Assembly (NCBI GenBank): GCA_030688545.1
Contig: JAUYHT010000008.1
Span: 1 to 32,000 of the forward strand
DNA from: Candidatus Iainarchaeum sp.
GTDB lineage: Archaea > Iainarchaeota > Iainarchaeia > Iainarchaeales > VGJJ01
Length of the DNA: 32,000 bases
Reading direction: 5' to 3'
Shown here: positions 1 through 32,000 of the stretch, piece after piece
Layout of the letters: the number at the start of each line of letters is the position of its first letter
How positions within the stretch are numbered: the first letter of the stretch is position 1
The notes under the pieces: model-generated
What the model was told of the DNA's origin: nothing
The model's input: only the letters and a program-made list of their open reading frames with translations
Database searches by the model: none
Program-made: the position numbers and the translations under genes

Positions 1-48
1 ATGACACCGAATGGCACAATGACCTCAATAAACGCATTCGAACTCTAG
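1..48 (+). CDS. 3' end of an unidentified CDS entering from the left edge (...MTPNGTMTSINAFEL*)
   Basis: Frame 1 is open from base 1 to TAG at 46-48. Too short to identify. Confidence 0.2.
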   Translation: MTPNGTMTSINAFEL

Positions 49-180
49 AGGCGTGGGTTAAAACGCAGAAAGGACAAATCGTAATCATGGCAGCCGTCGA
101 ATCAATTGTCTTGAGCGCGGCGGTTAGCTACTTTCTATGACTATCACACTCTACAACACAGTGGAGAGGGGGAATCTTCT

Positions 181-450
181 ATGGAAGACCGAATTAGTAT
201 AATGCTGGCCGGACTTTTTGGTGGAGCTATTGCTGGTTTCAGCTGTGCCGCAAAAAATGTTGGTCCAGGAGAAGTTTTCGACTGGCGAAAGTTTTTGCCC
301 GCAATGGTATGGGGCGCTTTCCTCGGACTAATTGCTGCCGGTGCCGGATTAAACACGAACGAACTCGAAACAACGGGATTCTCATTCGTGGCATATACGT
401 TCCTAAATAACATATACAAGGGTATCAAATCCTGGCTTGAAAGACGGTAA
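181..450 (+). CDS. Small hypothetical membrane protein (89 aa, 2-3 Gly/Ala-rich TM segments)
   Basis: ORF track. Hydrophobic G/A-rich stretches (LAGLFGGAIAGF, AMVWGAFLGLIAAGAG). Preferred over the fully overlapping antisense ORF 144-428. Confidence 0.45.
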   Translation: MEDRISIMLAGLFGGAIAGFSCAAKNVGPGEVFDWRKFLPAMVWGAFLGLIAAGAGLNTNELETTGFSFVAYTFLNNIYKGIKSWLERR

Positions 451-518
451 AACTTTTCTAATTCCAGGATTAGGGCATTCTACAACAGGAATGACCCTTT
501 CCTGATATTTTTCAGTTA

Positions 519-2711
519 TCATCTGAAGGAAAGAAAGTCCCACTTCTCTCCAAGATTTTTTTCATTGAATTCATAATTCTTGCCACCATTGTAGCGGCAG
601 CTTCCATCTTTGAATACAACAATGCCACCATATAGCTTCTTTGAATGCTTTGTATTCTGAGTATCAATATACTTTCGCAGCGCTTCTGCTTTTTCTTTGG
701 CATCTTCTGCAGTGCGACCGCCTTTAGTATCAAATAAACCTATTCGACCATCTTTCATCTGCACAATAAAGTCAACGTAGAAGGAGCGCTCAATGCCCTT
801 AATGTCAGCGTAGGGTATCGCAAAATATTTTATCCCGTTATCTCCGTTTTTGTACCACCATTTAACTTTATTATTATGATCTTCCAGTAGCCCAATAAAA
901 TCCTCTTCGGGTTTTGATTCTTTCCCAGCATAGAATGGTTTCATAATAGATTTGTTCATTGGTTTTTCTTTGAACTTGCTCGTATAACTGATCAGTAACG
1001 GAACGTTCCAAACGAAATGTTTTTTCTCTTTCTTATCCATGACTTTTTCAACGACTTCAAGCCAATATTTTTCTTTTGCTTTGTTCAGTTGGTCGATAAA
1101 AGTTGGGTTATTTTCTTTGCTTAGGATAATCCTCTGCGCAGTTGTATAGTCCAGTATATTGAGTTTATTCTCAAAAAATTTGTATAGCGATGTCTTGATT
1201 ACACGCATTGAGTCAGCCGGAGCGAAAGGGGAAGCTATCAACTTAAGGAATGAGTCAAAGCGTTCTTGTAGCTCACGCTCAGAAATTGCAATTTCTAATT
1301 CGCCACCGTGTTTAACATCCTGAACTTTATCTAATTTTTCAATTTTCCCATCTACTAATATCTCGTTTACCAAGGCAGTTGGTTTCATATTTAACTTTTT
1401 GCTCAATCTATCCTCATTTACAGTATCTTGAAATATACGGGTAAATTCTCCAGAAAGTCGTGTTTTTTCGCGGGCTCTCTTCAAATAAACTGATTGTAGA
1501 TCAACTGGGTTATACAAATCAGTCCTTCGTTTTGCTTCTAACACAGTAATGTAATCTTTCGCAATACCCTCAGCTATTTTTATCTCAGATAAATTAGTGA
1601 ATACATACCCTTTATTCAGACCCTCGCTTTCATAATGGCGCGCTTCAGGCATACGCATGATACGACCAATCGTCTGAATCGAAAAAGTAATACTTTTCCA
1701 GTCACGAAATAGGATAAGAATTGCTGCTCTTGGACAATCCCATCCGAGCGCAATAGCTTGTTTGAATATCATTACCTCAGTTTCATTTTCATTCTTTTCA
1801 ATGTTCTCTAAATTTATCTTATTGTCCTTTTCGGAAAGATATATAGCGAGTTTTCGGTTTTCGGTTGTTATTCCTTGATTTCGAAGAATTGCAATAACAT
1901 CATCCTTCTTGTCATTTGATCCTTGCCGGCTATCCGGAATTTGAATTAAGATCAATGGGTTAACTGCTGAACCTTCACTTCTATATTGCTTCACTAACTC
2001 GGCCTGTTTTTCTAAAGCACACTGAATGACAAACTCATCTGCACTTTTCATGCCGACTTTTTTCTGATCTATTTCAGGATTTATCTGTACTTCATTTTTT
2101 ATCATGCCTTCTTCTTTGACATCTTGAAAATCAACTTCAACTTTGGCATTGATATTTGTTATCTGGGGGGTAGCAGAAACTTCTATTGTAACTTTTGGAT
2201 TAATTAGCTCAATTACTTCTAAAGATTTTGGCGCTTTAGCGCTATGATGACTTTCATCAATAACCAATAAAATATCTCGACCGTTTTCTTTTGTATTTTC
2301 CACAATTTTCGATAAATTATTGTCATACTCATTTTCTCTTATGTAAATATTATCCGCTTTATTGATACTTTGCCAATTGAAAAATAGGATCTCATTTCTT
2401 CCGATCATTCGATCTTCAAGATCTTCGAAATCGGAGCACTTTAATATGCGAGTGTCTTCAAAATAACGCTCGAGTTTGTCCTTGCTTTGGTTATGTAATT
2501 GGTTAACTGAAATCCAAATGAATGCTAAATCTTTCTTTTTCTCTTTTGAAACTGCCAAGCGTTTCAAGAACTCCGCCATCATTATTGTCTTTCCCGATCC
2601 AGTAGGAGCATCAAACACGCAAATTTTGCTCTCAGTGTAGTTGAGTAAGTCACTCACTTCGGCGAAAAGCTTCTTAACAGCTTTTTCTTGATAATCCTTA
2701 AGAGTAATCAT
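519..2711 (-). CDS. res: Type III restriction enzyme Res subunit (SF2 helicase plus C-terminal PD-(D/E)xK nuclease)
   Basis: Helicase motifs: I DAPTGSGKT, II VIDESHH, III SATP, VI QTIGRIMR. C-terminal nuclease-like YVDF...FDTKGG. Lies immediately downstream of mod and overlaps it. ATG at 2711 (MITLKDYQEKAV) follows a GGAG ~11 nt upstream; the longer ORF start at 2735 has no such signal. Confidence 0.85.
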   Translation of the reverse strand: MITLKDYQEKAVKKLFAEVSDLLNYTESKICVFDAPTGSGKTIMMAEFLKRLAVSKEKKKDLAFIWISVNQLHNQSKDKLERYFEDTRILKCSDFEDLEDRMIGRNEILFFNWQSINKADNIYIRENEYDNNLSKIVENTKENGRDILLVIDESHHSAKAPKSLEVIELINPKVTIEVSATPQITNINAKVEVDFQDVKEEGMIKNEVQINPEIDQKKVGMKSADEFVIQCALEKQAELVKQYRSEGSAVNPLILIQIPDSRQGSNDKKDDVIAILRNQGITTENRKLAIYLSEKDNKINLENIEKNENETEVMIFKQAIALGWDCPRAAILILFRDWKSITFSIQTIGRIMRMPEARHYESEGLNKGYVFTNLSEIKIAEGIAKDYITVLEAKRRTDLYNPVDLQSVYLKRAREKTRLSGEFTRIFQDTVNEDRLSKKLNMKPTALVNEILVDGKIEKLDKVQDVKHGGELEIAISERELQERFDSFLKLIASPFAPADSMRVIKTSLYKFFENKLNILDYTTAQRIILSKENNPTFIDQLNKAKEKYWLEVVEKVMDKKEKKHFVWNVPLLISYTSKFKEKPMNKSIMKPFYAGKESKPEEDFIGLLEDHNNKVKWWYKNGDNGIKYFAIPYADIKGIERSFYVDFIVQMKDGRIGLFDTKGGRTAEDAKEKAEALRKYIDTQNTKHSKKLYGGIVVFKDGSCRYNGGKNYEFNEKNLGEKWDFLSFR

Positions 2712-4488
2712 ATTTGAATATTCTCCTATAAACATGCAAAATTACTTCAGGAATTGGCCGTAGTTTCACGCGAGACTTTATTGACTTGAATTCGCTTTCT
2801 GGTACGGAATCGTCAAACGAAAACACGTAAACATTAAACTTTCCGGGAATTTTTTGAACCTCCTTTACAAAATCGCCAATTTTCTCTTCATCGAAAATAA
2901 TTCCCATGAATGTTTTGGGGCTCTTGAAAATTTTGAATCCGTCTTTTTCAAGAACTGGCGAAAAAGAGTTCTCCTTTAAACAAAGCATTTCGGTTGACTT
3001 TTCTACTATTTTACGCTTATTAGCATCAGTTGGCGAAGAATCAACAAAATCAGTTTTGAAATATTTTAGATTTCCGCCTAAGCCATTTATCTTTGAGCCC
3101 TTTAAGTTAGTATAACCTTTAATGGCTTTTTTCATCCTCGGTAAACAAACATCTGTGCAAATATTGCTCTCATTGTTAGTGCAAAGAATGAATTTTCTAT
3201 TTCCACCATCTTGTTTATTCAACTCTAAAACGGCGTGACCGGTTGTTCCAGAGCCAGCAAAAAAATCAAGAATGAGGGGGGACTTTTTTGCAGTGTTTTT
3301 CAGCAAATATTCAATCAATATCGTTGGCTTAGGGTAATTAAAAATCGCTTTGCCCCCATCTTCACCAAATATATCTCTTATTTCTCGAGTTCCATCTTGT
3401 GTGTAAAACATGTTATAGAGAACAGAGCGCATTATCTTTGTCCTTTCTTTGCCAAACGCGTTCAAGAATTGCTTGACCATCGGACGATAGTAGTAGCCAC
3501 GTTGATCCTTTTCTTTCTTGCAATTTATTTTATGCCAAACAATGGTTTTATTCTCAAATTCTTCTTTGGCCCTACTTTCACTAAATCTCCATTGATATCT
3601 CCCACCTTTTGGCCTAATCTCTTTTCCGTCAGGATCTTTTATGGGGTAATACATCGTGCGAATTGGAGTCGGAATGGACTGTTCTAAATCCTTGAGTTTA
3701 TACACCCCGCGAGAATCGTTATCTGGATTTTTGTAAGATTTTAATTCATCTTCGGTAAGTGCCTCTTCGAACCGTTGAATAAACTGAATGTTTTTAGCAT
3801 ACACCAAAACGTATTCGTGGTCTACTACAAACGCTTCTTTCTTCAGGACTTCCTCTGTCGGTTTATTTGGATTTTGCTTACCGCCGCCACCAGCCTTATT
3901 TTTCCAAATCAACATCCCGACATAGTTTTCTGCATTAAATACATCATCACACAATAGCTTAAGCTGCGCTTGCTCGGCGTCATTTATAGAAATAAACATC
4001 ACGCCATCTTTTTTGAGCAAATTTTTTGCTAATCGCAATCTTTTGCTCATGAAGGAAAGCCATTTACTATGGCGGTAGGAATCTTCATCATCAACAATTT
4101 TGTTATTGTAGATGAACTTATCGCCAGTTCCGCTATTGTATGGCGGATCAATATAGATAATATCAACCGACTCGCTATGCGTAAAATTCAGAACAGCTAA
4201 GGCATGATAGTTATCACCTTCAATCAGGACATTGCTCTCAATTGCTTGATTAGTAACAACATCATTACTGAGAATTGACTTCAAAACTGGGAATTTGTGG
4301 TTCGCGTCGGTAAAAGTTTCCTTAGTTTTTATTCCGTCCCAGTTGATGTAATAGTCAAATTTTTCTTTTATTTTATCCTGTTCCCAGACTAATCCATAGG
4401 TTTTTTGTTTCCGCAGCGCTTCAATTTCCTTTACTAAGTCTTCTCTTGTCCAACCGTTATAATCCCCATTTTTTCCACCCATACCCAT
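2698..4488 (-). CDS. mod: Type III R-M Mod subunit, beta-class N6-adenine/N4-cytosine DNA methyltransferase
   Basis: Catalytic motif IV IIYIDPPYNSG precedes the SAM-binding motif I LDFFAGSGTTGHAV (beta permutation). mod-res order with a 14-nt overlap is canonical for Type III systems. Confidence 0.85.
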   Translation of the reverse strand: MGMGGKNGDYNGWTREDLVKEIEALRKQKTYGLVWEQDKIKEKFDYYINWDGIKTKETFTDANHKFPVLKSILSNDVVTNQAIESNVLIEGDNYHALAVLNFTHSESVDIIYIDPPYNSGTGDKFIYNNKIVDDEDSYRHSKWLSFMSKRLRLAKNLLKKDGVMFISINDAEQAQLKLLCDDVFNAENYVGMLIWKNKAGGGGKQNPNKPTEEVLKKEAFVVDHEYVLVYAKNIQFIQRFEEALTEDELKSYKNPDNDSRGVYKLKDLEQSIPTPIRTMYYPIKDPDGKEIRPKGGRYQWRFSESRAKEEFENKTIVWHKINCKKEKDQRGYYYRPMVKQFLNAFGKERTKIMRSVLYNMFYTQDGTREIRDIFGEDGGKAIFNYPKPTILIEYLLKNTAKKSPLILDFFAGSGTTGHAVLELNKQDGGNRKFILCTNNESNICTDVCLPRMKKAIKGYTNLKGSKINGLGGNLKYFKTDFVDSSPTDANKRKIVEKSTEMLCLKENSFSPVLEKDGFKIFKSPKTFMGIIFDEEKIGDFVKEVQKIPGKFNVYVFSFDDSVPESEFKSIKSRVKLRPIPEVILHVYRRIFKYDYS

Positions 4489-4630
4489 AGTGCAGTATTT
4501 TCGGGTATTTTAATGATTCGAAAGAAGCCAACGTTTTGAGACGTTTACAAAAGATGACTTTATTTAGCGCAAAATTTACTCCAAAAACGATGACCAATTT
4601 ATATATACCCCACTACTAAAATCTTCTCAA

Positions 4631-5614
4631 ATGACATCAAACCTCAAAGATGACATAATGAATTGGCTAACGGACCGGGACTATAATCACAAATTACGTG
4701 GGATGAAGTTGCTGCAGGATCTGACAATAGCTGTCGTTCTCCTGATTTTATTCTTTGCAATTTTCCCATTTGCCGCTCAATTAAACCAAGACCCAGTAAT
4801 CTTCTTCAGAATTGGGGCAGTAATTTTATTGGCAATATTATTCTTTTCTCTTAAATTTTTTCATAAGTCCTACCGCAATGCAGCTTATGGATTCAAAGGA
4901 GCACCAAATTTTGTAAAGGTGTTGCTCCTAATCTTCGTGCTACTTGGGGCACTCTATCTATTCCAAAATCAAAAAATAGTTGGCGGAATATTTAATGAAA
5001 AAAACAAAGATGAATTAATTGACAAACTAAATCCAATCTATTTTTCGAATACAATAACTGCCAAGAACAACTCATCCTCATTAGTTAGTACATCAGATAG
5101 CCATCCAGGATTAGCTGAATATGTTGGTGGAACTATCAGCACAGCTCAAGAGGTACAGCAAGAGTTATTTCCACCACCCAATATCGATGAAATTGAAAAG
5201 ATAGTCTTTGAAAAAACAAACGCATTGAGGGGCAAAAAGCTCATTTGGAGCCCTAAACTGGCACAAATGGCCCGAGCGCATAGCCAGGATATGGCACAAA
5301 GAAAATACTTTGCCCACGATTCTCCCGAAGGATTGAGCCCATCTGATCGAGCCAAAAAGATTGGACTTAGTGAATATGGAATAGCAGAAAATATCGCTCA
5401 AGCACAGTACGGAAGCCTCTACTGCGGAGACAACCCCGTTATGACCGTTTCAAACGATGAAGATGTGGCCACGTGCGCAGTAAATGCATGGATAAAAAGC
5501 CCAGGCCATTACGCTAACATGATCGATCCCGAATTTGTTGAAATTGGGGTCGGAGTCGCATACGATGGAGAAGAGTTCTATCTAACTCAAAACTTTAGAG
5601 TACCTTACGACTGA
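4631..5614 (+). CDS. Multi-TM membrane protein with C-terminal CAP/SCP/PR1-like (YkwD-type) domain
   Basis: N-terminal hydrophobic helices. C-terminal AHSQDMAQRKYFAHDSPEG...ENIAQ...WIKSPGHYANMIDPEFVEIGVGVA matches the CAP-domain signature. TTTATATATA box ~28 nt upstream of the ATG suggests a leaderless transcript. Confidence 0.7.
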   Translation: MTSNLKDDIMNWLTDRDYNHKLRGMKLLQDLTIAVVLLILFFAIFPFAAQLNQDPVIFFRIGAVILLAILFFSLKFFHKSYRNAAYGFKGAPNFVKVLLLIFVLLGALYLFQNQKIVGGIFNEKNKDELIDKLNPIYFSNTITAKNNSSSLVSTSDSHPGLAEYVGGTISTAQEVQQELFPPPNIDEIEKIVFEKTNALRGKKLIWSPKLAQMARAHSQDMAQRKYFAHDSPEGLSPSDRAKKIGLSEYGIAENIAQAQYGSLYCGDNPVMTVSNDEDVATCAVNAWIKSPGHYANMIDPEFVEIGVGVAYDGEEFYLTQNFRVPYD

Positions 5615-5619
5615 ATTTA

Positions 5620-6132
5620 TCACAAAAATCCACTTCTTTTTAGCTGATCGCGCGCTGGATTCTTCGGATGATTCATAAATATATTCTCTAACTGAAAGAA
5701 AGCATTTTTTCCATTTTCAACCACTTCGCGCGCAAGCGTACGAACACGCTCATCAATTTCTTTTTGAGTCTTGTATTTATCCCACCAACTATTCTCACGA
5801 TCAAAAAGAAGATTGTACTCTCCATGAATTTCGTGGGCCATTACATTCCTATCATTTTTGAACACAATTATGCTCTCATTCAACGTATCAGGGATATCTC
5901 CTTTTTGATGAAGGAAATTCAAATGCTCTTTACCACTAACTGGCTTCCCACTTGGATGTTGTGTTTTACGCTCTCCATATAGGGCCGACATGTAGAGTAG
6001 ATTGTTGTCGATAAAAGCATCAGCGATTGCAGCAGCCTCAACAAAATAGCCTTTCTCTAATGGATCATCAATTTGATCCGAGTTTGTAGCAAGGCCATAC
6101 GCTTTTGGTGGGTGAAATATTACTTTGCGCAT
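5620..6132 (-). CDS. Hypothetical cytoplasmic protein, HEPN-like (RNVMAH = Rx4H motif)
   Basis: 170-aa helical-looking protein with no signal peptide or TM segment. FKNDRNVMAHEIHG at aa 91-104 fits the HEPN Rx4-6H motif, with a polar residue after the Arg. Last gene of a co-directional 4-gene cluster. Confidence 0.4.
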   Translation of the reverse strand: MRKVIFHPPKAYGLATNSDQIDDPLEKGYFVEAAAIADAFIDNNLLYMSALYGERKTQHPSGKPVSGKEHLNFLHQKGDIPDTLNESIIVFKNDRNVMAHEIHGEYNLLFDRENSWWDKYKTQKEIDERVRTLAREVVENGKNAFFQLENIFMNHPKNPARDQLKRSGFL

Positions 6133-6150
6133 ATGAAATACACAATCGAA

Positions 6151-6681
6151 TTATGCAGGAATTACGACATCTCTTCCAGTTGCCGGGCCGCATTCTTCGC
6201 TTGTTTGAGCATTATCTCCAGTGACAATAAACTTCACGTCGCCCCCACCCCAATAGCTTTCTTCATGCCAGTCAAATGTTTTTTCTACCGTTGAATGCGC
6301 AGTAATTGTCCCAACCGGATAAATCTTTGAAGTTCCGTAATGCCATTTTATTTCCTGACTAACCTTTTCCATATCCGTCTTGATTGTCACAACCACATTT
6401 TGTATATCTGCATCATTTGAATTTTTGAAAAGCATTTTGATTGTATAGCTGTGCTTGATTTGACCATAACCGGACTGCTCTTCTGTTCCATTTACAGAGT
6501 CTGATGGAAAAATGCATTCAAGAATTGGAAGCGATGGTTCATTTTTTGGAATAGGATTGTTATCTTCAATTTGTTGCACTGTTTGCTGGGGGGCTTGCTG
6601 AGGAATATTTTCCTGGACTGTTGAATTAACACATCCAACTGAGAGAATCACTAAAAAGAGTGCTCCCAAAAGCAATTTCAT
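6151..6681 (-). CDS. Putative lipoprotein / secreted beta-rich protein
   Basis: N-terminus MKLLLGALFLVILSVGC looks like a signal peptide with a lipobox-like Cys, followed by a Q/P-rich linker. Its start overlaps the stop of the upstream gene (6678-6681). Confidence 0.6.
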   Translation of the reverse strand: MKLLLGALFLVILSVGCVNSTVQENIPQQAPQQTVQQIEDNNPIPKNEPSLPILECIFPSDSVNGTEEQSGYGQIKHSYTIKMLFKNSNDADIQNVVVTIKTDMEKVSQEIKWHYGTSKIYPVGTITAHSTVEKTFDWHEESYWGGGDVKFIVTGDNAQTSEECGPATGRDVVIPA

Positions 6682-7871
6682 TCGGAAACACCATTGATCG
6701 CTTCTTCAAAATAGGGATATTGATATGCCCCTACGATGAACTTTGTTCCTTTAGTTCCTCGAATAAAGAATGAAGGTGTTCCTTCAACTCCTGCATCGAT
6801 TCCAACATCGTAATCGGCAGATATTACATCATCGTATTTTCTGCTTTCATAGCAGGTAGAAAACTGCCCCTGATCCAATCCCAATGATTCTGCCAAGGAG
6901 TAGAATTTTGCTTGGTTAAATGTCGGATAATTTTTGTATAAGAGGTCATGCATTTCCCAGAATTTTCCCTGTTCAGCTGCGCATTCAGCCGCATTTGCAG
7001 CTATTACTGCATTGTCATGAAAGCTCAAAGGAAAATGGGCAAATGCGAATCTTGCCTTTCCCGTGTCGATATACGTGGATTTAATTTTTGGCCAGGTATT
7101 CGAGTAAAAGTTATTGTTGAACGTATCGTCAAAATCGCCAAACTGCACAATCCACATCTGAGCATTTTCGTTCCCGATCCAATGGCCCGAGATGGATTTT
7201 ATATTCAAAACTTGGTCTTCGACAATAATTTGGTTCTCATTTGTTTCTCGCTTTTCGGTTTCAGCAATTTGCTTATCAATCGCGTTGATGATCGCATCAT
7301 ACGCATTGATGAGTGTTAAAACGCCTAATTCGGTTCGATGTTGAATTTTATCCGCTATCTCTTTAGCGGTCACAAAATTACCCCTATTCTCTTTCATCTC
7401 GGCAATATAGTTTTCCTTGTCTTCTTGAGAAAAACTAAGACTCGTATACTTTTCATTCAGAGAAATTTTTAGATCCTGTTCAATTCCGATAAAGAAGTAA
7501 TCGAGGGAGCGGTAATAGGTGTTCATGTCGGCCTTTAGCGATTGGTCATAGAAGGGGGCATTCGTTACTTTCGCTAATTGTATTTCAGCCTCCCGGAAGC
7601 CGTTTTTTACTCTTGGAAGGAGATCAAGAGCATCCGAATAGTCACCCTGCTCATACTTGCCGATTAAGCGTCCAAACTCATAATTAGCATTTTCCTCATA
7701 GGCTACCGCAGTTCCATAATCCTTAAACGATTGTAAGAGTGCCGTATTTTGAGCTTCGACATCTTTCAGATCTGAAGAAGCAGAAAAATATTGATAGGCG
7801 AAAATGGCTGCAACGATGACCAAAATTCCAATGGCTGCCAAATAGAGTACCTTTGATTCTTGACCTTTCAT
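6678..7871 (-). CDS. Membrane-anchored DsbA-family thioredoxin-fold protein lacking the CxxC active site
   Basis: Single N-terminal TM segment, then a ~200-aa helical ectodomain. The C-terminal domain matches the DsbA/Thioredoxin_4 pattern (IVQFGDF....F...TGKARFAFAHFPL..H..A..AA.AAECAAEQGKFWEMHDLLY...VEGTPSFFIRG). The position that is normally CPxC reads DDTF. Confidence 0.7.
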   Translation of the reverse strand: MKGQESKVLYLAAIGILVIVAAIFAYQYFSASSDLKDVEAQNTALLQSFKDYGTAVAYEENANYEFGRLIGKYEQGDYSDALDLLPRVKNGFREAEIQLAKVTNAPFYDQSLKADMNTYYRSLDYFFIGIEQDLKISLNEKYTSLSFSQEDKENYIAEMKENRGNFVTAKEIADKIQHRTELGVLTLINAYDAIINAIDKQIAETEKRETNENQIIVEDQVLNIKSISGHWIGNENAQMWIVQFGDFDDTFNNNFYSNTWPKIKSTYIDTGKARFAFAHFPLSFHDNAVIAANAAECAAEQGKFWEMHDLLYKNYPTFNQAKFYSLAESLGLDQGQFSTCYESRKYDDVISADYDVGIDAGVEGTPSFFIRGTKGTKFIVGAYQYPYFEEAINGVSE

Positions 7872-8278
7872 TTCTTGTCCCCCTTTACACCTATTTTATA
7901 ATCACCGGCATATTTTTTTCCAAAAAAATACATGCCTCCAATTAGAACTACTCCAATAAGACTCCAAACAAAAAAGCCGGAGAGGGCAACTAAAGCGGCC
8001 TCACCCCAGCGCTGTTGAGCACCCAGCCAATAGTTCAACTTAAACAGCAAAACAAGGGCAATGATTGAGAAGGCGAGTAAAAGGACCTTTTCAACAATCC
8101 AAAGCATGTCCGGAGAAAGCTCAATGTACCCCGAATATTTTACAAGCCCGAGCAAGACGGAGTATACAGCAAAGGCAATAATCACAGGGATGTATGTCCA
8201 AAGAAATGGATGGCTGAACCTCTCCATATCGGCCTTCGCATATGCGGGGCCTTTACCGAATAAGCTGTTCAGATTCAT
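7868..8278 (-). CDS. Hypothetical integral membrane protein (3-4 TM segments, no cysteines)
   Basis: ORF track; strongly hydrophobic segments. Its stop overlaps the start of the DsbA-like gene (ATGA at 7868-7871). Confidence 0.6.
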   Translation of the reverse strand: MNLNSLFGKGPAYAKADMERFSHPFLWTYIPVIIAFAVYSVLLGLVKYSGYIELSPDMLWIVEKVLLLAFSIIALVLLFKLNYWLGAQQRWGEAALVALSGFFVWSLIGVVLIGGMYFFGKKYAGDYKIGVKGDKK

Positions 8279-8353
8279 TTTTTGTTATCCTTCCAAAATC
8301 GTACATAATGGGCATATTTAAGGATTGGTTCTGGCCGCTAAGTCTTTACGGCG

Positions 8354-8608
8354 ATGTCGCGGGACCGATCAAAGGTATATAAAGAAATGAGCTGGAAGCA
8401 TGTTATGAGCATAGTAGAAAAGGTGGCTATCATCGTTATTGCAGGGTTGGCCTTCTGGGGCATTTCCGGCTTTGCAAAAGATTTCTTGATAGATAGTGGG
8501 TGGAAAGCATCCGATGCTTCATTTCCCGCCCTGCTAATTGCATTGGGCTTTCTAATTGTGGTTGGTGGCGGAACGCACCTTGTTCTAAATTTATTTGGAA
8601 ATAAGTGA
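8354..8608 (+). CDS. Small hypothetical membrane protein (84 aa, 2 TM segments)
   Basis: ORF track; two hydrophobic helices. Divergent from the 7868-8278 operon. Confidence 0.5.
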   Translation: MSRDRSKVYKEMSWKHVMSIVEKVAIIVIAGLAFWGISGFAKDFLIDSGWKASDASFPALLIALGFLIVVGGGTHLVLNLFGNK

Positions 8609-8633
8609 CTTTTCTGTATTCATCGAACTCAAA

Positions 8634-8757
8634 AGAGGCAGTCTTAAATCTTTAGCGCACGTAAAAGTCTATACAAAAGTCCAGAAAAGAAAACGCTCTT
8701 CAACACGAAGTTCTAATCACGGCCCCCGCTTATAACTTACAGTTGAAACGCGGTTTT
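8634..8757 (+). repeat. Structured intergenic repeat, copy A (conserved 5' module plus 68-nt imperfect hairpin at 8690-8757)
   Basis: 8634-8731 aligns with 10229-10325 at roughly 85-90% identity by eye. Hairpin arms are aaaacgctcttcaac and gttgaaacgcggtttt, with inner pairing aagtt/aactt. The loop contains ggcccccgc. Confidence 0.8.
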
Positions 8758-8829
8758 GCAGACCTGTTGAAATTTTTGATTTGTTTTCAGTATGGGAACG
8801 GTTTTATTCTTGAGGCGTTCATTTTGATT

Positions 8830-9339
8830 ATGGTTTTACTCGCTTCTTATCGTTCGCCAAAAGTACGAGTTTTAAATTCAAGTAACATTGATAAAAAGGG
8901 TATTTTTGCAATTGCGAACATTTCAGAAGGGGAAACTGTTTTTGTAAAAGCTGGACATATCGTTGATAATCAAACAGCTAAAGAATTAGAAAATAAGTTA
9001 GGAGAATACTGTCTTCAAATATCTGATAATCTAAATCTTTGCCCAACCACAAAAAAGGAAGTAAAAGAAACTGCTATCTTTGTCAACCATTCATGCGACC
9101 CCAACATTGGACCACGCGGACAAATTGTTTTCATTGCCATACGCAACATTAAAGCCGGTGAAGAACTGTGCTATGACTACGCCATGACAACAGCACGACA
9201 ATACAATCTGAAATGCGAATGTGGAACACGAGTATGTAGAAAAAAGATAACTGGAGAGGATTGGAAAATTAAATCACTCCAAAAAAGATACAAAAATCAT
9301 TTTTCAGACTTTATTCTTCAAAAAATAAAAAAGCAATAA
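8830..9339 (+). CDS. SET-domain protein lysine methyltransferase with post-SET Cys cluster
   Basis: NHSCDPN, GEELCYDY and post-SET CECGTRVCRKKI motifs. The first in-frame ATG is at 8830; the track ORF begins at a TTG at 8743, inside repeat A. Confidence 0.8.
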   Translation: MVLLASYRSPKVRVLNSSNIDKKGIFAIANISEGETVFVKAGHIVDNQTAKELENKLGEYCLQISDNLNLCPTTKKEVKETAIFVNHSCDPNIGPRGQIVFIAIRNIKAGEELCYDYAMTTARQYNLKCECGTRVCRKKITGEDWKIKSLQKRYKNHFSDFILQKIKKQ

Positions 9340-9354
9340 ACTAACGACTCACCA

Positions 9355-9465
9355 AAAAGAGTTAAATACTTTGAATAACACTTTACTTAAGTCCAGAAAG
9401 CACCGCGCTTCAACGCGGAGTTATAGGAACGGCCCCCGCATAAAGCTCTATGTTGAAACACGGTG
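9355..9465 (+). repeat. Structured intergenic repeat, copy B (more diverged; hairpin at 9401-9465)
   Basis: Shares aaaagag..ttaaat..cttt, gtccagaaa, cttcaac, ggcccccgc and gttgaaac with copies A and C. Hairpin arms are caccgcgcttcaac and gttgaaacacggtg. Confidence 0.7.
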
Positions 9466-9469
9466 GAAA

Positions 9470-10168
9470 TCATTCGAACGCTGGAAGAGAAGATAAGGGT
9501 CGGGAAGTATCCCCATAGTAATCTTCCCAATTGATCATGGCTTGCTTTAGGGTGTCCTTATTTTGCATCTCAGGAGGGATTACCAATTCAAAAGAGGCAG
9601 TGAATGGGATGTCAACTGTTTTTGAATAACTACATTCTTTTGCTGGATATTTTGTTGCGCATGAGGGTTTTTTTAGGAGATAAAAAATTTTAGTTACACG
9701 AGCTGAAAAATTTCCACTCACTACTCCATTTGAATAGTCTGAAAAAGAAATACTATTTGAAGCGAGCGTATTGGAAGAATTGGTTCGATCAATGGTGATC
9801 CGCGTTTGTGCAAAATAATCCCCATCCTTAAAAGTGGGTAATTCAATAATCAAATCCGCTACATTCAGGGATTGGTTAATTTGCTTAACTGAAAATGGGA
9901 ACATTTCTTGTGGATTCAGAATAAATGTCAAACCGCCCTTATTTTCTCCATCCGCATAGGAATAGTTTAACACCAATGTTTCATCTATTGCATTAAATGT
10001 AAAATTCGGGGCAGTATTTTGTGGAGTAAAAGAAAAATGAATTTCATTATTTGAAGGAATAGTGTTGAACAAAGAAACCGCTATACTCACTACCACAATG
10101 AACAAAACTAATGCCCCCATTTCGAAAATTCTGTTAGACACCATACTATTCTTTGGGGATAATCTCAT
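9470..10168 (-). CDS. Hypothetical N-terminally anchored or secreted protein (232 aa)
   Basis: N-terminal hydrophobic anchor GALVLFIVVVSIAVSLF followed by an N/S/T-rich ectodomain. TTTAAATA box (minus strand, 10190-10197) lies ~26 nt upstream of the ATG. Confidence 0.6.
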   Translation of the reverse strand: MRLSPKNSMVSNRIFEMGALVLFIVVVSIAVSLFNTIPSNNEIHFSFTPQNTAPNFTFNAIDETLVLNYSYADGENKGGLTFILNPQEMFPFSVKQINQSLNVADLIIELPTFKDGDYFAQTRITIDRTNSSNTLASNSISFSDYSNGVVSGNFSARVTKIFYLLKKPSCATKYPAKECSYSKTVDIPFTASFELVIPPEMQNKDTLKQAMINWEDYYGDTSRPLSSLPAFE

Positions 10169-10228
10169 GATTTTTGAACAATATGAAACTATTTAAAGGT
10201 TGGTTACGGCCGATAACAAGATGCAAAT

Positions 10229-10340
10229 AGAGGCAGTATTAAATCTTTAGCCAAAATAAAAATCTATACAAAAGTCCAGAAAAAAAACGCTCTTCAACAC
10301 GAAGTTGCAGGAAAGGCCCCCGCTTGTTTTACTATTGAAT
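10229..10340 (+). repeat. Structured intergenic repeat, copy C (5' module intact, 3' hairpin arm degraded)
   Basis: Near-identical to copy A through ggcccccgctt. The 3' box reads attgaat instead of gttgaaa, and outer pairing is weak. Confidence 0.75.
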
Positions 10341-10404
10341 GTCGACAATGCCCAAAACCCTGAGAAATTTAGTCAAGGTCGGATTCCAGGCCCTTTCAAA
10401 AGGG

Positions 10405-10530
10405 CTACGGCGTCGTGCTAAATGTATACAAGAATAGAACTAGATTAAAATAAGCCCAAACATAAGCGATTGCAACGCCAAAAATGCCAATTTGAACGAC
10501 TTGCAACAGAATCCTTTTGACACGGTTCAT
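10405..10530 (-). CDS. Possible 41-aa single-TM micro-protein (below the ORF-track cutoff)
   Basis: My translation: MNRVKRILLQVVQIGIFGVAIAYVWAYFNLVLFLYTFSTTP*. The stop codon overlaps a 6-bp hairpin, gccctt-tcaa-aagggc (10390-10405). No other support. Confidence 0.25.
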   Translation of the reverse strand: MNRVKRILLQVVQIGIFGVAIAYVWAYFNLVLFLYTFSTTP

Positions 10531-10744
10531 AGATATTTCTCCAATTGCTCCAAACTCTTTTCCACGGATACTTACTTGAAATCATTTAAGAAAAGCGATA
10601 AATCTGTGTGCTTATCTACCAGTTCTTTTGCCAATTTTTCATCCCGATTGTTTGGAATAAACCACTCATTTTATCAAATTATAATCCTTGTGGTGCAACA
10701 GACTATTTGCTATCCCAACGCTTGCAGGCAATGATTCTTTCTTT

Positions 10745-11143
10745 TCATACATTCACCTTGTACACTTTTGGAAGGGTGCCAAAGTCCGAGTCGGCCGTTA
10801 CTAATGCGGCATCGGACGCGAGTGCGGATTGGTAAATTATACTATCCACGGTACTCAATTTGTTTTTTACACACCATGTCACGGAATCAACCGCAATATC
10901 CTCATCCACCATCACTACAGCGCTATTTTCCCGCATAAAACGCATGGCTTCCCTGACGAAAGATGGGTTATTCAGTCTTCGGCTTAAAATTTTGGCTACT
11001 TCATGAAACGAAAGGGTGGATGTGAATATTTTTCCTTCTGGCGAATCGACTAATTGTCCTATCTTCTCCTGGGACTGGAGGAAGTAATCCAACCAGATAT
11101 TAGAGTCGAAAAACAATCGATTATCGGTCGCGGTCACGTTCAA
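10745..11143 (-). CDS. vapC: PIN-domain ribonuclease toxin VapC
   Basis: Acidic PIN residues in the expected order: FFDSNIW, FHEVAKIL, TVDSIIYQSA, TADSDF. Overlaps the upstream antitoxin gene by 23 nt. Confidence 0.8.
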   Translation of the reverse strand: MNVTATDNRLFFDSNIWLDYFLQSQEKIGQLVDSPEGKIFTSTLSFHEVAKILSRRLNNPSFVREAMRFMRENSAVVMVDEDIAVDSVTWCVKNKLSTVDSIIYQSALASDAALVTADSDFGTLPKVYKVNV

Positions 11144-11339
11144 CCCTCAGCTCTTTCAGTATTTCCTTCATTGAAATAGGGTTTTCCGCATCCTCAAATG
11201 CCCCATGCATGGATTTTCCCTTCTTCTGAATCAGCTTGTTGATTACCTGGTCATAGGTTTTCACGTGGTACGCCCCCTTGAGTGAGTCAAGGAACTTTTT
11301 GGTTTTCTGCTGGATTTGGATCGTTGTGGTTCCATCCAT
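11121..11339 (-). CDS. vapB: VapB-type antitoxin (putative RHH/CopG-like)
   Basis: 72 aa. N-terminus TTIQIQQKTKKFLDSLK resembles an RHH beta-strand plus helix; acidic/basic C-terminus. Overlapping position directly upstream of vapC. Confidence 0.65.
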   Translation of the reverse strand: MDGTTTIQIQQKTKKFLDSLKGAYHVKTYDQVINKLIQKKGKSMHGAFEDAENPISMKEILKELRVERDRDR

Positions 11340-11354
11340 GAAACACCACCCATG

Positions 11355-11370
11355 ACTATAGCACTATAGT
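11355..11370 (-). promoter_or_regulatory. Candidate vapBC operator/promoter: tandem ACTATAG repeats next to an AT-rich box
   Basis: actatag-c-actatag-t starts 16 nt upstream of the vapB start codon. Each unit contains the palindrome ctatag. It adjoins tatttaataat. Confidence 0.3.
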
Positions 11371-11433
11371 ATTTAATAATTGTGATGGTAAACCGCCGAG
11401 GAAGAAAGAAAAAGAACATCCCGTGCCTATTTT

Positions 11434-12081
11434 GTGCGCTCCTTTGTCCCGATCGGCTATATAAAGAATGAAAAGCACATACTGCTTGTGAAGCCTTCCA
11501 GATTATTTACCGCCATAGGGAAACTTAACACCCTCAAGCATCGCCAGCGCAGAGGATGGGTTGTCCGTGGGGTAAAAGGGGCCGAAAGCGTGGCCGATCA
11601 TGCGTGGCGGAGCGCGGTCATCGCCCACCTCATCGCGCCCAAGGGATACGATCGCCAAAAAATGCTCCTCATGGCGCTCCTGCACGATACGTCCGATATT
11701 TATGGCCCTCATTATATCCCCACAGATTATATTACTAAGGAAAATAAGTTTTCGCAGGAACGCAAGAGTATGAAACGATTTGTCCAGCTCCTCCCTGGAA
11801 ACGAAGGGGAAAAGTGGCTTGGGCTGTGGGAAGAGATGGAGAACCAATCCTCCAAGGAAGCCAAATTAGTGAAGGACGCGGAGATATTGGACATGCTCTT
11901 CCAGGCGTTGGAATACCAGAAAGCAGGGAATTTCAAGAAGGACCTGACAGAGTTCTGGGCGCGAGACATTAAACGATTGACTACTCCCCCTGGAAAGAAA
12001 TTAGGTTTGGAAATCAGTCGGCAGTGGCCCAAGGCGGCGAAGAAAAGGTTTGATGCCAAAAAATACACGTACCATTATTGA
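11434..12081 (+). CDS. HD-domain phosphohydrolase (YfbR/HDDC2-like 5'-deoxynucleotidase family)
   Basis: RRGWVVRGVKGAESVADHAWRSAVIAH plus LLHDTSDIY (HD signature). The start is uncertain. A TATATAAA box at 11458-11465 lies ~27 nt before an in-frame GTG at 11488, so a leaderless start there is plausible. Confidence 0.75.
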   Translation: MRSFVPIGYIKNEKHILLVKPSRLFTAIGKLNTLKHRQRRGWVVRGVKGAESVADHAWRSAVIAHLIAPKGYDRQKMLLMALLHDTSDIYGPHYIPTDYITKENKFSQERKSMKRFVQLLPGNEGEKWLGLWEEMENQSSKEAKLVKDAEILDMLFQALEYQKAGNFKKDLTEFWARDIKRLTTPPGKKLGLEISRQWPKAAKKRFDAKKYTYHY

Positions 12082-12162
12082 TTATTAATATTTTTGATGG
12101 GTGTTTTTTACTGATTGGCTTTTTGCTACTGCTGAATGTTAACCCACATAATCTCCTTCTTA

Positions 12163-13257
12163 CTATTTTTTCAGGAACTTTTCCAAATACCACCAGAACA
12201 GAATCTTGTACGCCAGCAGGGACGCATGAACCTCGATGAGGGGCGAAAGGACATTTTTACTATTGTATTTCCCGGATGGTTTACGGAGCAAGGGGGCAAT
12301 TTCGGTGATGTCAAATCCCACGAGAATTGATTTTTGTGTCTTGCATTGCTGGAGGATGGCAAACAAAACCTCCTGCAAACTTTCCATGCGCAAACCAAGA
12401 GGGAGGGGAGTCCCCGTGCCGGGAACGAGGGGGGGATCCAGGACATCCATGTCCAGGGAGATATACACGTATTTGGTTTTGATACTTGAGAGGATCATCC
12501 CCATTTGGGACGGGGAAATGAGGCCATTCATGATCATGTTGGACGGGGAGAATAGTCCTTTTTTCGGGGCATACGTCGTGTAAAAGGCCAATGGCTGGGT
12601 GGCGCAGAAGAAAATGGTTGATTCCCATTTGTTCTCACGGATGAAATCCGCCTCCTCCGAAGAAATGTGGTCGCGAATACCAATGTGGACCATGGGAAAT
12701 CCTTTCTTGCGCGCATTATGCATCACGGAGGCATGGGAATATTCCTGCGCGTCATAGGCTTCCCGCATATCCAGGTGGGCATCGAAATGGATGATGGTCA
12801 CATTTTCAGCGCCATGCACCTCATCCAGGGCGTTCAGAACTCCATTAGTGATGGAATGGTCGCCCCCTATTACCATGAGGAGCTTCTCGTCTTTCAAAAT
12901 CTTTTTGGATATCGTTTGAACACGTTTTACCATTTCCTGGGTTATTTTTTTGATCTCCAGCCACGCCCGTTTCTTCTTGATGGCCTTGGATACGTCGCGC
13001 GGACATTCAATGATACCCGCATGATGCACTTTCACTTTTTCAGAGAAATCCGTATGAAAATAAGGGACTTCCGTCTCAATCTGGAAGGACGCATCCAGGA
13101 AAGCCTGGGGGCCCAACCAGGCTCCTTTCCCATACGTGCACGTGATATCGCACGCGACCCCCACCATCACCACCTGGGCGTCCGAATAGGTAAAATTGGA
13201 ATTGAAGTTAGCAAATGTCTTGGATGGCAACCGCTTGAGAGAGGGAGATGGAATCAT
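12163..13257 (-). CDS. speB: Agmatinase / ureohydrolase family protein
   Basis: Mn-binding motifs VIGGDHSITNG, IIHFDAHLDMRE and SLDMDVLDP. The track ORF extends to 13479 but that part overlaps the upstream gene. ATG at 13257 (MIPSPSLKRL) lies 4 nt after the upstream stop. Confidence 0.8.
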   Translation of the reverse strand: MIPSPSLKRLPSKTFANFNSNFTYSDAQVVMVGVACDITCTYGKGAWLGPQAFLDASFQIETEVPYFHTDFSEKVKVHHAGIIECPRDVSKAIKKKRAWLEIKKITQEMVKRVQTISKKILKDEKLLMVIGGDHSITNGVLNALDEVHGAENVTIIHFDAHLDMREAYDAQEYSHASVMHNARKKGFPMVHIGIRDHISSEEADFIRENKWESTIFFCATQPLAFYTTYAPKKGLFSPSNMIMNGLISPSQMGMILSSIKTKYVYISLDMDVLDPPLVPGTGTPLPLGLRMESLQEVLFAILQQCKTQKSILVGFDITEIAPLLRKPSGKYNSKNVLSPLIEVHASLLAYKILFWWYLEKFLKK

Positions 13258-13261
13258 ATCA

Positions 13262-14473
13262 TTACCGCCCCATCCACGCGTTCTTAATAAGCCCGCCCGC
13301 CGACACGGGCCTACTCTCCTTTTCAGATGGGAAAAATAAGTGGGATAGGTCCTGCGACAAAGCGGGTTGGGTGTCCGCTCGGCAAAGCAGTCTTTTCCAG
13401 ATAGGTTTGATGTGCATGAGAGCGCGCGCTCCTTCGGGAGAAGGATGGCGTTGAAGATGGGTCTGAAGACGATGATCATAGGCGGATAAAGATGCCCGAG
13501 AAAAATCCGCGCGGGAATAAGCTTCCCAAATGGTTTCCCCCGCCATCCAACTGGAGGTTAATGCATCCCCTATTCCCATCCCTGAGAATGAATGGGCGAC
13601 CCCCGCCGCATCCCCAATGAGAAGGGCCCGGTTGAACACCCGTGGACGAGAACTCCCACGCAGGGGAATAACCTGTTCCTCCCAACCAGAAGAAAGGGAG
13701 TTGGGGGAGGAAGGGTGGGTCCATTCAAATGTACTCATCCATTTCTCCATCCATTCCACCAGATCCACGCGGTGGCGATCCATCCAGACAGGTGAAACGC
13801 AGGCGCCCACCGACACCTGGCCTTTTTCCAGGGGAACCATCCAAGTATAACCAGGACCTAATTCCTCATGGAAATGGATGTCTCCTTGTTTCGATTCAGT
13901 TGGGGAAGATGAAACAATTTTTTGCACCCCCATCATGGTGTGCCAGGCTGGATTTTCGAGCCCCCCTAATGACCGCGCCACTTCTGAAAAAGCCCCATCG
14001 GCCCCCACGACCATATCGCACGTCACGGTGCGGACTTGTCTCGTGGAAAGATCGGCGAGGCGCACCTCCACTTTATCTTGGAGAACATTCACCCCGGTGA
14101 CCTGCACCGATTCCCTGAATTCACACCCTTTGGTGGCATGTTCGAAAAGGATGTTATCCACCTGCTTCCGTGGGACGGAAGCCATGGCCAAATGAGGCGT
14201 AGTCGGCCGGTGGGCCGATTCCCATTCCTTCCCTTCATGGAAGAATGCCAACCCCTCTAACGAGTGGGCTCCCTTTTCAACCACTTTATCCCACACTCCC
14301 AATCGGGATAGCACATCCATGGCCTCCGGTAAAAGAAGGGCTGCTTTCCCCGTATCGCGGGGAAAAATGGATTTGTCCACGAGGAGCACGCGCAAACCCT
14401 TATCCCCTAGAAGGCGGGCACACGCACTCCCGGATGGTCCGGCTCCGCTCACCACTACATCATAGTCCTGCAT
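13262..14473 (-). CDS. FAD-dependent oxidoreductase, geranylgeranyl reductase family
   Basis: Rossmann motif YDVVVSGAGPSGSACARLLGDKGLRVLLVDK and downstream LIGDAAG. ATG at 14473 (MQDYDVVV) is preceded ~27 nt upstream by TTTATACA on the coding strand. Confidence 0.7.
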   Translation of the reverse strand: MQDYDVVVSGAGPSGSACARLLGDKGLRVLLVDKSIFPRDTGKAALLLPEAMDVLSRLGVWDKVVEKGAHSLEGLAFFHEGKEWESAHRPTTPHLAMASVPRKQVDNILFEHATKGCEFRESVQVTGVNVLQDKVEVRLADLSTRQVRTVTCDMVVGADGAFSEVARSLGGLENPAWHTMMGVQKIVSSSPTESKQGDIHFHEELGPGYTWMVPLEKGQVSVGACVSPVWMDRHRVDLVEWMEKWMSTFEWTHPSSPNSLSSGWEEQVIPLRGSSRPRVFNRALLIGDAAGVAHSFSGMGIGDALTSSWMAGETIWEAYSRADFSRASLSAYDHRLQTHLQRHPSPEGARALMHIKPIWKRLLCRADTQPALSQDLSHLFFPSEKESRPVSAGGLIKNAWMGR

Positions 14474-14594
14474 ATACCCCTCGACTCCCGAAAAGATGTA
14501 TAAAGGCAATGTGAGGGGACGAATGAAACTAGGCCCGGGGGAAATGGTTTATAAGCATTCTTCAGGGGGTTTGATTTAGAAATAGGTGATTCTC

Positions 14595-15317
14595 ATGGGA
14601 TTACGACCAGCCCACTGCTATCGTGGCACCGACAAACCCGCCTATACGCGGATCGCCATCAAGGTGCACCACAAAAACTTCATAGGAACCAACCCGGGGC
14701 TCCGTACGCGTCAATTCAACATGGGGAACCCCACCAAACCCTACTCCCATATCGTGGATTGGGTGGTGCAGGAACCCCATGTCCAGGTTCGTGACAACGC
14801 CATCGAAGCGGTGCGCATGGGATTCAACCGCCAGCTCGTGCACAAAATAGGGAAAGACAACTTCTTCATCCGAGTGAGGGTATACCCATTCCAAATTCTC
14901 CGGGAAAACAAGATCGCCCAAGGCGCCGGGGCGGACCGCGTGTCCTCGGGAATGAAACACTCTTTCGGAAAGCCCATCGGACGCGCCGTGCGCCTGCGGA
15001 AAAACCAGAAAGTGTTGAGTGTTCTTTGCGACGGCAGCCATGTGACGGTTGTAACCACGGCCCTTAATCGCGCGGCCACCAAATTCAACTGCAAGATGCT
15101 CCCCATCGTCCACCAAGACGTGACATCCATCGGCAACCTCCCCAAAAAGACGCGGGAAGAAAAGATCGAAGCCACCGTCACCACCCCTGTTGAGGGGGAA
15201 GTGGCGGCCGCGACCCCGGAAGTCGCCTCCAAGACGGGCGGGAAAGCCCCCGTCAAGGGTGTCGAGAAGAAGGATGCTGGGAAGAAGGGCGCGAAGAAAG
15301 ATGCCAAGAAGAAATAA
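14595..15317 (+). CDS. rpl10e: 50S ribosomal protein uL16 (L10e) with Lys-rich C-terminal extension
   Basis: RPAHCYRGTDKPAYTR...QFNMGN is the L10e N-terminal signature. GGTGAT Shine-Dalgarno sequence upstream of the ATG at 14595. The tail ends KKDAGKKGAKKDAKKK. Confidence 0.85.
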   Translation: MGLRPAHCYRGTDKPAYTRIAIKVHHKNFIGTNPGLRTRQFNMGNPTKPYSHIVDWVVQEPHVQVRDNAIEAVRMGFNRQLVHKIGKDNFFIRVRVYPFQILRENKIAQGAGADRVSSGMKHSFGKPIGRAVRLRKNQKVLSVLCDGSHVTVVTTALNRAATKFNCKMLPIVHQDVTSIGNLPKKTREEKIEATVTTPVEGEVAAATPEVASKTGGKAPVKGVEKKDAGKKGAKKDAKKK

Positions 15318-15368
15318 GGCGCATCATTTTCTTCTATTGCCAATCCACCCATTAGAACGCGTATCCCT

Positions 15369-16385
15369 ATGGACCATTCCCTGCACCTGGATGAGTTGCT
15401 CGCCGACGTGACGCAGCGCCAACCCCGGATGGTGCTGCTCCAGATCCCCGAAGGACTGAAGTCGAATGTCATTGATATCGAATCGGCGTTCGCCTCCAAA
15501 AACATCCCCACCATCACGGTGCTGGACCCGAGCTTCGGGGCATGCGACATCGCGGATCACAAAGCCAAGCTATTGGGGTGCGATTTGTTGGTGCATTTCG
15601 GCCACAGTAAAATGCTCCACGCGGGGATGGATGTCATCTATTGGCCAGTGGAATATCCCTTGGAAGAGGGGATGATCCAGGGGTGCGTGAATGCATTAGG
15701 TAAAGATCCATTTTGGTCGACACGCAGGAGGATAGGGATATATGTCACCATCCAATTCCATCGCCATCTTCCTGCCATTAGAAAGGGATTGGAGGACGCA
15801 GGATATATAGTTTTTGTTGGGCAAGGGGACTTGAAAGACGGTCAGGTTTTAGGATGCGATGTGTCCGCCCGGAGGGAAATAGAAGATAAAATCGACGCCA
15901 ACATCTATTTTGGGGATGGATATTTCCATGCGCTCGCTATCGCCTTTTCTTCCAAAAAACCCACGTATCTTTACAATCCATTCACGCGCACGCTTGAAGA
16001 TCTCCAATCCCACAAGGAAAAATACCTGCGCCAACGCTTTGGGTTACTGGCGCAAGCCCGGGACGCGCAGACGTTTGCCATTATTCTCTGCACCAAACGG
16101 GGGCAATTGCGAAAAGCCCTGGCGTTGAAGATGCAACAGATGCTCGCCGAAGCCGGAAAAAAAGGCGTGCTCGTGAGCATGGAGCACGTGAGCCCGGATT
16201 CATTATTGGGAATAAAGGTGGATGCCTATGTGAACACGAGCTGCTCCCGCATCGCCACGGACGATTTCCAATCCTATGCCAAACCCATGCTCACCCCCAT
16301 CGAAGTGGAAATATTGCTCGGGAAGCGGAAGCCCGAGGACTATGTGTTTGATGAAATACGGCATCTGGGGACCAAGGTGGCGTGA
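15369..16385 (+). CDS. dph2: Diphthamide biosynthesis protein Dph2 (2-(3-amino-3-carboxypropyl)histidine synthase)
   Basis: VLLQIPEGLK N-terminal signature. Size (338 aa) is typical of archaeal Dph2. Three spaced Cys residues (ACDI, GCDV, SCSR) are compatible with a 4Fe-4S site. Confidence 0.8.
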   Translation: MDHSLHLDELLADVTQRQPRMVLLQIPEGLKSNVIDIESAFASKNIPTITVLDPSFGACDIADHKAKLLGCDLLVHFGHSKMLHAGMDVIYWPVEYPLEEGMIQGCVNALGKDPFWSTRRRIGIYVTIQFHRHLPAIRKGLEDAGYIVFVGQGDLKDGQVLGCDVSARREIEDKIDANIYFGDGYFHALAIAFSSKKPTYLYNPFTRTLEDLQSHKEKYLRQRFGLLAQARDAQTFAIILCTKRGQLRKALALKMQQMLAEAGKKGVLVSMEHVSPDSLLGIKVDAYVNTSCSRIATDDFQSYAKPMLTPIEVEILLGKRKPEDYVFDEIRHLGTKVA

Positions 16386-16443
16386 ACCCCCAAAGCGGGC
16401 TATTGTACAAAAGTATAAATACCCCATTCGCGTCGCATCTTCC

Positions 16444-17082
16444 ATGGGGAATGTTCGTCGGGTGCGAAAAGTATTGAAACAAGAGGGGGCGTCTAACTCG
16501 TTGCGTTTTAGGGCCGTGCGTCCTCCGGTTTGGCGTCGGGGAAGCTTGCGGTTGCAGCTTAATCATCACAAGGAGTTGCAGGATCTATTAACTCGTTCGA
16601 CTCAAAATGTAATTAATCACAGGGATAGCATTATTGCTGGTCATATTCCCCCCAAACGGATTAATGATATTTTTAGAAACAAGTCCGGAGGATATGATGT
16701 CACCCCTTATACCCTCAGTATGCTCGGGCTGCCTCTTGGCACCACCGCATTAGCGGGAGGTGTTGAAGTAGCTGTTAGAGAACCTAATCCAGTTGGTTTA
16801 TTTCTTGGTTCCTCTTTGAGTATGATTGGGGCACTTATTCTGAGTGGTGGATTAATAACTTTTTCAGAGACCCGAAAAGCCCGATTATTTAGTGTTTTGA
16901 AGAAAAAGATATTTATCAACAATTCCAAAGAACCTTGGACAAAAGCGAAAAGCGAGCGAAACAGAGAAGTGGTGGATGCGGCGATTAATGAGTTGTTGGC
17001 TTTGCGGGAAGAGAACATTCACCAAATGATTCAAATTCAGGACCAAATGGCACGGGCGAAGCCGCGTCCCTCTGAAAAATAG
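16444..17082 (+). CDS. Hypothetical membrane protein (2 TM segments, coiled C-terminus)
   Basis: ATG at 16444 lies ~26 nt after a TATAAATA box (16414-16421). The longer track ORF from 16276 overlaps dph2. TM segments: LSMLGLPLGTTALAGGV and GLFLGSSLSMIGALILSGGLI. The body of the gene looks lower in GC than its neighbours. Confidence 0.5.
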   Translation: MGNVRRVRKVLKQEGASNSLRFRAVRPPVWRRGSLRLQLNHHKELQDLLTRSTQNVINHRDSIIAGHIPPKRINDIFRNKSGGYDVTPYTLSMLGLPLGTTALAGGVEVAVREPNPVGLFLGSSLSMIGALILSGGLITFSETRKARLFSVLKKKIFINNSKEPWTKAKSERNREVVDAAINELLALREENIHQMIQIQDQMARAKPRPSEK

Positions 17083-17221
17083 AACCGGAAAAATCAAAAA
17101 AAATATCGGAATTCATCTGCCCGCTAAAGCAGTAAGGGTTCTCCCGGAAACGACCCTAAACATTCCAGAAACATTGCCTAAGCAGGGAAACCCTTTTTAT
17201 CCATGCATGGGTGTTCCAGGA

Positions 17222-17830
17222 ATGACCAGATCTCCCCACTCGCGGATATTGCGTTCGATGAATCGGCCCGGCGTCACGTTAAGGATCGCGGTGTTGTACC
17301 GAAAGAAAAAGACCCGGAAGGAGATCGCCGCATACCTTTTCGAAAAATACGGGAAAGAATGGGAGATCCGCACGCCAAAGGAGATGGAATGGCTGATCGC
17401 CGGCCACCTCATCCGGTTTTCCAGAAAGAATTGGGTGCGCCTGTTTGAAGGGAAGGGAAGAGATGAGATCACGAAAGCGTATGAGGGATGGAAAGCCAAG
17501 CGCATGCAGATGAAAAACCCTAATCCGCGAGAGGGGAAATCGCATCAGAAAAAGACGATTGAATCCCGTCCGCGTAAACAAAACGGGCATTTTTCCAAGT
17601 CGCGCGAACTGGTCACGCAGATAAAAAACATATTGGAAAAGAAGGATAGGCGCGCCGTGACATACATCCTCTCCCGCCTAACGAATCCGCAGAGGGAGGT
17701 CGTGGAACTCGCCATACTCCAGCGACAGGATGTTTTCGATATTGCCGTGCAATTGAATATTGAACCGAGTGTGTTGTTCCACCGACTCCGCTTGGCCCAC
17801 GCCCGGATTATCACACTGGCGGATTATTGA
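17222..17830 (+). CDS. Basic protein with C-terminal sigma-70 region-4 / LuxR-like HTH
   Basis: C-terminus LTNPQREVVELAILQRQDVFDIAVQLNIEPSVLFHRLRLAHARI resembles a region-4 HTH. The track ORF opens at a TTG at 17174, with in-frame ATGs at 17207 and 17222, so the start is uncertain. Several antisense shadow ORFs overlap. Confidence 0.45.
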   Translation: MTRSPHSRILRSMNRPGVTLRIAVLYRKKKTRKEIAAYLFEKYGKEWEIRTPKEMEWLIAGHLIRFSRKNWVRLFEGKGRDEITKAYEGWKAKRMQMKNPNPREGKSHQKKTIESRPRKQNGHFSKSRELVTQIKNILEKKDRRAVTYILSRLTNPQREVVELAILQRQDVFDIAVQLNIEPSVLFHRLRLAHARIITLADY

Positions 17831-17835
17831 TCCGC

Positions 17836-18678
17836 TTACTCTTTCCACACACCCTTCTTAGAAATGGATTTGGTGGAGGTGATGAGAGTCCCCTCGAATA
17901 CGCCATCCGCGAGGGCCTCGGGAATATGGTCCACGTGCTTGCCCCAGATGAGAAAGGTGTCAATCCGGCTGCGCGCCATCACGAGGGCGGCGAGGGGATC
18001 CAGGATGAAAGGGGCTTCCGTATCGGCCATCCCCTGAGTGGCCATTCTGGAGAATTGGGCATGGGAAAAGATTTCCTCTGGAATACGAAAATCTGAGAGG
18101 AGGATGAGTTTTCCCCCCATTCGTTCGGCGAGCATGGCCGCGCGGGCCTCGGTAGAATAGGGACCACTGCTCCCCACCATGACCGGCAAGGCATCATTTT
18201 CCAGCACGCGAAGGGTTTCCTCTAAGTCCTCGCACACGTGGGGGTGGGCTTTGGAGAGTGTGCGCAACACCAAGGAGGAATGAATCCCACTCGAGGCCCG
18301 ATTGAGATGCTCAATCTCGGAGGATGGAACCCCTAATTGGTGGGCGGTGCGCGCTGCCAATCGTGTTTGGGATGATTCCCCTACTACCAGGGCGACGCGC
18401 ATCCCTTGCAAACGTAATCTTTCAAGCGTGGCGGACAAGGAATGCAACCAGGCGAGCTGGAATTTATTCCGGCGAAAGATGAGAGACCCTGGCACACATA
18501 CGACAAGGGCATTCGCCATCGCGGGGGCATCGGGCGGGGGAAGAGACGAGGGTTGGGGAAAGGAGGGGGGAAAATCAGAAGGGATTGGCGGACTGTCTTC
18601 GGGCGCACGGGAACCGGAACCATTCTCCTGCTCGGCATCACGGAATAAGTCGAACATATCCATTGGCGACCCGCCCAA
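17836..18678 (-). CDS. Amino-acid-kinase fold protein, divergent archaeal UMP kinase (PyrH)-like, with Pro-rich N-terminal extension
   Basis: Colinear with my recollection of archaeal PyrH: ALVVCVPGSLI, VALVVGESS, LPVMVGSSGPYSTE, FILDPLAALVMARS. The Gly-rich phosphate-binding motifs are substituted. An alternative start is M54 at 18519 (MANALVV). Confidence 0.6.
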   Translation of the reverse strand: MGGSPMDMFDLFRDAEQENGSGSRAPEDSPPIPSDFPPSFPQPSSLPPPDAPAMANALVVCVPGSLIFRRNKFQLAWLHSLSATLERLRLQGMRVALVVGESSQTRLAARTAHQLGVPSSEIEHLNRASSGIHSSLVLRTLSKAHPHVCEDLEETLRVLENDALPVMVGSSGPYSTEARAAMLAERMGGKLILLSDFRIPEEIFSHAQFSRMATQGMADTEAPFILDPLAALVMARSRIDTFLIWGKHVDHIPEALADGVFEGTLITSTKSISKKGVWKE

Positions 18679-18757
18679 AAACGACAGCTGCTACACCGCC
18701 CACATGGATGGATGCGCCCTCCTATAAAAACGTGTCGAGCCCCCTCTAATCTACCCC

Positions 18758-21514
18758 ATGCCCAAGGAAACCCTATTAGAGGCCGATTCCGCCGAGCAGG
18801 CGGTCTTCAAGAAGAAGCTGAAGGAGCTGTCAAGCTACAAAGGAAGGGGGACAGAACTCATTTCGGTGTACATCCCTCCCGGCACCGACCGGGGGGCGGT
18901 GATGAATCAATTGTCCACTGAAATGGGCCAGTCGGGCAACATCAAATCCCCTCAAACCAGGAAGAACGTGCAGACGGCGCTCAAGAAGATATCCAATTTT
19001 CTCAAGCAGACGGATTTCAAACTCCCCCCCACAGGACTCGTTTTATTCTGCGGGAATGTGGCAGAAACGGAAGGGCGAACGGATATCCGCCTGTTCACCG
19101 TGAAACCGGTGAAGCCCTTGCGGACGCGCCTCTACTGGTGCGATTCCTCGTTTCATTTGGACCCATTGCAGGAGATGATGGTCCCCACGGATTTGTACGC
19201 CTTGATCGTGATGGACAAGCGCGAGGCCACTGTGGCCTTGCTGGTGGGAAAACGATATGACATCATCGGGCATTTCACGAGTCACGTGGCCGGAAAATTT
19301 AGGGCGGGTGGACAGTGTTTAGACCCGAAAACACTGGTTGTTCTAAACGATGGAAATATTGTCCCAATCTCACGCGTTGAGCTAAATCAAGGAATAAAGA
19401 ATGCAGACACGGAGACCTTCTTGGTCCAAGACGCTCCTATTATTGACAAATGGAATGTCCAAAAGAGGAAAGTCATGATTATCACTAAATCTCCACGATT
19501 TGAGATTGTTTCTTCCCCCGAGCACGTGTTTTTTACCTATGACAAAGAAAACGATTTGGTCATTGAAAAAGAAGCTGCCCTACTGGCTCCAACCGATATT
19601 CTGCTGATGCCTGAAAAAATATCAATTAAAGGAATGACCCAAAAATTGAAAACCGAAGTGGAAAATACCTACACCCTTACCCCTGAAGGGTTGAAGAAGC
19701 TCATTGCTAAACGAAATGAAAAAGGGCTTTCACAGAAAGAGTTTGGTAAAAACATCGGCATCCATCAAGCCACCATATCCTCGTTGGAACGTGGAATATT
19801 TAATCCACGATTAGCGTACTTGAAAAATTACTGCAATAAACTGGACATCCGTTTTGAAGAATTCGTAGCAAAACATACGAAGAAAAAACGCGTACTCCCT
19901 GACAGCCTAACGGAAGAAGTGGCCCAGATAGCAGGTTATTTCTTGGGCGACGGACACTATGAAGATGAACGGCTCGGATTCTCGGAACAGCGAAAAGAAG
20001 TCGCTGAATATTATGCAGAGAAATGCAGAAATCTTTTCCAGGCCCCCGTTACAATCAAATACCGAGAGAAAAAAGGGTACTATCAAGTCCGCGTAAGCGG
20101 AAAATCGGCTGTACGGTATTTCAAAGAGAACGTGTTTACCGCCAAAAATGCATTGGAGACGGAAATCCCTCCTATTATCCTGCGTTCAAAGGATTCAGTC
20201 GTAGGAGCATTCCTAAAGGGCCTATTTGACGCGGAAGGATATATCTCTTCCGAGCGCCTGGGCCTCGGAGTTAACAATCCTCTATTGGCTAAACAGGTTC
20301 AATTGACCTTGCTTCGATTTGGAATCATTAGTTCCGTCCACGAATATGATTCTAAACAGAACCCTTATTCTGATGAGCATCGTTTTACGGTCGACCTAAC
20401 TGAAAAAGAATCCCTGGTTCGATTTCTCCATCACATTGGTGGGTTCACGGCTTCAGATAAGCAAGTCAAGCTAATCGAAAAGACAACCAAAACGAGCGAA
20501 AAAAGTAATGTACGCCAGCTCTTAGCTGGAGGAAAACTCATTCGAAAACTATTTGAGCAAGAAGGACTCAATACGCAGCATTTCAAAGGGGTCACCAATT
20601 TTTTCCGAAATGAACGCGAAATGAGTAAAGAGGTTTTTCGAAGACAAATACTCAATAAAGTAACAAACCCGGTCCTCAAAGAACAGTATCAGAAAATTCT
20701 GGATCGACAACTATTGCCCGTTCATATTTCGAGCATCGAAAAAGATCAAATTGAAATTCCCATGATTGACATTTCAGTTGAAAGACCAAACTTTTTTGCC
20801 AATGGGTTGCTGGTTCACAATTCCGCTCAACGCTTTGAACGCTTGCGCGAAGAAGCCGCGCAGGATTTTTATCGGAAAGTCTCGGAGAAGGTGAACGCGG
20901 CGCTGGAAGGAAAATGGGATAAACTCCGGGGGGTTGTGGTGGGGGGGCCGGGGCAGACCAAGCACCATTTCTTGGAGAAGGGGGAATTGGATTACCGGTT
21001 GAAAGAGAAAATACTGGGGACGCTTGACTTATCCTACACGGATGAATCAGGTATACGGGAGATCATCCAGAAGAGCGATGAGCTATTGCGGCACACCGAG
21101 ATGGTACGGGAAACAAAAGAGGTAGAGCACTTTTTCCAGGAAGTGGTAAAGGATGGGCTCGTGACCTATGGTGAGAAAGAGGTGGAAGCCGCGCTCGAAG
21201 CCGGAAAGGTTTCACGGCTGCTGCTGTCTGAAGGGATTACGTGGCGCATCATCAAAGTGGTGTGCACCCATTGTGGGTGGGAAAAAATATTCACGCTCAA
21301 GGATATTCATGAAGAGTTCGACGAGAACAAGATAAAATGCGAATCCTGCGGGTCGGGGGTGGAGACGGTGGAAGAAGTGGATTATTTGGACCACTTGCTC
21401 GAGAAAGCCCACCTCATGGGGACGGAAACAATAGTGATCAGCACCGAAACCGAAGCGGGGGCGCAATTCTACACCACCTTCGGGGGAATTGGGGCGCTGT
21501 TAAGGTACAAATAA
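18758..21514 (+). CDS. prf1: Peptide chain release factor aRF1 (eRF1 family) interrupted by an intein
   Basis: NIKS codon-recognition motif (GNIKSPQTRKN). GGQ motif (FRAGGQ) is followed by a Cys...HN|S insertion. The exteins total 413 aa, a normal aRF1 size. C-terminal Cys motif CTHCG...CESCG. Confidence 0.9.
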   Translation: MPKETLLEADSAEQAVFKKKLKELSSYKGRGTELISVYIPPGTDRGAVMNQLSTEMGQSGNIKSPQTRKNVQTALKKISNFLKQTDFKLPPTGLVLFCGNVAETEGRTDIRLFTVKPVKPLRTRLYWCDSSFHLDPLQEMMVPTDLYALIVMDKREATVALLVGKRYDIIGHFTSHVAGKFRAGGQCLDPKTLVVLNDGNIVPISRVELNQGIKNADTETFLVQDAPIIDKWNVQKRKVMIITKSPRFEIVSSPEHVFFTYDKENDLVIEKEAALLAPTDILLMPEKISIKGMTQKLKTEVENTYTLTPEGLKKLIAKRNEKGLSQKEFGKNIGIHQATISSLERGIFNPRLAYLKNYCNKLDIRFEEFVAKHTKKKRVLPDSLTEEVAQIAGYFLGDGHYEDERLGFSEQRKEVAEYYAEKCRNLFQAPVTIKYREKKGYYQVRVSGKSAVRYFKENVFTAKNALETEIPPIILRSKDSVVGAFLKGLFDAEGYISSERLGLGVNNPLLAKQVQLTLLRFGIISSVHEYDSKQNPYSDEHRFTVDLTEKESLVRFLHHIGGFTASDKQVKLIEKTTKTSEKSNVRQLLAGGKLIRKLFEQEGLNTQHFKGVTNFFRNEREMSKEVFRRQILNKVTNPVLKEQYQKILDRQLLPVHISSIEKDQIEIPMIDISVERPNFFANGLLVHNSAQRFERLREEAAQDFYRKVSEKVNAALEGKWDKLRGVVVGGPGQTKHHFLEKGELDYRLKEKILGTLDLSYTDESGIREIIQKSDELLRHTEMVRETKEVEHFFQEVVKDGLVTYGEKEVEAALEAGKVSRLLLSEGITWRIIKVVCTHCGWEKIFTLKDIHEEFDENKIKCESCGSGVETVEEVDYLDHLLEKAHLMGTETIVISTETEAGAQFYTTFGGIGALLRYK
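19316..20830 (+). mobile_element. 505-aa intein with LAGLIDADG homing endonuclease and XRE-type HTH, inserted at GGQ|S of aRF1
   Basis: Block A CLDPKTLVVL; block B SSPEH; dodecapeptides IAGYFLGDGHY and LKGLFDAEGYI; block G LLVHN with +1 Ser. HTH: LSQKEFGKNIGIHQATISSLERG. GC is about 40% in a sampled line versus about 58% in flanking extein DNA. Confidence 0.85.
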
Positions 21515-21523
21515 GGTGATGGG

Positions 21524-21955
21524 ATGACAATACGACTAGCCACTCTCGCAAATTTGGAAACCATACTCCCCATCATGCGTAAATTAGATGACGAGAACAA
21601 TCATTATTCCGAAGAGAAGGCAAAGAAGGACATCGAGGATCAGCACATGTATGTTTCGGTGCACCACAAGAAAATTGTTGGAGCGATGGTTGTGGACACC
21701 TACATCGGCACATGTGAAATTGTGCGGATTGTTTCAAACCAAAAAGGAAGCGGACGAGAAATGATCGAATATGTGATAGAAAAATGCAAGAAAGAGAAAA
21801 TTCCTAAAGTATGGTGCTGGAGTTCCTCCCGGCATAACGTGGAGGGGTTTTACGAGAAAATGGGATTTGAAGAAAGATATTTGCTCCGCAAGCAGTGGCA
21901 TGGAAAGGACTGTTGGCTATTTGGAAAAGTCATTCCGCTGGGCAAAGACCATTAA
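21524..21955 (+). CDS. GNAT-family N-acetyltransferase
   Basis: Acetyl-CoA-binding-like IVRIVSNQKGSGREMIEYVIEKC and FYEKMGFEE. GGTGAT Shine-Dalgarno sequence 3 nt before the ATG. Confidence 0.75.
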   Translation: MTIRLATLANLETILPIMRKLDDENNHYSEEKAKKDIEDQHMYVSVHHKKIVGAMVVDTYIGTCEIVRIVSNQKGSGREMIEYVIEKCKKEKIPKVWCWSSSRHNVEGFYEKMGFEERYLLRKQWHGKDCWLFGKVIPLGKDH

Positions 21956-21977
21956 ACTCATTGTTATTTGATTTAGT

Positions 21978-23222
21978 ATGCCCCTCCCCTATCTCACAAA
22001 AACCCCTCCCCTGGGCGGGCAATTGAAACGCCGCATCGAGGATTTCATGGTGGAGGAGGTTTTGGAGGATGGAACAATATGCGCCATCGAGCATTTGCAT
22101 ACCATTCCTTTTCCTCGAGTTAACTTGGATATTCCTCCCAATCTGGAACCGCGGACGCATGATCAATTGCATCTCTGGATGGAAAAATTCAATATCGAAA
22201 CCACCTTCGCCATTCGTCTCCTTTCGCGGGGAACCAGCACTGGGGTCAAGCGCATCGGGTACGCGGGATTGAAGGACAAGCGGGGGATCACGTGCCAACG
22301 TATTTCTTTGTGGAAACCGGATGTGGAGAAACTAAAGCGGTTTAATGTGCGGGGGCTATCTTTCCATCATGCGAGTTGGTCGGAAAAACGCATCGAGTTG
22401 GGAGACCTGAGAGGCAACCAATTCCGCATTGGGATAAGAGACATTGCATTCTCACCTGAGGAGACTAAAGCGCGCATCGAGGCATTCCAAACCCACCTGG
22501 GAAAGGGGCTTCCTAATTATTATGGGGAGCAACGCTTCGGGGGACATAGACAAGTGACGCATGTTGTAGGGAAATTATTGCTGCAAAACAAACTGGAAGA
22601 GGCCGTCATGACATATCTGACCAAACCAACGCCGGGGGAGGAAGAGGAGATTGCCGCGGCACGGAAAACCCTTTCTGAAACACATGACTTTTCCCGCGCA
22701 TTGAAGATGTTTCCCGACAAGTTCCATTTCGAAAAAGCCATGCTGGACCATCTGCACACCAAGCCCAATGATTTCGCGGGAGCCTTCCAGAAGCTGCCGC
22801 AGAAAACGCGATACTTATTCACTCACGCCTACCAGAGCCACGTGTTCAATGCCATCATCGCGGAACGATTGACGCGAGGGCTATTTTATCCCATCGAGGG
22901 GGATGTACTTGTAGATGGGGTGCCTACGGCGATATTGCCAGGAATCAAAACCACGTTCGCTACTGGTTTAGCGGGAGAGATTGAAAATGATGTGATGACG
23001 CAGGAGGGCATCACGCCTGGTTTTTTTGCCCAAGCCAAGATGGGCGAACTCATGAGCTGGGGGATCCGCAAACCCATGATGCTGCGCGTGAATGATTTCC
23101 GATTGCTCCAGGTGGGAGAAGATGTTTGGTATCCGGGAAAAAATTTTGCCCGCGTCGCCTTCTCATTAGGAAAAGGGGCGTATGCCACCACGGTGTTACG
23201 CGAACTCATGAAAACAGAATGA
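21978..23222 (+). CDS. truD: tRNA pseudouridine synthase TruD/Pus7 family
   Basis: N-terminal GGQLKRRIEDFMVEEV and the catalytic-Asp motif GYAGLKDKRGITCQRIS are TruD hallmarks. Confidence 0.85.
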   Translation: MPLPYLTKTPPLGGQLKRRIEDFMVEEVLEDGTICAIEHLHTIPFPRVNLDIPPNLEPRTHDQLHLWMEKFNIETTFAIRLLSRGTSTGVKRIGYAGLKDKRGITCQRISLWKPDVEKLKRFNVRGLSFHHASWSEKRIELGDLRGNQFRIGIRDIAFSPEETKARIEAFQTHLGKGLPNYYGEQRFGGHRQVTHVVGKLLLQNKLEEAVMTYLTKPTPGEEEEIAAARKTLSETHDFSRALKMFPDKFHFEKAMLDHLHTKPNDFAGAFQKLPQKTRYLFTHAYQSHVFNAIIAERLTRGLFYPIEGDVLVDGVPTAILPGIKTTFATGLAGEIENDVMTQEGITPGFFAQAKMGELMSWGIRKPMMLRVNDFRLLQVGEDVWYPGKNFARVAFSLGKGAYATTVLRELMKTE

Positions 23223-23228
23223 CTTCCT

Positions 23229-23248
23229 CCCCACTCTAAAGGGTGGGG
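23229..23248. terminator. Hairpin immediately after the truD stop (ccccac-N8-gtgggg)
   Basis: 6-bp GC-rich stem starting 7 nt after the TGA, followed by an A/T-rich run. Confidence 0.35.
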
Positions 23249-23349
23249 TATCCAACAAATAAAAAACGTCACCTGCACGCGTGATCGCTCGCCAAACAAT
23301 GGGCGACGAATGTCGCCGGCCAGTTTCGGCTGACCGCTGCGATTTTGGT

Positions 23350-23370
23350 CAACCTTTTCCTAAAAGGTTG
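23350..23370. terminator. Perfect 9-bp palindromic hairpin caacctttt-cct-aaaaggttg (candidate bidirectional terminator)
   Basis: Lies between convergent genes. The stem contains a T4 run on either strand. Confidence 0.4.
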
Positions 23371-23395
23371 AGGGCGAGGAATCCACCTTTTTCCC

Positions 23396-23418
23396 CGGGC
23401 TTTTTTCTAAAAAGCCCG
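23396..23418. terminator. Perfect 10-bp palindromic hairpin cgggcttttt-tct-aaaaagcccg (candidate bidirectional terminator)
   Basis: Same design as 23350-23370: GC clamp, T-run, yCT loop, A-run. Lies between convergent genes. Confidence 0.45.
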
Positions 23419-23419
23419 A

Positions 23420-23460
23420 TTGAATATTGAATAGGTTGAACCCGTTTGAATAGGTTGAAC
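23420..23460. repeat. Tandem direct repeat ttgaataggttgaac x2 (19-nt period) preceded by a partial ttgaata
   Basis: Exact 15-mers at 23427-23441 and 23446-23460, plus ttgaata at 23420-23426. Confidence 0.7.
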
Positions 23461-23519
23461 ACGTGAAACAATGGCCAATTATTTTTTGCGGTTTGAGGGG
23501 AGGAAGGGGAAAAAAAATC

Positions 23520-24275
23520 TTAAGCAGTATTGGTGTCGGGAGGAACAGTTAATGCATTTTCATCTGGGAATTGGGTTTGGTTGGTGTCAGGGGAAACGGG
23601 AGGGGTGGTTGGATTGGGGTTGTTGGCCTGATCCAGGGCGGCATTGGACAAAGCAATGAGCTCAGGGGCATCCGGGTAAAGGATACGGAGGACCAGGAAG
23701 TTGAGCCCGGGAATGTCACGATCGTGAACCGGCTGGATGGCGATGTGATTGGGAGACAGGATAACTATGGGAGTGGCCCGCGAGGGGTCGGGGGAGAGAA
23801 TCTCAAAAACAATCCCTTCATTTGGCTGAAGAAGGCGCTGGCACTCGTCAACGGGAATGAACACGCTCTGCCGGGCGGTACCATAGTCAGTTTGGCACCC
23901 CACCCATTCTTTGCCCTGAAATACTTTGGCCGCTGTTAACGTAACCTTCCGGTGGCTCACGAGAACGACTTGCTGCTGGATCAGAGCCTGGGCCATGAAG
24001 CTGTTCTGCTCTCCCCCATCACCTGATTCTTGAAGTATGAGATGGGGGGCGAGCACGAAACTCTCCTTCCGGGACAAAAAGGTTGTTATTTCATCGATAG
24101 GGGCCTCATTGGAGGCAAATGTGATCCCCTGATGGGTTAATTGATGGGTATAGCTGGGGGCGAAAAGGCTATCCATGAACGCTCCCGGGGAGAAGGTGCC
24201 CCAGTAGATCAGCGCCGCCCCCACCACGAGAAAAGCAAAAAGGGCATAGAGGGGCAGGTGGTTCCGGGCGGCCAT
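23520..24275 (-). CDS. Hypothetical N-terminally anchored extracellular protein with P/T/N-rich tail
   Basis: N-terminal anchor LPLYALFAFLVVGAALIYW. C-terminus PNPTTPPVSPDTNQTQ. Lies downstream of the S-layer gene on the same strand. Confidence 0.55.
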   Translation of the reverse strand: MAARNHLPLYALFAFLVVGAALIYWGTFSPGAFMDSLFAPSYTHQLTHQGITFASNEAPIDEITTFLSRKESFVLAPHLILQESGDGGEQNSFMAQALIQQQVVLVSHRKVTLTAAKVFQGKEWVGCQTDYGTARQSVFIPVDECQRLLQPNEGIVFEILSPDPSRATPIVILSPNHIAIQPVHDRDIPGLNFLVLRILYPDAPELIALSNAALDQANNPNPTTPPVSPDTNQTQFPDENALTVPPDTNTA

Positions 24276-24333
24276 TCGGAAGGGGTGTCAAAAAAACCTT
24301 TTAAGGCGAGGCTTTTCCAGGCCGTTTTCGCCC

Positions 24334-24377
24334 GGCCGCCCCGAGGGACGAGGGGGATTTTCAATCCCCCGGCGGCC
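24334..24377. other. GC-rich nested hairpin (7-bp outer stem ggccgcc/ggcggcc; 8-bp inner stem gggggatt/aatccccc)
   Basis: Read directly from the sequence. Lies between the S-layer gene terminator and the promoter region of the next minus-strand gene. Confidence 0.5.
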
Positions 24378-24496
24378 AACACAACTCATAATCCGTACGA
24401 TGATGAAAACCATTCCCAGAAACGGCACCGAGGGTATAGAGGAGCGTCGTTGACTTCAAGATGAAAAAAGGAAACTAAAAAAATAGGAAAGATGGG

Positions 24497-24516
24497 GGGA
24501 GGGAATGTTCCCTCCC
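24497..24516 (-). terminator. Terminator hairpin of the S-layer gene (gggagggaa-tg-ttccctccc) followed by T7 and T6 runs on the minus strand
   Basis: Begins ~25 nt past the stop codon (24541-24543). Oligo-T tracts at 24462-24490 when read on the minus strand. Confidence 0.6.
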
Positions 24517-24540
24517 GCCCATTTCACGAATGGTATGTCA

Positions 24541-27500
24541 TTACATCCCGTCGATGGCGTTGATCAAAGCCTGCGCCGCTCGACCGGTGTCTTCCGCCGT
24601 GTACCCAGCGACCACGATGTTCGATCCGAACACACCCGAGACGAAGTCTCCTGGAGTGTTCAACTGATCGGCCACATCCTGGGCCAAGCTGTTCACGATG
24701 GGTCCGCCTACAATAATTTTGGGGCCGACCAATGTGGTGGCGGTCGTATAGACGCGGAGGTTCCCGTTCAGGGGAGCTGGCGTCATATACGTGAAGGGAC
24801 TTCCGGGTACGGTGGAGCTGGTGCTCCCTCCCGCCTCAATGGTGGCGGTGTACTTGATCTCCTTCACCGTGACTTGCGTCCCGGTAGTGAAGGTACCTGT
24901 GTCGCCTTCATTGACCTCGATCTCTTCGCCGCCTTCCACAGTTGTTGTGGAGGAAGCGCCGGTCACGAGGAACTCGACCTCCGGTCGGTTCTGGGGCATC
25001 CAAACTTCAACATTATTGGAGTTGAGCTTGACTTTAGAGCCCCAATCCGTATACGCGGCTTGCAACGCGTTGTCGACATTCTTGTTCGACAGCGTGAAGG
25101 TCTGTCCATTGATTCCAGATCCGCCGTATCCGTAATTCACGTCGGACGCCGGCAATGTCAGGTCGGTGTCATCCACATCCGGCACATCGTCGGTCTGATT
25201 ATCGATGTACACCTTGATGGGGTAGTTCGAACTGTTATTTTCGTCTATCACGAACTGGGACGAATAGATGGTTGTGCTCGAACCGTCCTGACCCACATCG
25301 TTGTTTTGCGGGTAGTAGTACGGTCGGTTGGCCGTATTATCTTCTCCCACATCCGTCCCTATGAGCGCCAAGCGTTTATTGTTCTGCATGGTGCTTCCAA
25401 CGGGGATGGTCACGCCGCGCGTGCCTGCGCTATTCACATTCACCACTGGTGAAGCGACCGGGGTCGTTCCATCGGCGGTGTTGGAATTGGAGTCGCCCAA
25501 CAGATAGAGGTACAATCCCTCTTCCCCATTAGTTGTCGTGCCCGTGACGGCACCATCCGATTCGATGACCTGGTACGCATAGGCGACAAAATAGGTATCT
25601 CCAGACAGCGGGAGCTTAATGGCCGCCGTTGAAATACCGGTTGAGTTCGCGTCGTCATAGAAGAACGCGTTCGTCAATGCGTTGGTCGGGGTATTGCCCG
25701 CTTGGACGGAAGCCGCTGAACCAGCCAGACCCCCGAGGAAGTCGGACGTAGACGTACTACTATTCAGGGCGGCTTTGGACATACGGACATATCCGTCGGC
25801 GCGCAGCATGACTCCGGCGGCGCCATTGCCCAAAATCGTGTAAGTGACTCCGTTAATGGTCACGTCACCCACTACATTCGTGTCTTTGGATCCCTGGTCA
25901 GTAATAAGCAGACCGCTCGCCCCAGTGTATTGGACTGCGACCCCATTCAAGAGCGTCCCGTCCGCGACATTGAAGTCCGTGGTGGTCTTGTTGATGTCGT
26001 AGTACAATGTTTTATTGCTGTTGTCGAAGGCGAATGACACCCCGTTGTTGAACGAGGAGGTATCGGTCTCCGATTGGGCGATCCAGAATGGAATATTGTG
26101 TTCCGAATCAGCCGCATCGCGGAAAGTGATTTGGTTATCCCCGATCTGGACATAAGTTAATTCTTCATCCTGCTGCAACCCATTGAAGGTCACCGAGAAG
26201 AATCCTTCTCCCAATGCGCCGGTGCCCTCTAACCAACTCATGGAGTAGGGAGCATTGTCCAAGTCGGCATTCAAATGCCCGTACCTGGCGCGCATGGGGT
26301 TTTCGTCATCGAACACGGAGGCCGGCCAACTGTCCACCAAAATCTCGGCGGTCGTGCTGGGCGAGCTGATGCTCGACTTTTTTCGGTTCTTGACAACCAC
26401 TTTGGTCAAGCGGTTCGTGTCCGTCGTATTGGTGATGTTGACGATGTACGGCCCGTTCAGGTTTTCGGAATCGATGTCGTCGTGGTAGGGATAGTTTTCC
26501 CCGTCCTTCAAACGAAGGGAGGCTGTCCCCACTAACAAATCGACCGTTCCCTGATTGGTTCCCGTGGTCACGGCAGCAGAATCGACGTAGATGTCTCCGC
26601 TCACGACCTCATCGCCATCGGCGTCTTCGAAATCAACGAAGTTGCCGGCCGAAACAGTCTGTGTGTCGATCACATTACCTGCTTCGTCCAAGAGGTTGAA
26701 CTTACCCTCATAGGAGGCCGCGGCTGGCCCGGTGGCCACGATGGACACAACCGTCACCGTCAAGGTCTGACCCTCATAATCTCCCTTTCCGGGGACCGTG
26801 AAGGATTCGCCCGCGACGAACGTCTGCTTGGCCTTGTCTTCGATCAAGCGGAGTTCTGAAACATCCCGCGCGGAATCTATGTCCACCTTCTGCACGAGGT
26901 ACATCTTCCCGAAGAAGGGAATGCGGATGTTGTCGTCCGAACCGTCAACAAAGTCGGCGGTGGAGGCATCGGTTGTCCCGATAGGGATACCGGCACCCAA
27001 GTCCAAGGTGTAGTTCAAGTCGCTCGCGTCGATATCGGCGACGAGATCCTTAACATCCTGGTCCTGGTCGAACTTGGCGTTCAGCTTGACGCCAATCTTC
27101 TCTTTCACCGTGATATCGGTGGTGGAATCGTTGTACTTGTAGGACATCGTCTTGTCCGTCAAAAAGGCCAAGGGATCGACGCCTATCTCCTGCGTGTACT
27201 CGGCGGTCGTACCGACCGAATTCAGAGTAGCGCTATTGAATGTCTTCCCGCCCGTGACGGTGACAGTTCCACCCAGCGCCAGGACAGCCGACAAGTCAGT
27301 CACCACGACGCTTCCGCCGCCAGTGCCTCCATTGCCGGTAAAGGTCATTTCTTTCACTGCTTTTGACGCAGCGGCCACGGCGATGTTACCCGCCCACACG
27401 GCATCCGAAATAGCCGCGGTCTGTCCAACAACCAAGTTCACTACGGGAGACATTCCCGCGTCATACATGACGGACTTGGCTTGGGCCGACGTTATCTGGG

Positions 27501-27585
27501 CTGAAACGAAGGGAGCGGCTGCCGCCCCCAATAATGCCGCACCGGCCGCTATGGCGGCTAGCTTGCGAATTTTCAAACCATTCAT
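24541..27585 (-). CDS. Large secreted surface (S-layer-like) protein, 1014 aa
   Basis: Signal peptide MNGLKIRKLAAIAAGAALLGAAAAPFVSAQ. The mature part is T/S/N/D/G/V-rich and Cys-free as far as I can see. Strong GAGGTGA Shine-Dalgarno sequence 8 nt upstream of the ATG, a long leader, and a strong terminator. Confidence 0.7.
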   Translation of the reverse strand: MNGLKIRKLAAIAAGAALLGAAAAPFVSAQITSAQAKSVMYDAGMSPVVNLVVGQTAAISDAVWAGNIAVAAASKAVKEMTFTGNGGTGGGSVVVTDLSAVLALGGTVTVTGGKTFNSATLNSVGTTAEYTQEIGVDPLAFLTDKTMSYKYNDSTTDITVKEKIGVKLNAKFDQDQDVKDLVADIDASDLNYTLDLGAGIPIGTTDASTADFVDGSDDNIRIPFFGKMYLVQKVDIDSARDVSELRLIEDKAKQTFVAGESFTVPGKGDYEGQTLTVTVVSIVATGPAAASYEGKFNLLDEAGNVIDTQTVSAGNFVDFEDADGDEVVSGDIYVDSAAVTTGTNQGTVDLLVGTASLRLKDGENYPYHDDIDSENLNGPYIVNITNTTDTNRLTKVVVKNRKKSSISSPSTTAEILVDSWPASVFDDENPMRARYGHLNADLDNAPYSMSWLEGTGALGEGFFSVTFNGLQQDEELTYVQIGDNQITFRDAADSEHNIPFWIAQSETDTSSFNNGVSFAFDNSNKTLYYDINKTTTDFNVADGTLLNGVAVQYTGASGLLITDQGSKDTNVVGDVTINGVTYTILGNGAAGVMLRADGYVRMSKAALNSSTSTSDFLGGLAGSAASVQAGNTPTNALTNAFFYDDANSTGISTAAIKLPLSGDTYFVAYAYQVIESDGAVTGTTTNGEEGLYLYLLGDSNSNTADGTTPVASPVVNVNSAGTRGVTIPVGSTMQNNKRLALIGTDVGEDNTANRPYYYPQNNDVGQDGSSTTIYSSQFVIDENNSSNYPIKVYIDNQTDDVPDVDDTDLTLPASDVNYGYGGSGINGQTFTLSNKNVDNALQAAYTDWGSKVKLNSNNVEVWMPQNRPEVEFLVTGASSTTTVEGGEEIEVNEGDTGTFTTGTQVTVKEIKYTATIEAGGSTSSTVPGSPFTYMTPAPLNGNLRVYTTATTLVGPKIIVGGPIVNSLAQDVADQLNTPGDFVSGVFGSNIVVAGYTAEDTGRAAQALINAIDGM

Positions 27586-27621
27586 CTGTGCTTCACCTCA
27601 CATTCACACACGAGCGTAAAG

Positions 27622-27663
27622 CACCGATACGATATACCATACGATAGGCCGAAGGTATCGGTG
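27622..27663 (-). promoter_or_regulatory. 9-bp inverted repeat (caccgatac...gtatcggtg) in the presumed 5' leader of the S-layer mRNA
   Basis: Perfect 9-bp arms with a 24-nt loop. Lies 37-78 nt upstream of the ATG. Candidate TATA elements (ctttaaatatc, tatttataat) are further upstream at ~27707-27760. Confidence 0.35.
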
Positions 27664-27850
27664 TCTGGCTCATGAAGGATACCTCATTCTCAAGAGCTTT
27701 AAATATCTTTCGAGCTTTGTTCGGGCGCCTTGTTCTATTATATATGCTATTTATAATAGGCGAGCGTAAAACCCTCGTACAATCCCCATAAGCCCATACG
27801 ACAATGCCCGATGGCTAAGGGAAAAGGCTTTGCGGGGCTGAGAAAGGGGG

Positions 27851-28570
27851 TTATTCCTGGGTTGGAGAAGGAGAGGCCGGTAAGGGGTTTGGGCTAGGAG
27901 GGGGGGATCTAAGCTCCTCCGCCTTCTGGGCCGCCTGAATCAGTTGATCGTGGAAATCGTCCACTTTCTGGCGGTTGAGGAGACTCATGATGTAAGAAGC
28001 ATACCCTTGGACCATCTCCGTCATATCCACGAGCCCATCCTGGAAGTCCTGGAGGGAAAACTCTATTTTAGCGGGCTTAACGACCTCTACGGAGGCCGGG
28101 CCATAGAAGAACATCAGCCGTATGAGAGCCCTGAAGTCCCTCACGCTCAGATTGACGTCCGCAAACCCTGAAAACATGTCCTCCACCTTCATCGTGGGTT
28201 CGAGGCGGGTGGAATACACTTTAAAGAAGGGCTCCTTGGCTAACGTCTCGAGAATACGATTCAACTGCTTCCCCACCACCCCTTCGTCGATGCTCTGGAC
28301 CTCGATGGTGATTTGAAGACGAAATTTGTTATCGTCCTCCTGCTCCAACCCCTTCCTCCGCAGCAATTCCTGGCCAATCTCCTCTTTTATGGCGAAAAGG
28401 GGCGGGGTGCCCTGCAATTGCACGAGCTTCAACTGGAGGAGCAGCTTCATTTCCTCCTGGACGACCTTTTCACCCATTCCTGACTTCTGGGAGAGCTGTT
28501 CTAAGCTCAAGGGTTGGGCCAACAATAGCTGACTGAGCTTCTTCTGAGCCTCCGTGAAATTCAACCCCAT
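27851..28570 (-). CDS. Hypothetical protein with N-terminal winged-helix-like domain and Pro-rich tail
   Basis: LSLEQLSQKSGMGEKVVQEEMKLLLQLKLVQL resembles a wHTH. I do not recognise the family. ATG at 28570 (MGLNFTEAQ) is ~30 nt downstream of a TTTTATAA box; the track ORF starts at a GTG at 28591. Confidence 0.5.
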   Translation of the reverse strand: MGLNFTEAQKKLSQLLLAQPLSLEQLSQKSGMGEKVVQEEMKLLLQLKLVQLQGTPPLFAIKEEIGQELLRRKGLEQEDDNKFRLQITIEVQSIDEGVVGKQLNRILETLAKEPFFKVYSTRLEPTMKVEDMFSGFADVNLSVRDFRALIRLMFFYGPASVEVVKPAKIEFSLQDFQDGLVDMTEMVQGYASYIMSLLNRQKVDDFHDQLIQAAQKAEELRSPPPSPNPLPASPSPTQE

Positions 28571-28653
28571 ATGAGGAAAGAGAAGCAGCACCTATCTTAT
28601 AAAAAGGGAGGGAATGTCACGGATTTAATAATGAAGAAAGGAAGGGAAATGGT

Positions 28654-28935
28654 ATGACCTTTCTTATTCAGGCCGCCGAGACCGTTACCACGGGAGTGGC
28701 CGGGAATTTCACCTGGCTGGCCATCGGATTCGTATTCTTCATCGGGGCGGTGCTGGTACTCTACTTCCTCAAAAACATCATCGTGAACACCATCCTGGGA
28801 TTAATCGCCTGGGCCATCCTAACTTACATCCTTCAAATCAACCTCCCCTTCTGGGCCTCCCTCATCGTGAGCGCGCTATTCGGACTCGCCGGGATTGGCG
28901 CGATGGTCGTGCTGGCATTCCTGGGGATTGTGTAA
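28654..28935 (+). CDS. Small 3-TM membrane protein, possibly BofA-like
   Basis: LKNIIVNTILGLIAWAIL...LFGLAGIGAMVVLAFLGIV resembles proteins annotated as BofA family in archaea, recalled from memory only. Confidence 0.4.
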   Translation: MTFLIQAAETVTTGVAGNFTWLAIGFVFFIGAVLVLYFLKNIIVNTILGLIAWAILTYILQINLPFWASLIVSALFGLAGIGAMVVLAFLGIV

Positions 28936-29055
28936 AAAACTTTTTGGAAAAAAGTTTTATCAAAAAACGAACTTTTTAGAAAAATGCTTCCTCATCAAAC
29001 TTTTTGAAAAAAAGTTTGATCAAAAAACGAATTGGAAAATGTTTCATCAGATACT
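28936..29055. repeat. AT-rich tandem duplication (2 x 60 nt); each unit has a 10-11 bp palindrome followed by atcaaaaaacgaa
   Basis: Unit 1: aaaacttttt-gga-aaaaagtttt then atcaaaaaacgaa (28936-28971). Unit 2: tcaaacttttt-g..-aaaaagtttga then tcaaaaaacgaa (28995-29031). The offset is exactly 60 nt. Lies between convergent genes. Confidence 0.7.
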
Positions 29056-29141
29056 GAAATTTGAATTTGTGTTTTTATCCCACTGTGTTTTAATCATTCT
29101 TTTGAAAAATTTAATTTACTTTTTAAAAAAAAATCGTTCGC

Positions 29142-29918
29142 TCAGCGCACGTAGGGAAGGTTGGATTGGCCCCCGTGGCCCTCTTCTGCGGCCATGGTTT
29201 CAGCGAGCTTTTTGAAAGCGGTTTCGATCTCCTTGGCTTCGGCCTCGATGCGGTCCATTTTCAGATTGAATTTGAATTGCTTGTCGATGAGCGCCAACAC
29301 GGATTTGCTCGCGCCGGGATCGCCATACACGAGCTGGGCGCTCGTTTCTCCCATTAAACATGCCCCGGGAATCCCTTGGACTTTACCAATGCCCAAAGTC
29401 AACCCCGCATATCCCCAGATGGTATCATCCGTGCCCGAAGCACGGGCCCCGGTCGCCTTCCATTTTTCGAGCGTCCCCTTATCCGTAGCAGAAACCACGA
29501 CACCTGGGGTTATGGTCATGCGCTTATCCCCCACATTCAAACCCGCGAGGGTATAAATCTGCGACACTTTCAAGTCCTTGAGCGCGGCCACGAGGGCCCG
29601 GGCGAAATCGTATTGCACTTCCGAGGCCGTGGTGCCCTGCTCCAGATTGGGGATCACGGGGCCCGAGACGAAATAGAAATGCTTCCCTTTGGTTTCCAGG
29701 TGATAAATATGGTCGGTGAACAATTCCAAAATCCCGCTACGGGTGATGACCGCGGGAGGGAATGCGTCGCTGTACACATCCGCGATCTTCTTGGGCTTCA
29801 ATTCCTTCACGAGATAATCCACCACAATCTTCCCCACTAAACCTATGCCAGGCAACCCCACGAAGGCCACGGCCTCCTTGGGCTGGGGCTTTTCCATCAA
29901 AAAGATTTGAGTGACCAT
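29142..29918 (-). CDS. PAC2-family proteasome assembly chaperone-like protein
   Basis: AVAFVGLPGIGLVGKIVVDYL N-terminal signature of the PAC2/COG1938 family. ATG at 29918 lies 1 nt after the aIF2-alpha stop codon. Confidence 0.7.
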   Translation of the reverse strand: MVTQIFLMEKPQPKEAVAFVGLPGIGLVGKIVVDYLVKELKPKKIADVYSDAFPPAVITRSGILELFTDHIYHLETKGKHFYFVSGPVIPNLEQGTTASEVQYDFARALVAALKDLKVSQIYTLAGLNVGDKRMTITPGVVVSATDKGTLEKWKATGARASGTDDTIWGYAGLTLGIGKVQGIPGACLMGETSAQLVYGDPGASKSVLALIDKQFKFNLKMDRIEAEAKEIETAFKKLAETMAAEEGHGGQSNLPYVR

Positions 29919-29919
29919 C

Positions 29920-30867
29920 TCATGCCTCCTGACGGGCGAACGTGCACTGGCCATTCGACCCAATTTTTTGGGTGATGCGGGATTGAACTTGGGCCAACGC
30001 TTTCTCCGCTATTTTATAATCGTAAGAGACCACTTTCATCTGGTATTTCCCCGCCCCCAAATACTGATAATGCACGCTCGCCTCATCCGCGTCGCGGGAG
30101 CCGCTGAGCAGGGCGTCTTTCACTATTTCAACCCCATTGGGAAGGGTGCAGGAAATGGTGAGAGTTCCTTTCACCGCTTTCTCGGAGGGCTTCACGTTCT
30201 TCTGCACCACGTCCACTACAATGGGCACCCATTGGTCATCAACATCATGAACCGCTTTTTCCCCTTCCAGGGCGATGGCCTCAAAAGCCGCCGGAAGGTC
30301 ACCATAATAGGCGATCAAGGGTTCCGCCACGGCCTGCCACCCGTCATCGAGATTCTTTTCCAGGGATTTAGCCATCACCTCCACGAGCTTCCGATTACGC
30401 TGGAGTTGTTTGTACTCTTCTATCTTCAACCGCTGCTGGCGCTCCCCCACTTTGTTCAAAGACAAATCGATTTGAAGCTTCTCAGTGTCCACCTTCTGGA
30501 CTAAGGCCGCGCGCATCTGGCCCTCGCGCACGTGGTTGCGAATATTTTTTATCCACGAGGATTCGACTTGAGAAATGTGGATGAAACCGGTGGCCCCTTC
30601 ATACTCGAGGAGGGAAGCAAACACCCCATAGTCAAGGACCTTGTCCACCTTCACAACCACAATTTCCCCATATTTGGGCCAGGTCTTCACGTGACGATTG
30701 CGGGAAGGAGGCGCGGTGGTTATAGGGGGACGCGCACCCGAAGAAGACGGTGGACGGGAGGATGGTCTGGAAAAGGGTCGGGACGCCCCGCCGCGGAAGC
30801 CCCCCCGGTTTCCCCCCGGACGCGGGCGGAAGGGACGACGGCCAGTGTTGGAACGGGTGAAGGCCAT
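29920..30867 (-). CDS. eif2a: Translation initiation factor aIF2 alpha subunit with RGG/Pro-rich N-terminal extension
   Basis: S1 domain: WPKYGEIVVVKVDKVLDYGVFASLLEYEGATGFIHISQVESSWIKNIRNHVREGQ. Helical and alpha-beta domains follow. The first ~60 aa are low complexity (GGNRGGFRGGASRPFSRPSS). Confidence 0.85.
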   Translation of the reverse strand: MAFTRSNTGRRPFRPRPGGNRGGFRGGASRPFSRPSSRPPSSSGARPPITTAPPSRNRHVKTWPKYGEIVVVKVDKVLDYGVFASLLEYEGATGFIHISQVESSWIKNIRNHVREGQMRAALVQKVDTEKLQIDLSLNKVGERQQRLKIEEYKQLQRNRKLVEVMAKSLEKNLDDGWQAVAEPLIAYYGDLPAAFEAIALEGEKAVHDVDDQWVPIVVDVVQKNVKPSEKAVKGTLTISCTLPNGVEIVKDALLSGSRDADEASVHYQYLGAGKYQMKVVSYDYKIAEKALAQVQSRITQKIGSNGQCTFARQEA

Positions 30868-30918
30868 ATAGATAAGGGTGGGTCCGAATACCCTTTAAAA
30901 TGCCCCGCTTGAAACGGG

Positions 30919-31602
30919 TTACTCCCCCAACTGGCGGGAAACAAAGAGGTCGGCGATCTTCTGGGGCAGTTCGACGGATTCGCCTTGTTTGTAGGGACCA
31001 TATTCTTTCATGTCAGTCCCCACAAAACTGGGGACCTCGGCGAGAATGGTGATGCGGCGCTTGGGAAGAATGGGGGTACCTTCCTTTTTTTTGTTTTCAG
31101 GAAGAGATGAAATGATTTCATCCTTTTTTGGGGAAAGGGAAGCAGGGGATTGTATTTTGGGAGCGGGATGGGGGATGTCCGATTCGTTTTTGAATCGCGC
31201 CGACCCGGGTTTGGGGGTATAAACGAACCCATTGGCTTCCAATACCTGATTGACCAGGGACCGGTGTTCCTGGAGCGCGACGAGGAGCGCTTGGTATAAT
31301 TCCTTTTCGGGCCGTGCCATGTGGGAATCATCCGGGTCATTCGTCCGAGCGGAAAGGAGAACGGTGTTCAACAGTTTCTTCTCACGAACTGAAAACCATT
31401 CCTCCACGAGCTTCTTGAGGTTGCCAAAATCCTTGGCCTTGGTGGCATTCAAATCACGGAGGGAATCCAAATATTTTTTTCGCTCATCCTCAATGAAATC
31501 ATGAAGGGTGGGGAAAAAATCCTCCGGTACCTCGACGAGGCGCGTGGTGTTCTTCTCCAGCCGGTAGATGCGGCGCAATTCTTCATAATCCAAGTTGGTC
31601 AT
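30919..31602 (-). CDS. GINS subunit (Gins51/Gins15-type)
   Basis: The helical N-terminus (YEELRRIYRLEKNTTRLVEVPEDFF) and the C-terminal B-domain-like ITILAEVPSFVGTDMKEYGPYKQGESVELPQKIADLFVSRQLG both support the call. It lies directly downstream of priS. ATG at 31602 follows a GGTG-like Shine-Dalgarno sequence; the track ORF starts at a GTG at 31614. Confidence 0.6.
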   Translation of the reverse strand: MTNLDYEELRRIYRLEKNTTRLVEVPEDFFPTLHDFIEDERKKYLDSLRDLNATKAKDFGNLKKLVEEWFSVREKKLLNTVLLSARTNDPDDSHMARPEKELYQALLVALQEHRSLVNQVLEANGFVYTPKPGSARFKNESDIPHPAPKIQSPASLSPKKDEIISSLPENKKKEGTPILPKRRITILAEVPSFVGTDMKEYGPYKQGESVELPQKIADLFVSRQLGE

Positions 31603-31620
31603 GCGTGTTCCCACCCTCGC

Positions 31621-32000
31621 TCAGCGGAGTTCCGCCGCCCCCCATCCCACGAGATAGACGGCCATGGCCGGGGAGACGGTGATATCCTTTCCCTCATCAA
31701 TGGGAGAAAGGGTGTCCGTTCCTATCTCTACGAGCGGACACTTTTTAACGAAAATCCTTCGATCCTTCCCTTTCACCACCGCCCCATCCCGGAAAGGGGA
31801 ATACCCTTCAAACTCCTCCTCGGAAAGGGATTGGGCGAGGAGACCGGTGCTCCCGTGCAGGGTGTTGGGAACCCGCATGAGGCGATGAATATCGGAAGAG
31901 CATTGACGATCAATAGGAAGCCGCAATCGGTCCACCAGAGCGGCTAACACCGCATCCCAGAAGGGCTCGGTTTTCTTTCCCGGGAGCACGGGGAGTATCC
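31621..32000 (-). CDS. priS: DNA primase small subunit PriS, C-terminal part (gene continues beyond the right edge)
   Basis: IHRLMRVPNTLHGSTGLL matches the conserved PriS R-x-P-x-[ST]-x-H-x-x-[ST]-G motif. The reading frame is open to base 32000. Confidence 0.7.
   Translation of the reverse strand, partial: ILPVLPGKKTEPFWDAVLAALVDRLRLPIDRQCSSDIHRLMRVPNTLHGSTGLLAQSLSEEEFEGYSPFRDGAVVKGKDRRIFVKKCPLVEIGTDTLSPIDEGKDITVSPAMAVYLVGWGAAELR

Follow-up and report, generated by a model that had tools for sequence, protein, structure and literature searches.

Proteins of the HEPN superfamily are defined by an R-x4-6-H motif, a polar residue (N, D or H) directly after the arginine, and an acidic residue upstream (PMC3710099). 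The described members that most resemble the protein reported here are the solo Abi-type HEPN proteins (Abi2/AbiD/AbiF, AbiU2, AbiJ and Ymh), which are small stand-alone R-[N]-x3-H proteins. They are mainly bacterial, are encoded inside or beside R-M operons, in defence islands and on mobile elements, and have been predicted to serve as back-up RNases or in abortive infection (PMC3710099). A second group consists of the HepT toxins of the MNT-HepT (type VII) TA systems and the minimal HEPN proteins TM0613 and AF0298 (5yep, 6m6u, 7bxo, 1o3u, 2hsb). Links between HEPN proteins and membranes are also established, for example in Csx28, an accessory HEPN protein of Cas13b systems that associates with membranes. 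Csx28 combines a TM helix and the HEPN domain in one polypeptide, works with Cas13b, and thus sets a precedent for functional coupling of HEPN and membrane in defence. Known defence systems are few in DPANN genomes, which are enriched in compact single-gene systems (PMC12988326), and the antiviral defence of these archaea is poorly charted.

Here we compare with these systems a cluster of four genes from Candidatus Iainarchaeum sp., located in a 32,000-nucleotide stretch of DNA that was analysed as a whole and is referred to as the window. The favoured reading, to which we assign a probability of roughly 0.6, is that the cluster is a composite, in which a member of a new HEPN family, carried as cargo of defence loci and mobile elements, lies behind three lineage-specific envelope orphans.

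Organization of the cluster and its island

All four genes are on the minus strand. Gene 1 (8278-7868) codes for a Cys-free orphan protein of 136 aa with three predicted TM segments, gene 2 (7871-6678) for a membrane-anchored protein of 397 aa that consists of an orphan helical domain and a C-terminal DsbA fold, gene 3 (6681-6151) for a secreted or lipobox-like orphan of 176 aa, and gene 4 (6132-5620) for a cytoplasmic, HEPN-like protein of 170 aa with the predicted active-site motif RNVMAH. Genes 1 and 2 (7868-7871) and genes 2 and 3 (6678-6681) share ATGA start/stop overlaps, and genes 3 and 4 are separated by 18 nt (6133-6150, ttcgattgtgtatttcat). ORF coordinates and sequence thus agree with the arrangement of two 4-nt overlaps and one gap given in an earlier note on this DNA. 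The coding character of the cluster is clear. Coding sequence on this one strand occupies 2641 of its 2659 nt, and GC1 (0.48-0.53) exceeds GC2 (0.31-0.36) in all four genes, as is usual for coding DNA. When the region was shuffled 2000 times and the longest stop-free stretch of each shuffle was recorded, 170 aa were reached in 0.4% of the shuffles and 397 aa in none. The spacing of the genes suggests co-transcription and co-expression, and their products may interact. The same tight packing would also suit a functional unit.

Upstream of gene 1, a divergent intergenic region of 75 bp (8279-8353) contains the near-palindromic, TATA-like box TTAAATAT (8321-8314, minus strand). It is located ~40 nt from the ATG of gene 1 and ~37 nt from the ATG of a divergent gene for an 84-aa membrane protein (8354-8608), and judging from its sequence it might be a promoter. 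Counts in a promoter and terminator scan equalled the shuffle expectation, the promoter model being of the bacterial type and wrong for archaea.

The cluster belongs to an island with a GC content of ~38%, compared to ~53% in the remainder of the window. Archaeal core genes were also identified. The same island harbours a Type III R-M pair on the minus strand (519-4488), comprising res (519-2735) and mod (2698-4488), which were identified by the Pfam domains ResIII and N6_N4_Mtase and by PADLOC (REase_III, 1.7e-17; MTase_III, 1.5e-86), as well as a PIN/VapC gene. These genes and the GC break agree with the earlier description of the island as one that contains R-M and TA genes, and the location of the cluster is best explained by a horizontally acquired low-GC island within an archaeal chromosome. 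Paired cysteines also occur in two further secreted or membrane proteins of the island, a CAP-domain protein and one of 232 aa.

A family of HEPN-like proteins in DPANN archaea

Relatives of gene 4 were found by exhaustive phmmer searches, which were needed because a word-indexed homologue search recovered gene 4 alone. They yielded 16 true relatives with 26-36% identity; two further matches (P0131 and P0139) are beta-repeat surface proteins that share just "D[KR]NVTAH" and were rejected as spurious. In the resulting alignment of 17 sequences, R95 and H100 are invariant and four residues apart (R-x4-H; RNVMAH at residues 95-100 of gene 4), the polar residue N96 directly after R95 is conserved in at least 90% of the sequences, and E32, within a predicted helix (residues 30-50), is invariant. 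These features match the definition of the superfamily (PMC3710099) and thus support the assignment of gene 4 to HEPN. The family also shares an N-terminal beta-hairpin and a GYFxEA...DAxID helix. The gene 4 product has no TM segment and no cysteine. Its AF2 model is confident (pLDDT 89.3, pTM 0.82) and contains a helix (82-100) that terminates at H100. The top PDB matches of this model in Foldseek are HEPN/HepT proteins with probabilities of 0.8-0.98, among them 1o3u (0.98; TM-score 0.69 by target), 2hsb (0.96), 5yep and 6m6u, all with non-significant E-values of 0.16 or worse. In Pfam, gene 4 itself had no match even at E-values up to 10, and five family members gave matches to HepT-like, HepT-like_2, HEPN_Cthe2314 and HEPN_Apea that are in register over the motif and below the gathering thresholds, the best being HEPN_Cthe2314 (E=1.9e-4; 21.9 bits at a cut-off of 27.1). 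Searches of the PDB sequences with phmmer and with the family profile retrieved no HEPN protein or other useful match, and the viral structures in BFVD contained no match to gene 4. On the basis of the conserved residues and the model, gene 4, which had already been called HEPN-like in the earlier note, is probably a HEPN protein.

How this protein relates to the described HEPN groups can be specified further. The structures that match the gene 4 model best are those of the HepT toxins and minimal HEPN proteins, and the weak HepT-like Pfam matches cover the motif of the gene 4 family. However, sequence identity to these proteins is 10-14%, the Foldseek E-values are not significant and, unlike in MNT-HepT systems, gene 4 and its relatives are not adjoined by a gene for an MNT nucleotidyltransferase antitoxin; no NTP_transf_2-type gene was found among the immediate neighbours of gene 4 or of its relatives. 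One of the related loci (L052) does contain an MNT-HEPN pair, which forms a separate module ~3 kb away from the gene 4 relative. The solo Abi-type proteins resemble the gene 4 family in size, motif, genomic setting and predicted role, but no family member matches the respective Pfam families above threshold, and the gene 4 family was found only in DPANN among the named genomes.

Additional loci were collected with a hand-made degenerate DNA pattern and then filtered with the family HMM. Most of the pattern matches were due to chance (many in Flavobacteriaceae, one in a Micrarchaeota locus, L025) and were removed by this filter. In total, 22 other loci encode gene 4 relatives, and those in named genomes all belong to DPANN archaea, the family being found in Woesearchaeota, Nanoarchaeota and Iainarchaeum. 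At three loci (L007, L079, L087) the gene is inserted between hsdM and hsdS of Type I R-M operons. Elsewhere it overlaps a C-terminal fragment of a Type IIG enzyme (L052), lies downstream of an OLD/GajA-like ATPase (L031), beside PD-Lambda-5 (L005), near a Type I R-M system and a Card1-like gene (L006), or ~3 kb from an NgoPII R-M system (L038). Four relatives (L001, L004, L058, L077) adjoin or are near integrases or a primase, and another four (L057, L008, L054, L074) have apparently housekeeping surroundings. The family thus does occur in defence islands and mobile elements, as anticipated from the setting of the window. The repeated proximity to hsdM/hsdS, OLD/GajA-like genes, PD-Lambda-5 and integrases makes it a candidate for a compact defence system, a concrete one for DPANN archaea, although the housekeeping settings of some relatives imply that a defence role is not universal. 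PADLOC-DB 2.0 gave no match for genes 2-4 or for three of the relatives. The family is small and previously unannotated, with no entry in Pfam, NCBIfam, PHROGs or PADLOC, and would be a simple addition to catalogues of defence genes.

Like the bacterial solo Abi-type proteins, the members of this family are probably stand-alone HEPN proteins that travel as cargo with R-M operons, with integrated elements and with defence genes of other kinds. By extension from the superfamily, the most likely activity of gene 4 would be that of a metal-independent RNase, probably dimeric, which relies on R95, N96 and H100 and is aided by E32 in helix 2. RNA cleavage would halt growth once the cell is infected or invaded by a plasmid, and gene 4 may in this manner back up the nearby R-M system as a second defence line. 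Alternatively, gene 4 could be a non-catalytic, HEPN-like helical protein, such as an MtlR/YggD-like regulator or a binding subunit, and neither toxin nor RNase. The presence of the MtlR/YggD-type proteins 3c8g and 6kcr in the Foldseek list would be in line with such a function, as would the lack of significant sequence similarity to any characterised RNase and the relatives in housekeeping contexts. However, the arginine, the histidine, the asparagine and the upstream acidic residue are invariant or nearly so at 26-36% identity, which is the signature of active HEPN families (PMC3710099), and defence and mobile-element contexts predominate among the relatives. A non-catalytic role is thus improbable.

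Recurrence of the gene set and membrane-protein neighbours

The earlier note had proposed that the four genes form one system with the logic of sensor plus effector. In this scenario, the three envelope proteins would detect surface events such as virus attachment or envelope damage and activate the cytoplasmic HEPN RNase. The operon-like packing, the island with R-M and TA genes, the HEPN-like nature of gene 4 and the tightly linked membrane-protein genes at nine of the ~23 family loci are all compatible with it. Recurrence of the four genes across genomes had been set beforehand as the test of this proposal, and the set does not recur in the loci and collections searched. In tblastn searches, homologues of genes 1-3 were absent from all 22 other loci with gene 4 relatives. 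Scans with a concatenated query of genes 1-3, from which the DsbA domain had been left out, covered species-representative genomes, metagenomes and viral contigs and detected no close relative in any of them; these scans use exact 8-residue seeds and reach close relatives only. PADLOC, which had been suggested as a further check, recognised no system in the four genes, and its single match, to gene 1 (11.6 bits), was judged spurious. Moreover, the junction to gene 4 is the only one without an overlap, gene 4 recurs alone in R-M operons, and no route is evident for a signal that starts at the 3-TM protein and would have to reach gene 4. Within the scope of these searches, only gene 4 recurs elsewhere, and the cluster is thus probably not a four-part defence system. 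Since no homologues of genes 1-3 were found at the loci of gene 4 relatives, the coupling of envelope genes and HEPN is a one-off arrangement, and we consider surface sensing by the four products unlikely. Within an acquired island, tight packing does not justify the reading as a "system" unless the gene set recurs.

A smaller unit of two genes deserves separate consideration. The HEPN protein might be paired with a variable small membrane protein that functions as antitoxin, anchor or membrane-disrupting co-effector, a part that would be played in the window by the envelope genes or just by gene 3. A membrane-protein gene overlaps the HEPN gene, or is at most 50 nt away from it, at eight other loci (L005, L006, L031, L052, L054, L056, L074, L087) and in the window. 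At L087, the TM gene and the HEPN gene form a joint insertion between hsdM and hsdS, and the membrane association of HEPN proteins such as Csx28 offers a parallel, although membrane and HEPN functions reside in separate, unrelated genes in the window and the CRISPR context is missing. A smaller first set of loci had shown an enrichment of TM neighbours (p=0.04). However, 9 of 23 tight co-directional neighbours are TM proteins, against a background of 25%, and thus not significantly enriched (p=0.11), in a census that relies on crude gene calls and on TM prediction by hydropathy only. The adjacent TM proteins share no detectable pairwise sequence similarity and are encoded on either side of the HEPN gene, and many loci (among them L007, L079, L001, L038, L057 and L094) have a HEPN gene without a tightly linked membrane partner. 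With dissimilar neighbours at a frequency not significantly above background, a conserved family of HEPN partners was rejected, and the two-gene module appears doubtful, if somewhat less so than surface sensing by all four products. A more speculative variant, as unlikely as that sensing system, would combine both ideas. The HEPN family, paired with a membrane protein that evolves fast, would then constitute a two-component abortive-infection module of DPANN archaea, and in the window the partner would have grown into a three-gene envelope sensor, whose redox-dead DsbA fold would have been recruited as a binding domain outside the cell and would signal surface events to the cytoplasmic RNase. 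According to the favoured composite reading, genes 1-3 would be lineage-specific envelope orphans that precede gene 4 in the transcript at this locus by coincidence.

The envelope proteins encoded by genes 1-3

Gene 1 codes for the sole polytopic membrane protein of the cluster. Its hydropathy profile contains three hydrophobic segments (28-46, 61-79, 95-113), and the protein matches no family in Pfam, NCBIfam or PHROGs. As it lacks cysteine, it cannot be a re-oxidase of the DsbB/VKOR type, and this function was ruled out also in view of the missing family match.

Gene 3 has a hydrophobic N-terminus (4-22) and cysteines at positions 17, 56 and 164. Behind the signal peptide, MKLLLGALFLVILSVG in front of the cysteine (ending LSVGC), come a linker rich in Q and P and a ~120-aa domain with Cys56 and Cys164. 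The protein may be a lipoprotein, as proposed, with Cys17 at the end of a non-canonical lipobox. In the sequence ...VILSVG-C17, positions -2 (V) and -1 (G) comply with the pattern [LVI][ASTVI][GAS]C, whereas position -3 is S instead of L, V or I. No credible family was found in Pfam, NCBIfam or PHROGs; weak, sub-threshold matches to Pilin, DUF7284 and phrog_23485 were judged to be noise.

Gene 2 has the most elaborate architecture of the three. A single N-terminal TM helix (4-29) and five long helices (residues 35-212) confirm the predicted membrane anchor and helical ectodomain. The latter is an orphan domain of ~180 residues, and the N-terminal 220 residues of the protein have no credible match in Pfam, NCBIfam or PHROGs. 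The C-terminal domain (~225-393) matches Thioredoxin_4 (8.9e-23) and DSBA (7.6e-12) in Pfam over residues 227-392, is modelled by AF2 with pLDDT >90, and retrieves alpha-DsbA1, BdbD and C. diphtheriae DsbA in Foldseek searches with E-values of ~1e-8. It shares its fold, a thioredoxin fold with a helical insertion, with the DsbA family (B. subtilis BdbD, Wolbachia alpha-DsbA1, C. diphtheriae DsbA/TsdA; rmsd 1.6-3.6 A), and also the cis-Pro loop (T365-P366) and the second, structural cysteine pair (Cys297, Cys340). In place of the catalytic CXXC motif, however, gene 2 has D249-T-F-N252, which aligns with the C-P-F-C of solved DsbAs (4pwp/7uno). Among the 119 closest homologues, which span just ~40% of the protein, CxxC is found at 272 of 289 motif sites. 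The replacement of CXXC by DTFN leaves the domain unable to oxidise thiols, so that the protein is no oxidoreductase and its initial description as a redox-dead thioredoxin fold is correct. Gene 2 differs from the DsbA family also by the orphan five-helix ectodomain inserted between anchor and DsbA fold, and by the lack of a DsbB or VKOR partner with redox cysteines in the cluster.

These properties bear on the possibility that genes 1-3 are an ordinary DsbA-type module for envelope biogenesis or redox reactions, with gene 4 as an unrelated neighbour. The strong DsbA fold of gene 2, the two extra cysteines of gene 3 and the paired cysteines in the CAP-domain and 232-aa proteins of the island would fit this interpretation. 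Without CXXC, however, thiol-disulfide chemistry is impossible for gene 2, a Cys-free gene 1 does not qualify as re-oxidase, and the location in an acquired low-GC island, with no orthologues found, is the opposite of what characterises conserved housekeeping genes. Such a module is very improbable, the least probable of all the alternatives considered. Under the preferred composite reading, the DsbA-fold domain of gene 2 would at most serve in binding or as a holdase, and the gene 3 product, which is capable of disulfide formation, is a possible client. No pertinent reports on archaeal DsbA-like proteins without CXXC were found in a search of the literature. The redox-dead DsbA with its orphan ectodomain is a small curiosity, a thioredoxin fold repurposed at the archaeal surface.

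The gene cluster and its low-GC island

The four minus-strand genes occupy positions 8278-7868 (gene 1, 136 aa), 7871-6678 (gene 2, 397 aa), 6681-6151 (gene 3, 176 aa) and 6132-5620 (gene 4, 170 aa), and the ORFs and the sequence agree on the arrangement described in the earlier note: ATGA start/stop overlaps join genes 1/2 (7871-7868) and 2/3 (6681-6678), and an 18-nt spacer (6150-6133) separates genes 3 and 4. These are real genes, not chance ORFs. Stop-free stretches of at least 170 codons occurred in 0.4% of 2000 shuffles of the region and stretches of 397 codons in none, GC1 (0.48-0.53) exceeds GC2 (0.31-0.36) in all four genes, and 2641 of the 2659 nt of the cluster are coding on one strand. 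An invariant Met1 throughout the family alignment backs the called start of gene 4. Judging from their spacing, genes 1-4 are probably co-transcribed in the window. A scan for bacterial-type promoters and terminators found no more sites than in shuffled sequence. By eye, a TATA-like TTAAATAT stands ~40 nt before gene 1, and no convincing TATA or Shine-Dalgarno motif was seen upstream of gene 4. The intergenic region in question (8279-8353, 75 bp) divides gene 1 from a divergent gene for an 84-aa membrane protein with two TM segments (8354-8608). The one TATA-like box in this region, almost a palindrome (TTAAATAT/ATATTTAA, 8314-8321), lies roughly equally far (~37-40 nt) from both start codons and may therefore be a shared bidirectional archaeal promoter.

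GC content is 35-42% at ~500-11,100 and 47-57% in the remaining window, where archaeal core genes reside (aRF1, L10e, Dph2, aIF2-alpha, TruD, PAC2). The low-GC island looks horizontally acquired, and on the left it may extend past the window edge. Besides the cluster and the 84-aa protein it encodes a Type III R-M pair (519-4488; identified by Pfam and by PADLOC, MTase_III 1.5e-86, REase_III 1.7e-17), a membrane-anchored CAP-domain protein (4631-5614, plus strand), a SET-domain protein (8743-9339, plus strand; Pfam SET, 8.2e-16), a 232-aa anchored protein and a PIN/VapC protein (10745-11143, minus strand). No tRNA genes or Rfam families were found within the window.

Gene 4 and its relatives

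A word-indexed homologue search with gene 4 retrieved only the query itself. Exhaustive phmmer against 1.84 billion representatives yielded 18 matches, 16 of them full-length relatives with 26-36% identity; the other two were spurious repeat proteins and were discarded. In the 17-sequence family alignment, the motif FKxxRNxxxH has invariant R95 and H100, N96 conserved at 90% or more, and F91 and K92 nearly as conserved; a further conserved segment, GYFxEA...DAxID, contains the invariant E32. The AlphaFold2 model built on this alignment (pLDDT 89.3, pTM 0.82) consists of a helical bundle with a beta-hairpin at the N-terminus; helix 82-100 of the bundle stops exactly at H100. HEPN domains carry their R-x4-6-H motif at the same helix-end site, and in their helix 2 an acidic residue is conserved (PMC3710099). 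The top Foldseek matches in the PDB, nearly all HEPN proteins and every one at an E-value of 0.16 or worse, include the HepT toxins 5yep, 6m6u, 6m6w and 7bxo, AF0298 (2hsb; probability 0.96), TM0613 (1o3u; probability 0.98, TM 0.69 by target, rmsd 3.6 Å) and 1wwp. Sub-threshold Pfam matches to HepT-like, HepT-like_2, HEPN_Cthe2314 (E=1.9e-4) and HEPN_Apea in five family members all cover the motif region in consistent register; a sixth, Hypoth_Ymh in the relative P0133 (residues 128-170), falls downstream of the motif. Pfam has no match for the window protein itself, the family profile retrieved no HEPN protein from PDB sequences, a BFVD search with gene 4 returned nothing, and PADLOC does not contain the family. 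The HEPN-like character that the earlier note had read from the RNVMAH motif is upheld: gene 4 probably encodes a HEPN protein, an assignment well supported by motif and predicted fold and statistically unproven, and from it we infer RNase activity.

Exact-protein look-ups and degenerate-pattern scans of genome and metagenome contigs (hand-written pattern F-K-x2-R-N-x3-H-x3-G-E-[YF]; genome-contig matches filtered by the family HMM) provided 22 further independent loci. All the named genomes belong to DPANN (Woesearchaeota, two Nanoarchaeota and Candidatus Iainarchaeum), and one more is an unclassified archaeon. In three loci the HEPN gene sits between hsdM and hsdS of Type I R-M operons, ordered HsdM-HEPN-HsdS-305aa-HsdR (L079), HsdM-168aa-TM116-HEPN-HsdS (L087), and HsdM-HEPN followed by an HsdS-like N-terminus (L007). 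In L052, and apparently in L110 too, a TaqI_C/Type IIG C-terminal fragment overlaps the start of the HEPN gene. Other relatives have an OLD/GajA-like ATPase-TOPRIM protein upstream (L031), a UvrD/PD-(D/E)XK helicase-nuclease directly upstream (L094), a PD-Lambda-5 A/B pair (L005), Type I R-M and a Card1-like gene within 5 kb (L006), an NgoPII REase with a C5 methylase 3 kb off (L038), integrases or a Prim-Pol primase (L001/L002, L004, L058, L077), or Bro-N and Fic genes (L056). Housekeeping-like surroundings form a minority (L008, L054, L074, and L057, where an AlaX-like gene and a HAD hydrolase flank the HEPN gene). These surroundings show the same pattern as bacterial solo HEPN/Abi families in R-M operons (PMC3710099), and they fit a report that DPANN genomes favour compact, single-gene defence systems (PMC12988326).

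Two loci deserve separate mention. L052, in an unclassified archaeon, also holds a classical MNT + HEPN (nucleotidyltransferase/HEPN) pair (2707-3805, minus strand), ~3 kb from the gene-4 relative, and a DUF2779/Cas4-like protein, and on these grounds is regarded as a small defence island. The relative in L077 (470-1024; 51% GC, 158-kb contig), which adjoins an integrase and an Orc1/Cdc6-like gene, is devoid of the conserved N-terminal third (beta-hairpin and GYFxEA helix) and may be a decaying copy.

One system or a stand-alone HEPN protein?

The earlier note had read the four genes as a defence system composed of an envelope sensor and a HEPN effector. Its defence-island setting holds, given the Type III R-M and PIN/VapC genes in the low-GC island and the relatives beside R-M systems, defence genes and integrases. 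The four-gene arrangement does not recur: a tblastn search of the 22 other loci with all island proteins retrieved the HEPN gene, plus a CAP-domain protein in L004, and nothing homologous to genes 1, 2 or 3. One functional system made up of the four genes is not supported by the evidence. Most likely, gene 4 would encode a stand-alone HEPN RNase that DPANN archaea carry alongside R-M systems and mobile elements and that would serve as a back-up or abortive line of defence or else as an addiction-type toxin; no MNT antitoxin gene was found near it. The putative active site would be metal-independent, formed by R95, N96 and H100 with E32, and, like that of other HEPN enzymes, would probably lie across the interface of a dimer. 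Such a family would be a new addition to the known class of HEPN cargo with a defence or toxin role.

A looser link to membrane proteins was also considered. In nine loci (the window, L005, L006, L031, L052, L054, L056, L074 and L087) a TM or signal-peptide gene on the same strand overlaps the HEPN gene or lies within 50 nt of it. With the 25% of TM-containing ORFs in the same loci taken as background, TM proteins made up 7 of 14 tight neighbours in a first set (p=0.04) and 9 of 23 in the enlarged set (p=0.11). The membrane neighbours precede the HEPN gene in some loci and follow it in others, and they have no sequence similarity among one another. A membrane partner for the family is an unproven lead, and it is improbable that HEPN and a fast-evolving membrane partner form a two-component abortive-infection module in DPANN, expanded here to a three-gene envelope sensor.

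Envelope genes and other features of the window

Gene 1 encodes, as described before, a Cys-free membrane protein with three hydrophobic segments. In gene 2, an N-terminal TM helix and five long helices (35-212, moderate AlphaFold2 confidence) precede a C-terminal DsbA-type domain (Pfam Thioredoxin_4 8.9e-23, DSBA 7.6e-12) modelled at pLDDT above 90, which superposes on Wolbachia alpha-DsbA1, Bacillus subtilis BdbD and C. diphtheriae DsbA/TsdA (E ~1e-8, rmsd 1.6-3.6 Å). The reading as a pseudo-DsbA with a redox-dead thioredoxin fold holds, and HMMER alignments place D249-T-F-N252 opposite the catalytic C-P-F-C of 4pwp/7uno. The cis-Pro loop T365-P366 is invariant among aligned homologues, and two structural cysteines are kept (C297 and C340, against ...ARC... 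and ...NSC... in homologues). Among the 119 closest homologues, CxxC occupies 272 of the 289 motif sites, by which measure its loss is unusual. Judged by its residues, the domain cannot catalyse thiol-disulfide exchange; it might act as a binding or holdase module, for which the disulfide-capable gene-3 product is a conceivable, speculative client. All gene-2 homologues span only ~40% of the protein, namely the DsbA domain, so that the helical ectodomain is an orphan; this pseudo-DsbA architecture is unusual. The gene-3 signal peptide ends in a lipobox-like LSVG-C17 with a non-canonical S at -3, followed by a Q/P-rich linker and a ~120-aa domain containing Cys56 and Cys164. Gene 1, gene 3 and the gene-2 N-terminal domain have no credible match in Pfam, NCBIfam, PHROGs or PADLOC. 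Concatenated as one query, they found no relatives in 185,579 species-representative genomes, JGI metagenome contigs and IMG/VR, in scans that rest on exact 8-residue seeds and rule out close relatives only. We regard genes 1-3 as lineage-specific envelope proteins.

The CAP/YkwD protein (4631-5614, plus strand; 3-TM anchor) is convergent with gene 4, 5 nt from its stop codon. Its counterpart in the integrated element L004 (6567-7961; 34% identity, E=1e-13) lies ~2 kb from the gene-4 relative, and the proximity in these two cases may be coincidence. The SET-domain protein (8743-9339) bears a C-terminal Cys cluster; SET-domain methyltransferases are uncommon cargo of prokaryotic islands. The VapC-like PIN toxin gene (10745-11143) is overlapped by an upstream 72-aa ORF (11121-11339, minus strand), likely its antitoxin, which has no Pfam match; the pair lies exactly on the right-hand GC boundary of the island, adjoining an HD-domain 5'-deoxynucleotidase-like gene (11434-12081). 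The PADLOC match of the Type III res product (519-2735, minus strand; 738 aa) is confined to the helicase half, residues ~67-385 aligning to REase_III models of 809-898 positions, and the nuclease region at its C-terminus may have diverged or been reduced. The gene for aRF1, a peptide chain release factor (18758-21514, plus strand; 918 aa in total), is interrupted by a large LAGLIDADG intein, with eRF1 domains 1, 2 and 3 arranged around Intein_splicing, two LAGLIDADG_3 and HTH_3 domains. Finally, the listed 438-aa (12163-13479) and 415-aa (13262-14509) ORFs, both on the minus strand, share 218 nt; translation of the former probably starts further downstream and leaves out its upstream part, and its product, read by eye, appears arginase/agmatinase-like.

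Follow-up and report, generated by a model that had tools for sequence, protein, structure and literature searches.

Three direct, same-strand, non-coding repeat copies of about 125 nt each lie between single genes in a Candidatus Diapherotrites MAG, and their arrangement raises the question of whether they are recombination sites, small genes or spacers. The original prediction took them for attC sites of integron gene cassettes, either in a CALIN or in the distal part of an array, and named small RNA genes as the alternative. We followed these claims up in the 32,000-nt stretch of DNA that carries the repeats (the window).

Repeat copies and the genes between them

A profile search (nhmmer --max) located the copies at 8632-8759 (A), 9352-9467 (B) and 10227-10344 (C), with E-values from 2e-38 to 2e-31, at positions essentially equal to those first proposed and in the same orientation; it detected no further copy in the window. 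De novo repeat detection returned the same three copies as families D2-D4, and the pattern CTTCAACnCGnAGTT-N8-GGCCCCCGC has 3 exact matches against 0.00 expected. The identity of 85-90% originally estimated for A and C agrees with the 85-88% found by segment over the 5' two-thirds, and B was rightly described as more diverged with the same ordered blocks, its identity to A being 41% over the first 46 columns and 73-78% over the core. The right arm of C is only 55% identical to that of A, and GTTGAAAC.CGGT is common to A and B; by these segment identities A is a mosaic with a C-like left part and a B-like right part. Overall identity among the copies is 40-88%, and no stretch longer than ~22 nt is shared exactly. 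Conservation is clumped in blocks (three longest invariant runs of 11 + 9 + 7 nt; P = 0.003 by shuffling), and GGCCCCCGC is invariant though the adjoining 8-mer is fully diverged. The copies are non-coding, as stops break every frame in at least one of them and a 1-nt indel separates A from C, and they are always intergenic regardless of the orientation of the neighbouring genes. Homologues of the repeat were found neither in GTDB representatives, JGI metagenomes or IMG/VR nor otherwise outside this organism. Rfam gave no match in the window at gathering thresholds, including its CRISPR direct repeats, C/D and H/ACA sRNAs and tRNA, and permissive Rfam scans of the region and of the isolated copies reached only 7.9-19.5 bits (E>2).

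The copies alternate with genes in the order 84-aa ORF, A, SET-domain methyltransferase gene, B, 232-aa ORF on the opposite strand, C (Table 1). Start-to-start distances of 710 and 884 nt, together with the gene calls, bear out the description of repeats separating single short, unrelated genes at 700-900 nt spacing. Homologues of the SET protein occur widely among DPANN, Patescibacteria and further bacteria (identity <=71%), and the repeat was not found around them in the gene contexts inspected. The 232-aa ORF has no homologue but itself among 5.8 billion clusters, and its gene is preceded by a TATA box, TTTAAATA, ~25-30 nt upstream of the ATG. Copy B directly follows the stop codons of two convergent genes.

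Each copy is composed of a TATA-like TTAAAT box, an invariant AAGTCCAGAAA block and a ~60-nt imperfect hairpin whose loop carries the invariant GGCCCCCGC; ~63 nt of conserved non-palindromic sequence lie 5' of the hairpin. As a consensus match, TTAAAT(C/A) resembles the TATA boxes 29-37 nt before local start codons (TTTAAATA, TTAAATAC, TTAAATCC), and no comparable conserved box is present on the minus-strand side. The box precedes the AAGTCCAGAAA block by 33 nt in A and C and by 27 nt in B, which corrects the ~26 nt reported at first. Within the hairpin the inverted arms are 21 nt apart, and the internal loops are symmetric (3x3) without a bulged base. The longest invariant runs fall in the predicted unpaired regions (5' block and loop) and the stems vary, with 83.6% of cells paired in the three copies against 30-46% in slid controls. 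Between two and three pairs carry double-sided (compensatory) changes, a weak signal from n=3 sequences that 43 of 500 shuffles equal; it suggests that the hairpin co-evolves as one unit. A hand count of wobble pairs versus C-A mismatches revealed no strand bias.

The full hairpin (CTTCAAC...GTTGAAAC) is present in A and B only. The RNA fold of B reaches -25.1 kcal/mol (z -2.1), and that of C, whose 3' arm is degenerate (ATTGAATG) and whose 3' side is T-rich and trailer-like (TTGTTTTAC), is no better than that of shuffled sequence (z +1.4). A T4 run had been reported after the hairpin in both A and C: it does stand straight after the hairpin of A, with a T5 20 nt further on, but in C it falls at 10327-10330, within the would-be 3' arm. 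Copy B is without a T-run for ~90 nt 3' of its hairpin. On the minus strand a T-rich tract comes after the hairpin, TTTTCTTTT in A and T8 in C. Bidirectional terminators elsewhere in the genome (28938-29130) are A/T-tract palindromes, unlike the repeats.

Table 1. Positions of the repeat copies, their parts and neighbouring features in the window.
Feature	Position	Strand	Basis or remark
Low-GC variable island	1-10700		~38% GC, contains the repeats; composition profile, Pfam and PADLOC scans
Type III R-M system	519-4488
84-aa ORF	8354-8608	+
Copy A	8631-8757	+	Between 84-aa ORF and SET gene; nhmmer E 2e-38, repeat families D2-D4, fold, pair counts
A, TTAAAT box	8644-8649	+
A, AAGTCCAGAAA block	8677-8687	+
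A, hairpin	8690-8756	+
A, outer stem CGC/GCG	8694-8696/8750-8752	+
A, stem TTCAAC/GTTGAA	8699-8704/8742-8747	+
A, stem AAGTT/AACTT	8708-8712/8734-8738	+
A, tRNA-Cys 3'-end-like core AGTTCTAATCACGGCCCCCGCTTATA	8709-8734	+	In apical loop of hairpin
A, T4	8753-8756	+
30-mer CGGCCCCCGCTTATAACTTACAGTTGAAAC	8720-8749	+	Exact k-1 overlap of two independent Logan contigs, same sample (SRR13727534)
Unit E1	8758-9351
SET-domain methyltransferase gene	8830-9339	+	Sole gene of E1, between A and B; Pfam SET E 5e-16
Copy B	9352-9467	+	Most diverged; between convergent SET and 232-aa genes; nhmmer E 2e-31, fold, pattern matches
B, TTAAAT box	9362-9367	+
B, AAGTCCAGAAA block	9389-9399	+
B, hairpin	9401-9465	+	Outer stem CACCG/CGGTG
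B, stem TTCAAC/GTTGAA	9409-9414/9452-9457	+
B, AGTT-N8-GGCCCCCGC	9419-9439	+
Unit E2	9468-10226
232-aa ORFan	9470-10168	-	Sole gene of E2, between B and C; N-terminal hydrophobic segment
Copy C	10227-10344	+	Terminal, adjoins conserved backbone; nhmmer E 4e-34, segment identities, trailer comparison
C, TTAAAT box	10239-10244	+
C, AAGTCCAGAAA block	10272-10282	+
C, CTTCAAC	10292-10298	+
C, AGTT-N8-GGCCCCCGC	10303-10323	+
C, degenerate arm ATTGAATG	10334-10341	+
VapC (PIN) and antitoxin pair	10745-11339	-	Last backbone genes; Pfam PIN; synteny stops just past PIN

Comparison with integron attC sites

A covariance model of attC is the detection criterion of IntegronFinder and of HattCI+Infernal, also for archaeal integrons (PMC9668308). 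Our own model (R1), built from 9 genuine attCs of class 1 mobile integrons only, found every real attC present in 180 kb of integron DNA, at 31.7-74.6 bits, and scored held-out attCs at 68, 48.6, 45.9 and 15 bits, the last being dfrA27. Run on both strands of the window with filters off, R1 gave 0 matches at E<=10; the isolated copies scored <=2.5 bits (A) and <=3.5 bits (B). Twelve aligned genuine attCs begin with R''(7)-5 nt, and 10 of them continue as L''(8, one bulge)-loop-L'(7)-5 or 6 nt-R'(7). The hairpin of the repeat reads CTTCAAC-3 nt-AAGTT-21-nt loop-AACTT-3 nt-GTTGAAA, symmetric and without a bulge, and its pairing extends 5-9 bp outside the R-like box. In A and B, CTTCAAC and GTTGAAA fit RYYYAAC and GTTRRRY at 6 of 7 positions each, and 6 of the 7 positions are mutually complementary; C has ATTGAAT, lacking the invariant G of GTT, and the R-box-like dyad fits equally well on the minus strand. 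As originally stated, the window holds no integrase: none of its ORFs of >=90 aa encodes IntI, a Phage_integrase, a transposase or any other recombinase.

The idea of integron cassettes with species-specific attC sites, whether in a CALIN or distally in a sedentary chromosomal integron, draws on the hairpin ends that resemble RYYYAAC and GTTRRRY, on the single orientation and cassette-like 0.7-0.9 kb spacing, and on the toxin-antitoxin pair nearby. CALINs lack IntI by definition, and the lack of IntI or a tyrosine recombinase in the 32 kb is not decisive alone. Archaeal integrons do exist, mostly as attC clusters without IntI (PMC9668308). Against it stand the R1 scores, far from the 31-75 bits of genuine attCs, the symmetric 3x3 internal loop in place of the 5/6-nt spacer, the missing bulge, the pairing beyond the R-like box, the ATT instead of GTT in C and the long conserved non-palindromic sequence before the hairpin. 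An attC/CALIN identity was rejected on the R1 scores (<=3.5 bits), the wrong box spacing, the lack of a bulge and the lack of an integrase in the window, and we regard the integron reading as extremely unlikely. What stands of the earlier integron claim is the layout, single genes separated by repeats that look like recombination sites in an accessory region.

A tRNA-Cys-like core at the edge of a variable island

The core of the repeat matches the 3' end of a tRNA-Cys gene, a match that is new. ARAGORN identified a tRNA-Cys(GCA) at 5846-5916 of the relative L037, and AGTTCTAATCACGGCCCCCGCTTATA in copy A corresponds to its T-arm, acceptor 3' strand, discriminator and 6 nt of trailer, with 22/26 ungapped identity (0/2000 shuffles as good; blastn E 0.018, nhmmer E 0.047). 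The AGTT-N8-GGCCCCCGC(TT) of the repeat matches the T-arm and acceptor end, AGTT standing exactly 8 nt before GGCCCCCGC in 3/3 copies as it does in the tRNA. Apart from this DNA, the 3' end of the L037 tRNA-Cys is the sole place among 37 loci where AGTT-N8-GGCCCCCGC is found. In copies B and C the exact identity with the tRNA is limited to 10-11 nt, alone not significant, and the 8 nt within the tRNA-like stretch differ in all copies. The tRNA-Cys used for comparison belongs to a distant relative (agmatinase 55% identical) and not to this genome; it is the only tRNA in the syntenic L037 locus, and it lies in the same variable stretch and in matching orientation. The T-rich right flank of C resembles a native tRNA trailer. 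ARAGORN detected no tRNA gene in the window, and no 5' half of tRNA-Cys was found there within 3 mismatches. By these alignments the repeat core derives from the 3' end of a tRNA-Cys gene; with GGCCCCCGC invariant beside a diverged 8-mer, the core is under selection rather than a tRNA remnant in decay.

The 3' end of a tRNA gene is a classic integration target, and the surroundings of the repeats are those of a variable region. In relatives, the syntenic backbone runs Dph2-L16-GGR-arginase-(HD)-antitoxin-PIN, where L036 has arginase-HD-antitoxin-PIN and L037 has arginase-antitoxin-PIN. Synteny with L035, L036 and L037 breaks just after PIN, and the island starts exactly where it ends, with the repeats at the island edge. 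GC content is 38% in the island and 52% in the backbone. Besides the genes between the repeats, the island encodes the type III R-M system, CAP-domain and DsbA-like proteins and small membrane proteins. Copy C is situated ~400 nt past PIN in the window, and the tRNA-Cys of L037 is ~2 kb past PIN in the same relative orientation.

An additional signal came from the assembly of sample SRR13727534. Two independent Logan contigs match the window with 0 mismatches each, L005 at 6836-8749 and L006 at 8720-23307, and overlap exactly by the 30-mer CGGCCCCCGCTTATAACTTACAGTTGAAAC. The de Bruijn graph thus branches directly after the GTTGAAAC that ends at 8749, so that the right arm of A has a second sequence context in the sample. 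This second continuation is the only signal of recombination, an indirect one, that the data indicate.

Proposed serial integration and rival explanations

Tentatively, we favour the explanation that mini-elements with a single gene each integrated serially and site-specifically at a tRNA-Cys hotspot, and that the repeats are the att-like sites remaining from these events. In this scheme site-specific recombination would have added small DNA segments in succession at a hotspot linked to tRNA-Cys on the border of the variable island, each segment now holding one gene (SET in E1, the 232-aa ORFan in E2). Every insertion would leave a copy of the tRNA-derived core, flanked by the arms of the inserted element's site: a left arm TTAAAT ... 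AAGTCCAGAAA ... CTTCAAC-AAGTT and a right arm AACTT-GTTGAAAC.CGGT. The internal sites A and B would possess both arms, which together form an imperfect dyad (hairpin) around the core, and the terminal site C would have the left arm and core followed by native, T-rich, tRNA-trailer-like host DNA. The units, which encode no recombinase, would be non-autonomous: they would either be mobilised in trans or have decayed, in the manner of the cis-mobilisable elements (CIMEs) of accretion arrays. For the recombinase and an intact tRNA-Cys, a place to the left of the window, before its position 1, is predicted. The data establish the repeats, their anatomy, the tRNA-derived core, the position at a synteny break and the mismatch with attC sites; the origin of the array by recombination, the place of the crossover, the binding of a recombinase by the dyad arms and the present or past mobility of the units are inferred. 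tRNA genes are the target of most archaeal integrases, whose attB sites can lie anywhere between the anticodon loop or T-arm and the acceptor end and may reach past the gene, and tandem integrations at a single locus are known (PMC8371274); in bacteria, tandem accretion with recombinase-less CIMEs is documented (PMC5704250).

This explanation is favoured because the core copies the 3' end of tRNA-Cys in tRNA orientation, because the repeats sit at a synteny break between a 38%-GC island and a 52%-GC backbone, and because the terminal copy has the left part and core but a diverged, T-rich right flank. The mosaic structure of A fits sites assembled from arms of different related elements, and the assembly branch, as a second context of its right arm, was counted on the same side, as was the block-wise conservation (P = 0.003). 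On the other hand, the two defining components, recombinase and tRNA-Cys, are absent from the 32-kb window; the diverged 8 nt within the tRNA-like stretch would be unexpected in an identical att core; 21 nt separate the arms, against the 6-8 bp overlap of classical tyrosine-recombinase cores; and one-gene units of 0.7-0.9 kb are far below the size of known archaeal integrated elements. It also counts against integration that the compared tRNA-Cys is a distant relative's, with so few exact nucleotides kept in B and C, and that the conserved TATA-like box, at promoter distance, has no necessary role in it. Co-evolution of the two arms, to which the weak compensatory signal points, would sit better with a structured RNA, or with crossing-over outside the hairpin, than with arms from different elements. 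A free attP form was not found in IMG/VR.

A live rival, possible though rather unlikely, is that each copy is an independently transcribed sRNA gene of a paralogous family. From the TTAAAT promoter a ~55-85-nt plus-strand RNA would be made, with an A-rich single-stranded 5' block (AAGUCCAGAAA), a long imperfect hairpin and oligo-U termination, the conserved loop GGCCCCCGC having been exapted from a tRNA fragment. The alternative offered by the original prediction is strengthened by the box in 3/3 copies, kept in B despite 41% identity around it, similar to local gene TATA boxes and without a counterpart on the minus-strand side. Unpaired invariant runs, varying stems with three double-sided changes, 84% pairing against 30-46% in controls, the non-coding and always intergenic position whatever the neighbour orientation, and the T-runs after the hairpin of A all speak for it as well. 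It is weakened by inconsistent termination signals (no T-run in B, T4 inside the 3' arm and a fold z of +1.4 in C), by the 6-nt difference in TATA-to-block spacing in B, by the lack of wobble versus C-A strand bias, as for a DNA-level dyad, and by covariation that is not significant for three sequences. The searches of Rfam and of GTDB representatives, JGI metagenomes and IMG/VR yielded neither a family nor a homologue, and the interleaved unrelated genes, the synteny-break position and the tRNA-oriented 3'-end core would be left unexplained.

We consider it unlikely that the repeats are structured intergenic elements without a dedicated recombinase, whether a PeSL-like promoter and stem-loop module that spreads or shuffles neighbouring ORFans via ordinary homologous recombination, or a small selfish MITE/REP-like element with three local insertions. 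The PeSL form accounts for a promoter-like box and stem-loop around single ORFan-type genes in a hypervariable region, paralleling PeSLs of T4-type phages (PMC2839356, PMC4122927), and either form agrees with the mosaic A, the product expected of recombination between repeats, with the graph branch at a repeat and with the lineage-restricted family. Yet 40-88% identity with such short shared runs is a poor substrate for homologous recombination, per orientation only 1/3 copies could drive a gene (A towards SET on the plus strand, C towards the 232-aa gene on the minus strand), both genes have their own TATA boxes, and the real bidirectional terminators here are A/T-tract palindromes. For a MITE, the flanks inspected show neither terminal inverted repeats at the ends nor target-site duplications; the inverted repeat sits inside the element, confined to its 3' half, AGAGGCAGT at the 5' end lacks an inverted partner, and block-wise conservation (P = 0.003) argues against neutral decay of a selfish element. 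A locally duplicated, functionless terminator/promoter spacer with a coincidental tRNA likeness is very improbable. All three known copies do lie within 1.7 kb, the minus-strand hairpin is followed by its T-rich tract in A and C, and B comes after two convergent stops. But the intervening genes are unrelated, so that segmental duplication cannot explain the layout; conservation is block-wise and not uniform, with compensatory stem changes; the 26-nt tRNA match, equalled in 0/2000 shuffles, coincides exactly, and in the correct orientation, with the 3' end of the sole tRNA of the syntenic locus; and by the Logan graph the right arm of A has at least one other context.

The proposed att-like sites can be set beside known systems. 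Att repeats of tRNA-targeting archaeal tyrosine-recombinase elements of the SSV-, pTN3-, pT26-2- and SNJ2-type, which include tandem integrations at one tRNA locus, are likewise same-orientation repeats with the 3' part of a tRNA (T-arm to acceptor end and a few nt), and the border between backbone and low-GC island, the terminal repeat abutting host DNA and the dyad around the core are further likenesses to archaeal att repeats. In contrast to these, the 32 kb studied here hold no integrase or intact tRNA, the units measure 0.7-0.9 kb instead of 5-40 kb, and the repeats are ~125 nt long, of which at most ~26 nt are tRNA-derived and diverged save for AGTT and GGCCCCCGC, with arms 21 nt apart. 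CIME accretion arrays beside ICEs/IMEs of Streptococcus and other bacteria are bacterial, conjugation-linked and made of decayed multi-gene elements, whereas here the host is an archaeon, the units are single-gene and no cognate autonomous element was identified in the window. PeSLs of T4-type phages are likewise small promoter and stem-loop repeats around single ORFans in a hyperplastic region, with a conserved G/C-run motif and mosaicism by shuffling; they are near-identical copies in phage genomes, with sigma-70 promoters and a terminator-then-promoter order that serves the flanking genes, whereas the present repeats have a promoter-then-hairpin order, 40-88% identity and 1/3 copies facing a gene. 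The sRNA clusters of Listeria (LhrC1-4) and Vibrio (Qrr) share the close short non-coding units with promoter-like box, unpaired block and hairpin, but they are bacterial, have clear Rho-independent terminators and experimental transcripts and usually no interleaved protein genes; the termination signals of the Diapherotrites repeats are inconsistent. With integron cassettes and archaeal CALINs, finally, the array has in common one short gene between structured sites, one orientation, R''/R'-like hairpin ends and an accessory setting; it differs in the failed attC model, the box spacing, the absence of extrahelical bases and of IntI, the non-palindromic 5' half and the tRNA-derived core.

A further, distinctly unlikely possibility is a non-integron gene-cassette system of DPANN, in which single-gene mini-cassettes, each with a ~125-nt structured site that imitates the tRNA-Cys 3' end in its core, would be captured, stacked and exchanged beside that tRNA by a trans-acting recombinase with its gene elsewhere. 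Such a cassette system would be functionally integron-like and would have evolved independently from a tRNA-targeting integrase system, and its cassette site might also carry an outward-reading promoter.

Repeat copies and their anatomy

Searching the window with nhmmer --max returned three copies (A, B and C) of the repeat, all on one strand, and no fourth copy in the 32 kb; the composite pattern CTTCAACnCGnAGTT-N8-GGCCCCCGC was matched three times in the window versus 0.00 expected. The three same-strand copies claimed in the original prediction are thereby borne out, and its estimates of similarity agree with ours: A and C, put at ~85-90%, are 85-88% identical across the 5' two-thirds, and B is indeed more diverged, with 41% identity in the first 46 columns and 73-78% in the core. 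The order of genes described around the copies was likewise correct, with a SET gene between A and B and the gene of a 232-aa protein between B and C, and this cassette-like architecture of single genes between copies is real. Comparison of the frames in A, B and C revealed no reading frame common to the copies.

In every copy the 5'-most element is a TTAAAT(C/A) box, followed after 27-33 nt, rather than the ~26 nt predicted along with the box itself, by the invariant block AAGTCCAGAAA. Further downstream lies an imperfect hairpin, in copy A CGC-uc-TTCAAC-acg-AAGTT-(21-nt loop)-AACTT-aca-GTTGAA-ac-GCG, and within its loop every copy holds the invariant GGCCCCCGC. The TATA boxes of local genes, e.g. 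TTTAAATA, TTAAATAC and TTAAATCC, are found 29-37 nt upstream of start codons, and since the TTAAAT box of the repeat resembles them it is a credible promoter element in this organism. The proposed helices pair 83.6% of cells in the three copies, versus 30-46% with the partners slid. Both-sided changes occur at three pairs of the helices, a covariation that is only suggestive since it comes from three sequences and was equalled in 43 of 500 shuffles; in C the 3' arm is degenerate and the fold is no better than that of shuffled sequence. The invariant positions are clumped, with the three longest runs of 11, 9 and 7 nt (P = 0.003, shuffling), of which the longest falls within the unpaired 5' block and the second, of 9 nt, within the loop.

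Positions of features in the window and in two loci of relatives (L036, L037)
Feature	Position	Strand	Remark
res	519-2735		type III restriction-modification pair with mod; low-GC island
mod	2698-4488		type III restriction-modification pair with res; low-GC island
Overlap of contigs L001 and L005	6836-6857		inside the DsbA-like gene
Repeat copy A	8632-8759	+
tRNA-like stretch of copy A	8709-8734	+	AGTTCTAATCACGGCCCCCGCTTATA
Contig overlap ending at ...GTTGAAAC	8720-8749
Second GTTGAAAT	8766-8773		18 nt 3' of copy A's GTTGAAAC, then T5; copy B has GGTGGAAAT at a similar offset
Repeat copy B	9352-9467	+
Repeat copy C	10227-10344	+
GGCCCTTT/AAAGGGCT hairpin	~10383-10402		strong; 3' of the 41-aa ORF, on the strand of the ORF
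41-aa hydrophobic ORF	10405-10530	-	between the VapC (PIN) toxin gene and copy C; called in Logan contig
Divergent promoter region	11340-11433		HD-domain gene/vapB-like antitoxin
Same region in L036	5523-5609
aRF1 gene	18758-21514	+	split by an intein with LAGLIDADG homing-endonuclease and HTH_3 domains
End of contig L006	~23307
19-nt tandem repeat	23427-23464
Backbone ORF	24541-27585	-	1014 aa; no Pfam or PADLOC domain match
Palindromes	28938-29130		convergent intergenic; 3-4 copies of A/T-tract palindrome (AAACTTTTTGGAAAAAAGTTT...), then more TTTTGAAAAA motifs
tRNA-Cys(GCA), L037	5846-5916
PIN to tRNA-Cys, L037	3857-4926		graveyard of toxin-antitoxin fragments: truncated second antitoxin, MazE, 40-42-aa ORFs
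31-nt tandem duplication, L037	4726-4787		within the preceding region

Comparison with attC sites and other known elements

Archaeal integrons are documented and are defined by the canonical attC structure, detected with HattCI/Infernal and IntegronFinder (PMC9668308). As reference we used attCs of genuine cassette arrays adjoining intI1 on twelve plasmids. The R''(7)-5 nt spacing was present in 12 of 12 alignable genuine attCs and the full geometry, L''(8, one bulged base)-variable loop-L'(7)-5/6 nt-R'(7), in 10 of 12; the two others are dfrA27, whose L box is not cleanly alignable, and aac(6')-29b, which was not parsed by box. A covariance model trained on nine attCs, all of class 1 mobile integrons, detected all full-length attCs present in 180 kb of integron DNA (31.7-74.6 bits), among them sites whose 90-113-nt loops were shortened in the training set. 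It scored 68 bits on the held-out aadA16 site, 45.9 bits on the held-out aac(6')-29b and 48.6 bits on a 61-nt site in an integron-bearing locus (L030); held-out dfrA27 was the sole weak case (15 bits). Run on both strands of the window with filters off, this model, built on class 1 attCs only, gave no match at E<=10, and on the isolated copies its best scores were 2.5 and 3.5 bits.

The geometry of the repeat is also unlike that of attC. Its R-like and inner stems are split by a symmetric 3x3 internal loop where attC has a 5/6-nt spacer, it is devoid of the bulged base that attC carries in L'', its pairing extends beyond the R-like box, and ~63 conserved, non-palindromic nucleotides lie upstream. 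In addition, recombinase genes of whatever type are missing from the 32-kb window, where the original prediction had already noted the lack of an integrase. The failure of the model on the repeats fits this anatomy and the missing recombinase, and on the strength of the positively controlled model and of the geometry a canonical attC or integron is rejected; the label of integron cassettes is not supported. An R''/R'-like hairpin between short genes is insufficient to call an integron, and it is the box spacing and the bulged bases that separate attC cleanly from look-alikes.

Several other identities were rejected. No known RNA family, tRNA or tmRNA was found in the repeat, and a weak minus-strand likeness to the C/D-box RNA sR4 (10 bits, E 3.6) has mismatched boxes. 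Coding or micro-ORF functions, including minus-strand type I toxin-like peptides, were dismissed on frames that are unlike among the copies (20, 17 (frameshifted) and 8 codons). A CRISPR-like solitary repeat or leader was considered because the GTTGAAAC ending resembles a crRNA 5' handle, and was ruled out by the lack of an array, a Cas protein and an Rfam CRISPR-DR match and by the candidate "repeat" being only ~65% identical between A and B. Template and variable repeats of a DGR are refuted by the non-coding nature of the repeats and the lack of a reverse transcriptase; split-tRNA halves or a functional tRNA part by a T-stem that is unpaired in every copy and by the lack of a 5' acceptor strand or GC-rich leader; and origin-recognition boxes, K-turn and BHB motifs by spacing and motifs that do not fit.

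The tRNA-Cys-like core and the origin of the repeats

The window proteins (MDP2666916-39, locus tags Q8P05_054xx) comprise an archaeal backbone encoding aRF1 with an intein, Dph2, TruD, aIF2-alpha, GINS and PAC2. The GC content steps sharply from ~38% (1-10.7 kb) to ~52% (~11 kb and beyond). The former, low-GC stretch is an accessory island that encodes, besides the restriction-modification pair, one CAP-domain and one DsbA-like protein, small membrane proteins, the SET methyltransferase and several ORFans. Relatives keep the backbone order Dph2-L16-GGR-arginase-(HD)-antitoxin-PIN, and synteny ends just past PIN, with copy C located ~400 nt beyond PIN in the window. At locus L037 ARAGORN identified a tRNA-Cys(GCA) ~2 kb beyond PIN which, flipped to window orientation, lies on the same strand as the repeats. 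The tRNA-like stretch of copy A aligns ungapped to the T-arm, acceptor strand, discriminator and first trailer bases of this tRNA (AGTTCAACTCTCGGCCCCCGCTTTTA), with 22 of 26 positions identical to what is the tRNA of a distant relative and 0 of 2000 shuffles as good. Of this stretch B retains CGGCCCCCGC and C GGCCCCCGCTT, and AGTT stands exactly 8 nt before GGCCCCCGC in all three copies, matching the L037 tRNA; among the 37 loci compared, AGTT-N8-GGCCCCCGC occurs only in window DNA and at the 3' end of the L037 tRNA-Cys.

Same-orientation repeats that carry a tRNA 3' end and stand where a backbone borders an island of different composition are what site-specific integration classically leaves behind. 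The reading that we rank first, tentatively, is that the repeats are tRNA-Cys-derived att-like sites arising from serial insertion of single-gene mini-elements. Archaeal integrases mostly target tRNA genes, their attB sites cover various parts of the region between the anticodon loop or T-arm and the acceptor end and may run past the gene, and tandem integrations at a single archaeal locus are known (PMC8371274); bacteria accumulate, by accretion, elements that lack a recombinase and are flanked by sites of this kind (CIMEs; PMC5704250). Under serial insertion the core of the internal sites (A, B) would be flanked on either side by arms coming from the elements, and the terminal site (C) would have lost its right arm to host DNA. 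The copies agree with this prediction, since A and B share the right arm GTTGAAAC.CGGT and C retains only the left part and core of A (85-88%, versus 55% in the right arm), running on into a T-rich stretch like a native tRNA trailer. Furthermore, A is a mosaic, like C on the left and like B on the right, which also fits. The ranking rests on these arms, on the mosaic and on the tRNA-derived core at the backbone/island border. On this reading the left border of the island would be expected to bear a plus-strand tRNA-Cys(GCA) ending ...AGTT-N8-GGCCCCCGCT and, close to it, an integrase gene. Our confidence is not higher because the window shows neither a recombinase nor an intact tRNA (no tRNA gene and no tRNA-Cys 5' half), the tRNA compared is from a distant relative, 8 nt within the tRNA-like stretch differ among the copies, 21 nt separate the inverted arms, the units are of unusually small size, and a few compensatory changes tie both arms of the same chromosomal copy.

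Such arm-linking changes are easier to understand in a structured RNA, or if the crossover lay outside the hairpin. Small-RNA genes would account for the TATA-like box and the conserved unpaired blocks, and are nevertheless a less likely identity of the repeats, as they leave the interleaved unrelated genes, the synteny break and the tRNA-derived core unexplained and the termination signals are inconsistent among the copies. A search of the window for small-RNA targets found no complement of AAGTCCAGAAA and no meaningful enrichment of GGCCCCCGC-like sites after removal of the three own copies. Slightly less likely again is a PeSL-like or MITE-like structured repeat: promoter-plus-stem-loop repeats flanking ORFans have a documented origin in PeSL modules (PMC2839356, PMC4122927), but A, B and C have diverged too far to undergo homologous exchange efficiently, neither TIRs nor TSDs are present, and most of the copies do not point towards a gene. 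Plain terminators are disfavoured because the palindromes between the convergent genes, probably bidirectional oligo-T terminators, are quite unlike A, B and C. The readings are not mutually exclusive, as an attP arm can bear an outward-reading promoter.

DPANN archaea have tiny genomes and, to our knowledge, their acquisition of accessory genes is poorly understood. If the repeats are recombination sites, they would point to gene-by-gene capture at a tRNA-linked hotspot through tRNA-derived sites and not attC; cassette arrays would then have arisen a second time, by independent evolution, in a lineage with hardly any integrons on record. If they are small-RNA genes, they would form a rare multi-copy, island-borne DPANN family built on an exapted tRNA fragment.

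Distribution of the repeat, the assembly branch and neighbouring features

Scanning for the repeat pattern turned up no true copy either in GTDB genomes, one for each species (2 chance matches in bacterial CDS), or in JGI metagenomes (0 matches in one scan, 7 chance matches in another); scans of IMG/VR viral sequences gave 0 matches, and blastn against phage and plasmid records found no copy. The repeat is also absent from the contexts of the nearest SET homologues (L007-L015) and from the relatives' loci L035 and L036. Homologues of the SET gene itself occur widely across DPANN, Patescibacteria and other bacteria. The 232-aa protein is an ORFan and the nearest sampled relatives share just 55-61% identity in a core enzyme, which together with the lack of true copies in the databases searched indicates a lineage-restricted repeat family.

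Logan contigs of run SRR13727534 match the window DNA with 0 mismatches. Two of these overlap by exactly 30 nt (k-1), ending precisely at the GTTGAAAC of copy A, which implies a branch of the de Bruijn graph with at least two continuations after 8749 in that sample. Since contig L006 passes through B and C without a break, the alternative continuation does not stem from a simple deletion between A and B or between A and C, and is an indirect sign of another copy or of another occupant downstream of an A-like site. Two other contig boundaries bear no k-1 signature: the overlap of L001 with L005 is just 22 nt long, and L006 ends near the 19-nt tandem repeat and an inverted repeat.

In the backbone, the aRF1 of L035 is intein-less (416 aa). 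The divergent promoter region between the HD-domain and antitoxin genes is almost identical in the window and the distant relative L036 (CACAATTATTAAATACT[A/G]TAGTGCTATAGT) while the flanking proteins are only ~50-70% identical, and this non-coding stretch is thus strongly constrained.

What the first reader, a model, noticed from the sequence alone, without database searches (positions are those of the whole stretch)
19316..20830. Intein splits the universally conserved GGQ|S catalytic motif of aRF1
The extein sequence reads ...GKFRAGGQ | C-LDPKT...(505 aa)...LLVHN | S-AQRFERLREE.... The element sits exactly between the Gln of the GGQ peptidyl-tRNA hydrolysis motif and the following Ser, which serves as the +1 nucleophile.

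All splicing blocks (A Cys, B SxxH, G HN) and both LAGLIDADG motifs look intact, and the spliced product would be a normal 413-aa aRF1. Because aRF1 is essential, the cell depends on efficient splicing. The intein DNA is much lower in GC than the host gene, suggesting recent invasion from, or shared ancestry with, the AT-rich accessory pool. I cannot verify from memory whether an aRF1 GGQ-site insertion allele is already catalogued.
Basis: partly seen in the sequence, partly recalled or inferred. Interest (0 to 1): 0.65.

Follow-up and report, generated by a model that had tools for sequence, protein, structure and literature searches.

The report
Homing intein splitting aRF1's GGQ motif
A self-splicing mobile protein element, carrying its own DNA-cutting domain and an extra DNA-binding domain, sits exactly inside the catalytic GGQ loop of the translation-termination factor aRF1 of a DPANN (Iainarchaeota-type) archaeon. 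It is real and looks functional, and it belongs to an intein family that is common in DPANN metagenomes but that I could not find described in any paper.

Summary
One uninterrupted 918-aa ORF (18758-21514, +) encodes aRF1 with a 502-aa intein at nt 19316-20821, not 505 aa ending at 20830. It lies between Gln186 of GGQ and Ser. The spliced product is 416 aa, not 413.

The element is a canonical class 1 intein. Cys1, S67-x-x-H70, D485, H501-N502 and +1 Ser are conserved across 62 homologues. It holds a two-motif LAGLIDADG endonuclease (D212, E307), an XRE-type HTH_3 domain between N-HINT and the endonuclease, and a second helical accessory domain. The AlphaFold model (pLDDT 95) matches the TliVMA, PI-TkoII and PI-PfuI inteins.

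Syntenic Iainarchaeota relatives with 72-85% identical exteins have empty GGQ|S sites, and the insertion is a clean 1506 nt. At least 90 other DPANN aRF1 genes carry a homologous intein at the same site, as full-length, HTH-less or mini forms. Comparison with the closest copy (76% aa) gives dN/dS of about 0.06 in every domain. Intein GC3 is 0.42 against 0.58-0.73 for core genes.

Verdict: a genuine, probably active homing intein, and a new member of a known kind. The allele is in databases but not in the papers searched. In passing, Aenigmatarchaeota aRF1s read GGM, not GGQ.

The parts
18758..19315 (+). aRF1 N-extein (aa 1-186), ending in ...GKFRAGGQ. Contains NIKS (aa 61-64) and YWCDSSF (aa 126-132).
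   Evidence: Pfam eRF1_1 and the first part of eRF1_2, TIGR03676. Motifs located. 83% identical to the N-extein of the empty-site loci L002 and L005.
19316..20821 (+). Intein: 502 aa, class 1, with a nested LAGLIDADG homing endonuclease and two accessory domains.
   Evidence: Boundaries. Pfam Intein_splicing 53 bits, LAGLIDADG_3 77 bits, HTH_3 48.5 bits. AF2 model pLDDT 95.2, pTM 0.93. Foldseek top hits are the TliVMA, PI-TkoII, PI-PfuI, PhoVMA and PI-SceI inteins.
19316..19675 (+). N-terminal HINT lobe (intein aa 1-120), including Cys1 (block A) and S67-P-E-H70 (block B, nt 19514-19525).
   Evidence: C1 and H70 invariant, S67 near-invariant in 62 sequences. Beta-rich in the model. Retained in the mini-inteins P0174, P0183 and P0187.
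19682..19876 (+). XRE/Cro-type helix-turn-helix domain (HTH_3; intein aa 123-187), inserted between N-HINT and the endonuclease.
   Evidence: Pfam HTH_3 E 8.8e-13. PDB sequence hits to C.BclI and HigA. Five helices, H123-187, in the model. Core residues conserved in 53 HTH-bearing homologues. Cleanly absent in about 35 homologues.
19877..20515 (+). LAGLIDADG homing endonuclease domain (intein aa 188-400). Motif 1 is IAGYFLGDG (nt 19928-19954, catalytic D212). Motif 2 is LKGLFDAEG (nt 20213-20239, catalytic E307).
   Evidence: Two LAGLIDADG_3 stretches. G211-D212-G213 and F304-D305-A306-E307-G308 near-invariant. Sequence match to PI-PfuI 1dq3. Foldseek matches to I-DmoI and I-Tsp061I. dN 0.15 and dS 3.4 against L045.
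20516..20710 (+). Second helical accessory domain (intein aa 401-465), between the endonuclease and C-HINT. This is the position of the 'ACD' in the VMA inteins.
   Evidence: Four helices, H406-462, at pLDDT above 90. 81% identical to L045, the most conserved sub-domain. Position corresponds to the ACD described in PMC8966425.
20711..20821 (+). C-terminal HINT lobe (intein aa 466-502), with block F/G MIDISVERPNFFANGLLVHN (D485, H501, N502).
   Evidence: D485, F493, A495, H501 and N502 invariant. Retained in the mini-inteins. TIGR01443 intein_Cterm weak hit.
20822..21514 (+). aRF1 C-extein (aa 187-416 of the spliced protein, plus stop), beginning with the +1 Ser: SAQRFERLREE...
   Evidence: Pfam eRF1_2 (profile 41-131) and eRF1_3. 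TIGR03676 positions 174-402. Matches in empty-site loci resume exactly at 20822.

Best explanation
The prf1 (aRF1) gene of this Iainarchaeota-type DPANN archaeon carries a canonical class 1 intein in-frame, between Gln186 of the GGQ peptidyl-tRNA-hydrolysis motif and Ser187.

The 918-aa precursor cannot function as a release factor, because the GGQ loop is interrupted by a 58-kDa insert. The HINT domain removes itself and joins the exteins into a normal 416-aa aRF1. It uses Cys1 for the N-S acyl shift, Ser+1 for trans-esterification, and Asn502 cyclisation assisted by His501, His70 and Asp485.

The nested two-motif LAGLIDADG endonuclease recognises and cuts intein-free prf1 alleles at the GGQ|S-coding sequence. 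That DNA is conserved because the peptide is conserved. Repair then copies the intein in (homing). The XRE-type HTH_3 domain and the second helical accessory domain most likely add DNA contacts next to the endonuclease saddle.

What is shown: the sequence, fold, precise insertion, conservation, purifying selection, and population-level presence, absence and degeneration. What is inferred: splicing, cleavage, and the role of the HTH.
For: Anatomy:
- One open frame with a clean 1506-nt insertion relative to syntenic empty alleles.
- aRF1 equivalog score of 437 bits, split at the insertion.
- Intein_splicing, LAGLIDADG_3 (two stretches) and HTH_3 all above Pfam cut-offs.

Catalytic residues:
- C1, H70, D485, H501 and N502 are invariant in 62 homologues.
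- S67, G211-D212-G213 and D305-A306-E307-G308 are conserved in at least 90% of them.
- The +1 residue is Ser in all 74 database homologues.

Fold:
- AF2 model with pLDDT 95.2 and pTM 0.93.
- Best PDB matches are HEN-associated archaeal inteins: TliVMA 7qss (E 2.6e-23), PI-TkoII 2cw7, PI-PfuI 1dq3, PhoVMA 7qst and PI-SceI.

Selection:
- Against the closest copy (L045, 502 aa, gapless, 76.5% aa), dN is 0.15 and dS about 2.4.
- Low dN holds in HINT-N, HTH, HEN, ACD and HINT-C alike. The intein is at least as constrained as the exteins (dN 0.15 and 0.27).

Homing-cycle signature:
- Of 62 Iainarchaeota species-representative loci, 44 have empty sites and at least 15 carry an intein of about 500 aa at the same site.
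- The nearest extein relatives (85-72% identity) are empty.
- HTH-less versions and mini-inteins of 139-142 aa exist at the same site.
- The window-L045 pair is the strongest outlier, with the intein more similar than the exteins predict (z 3.8).

Composition and assembly:
- Intein GC3 is 0.416, against exteins 0.73 and 0.65 and core genes 0.58-0.73.
- The Logan assembly is identical to the window over 14.5 kb.
Against: - No experiment: splicing and endonuclease activity are inferred from sequence only.
- Block B has Ser rather than the more usual Thr, although Ser is near-invariant in this family.
- The nearest known copy is only 76% identical. A scan of JGI metagenome contigs found no closer one. 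There is therefore no direct evidence of recent mobility.
- Intein and extein divergence are correlated (r = 0.85). That is also compatible with long vertical residence plus repeated loss.
- Part of the low GC is a family-wide trait.
- Conservation of the endonuclease could reflect a domesticated function rather than homing.
Confidence: 0.88

Rival explanations
1. The intein still splices, so aRF1 is made, but its endonuclease is no longer an active homing enzyme. The element would be fixed and vertically inherited in this lineage, heading towards the mini-intein state.
For: Intein and extein identities are correlated across loci (r = 0.85). No copy closer than 76% was found in GTDB genomes, JGI metagenome contigs or IMG/VR. 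Mini-inteins and HTH-less derivatives at the same site show that degeneration does happen in this family.
Against: Both catalytic acidic residues and the LAGLIDADG cores are intact and near-invariant. dN/dS in the HEN domain is about 0.05 against L045, no weaker than in the HINT lobes. Closer host relatives have empty sites, and the window-L045 intein is more similar than the exteins predict.
Confidence: 0.2
2. The intein is retained because it is useful. One version is conditional (redox-, temperature- or stress-dependent) splicing at Cys1 that gates the supply of active release factor. Another is that the released intein acts through its XRE-type HTH as a DNA-binding regulator.
For: All domains, including HTH_3 and the second accessory domain, are under strong purifying selection. 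The insertion in the catalytic loop guarantees an inactive precursor. Conditional splicing is an established idea for other inteins; Topilina et al. 2015 on RadA is cited in PMC4760082.
Against: Most relatives, including the closest ones, do without the intein. The HTH was lost several times in the family without loss of the intein. Nothing in the sequence points to a sensor. The presence, absence and degeneration pattern is what a selfish homing element gives.
Confidence: 0.08
3. The insert is a dead, non-splicing element, making prf1 a pseudogene, or it is an assembly chimera.
For: Only that neither splicing nor read support could be tested here. A second aRF1 copy elsewhere in the genome cannot be excluded from a 32-kb window.
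Against: The frame is uninterrupted for 918 codons. All splicing residues are intact and invariant. Purifying selection acts on both intein and exteins. The Logan assembly gives the identical sequence. Boundaries are codon-precise relative to 44 empty alleles, and the same architecture occurs in about 90 other genes.
Confidence: 0.02

Closest known systems
HEN-associated archaeal inteins with solved structures: TliVMA (7QSS), PhoVMA (7QST), PI-TkoII (2CW7), PI-PfuI (1DQ3)
   Same: Class 1 splicing residues. HINT domain split by a two-motif LAGLIDADG endonuclease. A helical accessory domain between the HEN and C-HINT. These are the best Foldseek matches (E 2.6e-23 to 1.8e-15, TM up to 0.77 on the target), and PI-PfuI is also the best sequence match. 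The ACDs of TliVMA and PI-TkoII are HTH-like (PMC8966425).
   Different: Different host protein and site (V-ATPase P-loop, PolB and RNR, against the aRF1 GGQ loop). Only 12-19% sequence identity. In the VMA inteins the N-HINT to HEN connection is an unstructured loop of 28-32 residues. Here it holds a bona fide Pfam HTH_3 (XRE/Cro) domain, so this intein has two accessory domains.
aRF1 GGQ-site inteins of Woesearchaeota, Pacearchaeota, Nanoarchaeota, Aenigmatarchaeota and other Iainarchaeota in public MAGs. JGI calls them 'peptide subunit release factor 1 (eRF1)/intein/homing endonuclease'. NCBI calls them 'helix-turn-helix domain-containing protein' or 'LAGLIDADG family homing endonuclease'.
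   Same: Same insertion point (GG[Q/M/F]|C...HN|S), same domain order, homologous over all 502 residues (E down to 1e-122).
   Different: Identity is only 29-52%, except for L045 at 76.5%. The window's copy sits in the highest-GC host seen and shows the largest intein-extein GC gap. I found no paper that describes this allele.
PI-SceI (yeast VMA1 intein)
   Same: The paradigm of an intein whose HINT domain and extra region help a LAGLIDADG domain bind a long target. Foldseek E 4e-12. Homing into an essential gene at a conserved catalytic motif.
   Different: Eukaryotic host. Its DNA-recognition region is part of the HINT domain, not an independent HTH_3 module. Global superposition is poor (rmsd about 26 Å, different domain arrangement).
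WhiA (bacterial LAGLIDADG-plus-HTH transcription factor; 3HYI, 8DY9)
   Same: Combination of a LAGLIDADG fold with a helix-turn-helix DNA-binding domain. Foldseek E about 4e-06.
   Different: WhiA's LAGLIDADG domain is catalytically dead, its HTH is C-terminal, and it is not in an intein. Here the catalytic acids are intact and the HTH precedes the endonuclease.

Membership tests
Class 1 intein (HINT protein-splicing domain) | N-terminal nucleophile (Cys or Ser) as the first intein residue (block A) | tested here: met
   Cys1 follows GGQ directly. It is invariant in 62 aligned homologues.
Class 1 intein (HINT protein-splicing domain) | Block B T/S-x-x-H | tested here: met
   S67-P-E-H70. H70 is invariant and S67 is conserved in at least 90%. 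Ser replaces the commoner Thr throughout this family.
Class 1 intein (HINT protein-splicing domain) | Block F Asp, block G penultimate His and terminal Asn, followed by a +1 Ser/Thr/Cys in the C-extein | tested here: met
   D485, H501 and N502 are invariant. +1 is Ser in the window and in all 74 database homologues.
Class 1 intein (HINT protein-splicing domain) | HINT fold | tested here: met
   AF2 model pLDDT 95.2. Foldseek probability 1.00 to five intein crystal structures. Pfam Intein_splicing 53 bits against a 35.8 cut-off.
Class 1 intein (HINT protein-splicing domain) | In-frame, codon-precise insertion in a conserved host protein whose homologues lack it | tested here: met
   44 empty GGQ|S alleles in Iainarchaeota. 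Matches in syntenic loci break at 19315 and resume at 20822.
Class 1 intein (HINT protein-splicing domain) | Autocatalytic protein splicing that yields ligated exteins | not testable with these tools
   Needs expression of the precursor and SDS-PAGE or mass spectrometry.
LAGLIDADG homing endonuclease (single-chain, two-motif) | Two LAGLIDADG helices, each ending in a metal-binding Asp or Glu | tested here: met
   IAGYFLGD212G and LKGLFDAE307G, near-invariant in the family. Two LAGLIDADG_3 stretches.
LAGLIDADG homing endonuclease (single-chain, two-motif) | Alpha-beta-beta-alpha-beta-beta-alpha pseudo-dimer fold | tested here: met
   Foldseek matches to I-DmoI and I-Tsp061I, TM 0.63-0.75 on the target. 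Secondary-structure order in the model.
LAGLIDADG homing endonuclease (single-chain, two-motif) | Site-specific cleavage of the intein-less allele | not testable with these tools
   Indirect support only: dN/dS of about 0.05 in the domain and the patchy distribution.
aRF1/eRF1 class I release factor (host protein) | Three eRF1 domains with NIKS, YxCxxxF and GGQ motifs, scoring above the equivalog cut-off | tested here: met
   TIGR03676 437 bits against a 234.7 cut-off. eRF1_1, eRF1_2 and eRF1_3 present. NIKS at 61, YWCDSSF at 126 and GGQ at 184 in the spliced sequence. 85% identity to intein-free aRF1 P0075.
XRE/Cro-type HTH (Pfam HTH_3) | Five-helix bundle with the HTH_3 sequence signature | tested here: met
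   HTH_3 48.5 bits against a cut-off of 23. PDB sequence hits to C.BclI and HigA. Helices 123-135, 140-147, 151-158, 166-175 and 180-187 in the model.
XRE/Cro-type HTH (Pfam HTH_3) | Sequence-specific DNA binding | not testable with these tools
   Needs EMSA or footprinting of the intein with and without residues 123-187.

The most novel reading that the evidence does not exclude
aRF1 is a previously undescribed intein host in which the mobile element occupies the catalytic GGQ loop. In some relatives a second intein also splits the stop-codon-recognition YxCxxxF motif. The intein would then be more than a parasite.

Its naturally acquired XRE-type repressor domain might let the excised intein act as a sequence-specific DNA-binding regulator, or retarget the endonuclease. 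Splicing at Cys1 might act as a post-translational gate on the cell's only release factor, tying translation termination to redox or stress state in genome-reduced DPANN archaea.
Probability: 0.07. Interest if true: 0.75.

Novelty: new member of a known kind. Interest (0 to 1): 0.42.

Why it matters
Inteins are known mostly in replication, recombination and repair proteins. A large survey states that core translation components 'contain few inteins' (PMC4760082). An intein in the single most conserved catalytic motif of the archaeal and eukaryotic release factor extends the rule that inteins home into catalytic centres to translation termination.

It also supplies a natural series at one site: full-length with HTH, HTH-less, mini-intein and empty alleles. 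That series is well suited to studying the homing cycle in uncultivated DPANN archaea.

The HTH_3 module is a natural counterpart of the engineered swap in which a 434-repressor domain replaced an intein accessory domain (PMC8966425). It supports that paper's proposal that inteins recruit DNA-binding domains from transcription factors.

Practically, these genes are mis-named in NCBI records ('helix-turn-helix domain-containing protein', 'LAGLIDADG family homing endonuclease'). aRF1 can therefore appear to be missing from such MAGs.

Tried and rejected
1. Assembly artefact: rejected. The Logan contig L001 is 100% identical over 14,550 nt.

2. Pseudogene or dead intein: rejected on intact, invariant splicing residues and dN/dS.

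3. Low GC as proof of recent invasion: weakened.
- Inteins are AT-richer than their exteins in all 16 loci.
- However, the GC3 gap here is the largest, and the intein groups with the AT-rich block rather than the core genes.
- I found no evidence that links the intein to the AT-rich block at 519-10168 beyond composition.

4. Search for a near-identical donor copy: nothing found.
- The JGI metagenome contig scan gave only an unrelated 25% LAGLIDADG match.
- IMG/VR viral contigs gave only 21-28% LAGLIDADG matches, so there is no sign of a viral vector.

5. Literature: nine full-text searches and the Novikova 2016 survey turned up no description of an aRF1/eRF1 intein.
- The supplements of that survey are not held.
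- InBase-type lists could not be consulted, so absence from the literature is not proven.

6. HTH_3 as unique to aRF1 inteins: rejected. Homologous HTH-bearing inteins occur in a dCMP deaminase and in a metallo-beta-lactamase-fold protein.

7. The first word-indexed homologue search missed the Iainarchaeota inteins, including the closest one. They came from the genome scan.

8. The NJ tree of inteins is rough. I use it only to say that HTH-less forms are scattered.
Full report
**1. The observation**

The window holds one uninterrupted ORF at 18758-21514 (+), 918 aa. Translation shows ...GKFRAGGQ followed by CLDPKT..., and 502 residues later ...LLVHN followed by SAQRFERLREE.

- The insert is aa 187-688 of the precursor, which is nt 19316-20821 (1506 nt).
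The intein is 502 aa, not 505. The true end is 20821, not 20830. The spliced protein is 416 aa, not 413.
- GC is 41.6% in the insert, 53.4% in the exteins and 47.0% in the window.

**2. What the parts are**

- The precursor scores 437 bits on the NCBIfam aRF-1 equivalog (cut-off 234.7). The match is split at the insertion point.
- Pfam finds eRF1_1, eRF1_2 and eRF1_3 in the exteins.
- The spliced sequence has NIKS (61), YWCDSSF (126) and GGQ (184).
- By sequence, the closest solved structures are PI-PfuI for the endonuclease, and the controller protein C.BclI and antitoxin HigA for the HTH.
- An AlphaFold2 model built on 62 homologues has mean pLDDT 95.2 and pTM 0.93.
- Its best Foldseek matches in the PDB are the HEN-associated archaeal inteins TliVMA, PI-TkoII, PI-PfuI and PhoVMA. 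PI-SceI follows, then free LAGLIDADG enzymes (I-DmoI, I-Tsp061I) and WhiA.

The domain order in the model is:

| Domain | Intein residues |
|---|---|
| N-HINT | 1-120 |
| Five-helix HTH_3 | 123-187 |
| LAGLIDADG endonuclease | 188-400 |
| Four-helix accessory domain | 401-465 |
| C-HINT | 466-502 |

**3. Are the catalytic residues intact?**

In an alignment of the window intein with 61 homologues:

- C1, H70 (block B), D485 (block F), H501 and N502 (block G) are invariant.
- S67 (block B), G211-D212-G213 and F304-D305-A306-E307-G308 (the two LAGLIDADG motifs with their metal-binding acids) are conserved in at least 90%.
- The +1 residue is Ser in every homologue.

The element therefore meets every sequence criterion of a class 1 intein with an active-type single-chain LAGLIDADG endonuclease.

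**4. Is it an artefact?**

- The identical 918-aa protein is encoded on a 14.6-kb contig of the Logan assembly of run SRR13727534.
- That contig is 100% identical to window 8758-23307, across both junctions.

**5. Host and empty sites**

- The spliced aRF1 is closest to intein-free aRF1s of Iainarchaeota/Diapherotrites MAGs (85%, then 76-72% identity). All are 416-417 aa with GGQSAQ.
- A scan of GTDB species-representative genomes returned 62 loci. Of these, 44 have an empty GGQ|S site, and at least 15 carry an intein of 499-507 aa (one of 426 aa) at exactly the same place.
- Gene order (upstream gene, aRF1, TruD) is conserved. In the empty loci the similarity stops at 19315 and resumes at 20822, so the insertion is a clean 1506 nt.
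- The 60 nt around the site are 45-50/60 identical between the window and its closest empty relatives. This is expected for a homing site encoded by an invariant peptide.

**6. The family**

- All 74 database clusters found with the intein alone are aRF1 proteins with the intein at the same site. They come from Woesearchaeota, Pacearchaeota and Nanoarchaeota MAGs.
- JGI already labels several 'eRF1/intein/homing endonuclease'. NCBI labels them 'helix-turn-helix domain-containing protein' or 'LAGLIDADG family homing endonuclease'.
- An exhaustive HMMER search of 1.84 billion representatives gave 63 hits at E <= 1e-30. Of the 147 newly listed top representatives, 43 are aRF1s with the GGQ-site intein.
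- Three size classes coexist at the site: about 500 aa with HTH_3, about 420-440 aa without it, and mini-inteins of 139-142 aa that keep only residues 1 to about 103 and about 464 to 502.
- In a rough NJ tree the HTH-less forms are scattered, which suggests repeated loss.
- Among the 53 HTH-bearing inteins the HTH_3 signature residues are conserved.

**7. Selection and history**

The closest intein is in L045. That contig is labelled Thaumarchaeota but is syntenic with the window.

- L045's intein is 502 aa, aligns without gaps, and is 76.5% identical at the amino-acid level and 73.4% at the nucleotide level. The exteins are 72.6% and 67.7% identical.
- NG86 gives dN 0.15 and dS about 2.4 (saturated). 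dN is similarly low in every sub-domain. For the exteins dN is 0.15 and 0.27. The whole intein, including endonuclease and HTH, has been under strong purifying selection.
- Across 19 full-length pairs of intein and extein, identities correlate (r = 0.85). The window-L045 pair is the largest positive outlier (z = 3.8).
- Closer host relatives have empty sites.

Together this favours lateral homing between related lineages. Vertical descent with several losses is not excluded.

**8. Composition**

- Intein GC3 is 0.416.
- The exteins have GC3 0.73 and 0.65, and the other core genes of the window 0.58-0.73.
- The AT-rich block at 519-10168 has GC3 0.28-0.47. It holds a type III restriction-modification pair, a CAP protein and a DsbA-like protein.
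- However, homologous inteins are AT-richer than their exteins in all 16 loci. The difference is 0.03-0.12 in GC and is largest in the window.

The low GC therefore fits acquisition from the mostly low-GC DPANN intein pool with incomplete amelioration. It does not by itself date the event. No closer copy was found in JGI metagenome contigs or IMG/VR.

**9. Mechanism**

- Shown: anatomy, fold, conserved residues, precise insertion, purifying selection, and the patchy distribution with degenerate derivatives.
- Inferred from established intein chemistry: an N-S acyl shift at Cys1, trans-esterification to Ser+1, Asn502 cyclisation, and an O-N shift that gives a normal GGQ-S peptide bond.
- Inferred from the LAGLIDADG paradigm: cleavage of empty prf1 alleles, with repair copying the intein in.
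- Because the GGQ loop must reach the peptidyl-transferase centre, the precursor is almost certainly inactive. If this is the only aRF1, the cell depends on splicing.
- Beyer et al. 2022 describe diverse accessory domains (ACDs) between the HEN and C-HINT, some of them HTH-like. They show that ACDs modulate DNA cleavage, and they engineered a swap to a 434-repressor domain (PMC8966425).
- The window intein has such an ACD. It also has a true XRE-family HTH in the N-HINT to HEN linker, which is an unstructured loop in the VMA inteins. I infer that the HTH adds DNA contacts. A regulatory role cannot be excluded.

**10. Comparison with what is known, and novelty**

By every testable criterion this is a member of the class 1 intein / LAGLIDADG HEN kind.

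New relative to the literature I could search:
- The host and site. No paper on an aRF1/eRF1 intein was found.
- The main text of the Novikova 2016 survey lists aIF2 but no release factor, and says translation components contain few inteins.
- The HTH_3 module in that position.

Not new as data:
- About 90 homologous alleles are in public databases, some auto-annotated.
- HTH_3-bearing homologous inteins also occur in a dCMP deaminase and in a metallo-beta-lactamase-fold protein.

I rate it a new member of a known kind, of moderate interest.

**11. Side observations**

- All 120 best relatives of the Aenigmatarchaeota-type aRF1 read GG[M/F/W]-S instead of GGQ-S. These are the hosts of the most distant inteins, P0072-P0074. 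Of the 114 intein-free ones, 106 have Gln two residues later. That gives GGxSQ, the motif Burroughs and Aravind report for VLRF-1 families (PMC6514570). The other eight have Ala or Ser there. I found no paper on this.
- Two aRF1 representatives carry a second intein that splits Y-x|C of the YxCxxxF stop-codon-recognition motif.

Noticed in passing
Not in the window: proteins P0072-P0074 and P0195-P0314: aRF1s named 'aRF-1 [Candidatus Aenigmatarchaeota archaeon]' lack the supposedly universal Gln of GGQ. All 120 best hits read KGG[M/F/W]-S. Of these, 114 are intein-free and 6 carry mini-inteins at GGM|C. Gln sits two residues later in 106, giving GGxSQ as in the VLRF-1 families of PMC6514570, but Ala or Ser sits there in 8. 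NIKS is kept in 106 of the 120. Whether these genomes also have a GGQ paralogue is unknown. No paper was found.
   Followed up: partly
Not in the window: P0342 (1187 aa) and P0359 (1452 aa): These aRF1 proteins carry two inteins. One is the GGQ-site intein with HTH_3. The other is inserted at ...YLY[M/R]|C...HN|CDDH..., immediately before the invariant Cys of the YxCxxxF stop-codon-recognition motif. Both functional motifs of aRF1 are therefore intein targets.
   Followed up: partly
Not in the window: P0385 and P0394: Homologous inteins with the same HINT, HTH_3, LAGLIDADG order occur in a dCMP/cytidine deaminase and in a metallo-beta-lactamase-fold protein. Related inteins in RadA, DHH/RecJ-like and GATase (GlmS-like) proteins lack the HTH. 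The HTH_3 accessory module is therefore a recurrent feature of this intein lineage and is not specific to aRF1.
   Followed up: partly
window 519-10168: An AT-rich block (GC 35-40%, GC3 0.28-0.47, against 0.58-0.73 in the rest of the window). It holds a type III restriction-modification pair (ResIII helicase 519-2735 on the minus strand, N6/N4 methylase 2698-4488 on the minus strand), a CAP-family protein, a thioredoxin/DsbA-like protein and several ORFs with no Pfam hit. It looks like a laterally acquired island.
   Followed up: partly
L045 (JAGVNS010000137.1, labelled 'Thaumarchaeota archaeon isolate DeMMO3_24'): This contig carries the closest homologue of the window's intein-bearing aRF1. 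It shares the window's gene order (upstream gene, aRF1, TruD). It is probably an Iainarchaeota contig mis-binned into a Thaumarchaeota MAG.
   Followed up: partly
Not in the window: P0174, P0183, P0187: Iainarchaeota-like aRF1s carry mini-inteins of 139-142 aa at the same GGQ|S site. They retain only the HINT lobes and are 38-42% identical to the window's HINT parts. The HTH, endonuclease and accessory domain have been deleted in one piece.
   Followed up: yes
window 24541-27585 (-): A 1014-aa ORF with core-like composition (GC3 0.70) has no Pfam family at E <= 1e-3. The ORFs at 17174-17830 (+) and 17836-18678 (-), next to aRF1, also have no Pfam hit. The latter is conserved upstream of aRF1 in relatives.
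   Followed up: no
L026 (JAZDJQ010000004.1) 3977-5252: The empty-site aRF1 of this Iainarchaeum MAG, 78% identical to the window's exteins, is split between two reading frames near locus position 4860-4890. This is either a frameshift or an assembly error in that record.
   Followed up: no
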